DNA of 37,501 bases from Acidobacteriota bacterium (GTDB taxonomy: Bacteria; Acidobacteriota; Vicinamibacteria; Vicinamibacterales; JAFNAJ01), in NCBI GenBank assembly GCA_017860085.1, contig JAFNAJ010000001.1, positions 1 through 37,501 of the forward strand. The letters run 5' to 3'. Positions 1 to 37,501 of this stretch are shown here, one piece after another; within the stretch, counting starts at the first letter, position 1; every line of letters begins with the position of its first letter. Position numbers and translations under genes: made by a program. The notes under the pieces are model-generated. The model saw only the letters and a program-made list of their open reading frames with translations, had not been told where the DNA came from and did no database searches.

Positions 1-1
1 C

Positions 2-559
2 CTCCGCGCGCTGCTGGCTCTCGGCGGCGAAACGATCCTGATCGTCGCGACCCACGCCGTAGCGGGCGCCAATCTCCTCAGCCGTCAGCCCCATGTGACA
101 CGTCTTGATCGCGCACGTCAATCCATCGTCGATCATCGTGTCGACGACCTGAGCGTGCCCCATTCGGTATCCCCACCGGGCCCCCTTGAGCAGGAAAGGC
201 GCGTTGCTCATCGACTCCGTGCCACCTGCGACGACGAGTTCGCAGTCGCCCGTGGCGATGCTCTTGGCCGCATGAACGACGGCCTGCAGGCCCGAGCCGC
301 AGACGCGGTTGACGGTCTCGGCCGGCACCTCCACCGGCACGCCCGCCTTGAGCGCGGCCTGCCTGGCGACGTTCATGCCGACGCCGGCCTGCAGGACGCA
401 CCCCATGATGACGTCCCCCACACCATCCGGGGTGGCATGCGCCCGATTCAGGGCTTCCCTGATCACGATCGCTCCCAGGTCGGCCGCGGACAGGTCCTTC
501 AGCGTGCCCCCGAACGACCCGATCGGCGTTCGGCACGCGCTCACGAGGTAGGCATCCAT
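2..559 (-). CDS. Acetyl-CoA C-acetyltransferase (thiolase), 5' part; runs off the window edge
   Basis: Not in the ORF track. Manual translation from ATG 559: MDAYLVSACRTPIGSFGGTLKDLSAADLGA...GCVLQAGVGMNVARQAALKAGVPVEVPAETVNRVCGSGLQAV, with the thiolase N-terminus and catalytic Cys motif. Confidence 0.93.
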   Translation of the reverse strand, partial: MDAYLVSACRTPIGSFGGTLKDLSAADLGAIVIREALNRAHATPDGVGDVIMGCVLQAGVGMNVARQAALKAGVPVEVPAETVNRVCGSGLQAVVHAAKSIATGDCELVVAGGTESMSNAPFLLKGARWGYRMGHAQVVDTMIDDGLTCAIKTCHMGLTAEEIGARYGVGRDDQDRFAAESQQRAE

Positions 560-560
560 C

Positions 561-2516
561 TCAACGCTCCAGTTGGGGCAGGTTCTTGAACAGTTCGAGG
601 GCCTCCGGGTTGGCCAGCGCTTCGCGATTGCGTACCGGTCGGCCGTGGACGACGTCGCGCACGGCCAGTTCCACGATCTTGCCACTCTTCGTACGCGGGA
701 TGTCGGCGACGGCCACGATTCGAGCCGGGACGTGTCGGGGCGTGGTGCTCTCTCTCACCTTCTGCCGGATCCGCGCCTCGAGTGCCGCGTCGAGCGCCAT
801 TCCCTCGCGCAGGCGCACGAACAGCACGACCCGCTGGTCGCCGTCCCAGTCCTGTCCCACGACGAGGCTCTCCACCACCTCGTCGAGCTGCTCCACCTGA
901 CGGTAGATCTCGGCAGTGCCGATGCGAACCCCGCCTGGGTTGAGCGTGGCGTCCGAACGCCCGTGGATGACCAGCCCGTCATGCTCGGTGATCTCCGCCC
1001 AGTCGCCGTGACACCACGCGCCAGCGAAGCGCTCGAAGTATGCCGCGCGGTACTTGCGACCGTCGCCATCGTTCCAGAAACTCAGCGGCATCGACGGAAA
1101 CGGTCGCTTGCACACGAGCTCGCCGGTCTGTTGGCGCACGGGTTCGCCGCGCTCATCGAAGACGTCCACGTCCATGCCGAGCCCGCAAGCCTGAATCTCG
1201 CCACGCCAGACGGGCCCGATCGGATTCCCGAGAACGAAGCAGCTGACGATGTCGGTGCCGCCCGAGATCGACGCGAGGTGCACGTCGGCCCTGATCCGCC
1301 TGTAGACGAAGTCGAAGCTCTCCGGGGCCAGCGGCGACCCCGTCGACGTGATCGTCCGCACGGAGTCGAGCCGATGCGTGTCGATCGGCGCGAGGCCGGC
1401 CTTCTCGACCGACGCGATGAACTTCGCCGAGGTGCCGAACAGGGTCATGCGCGTCTCCTCGGCCAGATCGAACAGGACGTTGCCGTTCGGATGGAATGGC
1501 GACCCGTCGTAGAGCACGATCGTCGCGTCGGAGGCGAGGGCCGATGCGAGCCAGTTCCACATCATCCACCCACAGGTCGTGAAGTAGAAGACGCGATCGC
1601 CCGGATGGATGTCGCAGTGCAGTTGGTGCTCCTTGAGGTGCTGGAGGAGCGTGCCACCGGCGCCGTGCAGGATGCACTTCGGTGCCCCGGTGGTGCCGGA
1701 CGAGTAGAGGATGTAGAGCGGCTGATCGAACGGCCACGGCTCGAACTCGATCGGTCGCGGCCGGAAGGTGTTCAGAAGGGTCGACCATCCCACTGCGCCA
1801 CGAAGCCCACGGATGTCCGCGCTCTCGGCGACGTACGGGACGACAATCGTGCGCTCGACGGTCGGGAGCCCTGCCAGGATGGGCCCCAGTCGCGAGAGGC
1901 AATCGTGTGCCTTGCCGCCGTAGAAGTACCCGTCTGCAGCGAGGAGCACCTTGGGCGAGATCTGCCCGAAGCGGTCCAGCACGCCCCGCACGCCGAAGTC
2001 CGGTGAGCACGACGACCAGATCGCGCCGAGGGTTGCGGTGGCCAGCATCCCGATCACGGCCGCCGGCAGGTTCGGCAGATACGCGGCGACGCGATCGCCC
2101 GGGCCCACCCCGGCGTCACGCAGGGCCTGCGCCAGACGCGAAACGTCGTCGTGAAGCGCTGCTCGCGTGAGCGTCTGCCTGACGCGGCCCTCGCCCGAGA
2201 ACACGATGGCCTCACGCTCGTCGGGTCGACCCAGGAGGTTCTCGGCGAAGTTCAGGCGGGCGGTGGGAAAGAACCGCGCCCCCGGCATCAGGTGCGGATC
2301 CGAGACCGGTGGACCCTCCCCACGCGATCCGACGACACCGCAGGCGTCCCACACCTCGGCCCAGAAACGACCGAGGTCGTCGACCGACCACGCGTGCAGA
2401 TCGCGGTAGGTGGGCAGCTCACGGCCTGCCGCGATCGAGGCTCGACGCAGGAACGCCGAGAGGTGCGCCTGCGCGACCCGATCGTCCGAGGGAACCCACA
2501 GCGGCTCTCGAACCAT
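561..2516 (-). CDS. Acetoacetate--CoA ligase
   Basis: AMP-binding motif [56 protein letters not shown]; adjacent to thiolase. Start taken at ATG 2516 ([10 protein letters not shown]). Confidence 0.92.
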
Positions 2517-2525
2517 CTCGCGCAG

Positions 2526-2531
2526 ATTATA
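2526..2531 (-). promoter_or_regulatory. Candidate -10 element (TATAAT) for the ligase-thiolase unit
   Basis: Perfect TATAAT in very GC-rich DNA, 9 nt before ATG 2516; contains the TAA stop of the upstream gene. No good -35. Confidence 0.55.
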
Positions 2532-3441
2532 AGTCCCGGGTCGACAGCCGAGCGCGCCAGGCGGCCGCGGCCGCAAAGGCCCTCATCACGGCATCGCGAT
2601 CACCGAGCCCGCGGCGCATGGCGGACAGCTCCTCGATGAGGCGGTCGATGGCCGCTTCCAGGTGGTCGGCATTCGTGGCGCAGATATCCGCCCAGATGTC
2701 GCCCGGGCTCGACGCGAGCCGCGTCGTGTCGAGGAGGCCGCCCGCGGCCAGGTCCAGTCCCTCGTCTCCAACGGCCTCCCCGACCACGCGCATCAGCGCG
2801 CTGGCCGTCAGCTGCGGCAGGTGACTGACGAACGCGAGCAATGCGTCGTGGCGCGCCGGGTCCATGGGCATGGGTCGCGCCCCAACGGCCTCGACGAACG
2901 CCGAGACTTTCGAGAGGACCTCGCCTGGGAGGTCACCGCTCGGGGTGAGGATCCAGCGCCGACCGACGAACAGTCCGGCGGCCGCCGAGCCCAGTCCGCC
3001 GCGAGCGGCGCCAGTGAGGGGATGACCGCCGACAAACGACAACCGCCCCGGCAAGTCCGCCGCGGCGCGAACCACCGCGCGCTTGGTACTGCTGACGTCG
3101 GTGACGACAGCGTCTCCCGCAACGACGTCTGGCAGGTCGCGCAGGATGGAGATGGTCTGCAGGACGGGGGCCGAGAGGACGACCAAGTCGGCCTCGGCCA
3201 GCATGCCGAGGTCGTCGGCCCCGACGTCGATGGCGTGGCGGACCATCGCCTGCTCGAGCACCTCCTTCCGGTCCACCCCGATCACCAGCGTCGTCGGCCA
3301 GACCTCCCGGGCGGCAAGCGCGATCGACCCACCGATGAGCCCCAGACCGACCACCCCGATCCGCGCAAAGGGCGGTGGGCCCTCAGCGGGCGTCAGCGTG
3401 GTGTCGGCCGCACGGACCGGCAGACGTCGCGCGGCGGCCAC
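2527..3441 (-). CDS. tyrA: Prephenate/arogenate dehydrogenase
   Basis: Rossmann motif [50 protein letters not shown] start at 3441, just after the DAHP synthase stop (start uncertain). Confidence 0.9.
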
Positions 3442-3442
3442 G

Positions 3443-4492
3443 CTACCGGCCCCAGCCGCGCCTCGCCACCGGTTCCACGCAGATGCTGCGCCCAATGGCC
3501 GGGGCGATGATCCGAAGCTCGGCCATCAGCCGCTCGAACTGCGACGGGAACATCGACTGCGCGCCATCGCTCAGCGCGTGGTCGGGATCGCAGTGCACCT
3601 CGATGAGCAGGCCGTCGGCGCCGGCAGCGACGGCGGCCCGCGCCATGGGCGCGACCTTGTCACGACGGCCCGTGCCGTGGCTCGGATCGACGAACACGGG
3701 CAAGTGGCTCAGTTTCTTGACGACAGGAATGGCCGAGATGTCGAGGGTGTTGCGCGTGTAGCTCTCGAACGTACGGATCCCCCGCTCGCACAGGATCACG
3801 TGCATGTTGCCGCCGGCCAGCACGTACTCCGACGACAGCAACCACTCCTCGATGGTTGCCGAGATCCCCCGCTTGAGCAGGATGGGCTTGCGCGTCTTGC
3901 CGAGCTCGCGCAACAGCGTGAAGTTCTGCATGTTCCGCGCGCCCACCTGCAGGACGTCGGCGTATTGCACCACCACCTCGATCTGGCTCGCATCCATCAC
4001 CTCGGTGACCAGCGGCAACCCGTGTTGATCGGCGGCTGCGCGCAGCAGCCGCAGGCCCTCCTCGCCGAGCCCCTGGAAGCTGTAGGGCGAACTGCGGGGC
4101 TTGAAGGCCCCCCCGCGCAAGACCTTGGCGCCGGCCCGCTTGACGGCCGCCGCCGTGGCCTGCACCTGCTGCTCGCTCTCAGCCGAACAAGGGCCTGCCA
4201 TCACGATGACCTCGTCGCCGCCAATCCGCACGTCGCCGCACAGGAAGACCGTGTCGTCCTGCTTGAAGGTCCGGCTGGCCAGCTTGAACGGCTCGGTGAT
4301 GCGCACGACCTCCTGGACGCCCTCGAGCAGTTCGACCAGCCGAGGATCCCCCATCCGGGCGCCACCCACTGCCCCGATCACCGTTCGGGTCGCCCCAGTC
4401 GACCGGTGCACGTCGTAGCCCATCGTCACGAGCTGGGCCACGACCCGTTCGATCTGCTCCTCGGTCGCCCGTTCCTCCATCACGACCACCAT
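3443..4492 (-). CDS. aroF: DAHP synthase, class I-beta with N-terminal regulatory domain
   Basis: MAGPCSAE, GGAFKPRSSPYSFQGLG, VGARNMQNF, CERGIRTFE, DPSHGTGRR; GGAGGA RBS before ATG 4492. Confidence 0.94.
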   Translation of the reverse strand: MVVVMEERATEEQIERVVAQLVTMGYDVHRSTGATRTVIGAVGGARMGDPRLVELLEGVQEVVRITEPFKLASRTFKQDDTVFLCGDVRIGGDEVIVMAGPCSAESEQQVQATAAAVKRAGAKVLRGGAFKPRSSPYSFQGLGEEGLRLLRAAADQHGLPLVTEVMDASQIEVVVQYADVLQVGARNMQNFTLLRELGKTRKPILLKRGISATIEEWLLSSEYVLAGGNMHVILCERGIRTFESYTRNTLDISAIPVVKKLSHLPVFVDPSHGTGRRDKVAPMARAAVAAGADGLLIEVHCDPDHALSDGAQSMFPSQFERLMAELRIIAPAIGRSICVEPVARRGWGR

Positions 4493-4503
4493 GCCATCCT
4501 CCG

Positions 4504-4815
4504 TCACGCGTCCGCGCGCGTTCGGTCACCCTCGGGACCGTGCGTCGCTTGCTCGAGCGCTTCGCGCTCCAGGCGTCTTGCTTCGTCGATGATCCGCTCG
4601 AAGAGCCTCGTCATCGCCTGCCCGTCCAGCGGCCCTTTGTTCACGCCCCGCACGTGGGCCAGCACCTGCTGCTCACGGTCTGGCTGGTAGACGGCGAGGC
4701 CCAGCGCGTGCTTCAGTCGCCCAATCGCCAGCGCGCACTCGGCTCTCGCGCTGAGCAGCGCCACCAGCTCCTCGTCGAGGTCGTCGATCCGTCGACGCAG
4801 GTCGTCGATGGTCAC
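4504..4815 (-). CDS. Monofunctional chorismate mutase (AroQ type)
   Basis: IDDLRRRIDDLDEELVALLSARAECALAIGRLK...VYQPDREQQVL...LFERIIDEARRLE; GTGA overlap with the trpA stop. Confidence 0.9.
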   Translation of the reverse strand: MTIDDLRRRIDDLDEELVALLSARAECALAIGRLKHALGLAVYQPDREQQVLAHVRGVNKGPLDGQAMTRLFERIIDEARRLEREALEQATHGPEGDRTRADA

Positions 4816-5645
4816 CGCGGGCCGTCCTGTTCGCCGCCGAGCGGCCTCGGAGCGCACCCCCGACGAAGCGCGCGCACGAAGGCCTCGACGTGCTCGACCA
4901 ACGCGTCCGACTGCCCCCAGCGCCCGATCACGTCCACGAGGGCACTGCCAACCACGGCGGCGTCGGCCCACTGGGCCACGTCGGCCACGTGCTCAGGGGT
5001 CGAGAGCCCAAACCCGACGGCCACCGGCAGCGCCGTCTCGCGCTTGATGCGCGCCACCAGGTCGCGCGCTCCGTCGGCCAGGGACGCGCGCGCGCCGGTC
5101 ACACCCAGGCGAGAGATCGCGTAGAGGAACCCGCGCCCGAGGCGACCCGCCTCACGAATGCGGGCCGGCGTGGTAGTCGGACTCAGCAGGAAGATGGTAT
5201 CAAGCCCCACCCCTTCGAGCGCAGCGCGCAGGCCGCCGGCCTCCTCGACGGGCAGATCGAGGACGAGCACGCCATCGACGCCTGCCTCCGAGGCTCTGGC
5301 CGCGAAGCGGTCCAGCCCCACCCTGACGACGGGGTTCGCGTACGTGAAGAGCACGATCGGGGCGCGGATGGCCGCTCGCTCGCGAGCGACCATCTCGAGC
5401 GTGGCCGCGAGCGTGGTGCCCGACGCGAGAGCCCGTTCCGAGGCTCGCTGGATCACGGGACCGTCGGCGAGCGGGTCCGAGAACGGCACGCCTATCTCGA
5501 GGATGTCGGCCCCAGCGCCGTCGAGTGCCCCGAGGACTCGTGCCGACCGCTCGAGATCTGGATCGCCGGCCGTGACGTAGGTCACCAACCCGGCACGTCG
5601 TTCGGCGCCCAGCCGCTCGAACGTCTCTCGAATTCGCGACCTCAC
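4812..5645 (-). CDS. trpA: Tryptophan synthase alpha subunit
   Basis: [42 protein letters not shown]. Confidence 0.96.
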
Positions 5646-6898
5646 AACGACGGCTCCTGCCCCGCCGCGTCCGGGCGCAGTTGCCGTTCAACTGCCTGCA
5701 CGTCCTTGTCGCCCCGGCCCGAGAGGTTGACCAGCACGAGCTCAGGGGGTGACGACTCGCGCGCCAGTTCCCTGAGGTGCGCAATCCCGTGGGCGGACTC
5801 GAGCGCTGGGACGATGCCCTCGGTGCGGGCAAGCCACTGAAACGCCTCGAGCGCCTGTGCGTCGCTCACGTGTGCATACTCGGCGCGGCCCGACGATCGC
5901 AGCCACGCGTGCTCGGGGCCGATGGCCGCGTAGTCGAGCCCTGCCGACACCGAGTGGGTGGCGCCGATGTTGCCCGCGTCGTCTTGCAGCACGAAAGTGC
6001 GCGTGCCCTGAAGGATCCCCGGGCTGCCGCCCGCGAACCGCGCGGCATGACGGCCGGCCTCGATCGCCTCCCCTCCTGCCTCGACGCCAATCAACCGGAC
6101 GGCCGAGTCATCGATGAACGCGTCGAAGAGGCCCAGCGCGTTGCTGCCACCGCCCACGCAGGCCACCACCGCGTCAGGCAACCGCCCGTACTGTGCCAGG
6201 CACTGCGCGCGGGCCTCCTGCCCAATCACGGACTGGAACTCCCGGACCATGAGGGGGTAGGGGTGCGGCCCGAGCGCCGAGCCGAGCAGGTAGTGTGTGT
6301 CGTGCACGTTCGCGACCCAGTCGCGCATGGCCTCGTTGATCGCGTCCTTCAGGGTCCGACTTCCCGCATCGACGCCGTGCACGCGTGCGCCGAGCAGACG
6401 CATGCGGAACACGTTCAGGGCCTGACGGGCCATGTCGTCGACGCCCATGTACACGTCGCACGCCAGTCCGAGCAGTGCGCACACCGTGGCCGTGGCGACC
6501 CCGTGCTGGCCGGCGCCGGTCTCGGCCACGACGCGACGCTTCCCCATGCGCACGGCGAGCAGGCCCTGGCCGAGCGCATTGTTGATCTTGTGCGCGCCGG
6601 TGTGCGCCAGGTCCTCACGCTTCAGCAGCACCCTTGACGCGCCGAGCGCACTGGCCAGGCGCCGTGCCTCGTGGAGGGGTGTCGGGCGGCCGACGTAGTG
6701 GCGCAAGAGCGACGTGAACTGTTGCTCGAACGCCGGGTCGCTCCGGGCGTCGAGATAGGCCGCTTCGAGCTCGGCAATGGGCGCCACGAGCGTCTCGGGC
6801 ACGAAGCGGCCGCCGAACTCACCAAAGTAGCCGCGCGCGTCCGGATCGCGTCGCCCGAAGGCGCCGCGCACGGTGACGGGTGGTGCCTGGTCTTCCAT
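5642..6898 (-). CDS. trpB: Tryptophan synthase beta subunit
   Basis: [28 protein letters not shown] (PLP lysine), [18 protein letters not shown]. Start at ATG 6898 rather than the long ORF start. Confidence 0.96.
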
Positions 6899-6903
6899 CG
6901 ACC

Positions 6904-7545
6904 TCAACCGTTCTCCGTCCTGGGCCCAGCCGATGCGACCCTGACGGCCTCGAAGAATGCCCGCATCCGGCCCGCGTCCTTGACACCTGGCGACGCTTCC
7001 ACGCCCGACGCCACGTCGAGCGCCCACGGCTGCACCGACCGGATGGCCTCGGCAACGTTTCCCGCCGTGAGGCCACCCGCCAGGATGCTCCTCCGTCGCC
7101 GCGCCAGCCGGGCGGCCAGCGCCCAGTCCGCGACGCGACCAGTTCCACCCCGGCGCGCGCGATCGTCGGTATCGACGAGGAGCGTGACCTCGCCGGGCCA
7201 CACCTCGGCTACGACGTCGACCGTCGTGGGCGTCAGCCGCACGGCCTTGATCACCGGTCGTGGCAATCTCGCGGCTAGCGATGGGCCTTCGTCGCCGTGC
7301 AGTTGCACGGCCGCGAGCGGAACGTGCTCGCACCATCGGCGCACCTCGTCGGCGGGCGCGTTGACGAACACGCCGACCAGTACGACGAACGGCGGCAACG
7401 CCCGCGCAATGTCCCTGGCCTGGTCGAGCGCCACGACGCGCGGGCTGCCCCTCCACGTCACCACGCCGATGGCGCTGGCCCCGAGATCGACCGCCATTTC
7501 GGCATCGGCAGGCCGCGTGACGCCACACACCTTCACGCGGGTCAC
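6904..7545 (-). CDS. trpF: Phosphoribosylanthranilate isomerase
   Basis: [44 protein letters not shown]; GTGA overlap with the trpC stop. Confidence 0.94.
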
Positions 7546-8402
7546 GGCGGCACTCCCTGGTCGGCTCTTGTCGAGCCTGACGCGAGGCACCGTCGACCGG
7601 CCCCGAGCAAGTCCGCCAACGCGGCCCCCGGGTCGGGCGACGCCATGAAATGCTCGCCGATCAGGAACGCGTCGTATCCCGCCAAGGCCAACCCTGCGAC
7701 CACTGAAGGGTCCTTGAGACCGCTCTCCGCCACGGCCACCACATGGCCAGGCAACCGTGCAGCCAGGTCTCGTGAGGTCGAGGCCGACACTTCGAGCGTT
7801 CGCAGATTCCTGTTGTTCACGCCGACGATGTCGGCCCCCGCATCCACGGCACGGGCGACCTCGGTCGCGTCGTGCACCTCGACGACGGCCGCAAGCCCGA
7901 GGCCAGAGGCCTCCCCGAGCAGCGCCGCGAGTTGGTGCTGCTCGAGCGCCGCGACGATCAGCAGCACAGCGTCGGCGCCGTGTGCGACGGCCTCGAACAA
8001 CTGGTAGCGGTCGACGATGAAGTCCTTGCGGAGCACCGGAGTGGTGACGACCCGTCGGACTGCGGAGAGGTGATCCAGCGCGCCATCGAAAAAACACGGC
8101 TCGGTCAAGACCGACACGGCCACCGCGCCGGCGGCTTGGTACGCCGAGGCAATGCGGGGCGGATCGTACGCCGCCCGCAACACTCCACGAGACGGCGAAC
8201 GCCGCTTGCACTCGGCAATCACGCGGACATGGGGCCCAGTGCCGAGCGCCGATCTGAAGGCGGACCCTCTCGGCACGTGTCCCACGCACAGCCGCTCCAG
8301 CTCCGCCAGCGGAACCCGCGCCTCTCGCGCCTCGACGGTGCGTCGCGTCGAAGCGACAATCGCCTCGAGGAGATCGCCACCAGATCCCGGGGGCACCGTC
8401 AT
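7542..8402 (-). CDS. trpC: Indole-3-glycerol phosphate synthase
   Basis: [40 protein letters not shown]; ATGA overlap with trpD. Confidence 0.95.
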
Positions 8403-9418
8403 GCGTCCTCTCCCCGCGAACACGACGCCATCCGCGCGAGCGTCGAGGCCGACCGCCCCGAATCAATCGCGTCGATCGCCTGCTCCATGCCCTCGCGCAC
8501 CGTCGCGACGACGCCCGCAATGAGGAGCGCCGCACCCGCGTTCAGCACGACGATGTCTCGGGCTGGCCCTCCCTGCCCCGAGAGCACGTTGCGCGTCAGC
8601 GTGGCATTGTCGTCGGCAGTACCGCCCGTTAGCGCGTCGAGCGTGGTCTTTCTCAGGCCGAAGTCCGCCGGATGGACATAGAAGGTGTGCACCAGACCGG
8701 CGCGGCACTCGGAGACCTTCGTGTAGCCGCACGTGGACAGCTCGTCGAGACCGTCGGCGCCGTGCACCACCCACGCCCGATGGGACCCCAGCCTCGCGAG
8801 CGCGGTCGCCACCAACTCGGTCATCTCCGGCCGCGGCACACCGACGAGTTGTCGTCGCGCGCCGGCGGGGTTGGTCAGCGGCCCGAGGAGGTTGAAGGCC
8901 GTCCGCAACCCCAGGTCTCGCCGGGCCTGGCCGGCATGTCGCATCGACGGGTGGAACGTCGGCGCGAACAGGAACGCGATCCCGGCATCGGTGAGGCAGC
9001 GTTCCACCCTGTCGGGTGGCGCGGTCACATCGACGCCCAGCGCCTCGAACACGTCCGCGCTGCCACAGCGGCTCGATACCGAGCGGTTTCCGTGCTTGGC
9101 CACCAGCACGCCGCACGAGGCGACGACGATGGCCACCACCGACGAGATGTTGAACGTCCCTGCGCCGTCGCCACCCGTGCCGCACGTGTCGAACGCCTCC
9201 GGATACTCCCGCGACAGCCGCACCGCGTGCGCGCGCATGGTCGAGGCAAATCCCACCACCTCCGCGGGACGCTCGCCCTTGAGCCTGAGGCCGACGAGCA
9301 GCCCTCCGATCTGCGCCTGGGTTGCCCGCCCCGCCATGACCTCGGCCATCGCGCTGGCGGCCTCGTCGGTCGTCAGGTCGCGCTGGAGTGCGAGCTTCTC
9401 GAGAAGACCGGCGAACAT
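8399..9418 (-). CDS. trpD: Anthranilate phosphoribosyltransferase
   Basis: DTCGTGGDG, FNISS, KHGNRSVSSRCGSAD, FNLLGPLTNP, GLDELS; TGATG overlap with trpG. Confidence 0.95.
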   Translation of the reverse strand: MFAGLLEKLALQRDLTTDEAASAMAEVMAGRATQAQIGGLLVGLRLKGERPAEVVGFASTMRAHAVRLSREYPEAFDTCGTGGDGAGTFNISSVVAIVVASCGVLVAKHGNRSVSSRCGSADVFEALGVDVTAPPDRVERCLTDAGIAFLFAPTFHPSMRHAGQARRDLGLRTAFNLLGPLTNPAGARRQLVGVPRPEMTELVATALARLGSHRAWVVHGADGLDELSTCGYTKVSECRAGLVHTFYVHPADFGLRKTTLDALTGGTADDNATLTRNVLSGQGGPARDIVVLNAGAALLIAGVVATVREGMEQAIDAIDSGRSASTLARMASCSRGEDA

Positions 9419-9984
9419 CACAGCTCCATGAAGTTCCGCAGCATCCGGCGTCCCTCGACCGTCATGATCGACTCCGGGTGGAACTGCACGCCGTGCACCG
9501 GCCACGCCCGGTGCCTCAACGCCATCACCGTCCCATCGTCCGCCGCGCGCGCGGCCACCTCCAGGGCGGCCGGCCACCCGTCGTCGGACACGACCAGCGA
9601 GTGATAGCGTGCGGCCTCGAAGGATCCGGACAGCCCACGGAATACCCCGCGGCCGTCGTGTTCGACGGTCGACGTCTTGCCGTGCATCGGCCGAGGTGCC
9701 CTCACAACCAGACCACCAAAGGCGTGACCGATGGCCTGGTGCCCCAGGCAGACGCCCAGGATCGGCACCTCGGCTCCGAAGCGCCGAACCAGCTCGACCG
9801 AAACCCCGGCATCTTCGGGACGGCCCGGCCCCGGTGAGATGACAATCCGCGTGGGGCGAAGCCCGGCGATGTCGTCCAAGGTCACCGCGTCGTTTCGACG
9901 CACCACCACCTCGGCCCCCAGTTCGCCCAGGTACTGGGCGAGATTGAAGGTGAACGAGTCGTAGTTGTCGAGCAGCAGGACCAT
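9418..9984 (-). CDS. trpG: Anthranilate synthase component II (glutamine amidotransferase)
   Basis: DNYDSFT, ISPGPG, GVCLGHQ, RYHSL, GVQFHPES. Confidence 0.95.
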   Translation of the reverse strand: MVLLLDNYDSFTFNLAQYLGELGAEVVVRRNDAVTLDDIAGLRPTRIVISPGPGRPEDAGVSVELVRRFGAEVPILGVCLGHQAIGHAFGGLVVRAPRPMHGKTSTVEHDGRGVFRGLSGSFEAARYHSLVVSDDGWPAALEVAARAADDGTVMALRHRAWPVHGVQFHPESIMTVEGRRMLRNFMEL

Positions 9985-9988
9985 GGGT

Positions 9989-11479
9989 CTAGAGGCGCTC
10001 CGTCTGGGCCAGCTCGATGGCCTTCAGCAGCGCGCGCGCCTTGTCGCACGACTCCTCGAACTCCGACGCCGGATTCGAATCGGCCACGATCCCCGCACCA
10101 GCCTGCACCAACGCCCTCCCCTCCCGCATGACCACCGTGCGGATGGCGATGCAACAGTCGAGATTGCCGGCGAAATCGAGATAGCCAACCGCCCCCGCAT
10201 AGAGGCCCCTCGGCCCCGGCTCCTGCTCTGCGATGATCTCCATCGCACGAATCTTCGGCGCGCCCGACACCGTGCCAGCCGGGAAGCACGCGACCAGGGC
10301 GTCCAGTCGATCCCGGTCCTCGTCGAGGCGCCCCTCCACCCGCGACACCAGGTGCATCACGTGCGAATAGCGCTCGAGCGCCATGAACACCGGGACGCGC
10401 ACGGTTCCGGGTTCGCACACGCGTCCCAGGTCGTTCCGACCGAGGTCGACGAGCATGACGTGCTCGGCTCGCTCCTTCTCGTCACGCTTCAATTCCTCGC
10501 CCAGCCGCAGGTCTTCCTCGTCCGACCGGCCACGGGGACGAGTGCCCGCAATGGGGTGCGTCTCGACGCGTCGGCCTTCGACGCGCACGAGCATCTCGGG
10601 CGATGACCCAACGATGGCCAACTTGCCCATGCGGACGAAGTACATGTAGGGCGACGGGTTGACGTGACGCAGGGCACGATAGACCGCAAACGGGTCAGCC
10701 GTCACCTCCGCTTCGAACCGCTGCGACAAGACGACCTGGTACACGTCGCCCCGAGCGATGAGCTCCTGCGCGGCTCGCACCGACGCTTCGAAGCGCTCGC
10801 GTGTCGTGTTCGAGTGCACCTCCGGCGCGGCAGCGGGCCCGGCCGGTGCGCGCGACAGGGCCCGATCGAGTTCGCGCTCCAGAAACGCAATCCGCGCGCA
10901 GGCGAAGTGGTACAGCGTTTCGAGATCCTCGTTCGGCGTGATGCGCGCGTTGGCGATGGCCAGGATCCGGTGCTTGACGTGATCGAACGCGAGCACCGTG
11001 TCGAAGAGCATGAACCCGGCCTCGGGACCCTCTGCCGCCTGGGCGCTGCCGTACCGCTCCCAGACCGGCCTCAGGGCCGGCTCGAACCACGGCGAGGCGT
11101 CGTACCCAAAGAAGCCCACGGCTCCGCCTGTGAAGCGCGGCAGTTCGGGAACGAAGGGCGACCGGAACTCCGACATCAGCCGGCGGAGGGCGTCGACAAA
11201 CGGCTCGGCCAACTCGGTGGTCTCTCCACTTCGTTCGAGGATGGTCCGCCCCTGCGACGCACGAAGGACGAGAAACGGGTCCTTGCCGAGAAACGAGTAT
11301 CGGGCAACCTGCTCGCCTCCTTCCACGCTCTCGAGCAGGAAGGCGTAGTCGGAGAGTTCCGCGATCTTGAGGAAGGCGGACACCGGCGTCAGCAGGTCGG
11401 CCAGGATCTCCTTGTAGACCGGGACGAACGTGCCCCGGCGGGCCAACTCCACGAACTCTTCGAAGCTGGTCTGTCTCAT
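9989..11479 (-). CDS. trpE: Anthranilate synthase component I
   Basis: LLES and NPSPYM Trp-feedback motifs, PIAGTRPRG, EHVMLVDLGRND, FPAGTVSGAPK, QAGAGIVADS; ATG 11479 in ATGA overlap. Confidence 0.95.
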   Translation of the reverse strand: MRQTSFEEFVELARRGTFVPVYKEILADLLTPVSAFLKIAELSDYAFLLESVEGGEQVARYSFLGKDPFLVLRASQGRTILERSGETTELAEPFVDALRRLMSEFRSPFVPELPRFTGGAVGFFGYDASPWFEPALRPVWERYGSAQAAEGPEAGFMLFDTVLAFDHVKHRILAIANARITPNEDLETLYHFACARIAFLERELDRALSRAPAGPAAAPEVHSNTTRERFEASVRAAQELIARGDVYQVVLSQRFEAEVTADPFAVYRALRHVNPSPYMYFVRMGKLAIVGSSPEMLVRVEGRRVETHPIAGTRPRGRSDEEDLRLGEELKRDEKERAEHVMLVDLGRNDLGRVCEPGTVRVPVFMALERYSHVMHLVSRVEGRLDEDRDRLDALVACFPAGTVSGAPKIRAMEIIAEQEPGPRGLYAGAVGYLDFAGNLDCCIAIRTVVMREGRALVQAGAGIVADSNPASEFEESCDKARALLKAIELAQTERL

Positions 11480-12966
11480 GGTGCGTACCGCTCCTCGGGC
11501 CGGCCGTTCCTCTCGCCGTGCATGGCCGCCAGTCGCCGGGCTGCGGCCTCGCGCATGACCTCGGTCGGCGCCTGTTGTCCCGTCCACCACTCGAACTGCC
11601 GCGCCCCCTGCGCGACCAACATGTCGAGCCCGCCGATGGTGGTGCACCCGCGTCGCCGCGCCTCGGCGAGCAACGGCGTCTCCGCGGGGTGGTACGCGAG
11701 GTCGTAGACCAGGCGTCCATCGAGCGCCGTGCCTTCGACCGGGCTCGACACGCCATCGGGGCCGCTTTCGGCCGGTATGGCGTTGACCAGCAGGTCCCAC
11801 GTCCCAGGCGGGACGGGCAGAGGTCCCCACCCCGCACCGAAGGGTTCGGCCACTAGGCGGGCGCGTGTCGCGTCGCGGGCCCTCACGGTGACACGGGCTT
11901 CTCGATCGGTGAGGCCCGCCACGACGGCGCGCGCCGCACCTCCGGCTCCCACCACCGTTGCGCGGAGGCCCCCGAGCTCCAAGTCGGCCAAGGGTGCGAG
12001 GAATCCTTCGAGGTCGGTATTCGTGGACTCCCATCCCGCCAGGCTCTGAGACCACCGCAGCGTGTTCGCTGCATCGAGCCGCAACACGACGCTGTCTCGC
12101 GACACCGATGCGCGGGCTGCCGCCAGCTTGTGCGGCGCCGTCACGCTGCAGCCCTCCAGCCCCAGGACGGTTCGCGACGCGTCCACGTCCTCAAACGCCT
12201 CCGTTTCCAAAGGCAGGTAGACGGCGTCGACCTTCGTAACCGCAAATGCGGCGTTGTGCATCGCGGGCGACACAGAACGCCTGACGGATCGCCCGACCAC
12301 CCCATACACCCTCGTGCCGGGGCCCACGCTGCGAATTCGAAACTCGTCGAGGAGTCGTTCGAGCGAAAGCTGCCCGGCTGCCACGTCGCCGGCGTACGTC
12401 CACACCGACCCAAACCTCGACGGAAGGACTCGGGTCGCCACACCGGCCTCCCCCATGCCGACCAGCACGAGGCGCCCGCTGGCCCCGTGTTGGCGGCCGC
12501 ACGCGGCCAAGATCGGCAAGTCTGCCAGCCGCCCAACCAGCACGGCCATCTTGGCTCGCGCCGCGCCAGTGGCAAGCATCGCCCTCACACGTTCGGTCAG
12601 GTCGGAGGGAACGCCCCCGGACTCGTGCCACGACAGCACGATGCGGTCGGGGCACCGCGTCAGCAGGTCGTCTCGGAACGGCGCTCCCCATTCGACATCG
12701 ACGTACTCGGCACCAGCCTCGAGCGCGGCCTCCAGGATGCGGCGTCGCTCGTCCTCCCCGCCCTCGAAGCGCCCTCCATCCCAGCGAGGACGGCACGTAA
12801 CCACGGCCGGGCGCCTGCGACCTGCGAGCGCCGCGCCCGGGTCGGGCTCTTCGAGGCCATCGAGCCGCAGTTCGATCAGGTCGGCGCGGGCCGCCGCCTC
12901 GCGGTCGCGGCGCAGCTCGCCGTGACTGCCGGCCATCACGGTTGCACAGATTCGACAGTGGGTCAT
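11476..12966 (-). CDS. aroDE: Bifunctional type I 3-dehydroquinate dehydratase / shikimate dehydrogenase (AroD-AroE fusion)
   Basis: N-half: IELRLD, VVTCR..WDGG, YVDVE, LSWH, RAKMAV. C-half: SPAMHNAAF, SVTAPHK, AANTL, TNTD, GAGGAARA, DLAYHPAETPLL, GLDMLVAQG. Confidence 0.92.
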   Translation of the reverse strand: MTHCRICATVMAGSHGELRRDREAAARADLIELRLDGLEEPDPGAALAGRRRPAVVTCRPRWDGGRFEGGEDERRRILEAALEAGAEYVDVEWGAPFRDDLLTRCPDRIVLSWHESGGVPSDLTERVRAMLATGAARAKMAVLVGRLADLPILAACGRQHGASGRLVLVGMGEAGVATRVLPSRFGSVWTYAGDVAAGQLSLERLLDEFRIRSVGPGTRVYGVVGRSVRRSVSPAMHNAAFAVTKVDAVYLPLETEAFEDVDASRTVLGLEGCSVTAPHKLAAARASVSRDSVVLRLDAANTLRWSQSLAGWESTNTDLEGFLAPLADLELGGLRATVVGAGGAARAVVAGLTDREARVTVRARDATRARLVAEPFGAGWGPLPVPPGTWDLLVNAIPAESGPDGVSSPVEGTALDGRLVYDLAYHPAETPLLAEARRRGCTTIGGLDMLVAQGARQFEWWTGQQAPTEVMREAAARRLAAMHGERNGRPEERYAP

Positions 12967-12984
12967 CCTGAACCCGCGAACAGC

Positions 12985-13020
12985 AAAAAGCCCCTTCAAC
13001 CGGATCGGCTGAAGGGGCTT
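12985..13020 (-). terminator. Intrinsic terminator of the leader (attenuator)
   Basis: Minus strand AAGCCCCTTCAGCCG-ATC-CGGTTGAAGGGGCTT-TTTG: about 15-bp stem (one G-U) and a 5-U run, ending 18 nt before the aroDE ATG. Confidence 0.88.
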
Positions 13021-13046
13021 GCTGAGTCCGCGCCGTGCTGTTCACG

Positions 13047-13142
13047 CTAGGCCCGCGCAGCCTCCCCTTCGGTGCTGATGCCGCGCCACCACGCGCACGA
13101 CGTCGCGCGGATCACACGGCCGGGAAACTCGAAGGCAAACAT
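13047..13142 (-). CDS. trpL: Attenuator leader peptide, 31 aa: MFAFEFPGRVIRATSCAWWRGISTEGEAARA
   Basis: Hand-translated from ATG 13142 to TAG 13047. Tandem TGG TGG (13086-13091) and three Phe codons at positions 2, 4, 6; lies between promoter and terminator of the aro/trp operon. Confidence 0.85.
   Translation of the reverse strand: MFAFEFPGRVIRATSCAWWRGISTEGEAARA
13058..13070 (-). promoter_or_regulatory. Antiterminator 5' strand
   Basis: GAAGGGG-AG-GCTG in leader codons 25-29 is complementary to CAGC-AAG-CCCCTTC (13011-13024), which overlaps the terminator 5' arm. Confidence 0.78.
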
Positions 13143-13150
13143 CGCGTCGG

Positions 13151-13179
13151 ACGATAACAGAGCCCTTGGCCCCCGTCAA
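13151..13179 (-). promoter_or_regulatory. Sigma70-type promoter of the leader/aro-trp operon
   Basis: TTGACG-17 nt-TATCGT with extended TGn; 8 nt from the -10 to the leader ATG. Confidence 0.75.
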
Positions 13180-13208
13180 CTCGTGTGACCGGCGTGCGAC
13201 CGGCGACC

Positions 13209-13237
13209 TTGACCACCTTCGATCCGGTTGCTATAAC
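13209..13237 (+). promoter_or_regulatory. Sigma70-type promoter of the S55 peptidase operon
   Basis: TTGACC-17 nt-TATAAC with extended TGn; back-to-back with the aro/trp promoter. Confidence 0.72.
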
Positions 13238-13273
13238 CGAAACATAGAAGGTAGCGTGACAGCACGAAATCCC

Positions 13274-15100
13274 ATGCGATTCACGGTGGCCGCAGCCTGC
13301 GCGCTCCTCCTGCTCGGCGGCACATGCACAGACTCGCAGACGGCCTTGATGCCCGTCGACGAGGTCAGGGCCGGCATGACCGGGACGGGATACACCGTCT
13401 TCAAGGGCGAGGCTCCTGAGCCATTCACCGTCCATATTCTCGGCACGCTCCACAACGTCGTTGGCCCCCGTCGGACGATGATTCTGGCGCGACTCGAGGG
13501 CGGTCCGCTCGCCACGTCGGGCGTGATCGCGGGGATGAGCGGGAGCCCCGTCTACGTGGACGGCCGGCTCGTGGGCGCCATCGCGTACTCCCTCGGCGCG
13601 TTTCCCAGGGAGCCGATTGCGGGCATCACACCGATCGCCGAAATGATCGAGGCCGCTCGCCTGTCGACGCCGCGGTCGGCGTCGCAGCGCGCGTTGCCGA
13701 CGCGCCTCGACGCCCCCGACGCGCTCGCGTCAGCGGTGCGTGCGCTCCTGCCCGGCGCCTCGCCGTTTGCGGAGCGACTGGCGGACGTCCGCGTCGCCGG
13801 CGGCGACGTCGGGCCGTACGCCTTGAGCCTCACGCCCATCGCGACGCCGGTCTCCCTGGCAGGGTTCAGCGGTGACGCGCGAGCGGTGCTGACCAGCGTG
13901 CTCGAGCAGGGGGGGTTCGTCGCCGTCGCCGGCGGCAGCGCCTCGCCGTCCCGAGCACCGTCAGGTGACCGTGCTCTCGCGCCGGGCGACGCCGTTGGTG
14001 TGTCGCTCGTGTCGGGCGACCTGTCGCTGGCGGCCACGGGCACCGTGACCCACGTGGACGGTGACCGCGTCTACGCCTTCGGCCATCCCTTTCTCAATCT
14101 CGGTCCCATCTCGTTCCCCATGACGCGGGCCGAAGTTCACGCGGTCGTCCCCAGCCTGATGTCGTCGATGAAGCTCTCGAGCGTCGGCGCCCCGATCGGC
14201 ACGGTGCGTCAGGATCGGGCCTCGACCATCGCGGGAACGCTCGGCGCCCCTCCGCCGATGGTGCCCGTGCGGATCACGCTCGAGAGCCAGGGGGCGCCGT
14301 CGCGCCGGTTCGCCTTCGAGGTCGCCAACGACCAGGTGTTCACCCCGCTCCTCGCCTTCGCCACGGTCCTTTCCGTCTTCCAGTCGTACGAACGGGAGAT
14401 GGGGTCGGCCACGTTCGCCGTGTCGGGATCAGCCCGTGTCAAGGGGCTTGGCGCAGTGTCGCTCGAGAACGTCTTCGCGGGCGATGCTGCCTCGGCGAAT
14501 GCCGCGGCCTCGGTGGCAGCTCCCCTGACCTCTCTCCTGCGCAACGAGCTGGCCGACGTCGAGATCGAGGGGATCGACCTGGTGGTGCAGTCGACCGAGC
14601 AGACCCGCACGGCGACGATCGAGCGCGTGTGGCTCGACGGCGGCGATGTCCGAGCAGGTCGAACGCTCGTTCTCAAGATCGCCACGCGATCGTACCGTGG
14701 AGAGGAGACGGTCCGTTCACTGCCCGTCCCGATTCCCGAGCACGTGAGGGGCCCGCTGACGCTGCTCGTCGCTGACGCGAGCGCGCTCCGCGAGTGGGAG
14801 CAGCACGAGATCCGACCGGCGAGCGACGTGCAGAACATCGGGCAACTGATCCGGCAGTTGAACGAAACCCGCCGCAACAACCGCCTGTACGTGCGGCTCG
14901 CCAGCCAGTCGGCTGGTGCCGTGGTCGGCGGCGAGGCGATGCCCGCGTTGCCCCCGTCCGTGCTCACGGTGCTCGAAGCCGGCGGGACGAGTGGCAGCTT
15001 CACCCCCATCAGGAGCACCATCGTCGGCGAGTGGGACCTGCCGACCCCGGATGTGATCAAGGGTTCCCGTTCGCTCAGGCTTAACGTGGAGCCCCGTTGA
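13274..15100 (+). CDS. Secreted SpoIVB-like peptidase S55 domain protein
   Basis: Signal peptide MRFTVAAACALLLLGG; VRAGMTGTGYTVF, GVIAGMSGSPVYVDGRLVGAIAY (S55 catalytic Ser motif), AFGHPF. Start could be GTG 13256. Confidence 0.85.
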   Translation: MRFTVAAACALLLLGGTCTDSQTALMPVDEVRAGMTGTGYTVFKGEAPEPFTVHILGTLHNVVGPRRTMILARLEGGPLATSGVIAGMSGSPVYVDGRLVGAIAYSLGAFPREPIAGITPIAEMIEAARLSTPRSASQRALPTRLDAPDALASAVRALLPGASPFAERLADVRVAGGDVGPYALSLTPIATPVSLAGFSGDARAVLTSVLEQGGFVAVAGGSASPSRAPSGDRALAPGDAVGVSLVSGDLSLAATGTVTHVDGDRVYAFGHPFLNLGPISFPMTRAEVHAVVPSLMSSMKLSSVGAPIGTVRQDRASTIAGTLGAPPPMVPVRITLESQGAPSRRFAFEVANDQVFTPLLAFATVLSVFQSYEREMGSATFAVSGSARVKGLGAVSLENVFAGDAASANAAASVAAPLTSLLRNELADVEIEGIDLVVQSTEQTRTATIERVWLDGGDVRAGRTLVLKIATRSYRGEETVRSLPVPIPEHVRGPLTLLVADASALREWEQHEIRPASDVQNIGQLIRQLNETRRNNRLYVRLASQSAGAVVGGEAMPALPPSVLTVLEAGGTSGSFTPIRSTIVGEWDLPTPDVIKGSRSLRLNVEPR

Positions 15101-15150
15101 GGCCCACGACGCCGACGTTCTCTTCCCAGGCTTCCCGCATGCCCATACGA

Positions 15151-17358
15151 ATGACGTTCCGACTCTCGCTCGCCATGGCGGTGGGCGCCCTCGTCCCGAC
15201 GGTGTTTGCCGCGACCCCCACGTTCTGGCAAGTCTCGACGCTCGCCGAGTTCCTGAAGGGAGACACGATCGAGCACGTCGCCGTCGACAGCGACGGACGG
15301 CTGATGCTCGGCCCGCGCAACGACGTGGTCTACGCGGGCACCACGCCGGCCATCTGGACCCTCGTCGACGACGGGCAGGGTGCGTTTCTGGCTGGAACCG
15401 GCAACGACGGCCAGGTCCTCAGGATCACCCTCGATGGTCAGGCGGCCGTGGCGTTCGATGCCAGCGAGGCCCAGGTACACGCAGTCGCAGCCGGCCCCGG
15501 ACAGGCCTTCCTCGCGGGCACGGCCCCGGACGGCAAGCTGTATCGTGTGGCGCCCGACGGGGCATCGTCGGTGCTCCACGATCCGCAGGACAAGTACATC
15601 TGGGCGGTCGTCGTGGCGCCCGACGGCACCGCCTATGTGGGCACCGGTGAGAAGGCCGCCGTCTACCGTGTGTCTCCCGCAGGCCAGGCCGCCGTGCTCT
15701 ACCGGCCAAAGGCGGCCAACGTGACCGCGTTGGCGCTCGATCCGCAAGGCAACCTGCTCGTCGGCACCGAGTCGCCCGGGCAAGTCGTTCGAGTCGACAG
15801 CCAAGGCCGGCCCTTCGTGCTGCTCGATTCGCCCTTCCGAGAGATCCACAGCTTGCGCATCGATGCACGCGGCCATGTGTACGCCGTCGCGCTCGATGGC
15901 GCCGAGGACGAAGCCAAGGCTGCGCCGGCTCCGGCTTCAAAGGCGCCCCCAGCCACTCCCGTACCAGTCGTGTCGACGCAAATCACGGTGACGTCGGTCG
16001 CGGGCGTCGGCGTCGACGCCGGCGTCGCCACCCCGTCGCCTTCCGCAGACCAGGCCGGTGGCAAACCGAAGGGTGCGGTGTACCGCATTGCCCCTGACGG
16101 CTTGTGGGACACTGTCTGGCAGTCGAACGACGACCTGCCCTACGACGCCTTCCCCCAAGGAGACGGCTCGCTGCTCATCGGCACGGGGGCCAAGGGCAAG
16201 ATCTTCCAAGTCATGGAGGGTTCGGCACGGGCGACGCTCGTCGCCCGCGCGTCGGCCCAGCAAGTCACCAGATTCGCGCGCGTCGCTGGCGGGGACGTGT
16301 GCTACGCCGTCTCCAACCCCGGCAAGGTGTTCCGGCTGTCGTCCAGTGTGGCGGCCCGCGGCGAATACCAATCTGACGTCCGCGATGCCGGCACCGTTGC
16401 GACCTGGGGCGCGGTGCGGTGGCACGGACGCACGCCACCGGGCACAGCGATCGAGATCTCGACGCGCTCGGGCAACACGAAACGCCCCGACGACAACTGG
16501 AGCGACTGGTCTGTTGCCTACGCGGACGCCGCGGGCTCGCAGATTGCGAGCCCCAAGGCACGCTACCTGCAATGGCGCGCCGTGCTCACTGGAAAAGGTG
16601 TCACGCCTGTGCTGACGTCGGTCACCGCGGCGTACCTGCCGCGCAACGCAAGACCGACCGTCGAAGCCATCACGGTCCACCCGCCAGGCACGGTGTTCTA
16701 CAAGCCCTATCCCACAGGTGAACAGGATCTTGCGGGATTCGACAGCGGGACATCCGACGGCTACCAGCCCGGTCGGCTCGGGGCAGCGGCTTCGTCGTCG
16801 ACGCCGCCGGCCCTCGGCCGCCGCACCTATGAGAAGGGTCTCCAGGCCTTTGCCTGGAAGGCCACCGACGAAGGGGACGACCGGCTGCTGTTCGACGTGT
16901 TCTACCGTCACGAGGGCGACGCGACGTGGCGGCCCTTGCGTCGCGGTCTCTGGGACCCGCTCTTCACGTGGGACACCACCTCGGTGCCCGACGGCACCTA
17001 CACGATCAAGGTGGTCGCCTCCGACGCACCGTCGAACGCCCCAGGGGCAGCGCTCGTCGGCGAATTGGAGAGCGTGGCGTTCGAGATCGACAACACGTCA
17101 CCGATCATCGAGCGCGGGGCGGCCACACCGTCCGGGGATCGGACCGTTGTCCGCTTCGTCGTGCGTGATGGGCATTCGGCCGTGCAGCGCGTCGAGTACT
17201 CGCTCGACGCGAATCGCTGGCGCCTGGTCTATCCGGTTGACGGCATTGCCGATTCGCGGGAAGAGGCCTTCGAGGTCGTGCTCGAAGGCGTGGCCAGCGC
17301 CATCGTGCGCGCGTCGGATTCGCTCGGGAACATCGCGACCGAGGTCGTTGGTCGCTGA
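15151..17358 (+). CDS. Secreted beta-propeller repeat protein with C-terminal beta-sandwich (FN3/Ig-like) region
   Basis: Signal peptide, repeated blades (AGTGNDGQVLRI, AGTAPDGKLYRV, VGTGEKAAVYRV, VGTESPGQVVRV, IGTGAKGKIFQV), Pro/Ala linker, WDTTSVPDGTYTIKVVASD. Start uncertain (15097-15175). Confidence 0.72.
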   Translation: MTFRLSLAMAVGALVPTVFAATPTFWQVSTLAEFLKGDTIEHVAVDSDGRLMLGPRNDVVYAGTTPAIWTLVDDGQGAFLAGTGNDGQVLRITLDGQAAVAFDASEAQVHAVAAGPGQAFLAGTAPDGKLYRVAPDGASSVLHDPQDKYIWAVVVAPDGTAYVGTGEKAAVYRVSPAGQAAVLYRPKAANVTALALDPQGNLLVGTESPGQVVRVDSQGRPFVLLDSPFREIHSLRIDARGHVYAVALDGAEDEAKAAPAPASKAPPATPVPVVSTQITVTSVAGVGVDAGVATPSPSADQAGGKPKGAVYRIAPDGLWDTVWQSNDDLPYDAFPQGDGSLLIGTGAKGKIFQVMEGSARATLVARASAQQVTRFARVAGGDVCYAVSNPGKVFRLSSSVAARGEYQSDVRDAGTVATWGAVRWHGRTPPGTAIEISTRSGNTKRPDDNWSDWSVAYADAAGSQIASPKARYLQWRAVLTGKGVTPVLTSVTAAYLPRNARPTVEAITVHPPGTVFYKPYPTGEQDLAGFDSGTSDGYQPGRLGAAASSSTPPALGRRTYEKGLQAFAWKATDEGDDRLLFDVFYRHEGDATWRPLRRGLWDPLFTWDTTSVPDGTYTIKVVASDAPSNAPGAALVGELESVAFEIDNTSPIIERGAATPSGDRTVVRFVVRDGHSAVQRVEYSLDANRWRLVYPVDGIADSREEAFEVVLEGVASAIVRASDSLGNIATEVVGR

Positions 17359-17363
17359 GGACG

Positions 17364-18119
17364 TCAGCTGATCGTCTTGCCGCGGACCGTGGTGTGGGTC
17401 ACCACCCACACCATGTTCACGGCCACCGGTGCGCCGGCGAACGAAGCAGGGCTGAAGCGCGCCTCCGACACGGCGCGCACGAGACGCGACACGGTCTCGT
17501 GGTCGCCCGCCGAGGCCCTCAGCACAGACGGTCGTACCACCAGCCCCTCTCTCGTGACGACGGCGGCCAATGCAAAGACCACGTCGTCGTCGGTCGAAGA
17601 CGACTCCTCGACCAGGGCCGATACCGCCGGCTCGCGCACCACGCGGGGCGGGACCATGCGCTCGTCGATGCTCACCGGGTAGAGGTTCGAACCCGGCGCT
17701 GCCAGCGCGGCCAGGATGCCGGCCAAGGAGTCTGCCCGCACCTGCGGCGCCAAGTAGCCGACGCCGACGAGCAGCGCAGCGCACAGGCCCGTTGCGGCGG
17801 TCGCGGCCAGCGCAGCCCACACCAGGTGCATGTCCTCGAACGCCCGACTCATTCGCACTCTGACCGACTGCTCGCGTTCGGCTTCTGCCCGGGCCACGGT
17901 GGCCTGGCCGGCGCGTGCGATCTCGTCGAGCGGCAGTGGCAGGCCCGTCGCGGCCCGCCTGATCACCTGCCCCAGTCGCTGCAGCCGTTCCACCTCCCGA
18001 GCGCACCCCTTGCAGCGCTCGAGGTGCGTCTCAACGGCACACATCTCCTGGACCGTGAGTTCGCGGTCGCAGAACCCGGACAGGTGGCGTCTGAGGCGGG
18101 CGCAGGTCAGGCGCGTCAT
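17364..18119 (-). CDS. Zinc-binding anti-sigma factor (zf-HC2) with TM helix and TonB C-terminal-like domain
   Basis: C..RRHLSGFCDREL...HLERCKGC (HxxxCxxC); hydrophobic LVWAALAATAATGLCAALLVGVGYL; C-terminal AVVTREGLV...AVSEARFSPASFAGAPVAVNM; overlaps the sigma stop. Confidence 0.82.
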   Translation of the reverse strand: MTRLTCARLRRHLSGFCDRELTVQEMCAVETHLERCKGCAREVERLQRLGQVIRRAATGLPLPLDEIARAGQATVARAEAEREQSVRVRMSRAFEDMHLVWAALAATAATGLCAALLVGVGYLAPQVRADSLAGILAALAAPGSNLYPVSIDERMVPPRVVREPAVSALVEESSSTDDDVVFALAAVVTREGLVVRPSVLRASAGDHETVSRLVRAVSEARFSPASFAGAPVAVNMVWVVTHTTVRGKTIS

Positions 18120-18721
18120 AGGTCCACCAGTTGGGCGCGCAAGGCTTCCCGCGCGCGAGCCAGGCGAGACTTCACCGTTCCCCCCGCCACGCCCAGTGAA
18201 AACGCGATCTCCTCATAGCTCAGACCATCGATCTCGCGAAGCACGATCGCCGTGCGCTGCTCGAACGGCAGCTGCTCGAGCGCCCGCCAGACGCGGTCGG
18301 CAGTCTCCTTCTGGTCGAGAAGCCTGTCTGGGGCCGGACCGGCGTCTCGAAACGCCCGTTCACCGCGTGCGCGAACGTGCTCGTCGAGCGACACCTGGTC
18401 GCCCTGCCGGCGACGACGCCACCAGCGCTGCCGGTTCCACGCCTGGTTGACGACGATCCGATAAATCCAGGTCCGGAGACTCGACTGGCCCTTGAAGGTG
18501 CCGAGTGTCCGGAAGACGCGCAGGAAGACCTCCTGCGATACGTCGAGCGCCTCGTTGTGATCGCCCAGCAGGTGAAGCGCCAGTTGATACACCATGCGCT
18601 GGTGCTGCTCGACGAGATCGCTGCACGCCACCTCGTCGCCGGCTGAACAGCGGGCGATGAGTGCGGCCTCGCCGGTCTCGACCCCGGTCCAGGCAAGTGC
18701 GGCTGCGGGTTTGGCGGACAT
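18116..18721 (-). CDS. ECF sigma-70 factor (RpoE/SigW-like)
   Basis: Region 2 DVSQEVFLRVFRTLGTFKGQSSLRTWIYRIVVN; region 4 LREIDGLSYEEIAFSLGVAGGTVKSRLARAR. Alternative GTG start at 18733. Confidence 0.93.
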   Translation of the reverse strand: MSAKPAAALAWTGVETGEAALIARCSAGDEVACSDLVEQHQRMVYQLALHLLGDHNEALDVSQEVFLRVFRTLGTFKGQSSLRTWIYRIVVNQAWNRQRWWRRRRQGDQVSLDEHVRARGERAFRDAGPAPDRLLDQKETADRVWRALEQLPFEQRTAIVLREIDGLSYEEIAFSLGVAGGTVKSRLARAREALRAQLVDL

Positions 18722-18766
18722 CCTTTCGGCCACCAGGCGCTCTCCGGCTAGAATACCGACGATAGA

Positions 18767-18795
18767 TTAGAACCCGCAAGAGGCCCGGTTGTTCC
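18767..18795 (-). promoter_or_regulatory. Candidate ECF-type (autoregulatory) promoter
   Basis: GGAACAA-17 nt-TCTAA upstream of the ECF gene; resembles RpoE/AlgU-type GGAAC...TCT/TCA promoters. Confidence 0.55.
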
Positions 18796-18807
18796 GGGTC
18801 ACCAGCC

Positions 18808-20229
18808 ATGCGCCGCCTGCTGCTCGTCCTGCCCGTCGCCGCCGTGGCCGCCCTGCTCGCGTTCGCCTACGCCTCGTTCACCGCCGAGCGCCGGTACTAC
18901 GACCTGGTCCGCCAGGGAGAGGACGCGCTCGCGCGCTCGAAGTCCTCGGAGGCCGTCGAGGCCTTCAGCGGGGCGATCGCGATCCGCTCCGACCGCATGC
19001 TGGCGTGGTTCAAGCGGGGCGAGACCTACCGGGCGCGAGGTGAACTGGATGCGGCGCTGCGCGACCTGCGACAGGCGGTCGAAATCGACCCCTCGGTCCT
19101 CCCCGCGCTCGAGATGCTGGGCGACGTGCAGTACGACATGGGGAGGTACGACCGGGCGGCCGAGCGGTACGAGGCCTTTCTGGGAGTCGACGACCGGTCG
19201 GACACCGTGCTCTACAAGCTGGCGCTTGCCAGGTTCGCCGAAGGCCAGCTCGAGGCCGCCACGAAGGCCCTGCAGCGCGCGGTCGTCTTGCGCCCGCGGT
19301 TTGCCGAGGCGTACTGCTTCCTGGGTATCTGCCTGCGGGCCGCAGACAATCGCGCGGACGCGCTGGCGGCCCTGAACCGGGCCGCCGAGCTCGCCCCGGC
19401 TCTGCTGGCTGCCCGGGAGGAGCTGGCGTCGCTCGAGGCCGAGCTGGGACGACCCCAGGCGGAGCAACGCCACCTCGAAGCCCTCGTCGCCCTGGACCCC
19501 GACCGTCCCGACCGGTACACCGCGCTGGCGCTGGCGTACGCGCGCGCCGGGCGCACCGACGTCGCCGTCACGACGCTGGCCCGTGCGACCGAGCGCATGC
19601 CGGACCGACCGGAACTGCTCACCGCGCTGGCCAGGGTCTGGCTGATGGTGGGCGAGCGGGGCCCCGACCGGGTCGCCCTCGACAAAGCCATCGAGGCCTC
19701 GGCGCGCGTCGTCGACCAGAGTCCCACCAGTGAGACCATGGCGCTGCTGGGCCGGTCGCTGCTGTTGGCTGGCAAGACGGGCCAGGCCCTGCCCTGGCTG
19801 CAGCGCGCCGCCACTCGGCACCCGGTCGACCCGCTGGCATTGCCGAGCCTGGCCGATGCGGCCGAGCGGTTGGGGCGAGTTGCCGAGGCGCGTGACGCCC
19901 TCGTCAAACACGCCACGCTCGATGGCGACCGCGCCCCGGGTGCCCTGACCGCTCAGCGAGCGGTGCGCATCGCCCGACTGTGCGACCGGCTCGACGACGC
20001 GACTGGCGCAGCGCATTGGCTCGAGCGTGCGATCGCGGCATCGCCCGGCGAGCCAGAGTACCCCGCCCAGCTGGCCCGCGTTCAGTGGGGCGCCGGCTTG
20101 ACCGAGGAGGCGCTTGTCACGATCGGGCGCGCTCGGCAGCGTTTTCCAGCCGACCAGACGCTGCTCGACCTCGAGCGCCGGTTCCAAGCCTCCCCGCGCC
20201 CCAGACGTCGCGCAGCTCGCGCAACTTAG
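18808..20229 (+). CDS. Tetratricopeptide repeat protein with N-terminal signal/TM anchor
   Basis: MRRLLLVLPVAAVAALLAFAY then many TPR-like units (AWFKRGETYRARGELDAALRDLRQAVEIDP, AYCFLGICL...). TAGAAT at 18749-18754 may be its -10. Confidence 0.85.
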   Translation: MRRLLLVLPVAAVAALLAFAYASFTAERRYYDLVRQGEDALARSKSSEAVEAFSGAIAIRSDRMLAWFKRGETYRARGELDAALRDLRQAVEIDPSVLPALEMLGDVQYDMGRYDRAAERYEAFLGVDDRSDTVLYKLALARFAEGQLEAATKALQRAVVLRPRFAEAYCFLGICLRAADNRADALAALNRAAELAPALLAAREELASLEAELGRPQAEQRHLEALVALDPDRPDRYTALALAYARAGRTDVAVTTLARATERMPDRPELLTALARVWLMVGERGPDRVALDKAIEASARVVDQSPTSETMALLGRSLLLAGKTGQALPWLQRAATRHPVDPLALPSLADAAERLGRVAEARDALVKHATLDGDRAPGALTAQRAVRIARLCDRLDDATGAAHWLERAIAASPGEPEYPAQLARVQWGAGLTEEALVTIGRARQRFPADQTLLDLERRFQASPRPRRRAARAT

Positions 20230-20239
20230 GCACAGGCTT

Positions 20240-23200
20240 TCAGCCTTCGGCCGTCGGCTCCTTGCTGTCGGCGCTCAGCCCTCGCTCGGGCAGGCCCAGG
20301 CGCGAGATCAGCTTCGAGAGCCCCTGCCGGCTGATGCCCAGTTCCCTGGCGGTGGACCCGCGGTGTCCCTGGTTGCGCAGCAGCGCATCGCGCACGAAGC
20401 CTGCCTCAAATGATCGTCGCGCGGCATCGAGACGGGCCGGCCCGCCCGCGCGCGGCGCTCCGAGCGTCCGGAGTGACGCCGGGAGCATGCCGGCGGCGAC
20501 GCGGCCTCGGCGCGGGGCCGAGACCGCGAGCAAGGCCATCACGTTCTGCAGTTCTCGCACGTTGCCCGGCCAGTGGTACCGCTCGAGGGCGCTCAGTGTG
20601 TCAGGGTCGAGCGTCGCCTTGCTGCCCGCCCGTGCCGCAGCGTCCCGCCAGAAATGCGCGGCCAGGAGGGCGATGTCTTCGCGTCGTTCCCGAAGCGGGG
20701 GAAGGGCAAGGCGTACCACGTCGAGCCGATAGCGCAGGTCATCGCGGAACCGCCCCAGCCCGACTTCGCGCGACAGCGAGCGGTTCGTGGCCGCCACGAT
20801 GCGGACGTCGACGCGTCGTGCCACGTTCTCGCCGACGCGGCGCACCTCGCCTTCCTGCAGCACCCGGAGCAACTTGGCCTGCGCACGAGGTGACAGCTCG
20901 GTCACCTCGTCCAGGAAGAGCGTGCCGCCATCGGCCTCCTCGAACACGCCGGCCCGCTCGCTGATTGCGCCCGTGAATGCGCCGCGCGTGTGGCCAAAGA
21001 GCTCCGCCTCGAGCAGATCGTCGGTGATGGCTGCGCAGTTGATCGCGCAGAACCGCCGGTGCCGCCTCGAGCCGGCTCGATGGAGTGCCCGAGCCACCAG
21101 TTCCTTCCCGCTCCCGCTTTCCCCCTCGATGAGCACTGGAAACGGCACCTGCGCCGCCTGCCGCACGCGCTGTCGCAGGTCTTCGATCACCCCGCTTCCA
21201 CCGACGATGTCGAGGTCGTCTGCCTGGGCGGCCGACGGCAGGGCACGTCGGTCGAGCACGCTGCGCACCGCTGGCGCCGCCGCTGCTGCAGCGGTGGTCA
21301 GCACCGCGAGCACGCGGCTGGGATCTGGCCGGTCGTCGAGGCACCAGCGTGCGCAGAGCGCCGCAATGGGAAGACCTCCATAGCGAACGGCCGTGGCCGT
21401 CTCCACGCCAGCGTCCACCTCGAATGGCGGGATCGACGACCCCGTGCTGACGGCGCGCTCTGCCAGCGAGAAGGCCACGCGGTTTGTCGCGCTGGCGCGG
21501 GCCAGGGGCGTTCCATCCTCCGCATCGAAGCCCACCGCAACGGCACCCAGGCGCGACCGCAGCAGCGCGCAGATTCTCCCAAGCGCGTCCCGCTCGTCAT
21601 CCGCGGCCTGGCAGATCTGCAGGACGTCGACCACCTCGTCCACCACCTCGAACCTCCTCCCTGCCCGCCACGCGACCGACGACGGCGCGCCCATGTCGTG
21701 GGTCAGCCGCGCCCGTCCGATTTGCCGGCGCGGCGCCGCGCCAGCTTCGGCCAGCGCTTGGTCGACCTGGACGCGGACCAGCGGCGGCAGTCGCGTGCGG
21801 TGTCGCATCAACCATCGGGCTGCCGCCCGTGCCTCGCGGGCCGGGCCACGCTGCAGCCGTGCGCCCACGAGTGCAGCCCTGATCGTCGCCGCGGCCACCA
21901 GGCTGTGCGCGCGGTCGGCGGCATCCGTTCCCTCTCGGGCTGCGCGGACCATGCCTTCGACGTCGGCCAGTGCCGCGTGCACGCGCAACCTGGCAGTCAA
22001 GAGCCAGGCTCTGGCAAGTGGATCGCCCCAGGGACGCGCGTGCCAGGCGTCGCGCACAGCCTCGTGCGCGCTGCGAATATCGCCACGGGTCAGTGCCACA
22101 CGCACCCGCAGAGCCCACCACTGCGCCGCGACGAGATCGTCCGTGCCGGGTGCCATGTCGACGAGGTCGAGCACCTCAACCGCACGGTGGATCTCACCCT
22201 GCCACGCACAGCATCGCGCCAGCATCACCCCGCAACCCGGGTGCCCGCGCCCATGCGCTGCCACAGAGGCGGCCCATGCACCCTCCAGCACGTCGCGCGC
22301 CGCCGCAAACTGCCCAAGGTCGGTGCGGAGGCACCCAGTTGCTGCCGCCACCTCGAAGGCGATGTCTGGCGTCCGTGCGGACGACAGGGCGAGGGTGACG
22401 TGCGCCACGGCCGACAACGCGTCGCGCGACCGCCCCTGTTGCCGCAGCCGACCGGCGAGCGCCAACGCCGCGTCGATGCTCGCCTCGGCAGCGTCACGAT
22501 CGTGAGCCAGGTACGCACGTCGTCTGAGCGCACGCTCGCAGGCGGCGAAGCGCCGGCGCGCAAGCAGTTGGGCGACCGGCGTCCGGCAGTCGCCAGCAGC
22601 CCACGCGACGGGGCTCACGGCAGGCGCGTCCCGAAGACTCGGAGACTCTGCGAGCGGCGCTGCGCCGGCACCGGCGGCCGACACGCGCACGATCGCCGCG
22701 GCGCGTGCGGGCGAACAGGCAACGAGCACGGCGCCACCCGCCAGCCCGCCCGTTCCCTCGTCTGCGGGACCGCCATCAGTGGCCAGCACCACGACTGATC
22801 GTCCTCGCCACTCGCGCAAGACGGTCCAGTGCGATGCGACGACATTCGCGTTGAGCACCGCGAGTCCTCGTTCGCGCGCCTCGAGCGCCACGCGCTCCAC
22901 GAATCCAATCGCGGCATCGGCTGGTACACTCAGGTGCACGGCACGAGCCCGCGCCGGTTCGACGGCGTCGAGCACTTCGGTCAGCCGGCGAAGCGCGTCG
23001 GCACCCGCCGCCGTACCGCACCAGGCGTCTCCACGCTCACCGACTTGCCTCGCGCGTCGCACGGTAAACGGCCGTCCATCAGGGTGTCTGCCCTCGGTGA
23101 CCACGACCGCCGCCTCGCCGCGCAGCCAACCGTCGTCTCGCTCGCGTGACAGGCTGACCGGGGTCGACTCGCCGATGGGTCCGTGGCTCCACGAGACGTC

Positions 23201-23305
23201 GACCGGCAGACCGGTGGCCAGGTCGCGCCAACGTCCGCCGACCTGGCGCGCGAATCGATCGTCCAGGTGTTCGAGCGCACCACGACGCAGGGCCGTCCGG
23301 GCCAT
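20240..23305 (-). CDS. Large sigma54-dependent enhancer-binding protein
   Basis: C-terminal AAA+: GESGSGKE, ELFGHTRGAFTGA, GTLFLDEV, FRDDLRYRL, WPGNVREL, Fis-type HTH (TARELGISRQGL). About 700-aa N-terminal region with helical repeats and a GAF-like segment. Confidence 0.9.
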   Translation of the reverse strand: MARTALRRGALEHLDDRFARQVGGRWRDLATGLPVDVSWSHGPIGESTPVSLSRERDDGWLRGEAAVVVTEGRHPDGRPFTVRRARQVGERGDAWCGTAAGADALRRLTEVLDAVEPARARAVHLSVPADAAIGFVERVALEARERGLAVLNANVVASHWTVLREWRGRSVVVLATDGGPADEGTGGLAGGAVLVACSPARAAAIVRVSAAGAGAAPLAESPSLRDAPAVSPVAWAAGDCRTPVAQLLARRRFAACERALRRRAYLAHDRDAAEASIDAALALAGRLRQQGRSRDALSAVAHVTLALSSARTPDIAFEVAAATGCLRTDLGQFAAARDVLEGAWAASVAAHGRGHPGCGVMLARCCAWQGEIHRAVEVLDLVDMAPGTDDLVAAQWWALRVRVALTRGDIRSAHEAVRDAWHARPWGDPLARAWLLTARLRVHAALADVEGMVRAAREGTDAADRAHSLVAAATIRAALVGARLQRGPAREARAAARWLMRHRTRLPPLVRVQVDQALAEAGAAPRRQIGRARLTHDMGAPSSVAWRAGRRFEVVDEVVDVLQICQAADDERDALGRICALLRSRLGAVAVGFDAEDGTPLARASATNRVAFSLAERAVSTGSSIPPFEVDAGVETATAVRYGGLPIAALCARWCLDDRPDPSRVLAVLTTAAAAAAPAVRSVLDRRALPSAAQADDLDIVGGSGVIEDLRQRVRQAAQVPFPVLIEGESGSGKELVARALHRAGSRRHRRFCAINCAAITDDLLEAELFGHTRGAFTGAISERAGVFEEADGGTLFLDEVTELSPRAQAKLLRVLQEGEVRRVGENVARRVDVRIVAATNRSLSREVGLGRFRDDLRYRLDVVRLALPPLRERREDIALLAAHFWRDAAARAGSKATLDPDTLSALERYHWPGNVRELQNVMALLAVSAPRRGRVAAGMLPASLRTLGAPRAGGPARLDAARRSFEAGFVRDALLRNQGHRGSTARELGISRQGLSKLISRLGLPERGLSADSKEPTAEG

Positions 23306-23316
23306 GCGTCACGTCG

Positions 23317-23332
23317 AGCAAGAAACGCGCCC
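23317..23332 (-). promoter_or_regulatory. Candidate sigma54 -24/-12 promoter
   Basis: GGGCGCG-TTTC-TTGCT versus consensus TGGCACG-N4-TTGCW; GG-N10-GC spacing exact; predicted +1 within about 1 nt of ATG 23305. Confidence 0.6.
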
Positions 23333-23437
23333 GCCCGATCGCAGCAGGATCACGCGCGGAGACGGCGCCGACAGGCCCGCGTCACCGCGAGCCGCAGCCC
23401 AGGGGAACGCAGAAACTTCGTGTACAATCCGGCCTCG

Positions 23438-24667
23438 ATGCTGCGTTTTCTGACTGCCGGCGAGTCGCATGGACAGGCGCTGGTGGTCATCGTCGAGGGT
23501 CTTCCTGCAGGGCTGACGATCGACATCACGCTCGTCAATCGCGAGCTTCGACGCCGACAGCTCGGCTACGGCCGCGGACAACGAATGGCCATCGAAGCCG
23601 ACGAGGCCACGGTCCTCTCGGGGATTCGCGCCGGTCAGACCATCGGCAGCCCCATCAGCCTGCTGATCGGGAATCGCGACTGGAAGAACTGGCAGAAGAC
23701 GATGCACGTCGAGCCGGAGGCGCCGAGCGACGCCACGGGTGCCCTGCGGCCACCGGTCACGCGGCCCCGCCCCGGTCATGCCGATCTCGCGGGCGGGCTC
23801 AAGTTCGACCGAACCGATCTGCGCGACGTGCTCGAGCGAGCCAGCGCGCGTGAAACCGCTGCGCGGGTCGCCGCGGGTGCGCTCGCCCGCCAGTTGCTCG
23901 GCGCCGTCGGCATCGAGGTGGTCAGTCACGTGGTCGCTGTGGGCGAGGTCGGTTCGGATCAGGCGTGCACGGTTGCGTTCGAGGACGCGAGGCGGATCGC
24001 AGACGACCGGCCGCTCCGTGCCGCGGACCCCGCGCTCGAACAGCGTATGGTCGAGGCGATCGACCGCGCGAGGGCCGCTGGCGACACGCTGGGCGGGGCG
24101 TTCGAGGTGATCGCCCACGGCGTTCCCCCCGGGCTCGGAAGCTACACGCAGTGGGATCGGAGGCTCGACGGCCTGCTCGCGCAGGCGCTGATGTCGATCC
24201 CGGCCATCAAGGCGGTCGCCATCGGGCTCGGCACCGCCGTGGCGGCTCGCCCGGGCTCGCAGGTTCACGACGAGTTCGTCCTGCGGCCGGAGGGCGACGG
24301 TCGCCCCCGAGTGGCGCGGATGACCAACCGCGCGGGGGGTCTCGAGGGCGGCGTCACGAACGGCGAAGACGTCCGGGTGACGGCCTACATGAAACCGATC
24401 TCGACGCTGATGCAGCCCCTCAGGTCCATCGATCTCGCGACCCTCGAGTGTGCCCCTGCCACTGTCGAACGCAGCGACGTGTGCGCCGTGCCGGCCGCGG
24501 CAGTGGTCGGTGAGGCCATGACCTGCCTGGTGCTCGCACGCGCACTCGGCGAGCGCTTTGCGGGCGACACCCTGGACGCCCTCGAGGCCAGCATGGCCGC
24601 AGCCCGTCGCCGTGTCGACGAACGCCTCGGCCGGGCGCCAGACGATGCCGGCGCCGACGAGTCATGA
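23438..24667 (+). CDS. aroC: Chorismate synthase
   Basis: MLRFLTAGESHG, RRQLGYGRG, PRPGHADL, ERASARETA, TNRAGGLEGG, MKPISTL, ERSDVCAVP; TACAAT at 23423-23428. Confidence 0.96.
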   Translation: MLRFLTAGESHGQALVVIVEGLPAGLTIDITLVNRELRRRQLGYGRGQRMAIEADEATVLSGIRAGQTIGSPISLLIGNRDWKNWQKTMHVEPEAPSDATGALRPPVTRPRPGHADLAGGLKFDRTDLRDVLERASARETAARVAAGALARQLLGAVGIEVVSHVVAVGEVGSDQACTVAFEDARRIADDRPLRAADPALEQRMVEAIDRARAAGDTLGGAFEVIAHGVPPGLGSYTQWDRRLDGLLAQALMSIPAIKAVAIGLGTAVAARPGSQVHDEFVLRPEGDGRPRVARMTNRAGGLEGGVTNGEDVRVTAYMKPISTLMQPLRSIDLATLECAPATVERSDVCAVPAAAVVGEAMTCLVLARALGERFAGDTLDALEASMAAARRRVDERLGRAPDDAGADES

Positions 24668-25173
24668 TCCGCCCAATCCTGCGGTTCGGCGACCACGACT
24701 TGCAGACACCGGCGCGGCCCGTCGCAGCCATCACCGGCGAAATCCAGCACTTGATCGACGACATGATCGAGACCATGTACGCCGCCCCAGGGGTAGGCCT
24801 GGCGGCGCCGCAGGTCGGCGTGCCGCTGCGACTCTTCGTGGTCGACACGTCGGTCGGCAGCAACCCGCGCGACTTGCTGGTGCTCGTCAACCCCGAGTTC
24901 GTCGAGCGGGAAGGGATGCAGATCGAGGACGAAGGGTGCCTCAGCGTGCCCGGATTCTCGGCCAACGTGGCACGTCCGGCGCGGGTGGTGATTCGCGGGC
25001 TCGACCGCACCGGCGACGTGGTTTCCTGCGAGGGAGCCGGCCTGCTGGCCCGGGCCTTTCAGCACGAGATGGACCACCTCGATGGTCGTCTCTTCCTCGA
25101 TCGCCTGCGAGGCCTGAAGCGGCACCTCATCGTTCGAAAAATCCAGAAACTCAAGCGCACGGGGAAGTGGTAG
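24664..25173 (+). CDS. def: Peptide deformylase
   Basis: GVGLAAPQVG, EGCLSVP, QHEMDHLDG. Confidence 0.97.
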   Translation: MIRPILRFGDHDLQTPARPVAAITGEIQHLIDDMIETMYAAPGVGLAAPQVGVPLRLFVVDTSVGSNPRDLLVLVNPEFVEREGMQIEDEGCLSVPGFSANVARPARVVIRGLDRTGDVVSCEGAGLLARAFQHEMDHLDGRLFLDRLRGLKRHLIVRKIQKLKRTGKW

Positions 25174-26124
25174 ATGCTTCGCCTGCTCTTTCTCGGTACC
25201 CCCGACTTCGCCGTCCCGTCGCTGGCGCGCCTGCTGCAGTCGGAGCACCGGGTCGTCGGCGTCGTGTCGCAACCTGATCGCCCGCGCGGCCGGGGCCAAC
25301 ACGTCCAGCCCCCCCCCGTGAAGGTGCTTGCGCAGGCCCACGACCTGCCGGTCTGGCAGCCCGTGCGGTTGAAGGACCCCGACCTCATCGACGCACTGAG
25401 AGCGGTGAAACCCGACGCCGCCGTGGTGGCAGCCTACGGCCGGATCATCCCGGACGTCCTGCTCGACCTGCCGCGTCTCGGGATGATCAACGTGCACGCC
25501 TCGCTGCTGCCTCGGTGGCGCGGGGCTTCGCCCATCCAGCGTGCCGTGATGGCGGGCGACCGCGAGACAGGCATCACCATCATGCGCGTGGTTTCCGAGC
25601 TCGACGCCGGTCCCATGCTGGCGAAAGCCACGCGCCCCATCGGACCCGATGAGACCGCGGCCGACGTCGAACGCGACCTCGCGGAGATCGGCGCGGCGCT
25701 GCTGCCGCCCGTGCTCGGTGCGCTCGAATCAGGCACCGCGCGCGAGGAGCCGCAGGATGCGGCGCTCGTCACGTTCGCGCCGCGGCTCGAGAAGGGCGAC
25801 GGAGCCGTCGACTGGACCCTCACCGCGCCCGAGCTCCACAACCGCGTGCGAGGGCTGCACCCGTGGCCGCTGGCCTTCTCGTGGCTCGGTGCGGCGCGGA
25901 TCACGATTCTGCGCACGCGATCAGAGGCGGCGCGTCACACGGTGACGGAGGGCACCATCGTCGAGGCACGCGGCGACCGGATCGTCGTGGCCGCGGGGGC
26001 TGGGACGTCGCTGGCCTTGCTCGAGGTTCGCCCGGAGGGACGCCGAGCGATGACGGCTCGCGAGTTCCTGTCGGGCCACCGCGTCGAGCCGGGGACGCGT
26101 TTTCTCGTTCACCCTCCCGCATGA
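25174..26124 (+). CDS. fmt: Methionyl-tRNA formyltransferase
   Basis: FLGTPDFA, QPDRPRGRG, INVHASLLPRWRGASPIQ, LDAGP; follows def. Confidence 0.96.
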   Translation: MLRLLFLGTPDFAVPSLARLLQSEHRVVGVVSQPDRPRGRGQHVQPPPVKVLAQAHDLPVWQPVRLKDPDLIDALRAVKPDAAVVAAYGRIIPDVLLDLPRLGMINVHASLLPRWRGASPIQRAVMAGDRETGITIMRVVSELDAGPMLAKATRPIGPDETAADVERDLAEIGAALLPPVLGALESGTAREEPQDAALVTFAPRLEKGDGAVDWTLTAPELHNRVRGLHPWPLAFSWLGAARITILRTRSEAARHTVTEGTIVEARGDRIVVAAGAGTSLALLEVRPEGRRAMTAREFLSGHRVEPGTRFLVHPPA

Positions 26125-27509
26125 CTGCGCCTGCCCGCGTCGCGGCGCACCGCGCGCTGCGCTCGGTGAACGGCCGGCGCGCCGATCTCGCCACGGCCCT
26201 CGCTCGTACACGAACAGACCTCGAGGACGACCGCGACCAGTCGCTGGCGGCCGAGATCGTCACGGGGACCCTGCGCTGGCAGGCCTTTCTCGACTGGGTG
26301 ATCGATCGTCGCCTCGACCGTTCCCCGGGCAAGCTCGACGCGACACTTCGCGACATCCTGCGCGCCGCGGTGTACCAGTTGTGGCGCCTCGAGCGGGTGC
26401 CCGCACACGCCGTGGTCTCCGATGCGGTGACACTCGTTCGGGAGGCTGGGCTGCCAAAGGCTGCCGGCCTCGTCAACGCCGTGCTCCGCAGGATTGCACC
26501 CGAACGCCACGACCTGTCGGGCCCTGGCCACCCTGGCGTCCGCCCGTCAGGACAGGTCGCTGGCGATCTGGCGGCGTGGCGCGAGCGTGCGCTCGACTAC
26601 CTGGCCATCACGTGGTCGCACCCTCGCTGGCTCGTCGCACGCTGGCTCGACCGCTTCGGACTTGACGTGACCGAGGCATGGGTCCGCTTCAACAACGCGC
26701 CGGCTCCGCTCACGCTTCGCGCCAACGGCATCCGCCTCACTCGCGAATCCCTCGCGCGCCGCCTGGCCGCCGTCGGAGTCTCGGTCGAGCCGACCACGTA
26801 CGCCCCCGACGGCCTGATCGTCACGGAAGGGAACCCGCTTCGAACGTCGCTCGCTGGCGAGGGCCTGTTTCTCGTCCAGGACGAAGCGTCGCAATTGGTG
26901 CCTCTCGCCGTGGTTCCGGCCGGCGTCTCCCGCGTGCTCGATGCGTGCGCGGCGCCCGGCGGCAAGACCACCGCGTTGGCAGCAAGCCTCGCTCCCGGGG
27001 CGCTCGTCGTGGCCGCCGACGTGAGGCCGAGGCGCGTGGCGCTGCTCCACCGCACGGTGGCAGCCTGCGGCGCACGCAACGTGCGAATCGTCGCCGCCGA
27101 TCTCGCGCGCGGGCTGCCCTTCGGCGCCGTCTTCGACGCGGTCGTCGTTGATGCACCCTGCTCGGGCTTCGGCACCGTCAGGCGTGATCCCGATATCAAG
27201 TGGCACCGCCACGAGGCAGACCTCGCCGCGTTGGCGGCCACCCAGCTCACGCTGCTGCAGCAGGCAGCAACCGCTGTCCGTCCGGGTGGATGGCTCCTCT
27301 ATGCGACCTGTTCGAGCGAGCCCGACGAGAACCGGCAGGTGGTTGCGCGATTCCTGGCGGCCTGCCCCACGTTCGCCACCTTGCGGCTGCCGCTGGCGGG
27401 CTCGGCACTGCCCCGCGCCGTGATCAGCGCCGACGGCGCCCTCGAGACGTCGCCCCACGAGCACGGCCTCGAGGCGTTCTTCGCAGCGATGCTGGTGCGA
27501 CGGCGATGA
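26121..27509 (+). CDS. rsmB: 16S rRNA m5C967 methyltransferase
   Basis: NusB-like N-terminus, VQDEASQ, LDACAAPGGKT, DAPCSG, YATCS; ATGA overlap with fmt. Confidence 0.93.
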   Translation: MTAPARVAAHRALRSVNGRRADLATALARTRTDLEDDRDQSLAAEIVTGTLRWQAFLDWVIDRRLDRSPGKLDATLRDILRAAVYQLWRLERVPAHAVVSDAVTLVREAGLPKAAGLVNAVLRRIAPERHDLSGPGHPGVRPSGQVAGDLAAWRERALDYLAITWSHPRWLVARWLDRFGLDVTEAWVRFNNAPAPLTLRANGIRLTRESLARRLAAVGVSVEPTTYAPDGLIVTEGNPLRTSLAGEGLFLVQDEASQLVPLAVVPAGVSRVLDACAAPGGKTTALAASLAPGALVVAADVRPRRVALLHRTVAACGARNVRIVAADLARGLPFGAVFDAVVVDAPCSGFGTVRRDPDIKWHRHEADLAALAATQLTLLQQAATAVRPGGWLLYATCSSEPDENRQVVARFLAACPTFATLRLPLAGSALPRAVISADGALETSPHEHGLEAFFAAMLVRRR

Positions 27510-27562
27510 GGACCGCGGTCGGATGGGAATCGGGACGGACGCCGGTGACAGCTATACTATCC

Positions 27563-27630
27563 GGCGGACCTGAAGGTCCGCCCTACGGGTCGGTCGAAGG
27601 TCCGCCCTGCGGGTCGGTCGAAGGTCCGCC
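27563..27630. repeat. GTAG-type REP-like palindrome extended into about 2.5 tandem 24-bp units
   Basis: GGCGGACCT-GA-AGGTCCGCC-CTAC (27563-27586; minus strand GTAGGGCGGACCTTCAGGTCCGCC); unit GAAGGTCCGCCCT[A/G]CGGGTCGGTC at 27572 and 27596, partial at 27620. Confidence 0.85.
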
Positions 27631-27636
27631 ACGTAA

Positions 27637-28359
27637 ATGGCTCTCGGACGCGGTGTGTTCAGCCTGGGACGTGTCCTCCTTGTCGCGGGAGGGCTCTGCG
27701 CCACGTTCCTGCTGTTCTTCGTCATGTCGTTGCGCGTGGCCATCCGAAGCCGCGAGGTGCCTGTGCCCGCGCTGACGGGGCGCTCTGTCAACGAGGCCAG
27801 TGCCCTGCTCGACGACCTCGGTCTGTCGCTCAGGATCGAAGCGCCGGCGCGCGCCGACGCGCGGATGCCTGCCGGCCGGGTCCTCGTCCAGGACCCGTCG
27901 CCGGGCGTGGTCACCCGACGCCCTCGCAGCGTGAAGGTGTGGCTGAGTGCAGGTCCCGCCGTCACGGTCGTCCCCGCTCTCGTGGGCGAGGCCGAACGTA
28001 CGGCGCAGTTGCGCTTGCAGGGCTCGGGACTGACGGTGACCGACGTCGCCGAGGTGCGGTCGAGCAGCCACCCCCCTGGGACCGTGATCGCCCAGTTCCC
28101 TCCGCCCGACACCCGGTCGGGCGAGGTGGCGATCCTCGTCAACCGCGAGGAGCCGTCGGGTGGGTACGTGATGCCGGACCTGATCGGGGTCGACGGTGAG
28201 CGGGCCGCCAACCTGCTCAGGAGTCGGGGCTTCCGCGTTACCGTCGTGGGCAGCCAGCCCTATCCGGGCATCCCGCCCGGCACGGTGATCCGCCAGGCGC
28301 CCACGGGGGGGTTCGAGGTCGGACCGTCCGACGGCATTTCTCTCGAGGTGAGCCGGTGA
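27637..28359 (+). CDS. Membrane-anchored protein with three PASTA domains, no kinase domain
   Basis: N-terminal TM, then VPVPALTG / VVPALVG / VMPDLIG starts with GRVLVQDP / GTVIAQFP / GTVIRQAP motifs. Confidence 0.88.
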   Translation: MALGRGVFSLGRVLLVAGGLCATFLLFFVMSLRVAIRSREVPVPALTGRSVNEASALLDDLGLSLRIEAPARADARMPAGRVLVQDPSPGVVTRRPRSVKVWLSAGPAVTVVPALVGEAERTAQLRLQGSGLTVTDVAEVRSSSHPPGTVIAQFPPPDTRSGEVAILVNREEPSGGYVMPDLIGVDGERAANLLRSRGFRVTVVGSQPYPGIPPGTVIRQAPTGGFEVGPSDGISLEVSR

Positions 28360-29036
28360 GCATTCGCATGGCGCCATCCATCCTTGCGGCCGACTTCGCC
28401 GCCCTGGGTGCGGCAGTCGCGGAGGCCGAGCGCGGCGGGGCCGACCTCATCCACGTGGATGTGATGGACGGGCACTTCGTGCCGAACATCACGGTCGGCC
28501 CACCGGTGGTGCGAGCACTCCACCGCGTCGCAAAGGTGCCGCTCGACGTGCACCTGATGATCGCCAGTCCCGACCGTTACCTCGACGCCTTCATCGATGC
28601 GGGCGCCGCGATGCTGTCGGTGCACGTCGAGGCGTTGCCGCACCTTCAACGAGCGATTGCTTACATCAAGAGCCGTGGCGTCCAGGCAGGCGTCGCCCTC
28701 AACCCGTCGACGCCTGCGGTAGCCCTCGAGGAGATCGCCGGCGACGTCGACTTCGTCCTCGTCATGTCGGTCAACCCGGGGTTTGGTGGCCAGACTTTTC
28801 TGCCGCGCAGCGAGTCGAAGATCAGGGCGGTGCGTCGCCTGCTGGACCAGGCGGGCAACCACGCCCCGATCGAGGTCGACGGCGGCGTCGACCTCACCAC
28901 TGTTCATGGGATCGCCGCGGCCGGCGCCGAGATCATCGTTGCTGGGCAGGCGATCTTCGGCAGCCCAGACCCCCCGGGCATGGTCAGGGCATTGCGCGAG
29001 GCCGCCGAAGCCGCTCGCGCCGCCGGACCCCGGTGA
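28356..29036 (+). CDS. rpe: Ribulose-phosphate 3-epimerase
   Basis: APSILAADF, IHVDVMDGHFVPN, DVHLMI, VMSVNPGFGGQ, EVDGGV. Confidence 0.97.
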   Translation: MSIRMAPSILAADFAALGAAVAEAERGGADLIHVDVMDGHFVPNITVGPPVVRALHRVAKVPLDVHLMIASPDRYLDAFIDAGAAMLSVHVEALPHLQRAIAYIKSRGVQAGVALNPSTPAVALEEIAGDVDFVLVMSVNPGFGGQTFLPRSESKIRAVRRLLDQAGNHAPIEVDGGVDLTTVHGIAAAGAEIIVAGQAIFGSPDPPGMVRALREAAEAARAAGPR

Positions 29037-29052
29037 GCTTCCGCGACGTCCC

Positions 29053-29451
29053 GTGCCTCCAGCCTCCAACCGCCTCCGTGTGCGATACGCCGAGACCGAC
29101 ACGATGGGCGTCGTGTACTACGCGAACTACCTCGTCTGGTTCGAGGTGGGACGCGCCGAGTGGCTCCGGGTGCGCGGGCACACTTACCGAGGGCTCGAGG
29201 CAGAAGGCATCGGCCTGCCGGTCGTGGAAGCCGCGTGCCAGTATCATGTTCCAGGGCGTTACGACGACGAGCTCGAGGTCAGGACCGAGGGGCGACTCCT
29301 CTCGGCTGCGCGCGTGCGGTTCAACTATGAGGTCGTGCGGGTGGCCGACGCGGTCGTGCTCGCCACCGGGCACACGGTGCACGCGGTGCTGAACAACCAG
29401 ACCGGTCGGCCATGTCGGCTCCCCGTGGAGATCAGGACACTGTTCCAATGA
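29053..29451 (+). CDS. Acyl-CoA thioesterase (YbgC/FcbC hot-dog family)
   Basis: RVRYAETDTMGVVYYANYLVWFEVGR; GTG start at 29053 inferred. Confidence 0.88.
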   Translation: MPPASNRLRVRYAETDTMGVVYYANYLVWFEVGRAEWLRVRGHTYRGLEAEGIGLPVVEAACQYHVPGRYDDELEVRTEGRLLSAARVRFNYEVVRVADAVVLATGHTVHAVLNNQTGRPCRLPVEIRTLFQ

Positions 29452-30395
29452 AGGCACTCGTCACCGGCGCCGCCGGGTTCATCGGTTCGACGCTCGCAGA
29501 GACGCTGCTCGCACGGGGAGCGGACGTCGTGGGTCTCGACTGCTTCACCGACTACTACCCGCGGGCGAACAAAGAGGCCAACCTGGCGGGTGCTCGTGCC
29601 CACCCTCGCTACACGTTCGTCGAGGACGCCGTGCAGTCGGCCGACCTGGCTCAATTGCTCGACGGGGTGACGCACGTGTTCCACCTGGCGGCCCAGGCCG
29701 GCGTACGCAAGAGTTGGGGCCGCGACTTCTCGACCTATACGAGCAACAACATCGAGGCCACCCAGGTCCTGCTCGAAGCGTGCGTCAGGCGACCGATTAC
29801 CCGCTTCGTCTACGCGTCGAGTTCCTCGGTGTACGGGGACGGGGTGCCAATCCCGATGCGCGAGGATGCGCTGCCCCAGCCGGTGTCTCCGTACGGCGTT
29901 TCCAAGCTCGCTGCCGAGCAACTCTGTTATCTCTACTTCGTCAACTACAGCGTGCCGACGGTCTCGTTGCGCTACTTCACGGTCTACGGTCCGCGCCAGC
30001 GTCCCGACATGGGATTCCACCGGTTCCTGAAAGCCGCGCACGGGGGGCTGCCCATCACCCTCTACGGAGACGGCGAGCAGACCCGCGACTTCACCTTCGT
30101 CGCTGACGCGGTCAGGGCGACGGCCGACGCGGGCACGGCGGGCGTTCCCGGCCGTGTCTACAACATCGGCGGCGGATCGCGCGTGACGGTCAACCACGTG
30201 CTCGGTATCATCGGCCAGTTGGTTCCGCGGCCCTTGGACATCCGCCGCGAAGCCCCTCAGAAGGGCGACATGCACGACACCTATGCCGATACGGCCCTGG
30301 CGCGGGCCGATCTCGGGTTCAGACCGCAGGCGACCCTCGAGGACGGCTTGCGGGCAGAGTACGAATGGCTGACTTCATCCTTCGGGCTGCGGTAG
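29448..30395 (+). CDS. NAD-dependent nucleotide-sugar epimerase/dehydratase
   Basis: MKALVTGAAGFIGS, HLAAQAGVR, ASSSSVYG, SPYGVSK, RYFTVYGPRQRPDM. Confidence 0.92.
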   Translation: MKALVTGAAGFIGSTLAETLLARGADVVGLDCFTDYYPRANKEANLAGARAHPRYTFVEDAVQSADLAQLLDGVTHVFHLAAQAGVRKSWGRDFSTYTSNNIEATQVLLEACVRRPITRFVYASSSSVYGDGVPIPMREDALPQPVSPYGVSKLAAEQLCYLYFVNYSVPTVSLRYFTVYGPRQRPDMGFHRFLKAAHGGLPITLYGDGEQTRDFTFVADAVRATADAGTAGVPGRVYNIGGGSRVTVNHVLGIIGQLVPRPLDIRREAPQKGDMHDTYADTALARADLGFRPQATLEDGLRAEYEWLTSSFGLR

Positions 30396-31249
30396 GGAGA
30401 CGGGCCTCGTCGCCCGGGCTCGAGACAGTTCGCCGTCACCGGGCGGTCACGTTTCTCCTGACATTCGTGTTTTGTTCGCTTCTGGCCTCGTGCGCCGGCA
30501 GGAAGGTCGACCTCTCGGCCGGACAGGGCGAGGCGGACAAGGTGCTGTTCGAACGTGGCTCGCTGTCGGTCGAGGACCGTAAGTGGTTGACGGCTCGGGA
30601 GTACTTTCGACAGATCGTCGACGGGTACCCGCAGAGCGCGTTCAGGGCCGACGCGAAACTCGGCCTGGCCGACACCTACTTCGGCGAGAACACGACCGCG
30701 GCGTATGTGCTGGCGATCAACGAGTACCGGGAGTTCCTGACGTTTTACCCGACGCACCCTCGTGCCGATTATGCTCAGTACAAGCTCGCGATGTGCCACG
30801 TCAAGCAGATGGCCAAGCCCGAGCGAGACCAGAGCGAAACGAAAGAAGCCTTGAAGGAGTTCGCGGCGTTCTTCGAGCGGTTTCCGAACAGCGCGCTCGC
30901 CGCTGAAGTTCGCGCGCGTCAACGCGATGCGCGCGATCGTCTCAGCCAGTCGGAGTACCGGGTCGGGCTGTTCTACTACCGTGCCCGATGGTATCCCGGC
31001 GCCATCGATCGGCTCAGGTCGCTGCTCAAGGACGATCCCGAATACACCTATCGCGACGCCGTCTATTTCCACCTGGCCGAATCGCTGGTCAAGACAGGTC
31101 GACCCGCCGAGGCACTCCCCTACTTCCAGAGGATCCTCGACGAGTTCGCCACGAGCGAGTACCTCGAACAGGCGCGCCTGCGCCTGCAGGAACTGAAGCC
31201 GGCCGAAGGCTCCGCAGTGTTGTCAGGCTCCCCGGCCACCCGAGACTGA
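30365..31249 (+). CDS. bamD: Outer membrane protein assembly lipoprotein BamD
   Basis: Lipobox LASC, TPR helices, FLTFYPTHPRADYAQY, PERDQSET, FPNS, EYRVGLFYY. Start uncertain. Confidence 0.87.
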   Translation: MADFILRAAVGRRASSPGLETVRRHRAVTFLLTFVFCSLLASCAGRKVDLSAGQGEADKVLFERGSLSVEDRKWLTAREYFRQIVDGYPQSAFRADAKLGLADTYFGENTTAAYVLAINEYREFLTFYPTHPRADYAQYKLAMCHVKQMAKPERDQSETKEALKEFAAFFERFPNSALAAEVRARQRDARDRLSQSEYRVGLFYYRARWYPGAIDRLRSLLKDDPEYTYRDAVYFHLAESLVKTGRPAEALPYFQRILDEFATSEYLEQARLRLQELKPAEGSAVLSGSPATRD

Positions 31250-31264
31250 CAGACGGGAGGACCC

Positions 31265-32116
31265 ATGCATCGCCTTGTCATGCCTGCACCGCTTGGACCC
31301 GTGGCCGTCGCCGCTCTGCTCACGGTCGGGAGCGCCACGCACGCGTCGGCCCAGAGTGCCGTCGCGCCCCTCTCGCCCGAAGCGCTGTCGCTCGTGTGCG
31401 CCGCCCGTCTGGCGCCTCCACCTGCCGAACCAGCCTTGCGGGTCGTGGGGAGCCGAGACACCGCACCGAGGGAGGTCTTTGGCCCGGCGGACGTCGTGGT
31501 CCTGTCGGGAGGGGACGTCGCGGCTCTGACGCCCGGCCAACAGTACGTCGTGCGGCGCCGCTTCCGGGCCCGGGTCTACGAGCGCTACAACGAGTGGCTG
31601 CAGTCGGCCGTCCATACGTCCGGCTGGGTACGCGTCGACAGCCTGCAGGGCGGTCGGGCCCTGGCCACGGTCGTCTGGGCGTGCGACGGCCTGCGCGCGG
31701 GCGACTACCTCGAGCCCTTCCAACCGCCGGTGGTTCCCGACGCGCTCGCTGAAGGCACGCCCGACTTCGCGGGCGCAGGGCGCGTGCTGTTCGACAACGA
31801 CGAACGCCGCCTCGCCTCACCCTGGAAGCTCGTCCTGGTGGAGCGCCGCGAGGGCGCGAGCGTGGCCCCAGGGCAGCGCGTCACCTTCTTCCGGCGTCTG
31901 TACGGCGACGATGGGCCCGTCTCGCCGCTTGGGGATGGCACCGTCATGGAGGTCTTGCCGACAGCGCTGATCGTGAGGGTCGACTCGGCGCGCGACGCCC
32001 CGCAGTACGCCGGCGAGTTCGCCACGCGGGCACGGGTGTCCTCGGTGAGCGACGTGCCGCGTGAAGACCGCCCCCGCGAGACGGACGATTTCGCCGCTCT
32101 GCACGTCCCCCGCTGA
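31265..32116 (+). CDS. Hypothetical exported protein
   Basis: GGGAGG RBS, signal peptide ending ASAQ, two similar beta-rich modules. No function assignable. Confidence 0.7.
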   Translation: MHRLVMPAPLGPVAVAALLTVGSATHASAQSAVAPLSPEALSLVCAARLAPPPAEPALRVVGSRDTAPREVFGPADVVVLSGGDVAALTPGQQYVVRRRFRARVYERYNEWLQSAVHTSGWVRVDSLQGGRALATVVWACDGLRAGDYLEPFQPPVVPDALAEGTPDFAGAGRVLFDNDERRLASPWKLVLVERREGASVAPGQRVTFFRRLYGDDGPVSPLGDGTVMEVLPTALIVRVDSARDAPQYAGEFATRARVSSVSDVPREDRPRETDDFAALHVPR

Positions 32117-32144
32117 CGTCAGCGGACGGGTCGCGCTCGACTTC

Positions 32145-32735
32145 CTACTTCCGCGAAGACTGGCCGGCCGCCGCGGATGCGGCGCCGGCCATCGCCTGTG
32201 CGAAGTGTCGGTAGTAGTCGAAGGCCGACACCAGGGCGAGTGCCACCACCACCCAGAGTGCAGCCTGACCCAGCAGGAACAGCTCGCGAACCGTGACGTG
32301 GCCGACGAGCAGCAGCAGAACCGCAGCCACCTCGGCCGCCATCTTGGCCTTCCCCAGCCCTGAGGCCGCGAGCGTCACACCTCTCGCCTGGGCCACGCCC
32401 CGAAGCCCTGTCACGGCGAGCTCGCGTCCGATGATCACGGCGGCCATCCAGGCAGGGGCCAAGCCGATCTGGACGAGCGACACGAGCGCCGCCGTCACCA
32501 GCAGCTTGTCGGCCAGCGGGTCGAGCAACTGACCCAGCGTGGTCACCTGCTGGCGCCGCCGCGCGAGATACCCGTCGAGCCAGTCCGTGATCGAGGCGAC
32601 GGCGAAGATGATCGCCCCGACGAGCTCCTCGCGAATCCCGAAGATGAGCCGCCCTTCGAACTTCGTCAGGAGCACGACGACGAGGAGAGGCACGAGGAAG
32701 ATGCGCCCGAGGGTCAGGGCATTGGGCAGGTTCAT
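32145..32735 (-). CDS. pgsA: CDP-diacylglycerol--glycerol-3-phosphate 3-phosphatidyltransferase
   Basis: MNLPNALTLGRI, TDWLDGYLARRRQQVTTLGQLLDPLADKLLV, IIGRELAVTGLR, GKAKM. Confidence 0.94.
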   Translation of the reverse strand: MNLPNALTLGRIFLVPLLVVVLLTKFEGRLIFGIREELVGAIIFAVASITDWLDGYLARRRQQVTTLGQLLDPLADKLLVTAALVSLVQIGLAPAWMAAVIIGRELAVTGLRGVAQARGVTLAASGLGKAKMAAEVAAVLLLLVGHVTVRELFLLGQAALWVVVALALVSAFDYYRHFAQAMAGAASAAAGQSSRK

Positions 32736-32827
32736 TGGAGCGGGTGCCGCGCTCGGGCGGGGTCATTGTAACCCGCGGGTCCGCGGCTGGCTACAGGGTC
32801 CGACTCCATGTATCATTGCGGGTTGTC

Positions 32828-33883
32828 ATGAAAGCAATCCTCCTGGCAGGCGGGAAAGGCACGCGCCTGCGTCCCCTGACCCTCCACACGCCCAAGCCCA
32901 TCGTGCCGATCATCGATCGGCCGTTTCTGCATTACCAGATCGACCTGCTGCACCAGGTGCCCGAGATCGACGAGGTGATCCTGAGCCTCAACTACCAGCC
33001 GCGGCGCATCGAGGAGATCTTTGGCGACGGCACGAGCCGCGGCATCCGCATCCGGTATGTGGTCGAGCCGGCGCCCCTGGGCACGGCCGGTGCCGTCAAG
33101 TTCGCCGAGCGGTTCCTCGACGACTCCGTGGTGGTCTTCAACGGCGACGTCCTGACGCAGGTCGACCTGGGCGCCATCGTTCGCCTGCACCGCGAGCGTA
33201 AGGCCAAGGCCACCATCGTCCTCACGCCGGTGGAGAACCCGACCGCCTATGGCCTGGTCGAGACAGACCACGACGGCAACGTGACGCGGTTCCTCGAGAA
33301 GCCCTCCCCGGACGAGATCACCTGCGACACGATCAACGCCGGCATCTATGTACTTGAGCCCGACACGTTCGACCGCATTCCCAAGGACACGGCCTGGTCG
33401 ATCGAGCGCAGCTACTTTCCCTCGCTCATCGAGCGAGGCGAGACGTTCGTGGCCTACATCGAGCGCGGCTACTGGATCGACATCGGGACGCCCACGAAGT
33501 ACATGCAGGCGCATCGCGACATCATGGACGGGCATTTCGCGATCCCGATGTTCAGCAGCGGCCCGGCCGTCGTGGCCGCGGCCGACGGCGCCAGCATCGA
33601 CGCTGAGGCCGAGATCGTGGGCCCGTGCTTCATCGACGAGGGCGTGCACGTGAAGAAGGGCGCCCGGGTGGGCCCGTACTCGGTGCTGGGACGTCATGTC
33701 CGCGTCGAGGAAGGTGCACGCATCGAGGGCTCCCTCGTGTGGGCAGGCACCTGGGTCGGGCGTGACGCTTCGGTACGGAACGCGATCCTGGGCCGCAATT
33801 GCCATCTGGGCCGCGCCGCTGTCGTCGGCGACGGCCGGGTCCTCGGCGACAAGAGCGTGCTCACCGACTACAGCCAACTGTAA
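32828..33883 (+). CDS. NDP-sugar pyrophosphorylase (mannose-1-phosphate guanylyltransferase-like)
   Basis: MKAILLAGGKGTRLRPLT..PKP, EPAPLGTAG, FNGD, FLEKP, INAGIY, WIDIGTP, C-terminal hexapeptide repeats. Confidence 0.9.
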   Translation: MKAILLAGGKGTRLRPLTLHTPKPIVPIIDRPFLHYQIDLLHQVPEIDEVILSLNYQPRRIEEIFGDGTSRGIRIRYVVEPAPLGTAGAVKFAERFLDDSVVVFNGDVLTQVDLGAIVRLHRERKAKATIVLTPVENPTAYGLVETDHDGNVTRFLEKPSPDEITCDTINAGIYVLEPDTFDRIPKDTAWSIERSYFPSLIERGETFVAYIERGYWIDIGTPTKYMQAHRDIMDGHFAIPMFSSGPAVVAAADGASIDAEAEIVGPCFIDEGVHVKKGARVGPYSVLGRHVRVEEGARIEGSLVWAGTWVGRDASVRNAILGRNCHLGRAAVVGDGRVLGDKSVLTDYSQL

Positions 33884-33908
33884 CCCCGCATCCCGGAGCA
33901 CTCACCCC

Positions 33909-35267
33909 ATGGCGTCCGTCAATCCAGGAATCTTCAAGGCCTACGACATTCGCGGCATCTACCCCACCGAGATCAACGAGGACGTCGCGCGGCTTGCGGG
34001 GCGTGCCTTCGTCGCCTACCTCGGGGCCAGGCGGATCGCGGTCTCGCGCGACATGCGGCTCTCGTCGCCGTCGGTGGCTGCCGCGTTCATCGACGGTGCC
34101 CGCGAGCAAGGGGCCGACGTCGTCGACTACGGGATGCTCGGCACCGACATGATGTACTTCGCGGTCTGCCGCGACGGCCTCGATGGCGGCGCCCAGATCA
34201 CGGCGTCGCACAATCCGAAGGAGTACAACGGCATGAAACTGGTGCGGCGCGAGGCGTTTCCGTTGAGCGGCGACGCCGGCATCAGCGACATGCGCGAGAT
34301 GATCCTGGGCGACAGCATCCCGGCGCCGTCGGGTCGTCGGGGATCGCTGCGCCAGGCCGACGTCACGGCCGACTACGTCGAGCGCATGCTCTCGTTCATC
34401 GACGTGTCGGCCATCCGTCCCTTCCGGACGGTGCTGGACGCCGGCAGCGGCATGGCTGGGGCGGTCGCGCCGGCCATCTTCGACAGGCTGCCTTGCCAGA
34501 CGACCCGCCTCTGCTTCGACGTCGATGGCACGTTTCCCAACCACGAGGCCAACCCCCTCATCGAGGAGAACCGGCGCGACATCGTCGAGCGGGTCGTGGC
34601 CGAGCGCGCCGACATCGGCATCGCCTGGGACGGCGACGCCGACCGGTGCTTCTTCATCGACGGCGGTGGCGAGTTCGTTGCCGGCGACTTCGTCACGGCG
34701 CTGCTGGCCGAGGCCTTCCTGATCAAGACCCCCGGGGCGAAGATCGTGTACGACGTCCGCGCCAGCTACGCCGTCAAGGACACGGTGGCCGCCTACGGCG
34801 GAACCGCCCTGATGAACCGCGTGGGCCACGCCTTCTTCAAGAAGCGCATGCGCGAGGACGACGCCGTGTTCGGCGGTGAGGTCACGGGTCACTACTACTT
34901 CCGCGACTTCTACTTCGCCGACAACGGCTTCATCCCGGCGCTTCTGATTCTCGAGTTGATGTCGAAGAAGGGGCAGACGCTGGCCGAGCTGCTGGCGCCG
35001 CTGCGCGAGCGCTACTTCATCTCAGGGGAGATCAACACCAAGGTCGCCAGCATGGCCGAGGTCGACCGGAAACTCGACGGCCTGGCGCGCCGCTACGCCG
35101 ACGGCCACGTCTACCGGATGGACGGGGTGTCGGTCGAGTACCCGGACTGGCACTTCAACGTGCGGCCCTCGAACACCGAGCCCTTGCTGCGGCTCAACCT
35201 CGAGGGGGCGACACCGGACGTGATGGCCGCCCGGCGAGACGACGTCGTCGCGTTCATCCGATCGTGA
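33909..35267 (+). CDS. Phosphomannomutase/phosphoglucomutase
   Basis: IFKAYDIRG, ITASHNPKEYNG, WDGDADR, GEVTGHYY, VRPSNTEPLLR. Confidence 0.95.
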   Translation: MASVNPGIFKAYDIRGIYPTEINEDVARLAGRAFVAYLGARRIAVSRDMRLSSPSVAAAFIDGAREQGADVVDYGMLGTDMMYFAVCRDGLDGGAQITASHNPKEYNGMKLVRREAFPLSGDAGISDMREMILGDSIPAPSGRRGSLRQADVTADYVERMLSFIDVSAIRPFRTVLDAGSGMAGAVAPAIFDRLPCQTTRLCFDVDGTFPNHEANPLIEENRRDIVERVVAERADIGIAWDGDADRCFFIDGGGEFVAGDFVTALLAEAFLIKTPGAKIVYDVRASYAVKDTVAAYGGTALMNRVGHAFFKKRMREDDAVFGGEVTGHYYFRDFYFADNGFIPALLILELMSKKGQTLAELLAPLRERYFISGEINTKVASMAEVDRKLDGLARRYADGHVYRMDGVSVEYPDWHFNVRPSNTEPLLRLNLEGATPDVMAARRDDVVAFIRS

Positions 35268-35402
35268 GCCCCCGGGCAGGCCCAGTACGCGCCGACACAC
35301 CCCGTCGCCTTCCACCCGGGACGACGACGGGGCAAGTACCCGGCTCATGCTAGACTACTGGGCTTGCGGGGCCGCCCGACGGGCGGTCCGTCCGCGCCGA
35401 TC

Positions 35403-35476
35403 GCGGGCTTAGCATAGTGGTAATGCTCTGGCTTCCCAAGCCAGCTAGACGGGTTCGATTCCCGTAGCCCGCTCCA
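35403..35476 (+). tRNA. tRNA-Gly (anticodon CCC)
   Basis: Acceptor GCGGGCT/AGCCCGC, D-arm GCAT/ATGC, anticodon arm CTGGC-TTCCCAA-GCCAG, T-arm ACGGG-TTCGATT-CCCGT, discriminator T plus encoded CCA. TGcTAGACT candidate extended -10 at 35348-35356. Confidence 0.96.
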
Positions 35477-35792
35477 CCTTCTTGCTGATGGTGGTCTTCC
35501 CTGCCGGTGCCGCCGACGGCCCGGCGCCCTTGCGCCAGGCGATCAATTCCGCCTCGGCTGCCAGCCAGTCCTCCATCGCGTTGCCCGGCGCGAAGCCGCG
35601 CTCCATGGCGCGGAAGTACGCCCTCACGGCGATCTCCTCCGCCGTGGGCCGAAGGAACGCTGCTGCCTTTGCCGCGCGCGGAGCCCGCGGCTTGGCCACC
35701 TTGGGTGCCCCCGCCGCGGCCTTCTTGGCCGGCGCCGCCACTTTCTTCACATCTGCCGTTGGGTCCGCTTGCTTGATGGTTCGCTTTGCCAT
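35445..35792 (-). CDS. DUF2934-like small protein with Lys/Ala-rich N-terminus
   Basis: EEIAVRAYFRAMERGFAPGNAMEDWLAAEAEL matches the DUF2934 pattern (I..RAY...DW..AE.EL); AAGGAG upstream; last 10 codons and stop overlap the tRNA antisense. Confidence 0.8.
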   Translation of the reverse strand: MAKRTIKQADPTADVKKVAAPAKKAAAGAPKVAKPRAPRAAKAAAFLRPTAEEIAVRAYFRAMERGFAPGNAMEDWLAAEAELIAWRKGAGPSAAPAGKTTISKKVERATGIEPV

Positions 35793-35897
35793 TGCTACAG
35801 TTCTTCACTCCTTCTTCACGCGCGGTTCCACCGCTACGAACGTACCAGCATAGCAGACACGCCCCCATCCCGCACGCCGCGCCGCTATAATCGCCCA

Positions 35898-36617
35898 ATG
35901 GGCACCGGCCCGAACTTCCCCCGCGGCGCGGTGACGTTCCTGCGAACACTCGCGCGGCACAACGATCGTGAGTGGTTCAGGGCCCACCGCGACGACTACG
36001 ACCGGCTCCTGCGCAGCCCGCTCGAGGCGATCGTGAACCAACTCGACCTCGATTTCCGCAGTTTCGCCCCGGAGTTGGTCGCCTCGCCCGCTGCCTCGAT
36101 CTATCGTATCTGGCGCGACACGCGGTTCAGCGACGACAAGTCGCCCCTCAAGACCCACGTGGCGGCCGTCTTTCCCCGGCGCGGCCTCCCCAAGCACCAG
36201 GGCGCAGGGCTCTACCTGGAGGTCGGCACTCGCGAGGTCCTGCTCGGCGGCGGCATCTACGCGCCGCGCACCAGCGAGATCCACGCCATCCGGCGCCACA
36301 TCGCCGCCAACTTCGGCCGGTTCCGCTCCATCATCGAGTCCCCGGGTTTCCGGCGAGCCGTTGGGCCCGTGCAGGGTGAGCGTCTGGCGCGGCTGCCGCG
36401 GGGCTTTCCGACGGAGCATCCCGCTGGCGAGTACCTTCGCCTCAAGCAGGTGCTCGCGTGGCGGGAGTATCCCGCTGGCCTGGCGTCGTCGCCCTCGTTC
36501 TACTCGACCGTGCTCCGGGTCTTCCGGGCCATGGCTCCATTGACGACGTTCTTGAACGAACCGCTGCGGCCATCGCTGCCGGATACTCGGGCGACCGACC
36601 GGTTCGGTCGGTCGTGA
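35898..36617 (+). CDS. DUF2461 (TIGR02453) family protein
   Basis: FLRTLARHNDREWFRAHR, IYRIWRDTRFSDDKSPLK, GGGIY, LPRGF..HP. TATAAT 6 nt before ATG 35898. Confidence 0.88.
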   Translation: MGTGPNFPRGAVTFLRTLARHNDREWFRAHRDDYDRLLRSPLEAIVNQLDLDFRSFAPELVASPAASIYRIWRDTRFSDDKSPLKTHVAAVFPRRGLPKHQGAGLYLEVGTREVLLGGGIYAPRTSEIHAIRRHIAANFGRFRSIIESPGFRRAVGPVQGERLARLPRGFPTEHPAGEYLRLKQVLAWREYPAGLASSPSFYSTVLRVFRAMAPLTTFLNEPLRPSLPDTRATDRFGRS

Positions 36618-36668
36618 CCGACGTCGCGTGAGCCGCCGGGCCTCCGCCCCCGAGGAGGAGAGACGACC

Positions 36669-37427
36669 GTGGGTGAGATCGACCGCGCCCTCGAGGGGCT
36701 GGCGCGTCGCATTGGCGCTGGCGCAACCGTCACCGTGCTGACCGGGGCCGGGGTGTCGGCAGCCAGCGGCGTGCCCACGTTCCGTGGGGCGGATGGGCTG
36801 TGGCGTCAGCATCGTGCCGAGGACTTGGCCACCCCGGACGCCTTTGCACGGAATCCCCAGCTCGTCTGGGCCTGGTACGCGTGGCGCCGCGAGCGCATCG
36901 CCGCCTGTCAGCCCAACAGGACGCATCAGGTGCTTGCGGCCTGGAAGGCTCGCGACCACACGCTCTCGGTGGTCACACAGAACGTGGACGGACTGCACGA
37001 GCGGGCCGGGCTCGCTGACCTCGTGCGATTGCACGGGTCGATCTGGCACCTTCGGTGCTGGGCCTCGTGCCCGACGTCACCGGTACGGTGGCGCGACGAC
37101 CGTGTCCCGCTGCCCGAGATTCCTCCGCACTGCCCTCACTGTCATGGGCTCGCCCGTCCCGACGTTGTGTGGTTCGGCGAGCCGCTCGACCCCGCGGTTC
37201 TGGACGCTGCGTCGCGCGCGGCCGCCTCTGACATCTTCGTTTCCGCCGGCACGTCATCGCTCGTCTACCCGGCGGCGTCGTTTCTCCCCGTGGCACGCGC
37301 TCGCGGAGCCTACACGGTCGAGGTCAACATCGACGACACGCCGGCGAGCGACACGGTCGACCTCGTGCTGCGCGAGCGCGCCGAGGTGGTCTTCGATCGT
37401 CTCGAGCAGCTGCTCGGGGCGCGGTAG
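36669..37427 (+). CDS. cobB: NAD-dependent protein deacylase (sirtuin, class III)
   Basis: TGAGVSAASGVPTFRG, TQNVDGLHERAG, LHGS, Zn-binding Cys pairs, RPDVVWFGE, GTSSLVYPA; GAGGAG RBS. Confidence 0.93.
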   Translation: MGEIDRALEGLARRIGAGATVTVLTGAGVSAASGVPTFRGADGLWRQHRAEDLATPDAFARNPQLVWAWYAWRRERIAACQPNRTHQVLAAWKARDHTLSVVTQNVDGLHERAGLADLVRLHGSIWHLRCWASCPTSPVRWRDDRVPLPEIPPHCPHCHGLARPDVVWFGEPLDPAVLDAASRAAASDIFVSAGTSSLVYPAASFLPVARARGAYTVEVNIDDTPASDTVDLVLRERAEVVFDRLEQLLGAR

Positions 37428-37451
37428 ACGGACACGCGCCGTTTGGCAGCA

Positions 37452-37501
37452 CGCAGGGCTGAAGCCCTGCGCTACAGAACCCTCGTCGCGCTGTAGCGCA
37501 G
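37452..37501. repeat. GTAG-type REP-like palindrome and start of an inverted second copy
   Basis: CGCAGGGCT-GA-AGCCCTGCG-CTAC (37452-37475), then GTAGCGCAG at 37493-37501, cut by the window edge. Confidence 0.8.

Follow-up and report, generated by a model that had tools for sequence, protein, structure and literature searches.

The region upstream of aroDE in the window (the whole 37,501-nucleotide stretch of Acidobacteriota DNA analysed) in all likelihood specifies, on the minus strand, a ribosome-mediated (leader-peptide) transcription attenuator that would control the 11-gene operon aroDE-trpEGDCFBA-CM-DAHPS-tyrA (~10.4 kb). Clustered cognate codons, an intrinsic terminator before the first gene, an alternative antiterminator helix and a suitable geometry, as in known attenuators, are all present. 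The anatomy of the element, its conservation, covariation and geometry, and the content of the operon were computed; the transcription start, ribosome stalling and amino-acid responses are those that we infer from them.

The first structural gene is aroDE (11476..12966; minus strand, like all operon genes listed here), encoding a fused type I 3-dehydroquinase and shikimate dehydrogenase (Pfam PF01487, PF08501, PF18317). It is followed by trpE (about 11480-9989), trpG (9984-9418), trpD (about 9421-8399), trpC (8423-7542), trpF (about 7563-6904), trpB (about 6900-5642) and trpA (5645-4812), all assigned by Pfam and with approximate starts, and then by genes, also assigned by Pfam, for a chorismate mutase (CM_2; about 4821-4504), a DAHP synthase with an FXD domain (4507-3443) and prephenate dehydrogenase (tyrA; about 3444-2527). 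Within the trpE-trpA block (4812..11480) neighbouring genes abut or overlap. A trpF-trpB fusion, considered for a 628-aa ORF, was ruled out, as trpF sits in its own frame. Gene order is kept in all 17 full-length loci that carry the leader, some of them without CM, DAHPS or trpG matches, and the sole leader-less locus (G013) consists of aroDE-tyrA and no trp genes. The first-pass annotation of this DNA had described an operon joining common-pathway, Trp-branch and Phe/Tyr-branch genes; the common-pathway, Trp and Tyr genes are there, but the Phe-specific gene pheA was found in the operon in none of 20 loci. It is located elsewhere, 24 nt behind a transporter-like ORF; no leader was seen upstream of pheA, and the interval between the two leaves no room for one.

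A promoter-like site (13151..13179, minus strand; consensus match) is composed of TTGACG (13179-13174), a 17-nt spacer and TATCGT (13156-13151), with TG ahead of the -10. This promoter had been part of the original proposal and was recovered as the only site of its kind in 12000-14000 (shuffles: mean 0.1) and again in 1-13300, and TTGAC[ACG]-17/18-TAnnnT is present in all 29 leaders examined. The 31-codon ORF proposed with it was likewise found, as MFAFEFPGRVIRATSCAWWRGISTEGEAARA (13047..13142, minus strand; 31 sense codons with the ATG at 13142, then TAG at 13049-13047). With the ATG only 8 nt past the -10 hexamer and no Shine-Dalgarno sequence ahead of it, a leaderless mRNA is probable; in 34/66 leaders the start codon lies 8-12 nt after the -10. 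The ORF includes three Phe codons, F2 (UUU), F4 (UUC) and F6 (UUU) (13125..13139, minus strand), which form a candidate Phe sensor and overlap the predicted segment 1 described below, and two adjacent Trp codons, W18 and W19 (UGG UGG; 13086..13091, minus strand), the putative regulatory codons, 15 nt upstream of the box.

The intrinsic terminator (12983..13020, minus strand) has its 5′ arm at 13020-13007, loop at 13006-13002, 3′ arm at 13001-12988 and U-tract at 12987-12983. Its stem (13020-12988) contains 14-15 pairs, nine of them G-C, and is followed by TTTTTGCTG; with the aroDE ATG at 12966, this agrees with the earlier description of a strong terminator directly before aroDE. The box (segment 2, the predicted antiterminator 5′ strand; GAAGGGG-AG-GCUG, 13058..13070, minus strand), defined by folds, covariation and spacing, occupies codons 25-29 of the ORF, its core ending 13 nt short of the stop codon. 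Complementarity between box and terminator arm, already noticed at first pass, is reproduced in constrained folds, where 13070-13058 pairs with 13024-13011; the latter (CAGC-AAG-CCCCUUC, minus strand), which overlaps the terminator 5′ arm, is the predicted antiterminator 3′ strand and is also indicated by family covariation. Further 5′, a central hairpin (13080..13120, minus strand; from folds) holds the Trp codons in its 3′ arm and is a possible pause hairpin, while a predicted segment 1 (anti-antiterminator; UU.CCUUCG.GU, 13127..13138, minus strand) would pair with the box when the ribosome is absent (truncated-transcript fold; duplex -12.0 kcal/mol).

The leader RNA has a folding energy of -90.1 kcal/mol (z = -3.9 relative to 200 dinucleotide-shuffled sequences). 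The terminator duplex (-28.6 kcal/mol) is far stabler than the antiterminator (-16.9 kcal/mol), so read-through would depend on kinetics. In the fold of the truncated transcript without a ribosome, the box is paired by segment 1, a pairing that in the window is no better than in shuffles (z = -0.02) and across the family has a mean z of -0.74, with 22% of 63 below -1.64. A footprint placed at F2, F4 or F6 lets the antiterminator form in a transcript ending before the 3′ arm, and one at the stop codon masks the box (footprint size assumed from general knowledge). With a footprint at W18/W19 and the RNA 5′ of the ribosome free to pair forward, the MFE fold is without the antiterminator; long-range pairs spanning the Trp-stalled ribosome were judged physically doubtful, hence the RNA 3′ of the ribosome was refolded alone, and there the antiterminator forms. 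Folding with and without ribosome footprints, as had been suggested, switches the structures in the manner described, for the Trp stall only under this last setting.

In the proposed mechanism transcription would start at, or a few bases from, the AUG of the leader ORF. A ribosome translating unhindered to the stop codon would come to lie on or against the box (GAAGGGGAGGCUG), leaving the terminator stem and U-tract to form and transcription to stop before aroDE; both the 13-nt spacing and the constrained folds are in line with the earlier idea that the antiterminator strand is covered once a ribosome has reached the stop codon. When charged tRNA-Trp is scarce the ribosome would stall at W18/W19, the box would stay free to pair with the emerging terminator 5′ arm, and read-through would follow. 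If no ribosome were loaded, GCCUUCG (codons 3-5) would pair with the box, making termination the default. A Phe shortage might in turn stall the ribosome on Phe codons 2, 4 and 6, masking the 5′ segment and freeing the antiterminator. More speculatively, given that the box (GGAGAGGC or GAAGGGGC) is Shine-Dalgarno-like and the terminator arm anti-Shine-Dalgarno-like, a terminating ribosome might hold the box via its 16S rRNA tail, which would account for the exact 13-nt spacing.

Of 29 loci from relatives, 28 have this promoter, short ORF, box and terminator ahead of aroDE, and the architecture recurs in 61 of 62 metagenome loci with enough upstream sequence (loci with <150-200 nt were skipped). 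From genome collections 66 non-redundant leaders were gathered, duplicates (L031, L047, L050 and L057) being removed. The leader-less L017 (G013) was excluded from alignments, L030 carries a leader under the terminator score cut-off for this set, and 17 loci with a hairpin and no promoter-regex match, several of them outgroups, lie outside the 66. The covariance model of the family (R1) has matches in 144 of 151 sampled genomes of the order to which the window belongs, the Vicinamibacterales (130/136 high-quality genomes, 78/79 genera, 19/19 families). The window's own genome holds a single strong R1 copy; two weak matches there (C294 and C324) fall inside coding sequence at GTGGTGGTGG strings and were taken as chance. 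Across the family 93.9% of cells in the terminator helix are paired and 9/14 pairs are changed on both sides (slid controls 36-62%), and in the antiterminator helix 88.4% of cells are paired and 6/11 pairs are changed on both sides (slid controls 42-58%). Spacing is similarly constrained over the 66 leaders, with a median of 15 nt from the last Trp codon to the core box (window 15), exactly 13 nt from the core box end to the stop codon in 36 of them (window 13) and a median of 28 nt from the stop to the terminator (window 26). Comparison of aroDE upstream regions, the first check proposed for the attenuator, thereby returned a conserved ORF, two conserved and covarying helices and a Trp run that is nearly invariant (family alignment A2); together with the fixed positions of Trp run, box, stop and terminator and the breadth of R1 matches, this upholds the leader-peptide attenuator claimed at first pass.

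That these features form no switch, the hairpin simply ending transcription or stabilising the mRNA and the ORF existing by chance, is very improbable. GC-rich DNA does yield many spurious ORFs, and the window is 69% GC; however, the gene upstream of the leader is divergent, so the hairpin has no upstream gene to terminate, the box covaries with the terminator arm, and ORF, Trp run, box and spacings are kept over 19 families even though AroDE itself is only ~50% identical. Just as little probability attaches to a choice set by a trans-acting factor, be it a protein of the TRAP type, uncharged tRNA as sensed by a T-box, or the small ligand of a riboswitch. The TRAP RNA-binding protein controls the Bacillus subtilis trp/aro supraoperon, according to the part of PMC1173090 available, but no Rfam family, T-box included, matched at gathering score, and a conserved Trp/Tyr reading frame at a fixed distance from the stop would be unnecessary for a protein- or ligand-driven switch.

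For the leader-peptide attenuator preferred here, the amino acids sensed were considered from codon counts in 127 distinct leaders with Trp-run short ORFs. The six-residue cluster at the Trp run is 46% W, 20% Y and 4% F, and Y occurs in 112/127 leaders, so that beside the Trp run the second amino acid of the family is mainly Tyr, not Phe. The window leader is atypical in having two Trp codons (two in 27/127 leaders, three in 87/127) and no Tyr codon, and is one of 6/127 without Tyr or Phe beside the Trp run. A real possibility, although somewhat under an even chance, is that it is an ordinary trpL-type attenuator responding to Trp only, its N-terminal Phe codons being a by-product either of what the anti-antiterminator strand requires or of U-richness at the 5′ end, and eliciting no Phe response. 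Such a by-product would be expected in part, as GAAG in the box calls for CUUC on the pairing strand, where one frame reads UUC, and one UUC codon per block is therefore automatic; in the MPRFFSPF sub-family AGC CCC UUC exactly complements GAAGGGGC. An excess of UUU among leader Phe codons (35/77, vs 47/192 in relatives' aroDE genes) likewise points to a cause at the level of RNA or composition. The position of pheA outside the operon, with no space for a leader of its own, favours Trp alone, as do the W-only leaders (WWWC, WWWR, WWWP, WWWH) found in outgroup Acidobacteriota upstream of trpE, trpB-like or aroDE genes. Against this, Phe makes up 8.1% of the N-terminal part of the leaders, as compared with 1.4% of the C-terminal part and 3.1% of AroDE proteins, N-terminal F reaches 6.1% in frame vs 3.2% in either other frame, and F is enriched outside (5.4%) as well as inside (7.5%) the best box-complementary segment, although related sequences are not independent and these enrichment figures overstate the support. 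At least three N-terminal Phe codons occur in 27/127 leaders, where the complement explains one per block, and a ribosome on codons 2-6 is predicted to release the antiterminator.

A natural separation of the two kinds of codon also argues against Trp as the only input. In genus g41 (G058 and G147) the operon is split: a WWWW or WWW-only leader precedes trpEGDCFBA, and CM-DAHPS-tyrA is preceded by a paralogous attenuator that shares the box and terminator and has a Tyr/Phe-rich leader (...GYAYYAPH or ...AFGYAFTYWGWFTTH). The split is known from this one genus and probably arose once in evolution. An OR gate responding to Phe or Trp starvation, as proposed at first pass, is thus plausible in outline, with Phe codons on the box-pairing strand, release of the antiterminator when they are masked in silico, in-frame enrichment of N-terminal Phe and the different leaders on the split halves all in its favour; as a dual Phe/Trp leader it is weakened by the prevalence of Tyr, the absence of pheA from the operon and the UUC accounted for by GAAG. 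That Phe shortage, through F2/F4/F6, also frees the antiterminator as a second input is a prediction of the folds to which we give about an even chance. More tentatively, and with clearly less than an even chance, the family might constitute a three-input aromatic sensor on a leaderless mRNA, in which 5′ Phe codons on the anti-antiterminator strand and a Trp/Tyr run just upstream of the antiterminator strand would let any one shortage open the aro-trp-tyr supraoperon, and in which the operon split would have parted the blocks onto separate leaders (W-only for trp; Y/F-rich for CM-DAHPS-tyrA).

Rfam holds leader families that include Trp_leader and Phe_leader; at gathering score no leader family matched anywhere in the window, a tRNA being the sole match, and at E values up to 10 in 12900-13300 only three unrelated sRNA models appeared, far under their thresholds and regarded as noise. 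A literature search, with subscription journals outside its scope, turned up no paper describing attenuators in Acidobacteria or Vicinamibacteria. At first pass, too, no characterised attenuator of this type was known for the lineage. The mechanism is classical; the family is order-wide in Vicinamibacterales and without an Rfam match.

Leader peptides with several inputs have parallels in the enterobacterial thr and ilv leaders, in which one peptide carries codons for several end-product amino acids, interspersed in one block. These are multivalent likewise but sense other amino acids, and in the Acidobacteriota leaders the blocks are separate (N-terminal and central). The Escherichia coli trpL leader has tandem Trp codons, at which a stalled ribosome leads to read-through. 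The E. coli trpL attenuator is mentioned in the part of PMC11802643 available. Both systems have a short leader ORF with Trp codons in tandem, an antiterminator and a terminator that exclude each other, and read-through on a Trp stall, which for the Acidobacteriota element is a prediction. They show no sequence or Rfam relationship, however; in the Acidobacteriota element the 5′ strand of the antiterminator is part of the ORF, 13 nt short of its stop codon, the message is probably leaderless, Tyr and Phe codons join those for Trp in the family's leaders, and genes of the common pathway and the Tyr branch belong to the operon.

A precedent for leaders of mixed aromatic codons exists in Corynebacterium glutamicum, where, according to the part of PMC11802643 available, the aroR leader upstream of aroF carries Phe-Tyr-Phe codons, attenuates a DAHP synthase operon and responds to Phe, not Tyr (reviewing Neshat et al. 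2014). Mixed aromatic codons and a DAHP synthase gene in the operon are shared with the Acidobacteriota element; aroR belongs to another phylum, and on the same partial account has no Trp codons and controls no trp operon; its nearer analogue is the paralogous GYAYY leader of G058. Candidate trp attenuators of Corynebacterium and Streptomyces, as given in the accessible portion of PMC1262725, occur in high-GC genomes and share runs of two or three UGG codons, terminators rich in GC, and conserved complementary patterns common to antiterminator and terminator, but are described there for Trp and trp genes only, and in another lineage. The Bacillus subtilis supraoperon likewise sets a trp operon among aro and tyrA genes in one complex transcription unit, whereas its trp genes are TRAP-regulated, not controlled by a leader peptide, and its gene order differs (PMC1173090, in part). 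Leaderless polycysteine short ORFs at the head of polycistronic mycobacterial mRNAs, whose codon content confers a response to one amino acid, sense Cys, while the Acidobacteriota element shows an intrinsic terminator and a covarying antiterminator (bioRxiv 10.1101/834739, in the part available).

The element is a well-defined, order-wide cis-regulatory RNA family of Acidobacteriota, now with a covariance model. These are abundant soil bacteria in which, to our knowledge, almost no gene regulation has been studied experimentally. The present results point to control of aromatic amino-acid synthesis in the lineage by classical attenuation, the transcripts probably being leaderless, and a leader that combines codons for Trp, Tyr and Phe mirrors an operon in which common-pathway genes are joined to those of the Trp and Tyr branches. 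Mixed leaders, alongside the separate leaders of the split operon, provide a natural system for the wiring and evolution of multi-input attenuators. For genome annotation, the element shows where the ~10.4 kb operon truly begins and what its regulatory unit is. Two relatives carry His-type leaders, which suggests attenuation of histidine synthesis too.

On the minus strand ahead of aroDE, a sigma-70-like promoter identified by consensus match (TTGACG, 13179–13174; 17-nt spacer; TATCGT, 13156–13151, preceded by TG) is followed by a 31-codon leader orf (MFAFEFPGRVIRATSCAWWRGISTEGEAARA; ATG 13142 to TAG 13049–13047), starting 8 bases past the -10 hexamer, with the box GAAGGGG-AG-GCUG (13070–13058) within it, and by a G+C-rich terminator hairpin of 14–15 bp found by sequence scan (13020–12988), then TTTTTGCTG. 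All lie where the first-pass annotation had placed them. The promoter is the sole such site in 12000–14000 and in 1–13300, the hairpin is the sole strong terminator-like site in the 13.3 kb scanned, and the leader RNA has a fold energy of -90.1 kcal/mol (z = -3.9). The upstream gene (signal-peptide protein with a Peptidase_S55-like stretch) is divergent, so the hairpin serves as terminator for no other gene. A TTATAG-like motif between it and the leader promoter (~13205–13264), also seen in several relatives, may be a promoter element of that gene itself. The aroDE ATG (12966) is 21 nt downstream of the hairpin; across loci this start lies 2–79 nt past the terminator stem (≤40 nt in most; window 12964–12987), often within the U/A-rich tail, and no obvious Shine-Dalgarno sequence was found for it in the window or the relatives’ loci.

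Pfam assignments give the operon order, with genes abutting or overlapping, as aroDE (dehydroquinase–shikimate dehydrogenase fusion), trpE, trpG, trpD, trpC, trpF, trpB, trpA, a CM_2 chorismate mutase gene, a DAHP synthase gene (with FXD domain) and tyrA (prephenate dehydrogenase), all on the minus strand; an AMP-binding enzyme gene is next after tyrA. trpF (PRAI, E = 7e-41; 6904–7563, minus strand) lies between trpC and trpB in a separate frame, and an apparent trpF-trpB fusion was rejected, the 628-aa ‘trpB’ orf (5642–7528) being an over-extended frame. Prephenate dehydratase (pheA, Phe-specific) is on another contig, directly after a transporter-like orf; a leader upstream of it was looked for in this genome and not found. 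From this gene content the operon unites the common pathway with the Trp and Tyr branches. The proposed inclusion of Phe/Tyr-branch genes thus stands for Tyr but not for pheA, which none of the 20 loci checked has within the operon. Elsewhere in the window a gene for an ECF sigma factor (Sigma70_r2/r4) precedes one for a zf-HC2 anti-sigma-like protein (17364–18733, minus strand).

Although AroDE proteins of the relatives are at most 56% identical to that of the window, 28 of 29 relatives’ loci carry the same promoter (TTGAC[ACG]-17/18-TAnnnT) ahead of a short Trp-run orf, which contains the box, and a terminator that hardly varies in sequence among them (AGCCTCTTCAGCC...GGTTGAAGAGGCTTTTT). Together with further loci on genome contigs these gave 66 non-redundant leaders (alignment A2), and 61 of 62 usable metagenome loci brought the total to 127 distinct leader peptides. 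R1, a covariance model built from A2, finds a single strong copy in the window’s own 3.27-Mb assembly and matches 144 of 151 sampled Vicinamibacterales genomes (130/136 high-quality genomes, 78/79 genera, 19/19 families). In a phylum-wide sample, strong matches were obtained in 10/10 genomes of the order and weak ones in 13/140 others. Eight of these 13 were inspected: seven are Trp-run leaders (WWWC, WWWYC, WWWR, WWWP, WWWH and one GWWC) preceding, by Pfam, trpE (two), trpB-like genes (two), aroDE (one) or genes without assignment (two), while the eighth has no Trp-run orf and an RNA-ligase-like gene downstream. Trp attenuation of this general design would therefore be old in the phylum, and on comparative grounds the version described here is the order’s own.

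Alignment of the upstream regions shows the Trp run and both covarying helices kept. On A2, 93.9% of terminator cells are paired, with both-side changes in 9 of 14 pairs; for the antiterminator (box plus terminator 5′ arm) the values are 88.4% and 6 of 11. Sliding one partner by 1–3 columns lowers pairing to 36–62% and 42–58%, respectively. Spacing is similarly regular: the last Trp codon lies a median 15 nt from the core box (window 15), exactly 13 nt separate the end of the core box from the stop codon in 36/66 leaders (window 13), and the stop lies a median 28 nt from the terminator arm (window 26), so that the window represents the modal arrangement. Four short leaders have their stop codon inside or just upstream of the box, where a terminating ribosome would still sit on it. 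The box consensus (GGAGAGGC, GAAGGGGC, GAAGAGGC; A2 columns 56–63, window 13058–13070) resembles a Shine-Dalgarno sequence and the terminator 5′ arm an anti-Shine-Dalgarno sequence; a terminating ribosome might, as a prediction, hold the box via 16S rRNA.

Modelled folds assumed a ribosome footprint of ~29 nt and a transcript ended before the terminator 3′ arm, and in these models the partner of the box changed with ribosome position. Without a ribosome, GCCUUCG (codons 3–5) pairs with CGAAGG of the box; with one on F2, F4 or F6, the box (codons 25–29) pairs with CCCCUUC, and the proposed helix with CAGC-AAG-CCCCUUC is present in the constrained folds. A ribosome at the stop codon masks the box, in agreement with the first-pass annotation. 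Its claim that stalling at either codon group frees the antiterminator agrees with the modelled folds at the Phe positions; at W18/W19 the unconstrained fold gave long-range pairs spanning the ribosome, judged unreliable, and the antiterminator appeared only when RNA 3′ of the ribosome was folded alone. In an untranslated leader, codons 3–5 would hold the box and thereby leave the terminator arm free; a ribosome halted at F2/F4/F6 would leave the box to the antiterminator, one halted at W18/W19 would let this form 3′ of itself, and one reaching the stop would cover the box. Since the terminator helix (-28.6 kcal/mol) is far more stable than the antiterminator (-16.9; anti-antiterminator -12.0), read-through must depend on kinetics, in line with classical attenuators.

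The start codon lies 8–12 nt past the -10 hexamer in 34/66 leaders (window 8 nt), and only 3 of 31 leaders with a gap of ≥14 nt have a Shine-Dalgarno-like motif. From these consensus matches, the leader mRNA is probably leaderless.

The attenuator itself and its Trp input are held with high confidence. For a dual Phe/Trp sensor, as first proposed, the evidence is divided. Phe is enriched N-terminally (8.1% before the Trp cluster vs 1.4% after and 3.1% in AroDE proteins; 6.1% in frame among the first 66 leaders, where each of the other frames gives 3.2%), counts that come from related, non-independent sequences, as do those for Tyr. At least three N-terminal Phe occur in 27/127 leaders, including a large MPRFFSPF...ASYWWWY group. 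Pairing could explain part of this, complementarity to GAAG accounting for one UUC per block, but Phe is raised both within the best box-complementary segment (7.5%) and outside it (5.4%). A further family-wide point in favour is the six-residue cluster around the Trp run, which consists of 46% W, 20% Y and 4% F, with Tyr in 112/127 (figures inflated by choosing the cluster to maximise aromatics); the main companion of the Trp run is here Tyr, not Phe. The strongest evidence in favour is a natural split in genus g41 (G058, G147), where the leader ahead of trpEGDCFBA ends in ...SRSWWWWSTS or ...SSSSWWWRNTIH and, in the same genomes, CM-DAHPS-tyrA has an attenuator of its own that shares this box and terminator (leader MSTSLRAARPGYAYYAPH or ...AFGYAFTYWGWFTTH). 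Against the dual reading, pheA lies outside the operon, the split is known from a single genus, and the window leader has only two Trp and no Tyr codons and is among 6/127 without Tyr or Phe adjoining the Trp run. Overall, a Phe input has about an even chance on these sequence patterns. A metagenome contig (L168) from a near-identical population variant, with 99% AroDE identity, has the same leader but for a single change adjoining the Trp codons (codon 20 CGC to TGC, AWWR to AWWC). In one order member (L144, G013:C7), which has neither a leader nor an R1 match, tyrA alone follows aroDE and trp genes are absent from the vicinity.

The E. coli trpL attenuator works in the same way, and the mechanism would not surprise a specialist. 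Judged from sequence, the leader is a real, conserved and uncatalogued attenuator of a known kind, outside all Rfam families; at gathering score, the sole Rfam match in the window is its one tRNA gene (35403–35473, plus strand), and searches for literature on attenuation or leader peptides in Acidobacteria or Vicinamibacteria, with most subscription journals outside their reach, returned nothing relevant. New are the lineage, the probable leaderless start, a Trp/Tyr/Phe codon mix matched to an aro-trp-tyr operon and, within the orf, a box whose distance to the stop is fixed. As a family it is clean, widespread and open to testing, and it is informative on multi-input attenuation. In the accessible portions of the sources, trp attenuator candidates from Corynebacterium and Streptomyces resemble it (PMC1262725), aroR of C. 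glutamicum, a Phe-Tyr-Phe leader upstream of aroF that responds to Phe and not Tyr, is a precedent for a mixed aromatic leader (PMC11802643), and leaderless regulatory short orfs of mycobacteria are one for the probable leaderless start (10.1101/834739). Trp/aro supraoperons and predicted attenuators upstream of tyrA clusters are discussed, without mention of Acidobacteria, in the accessible part of another (PMC1173090).

His-type leader peptides with terminators lie upstream of hisI-like orfs at L161 (G021:C20, ~23148–23280; MMFVRHARHHHPARAAEVRV) and L163 (G050:C2, ~152436–152518; MTFRLHHATRHHHRRLAEARV); histidine genes of the order thus also seem to be under attenuation.
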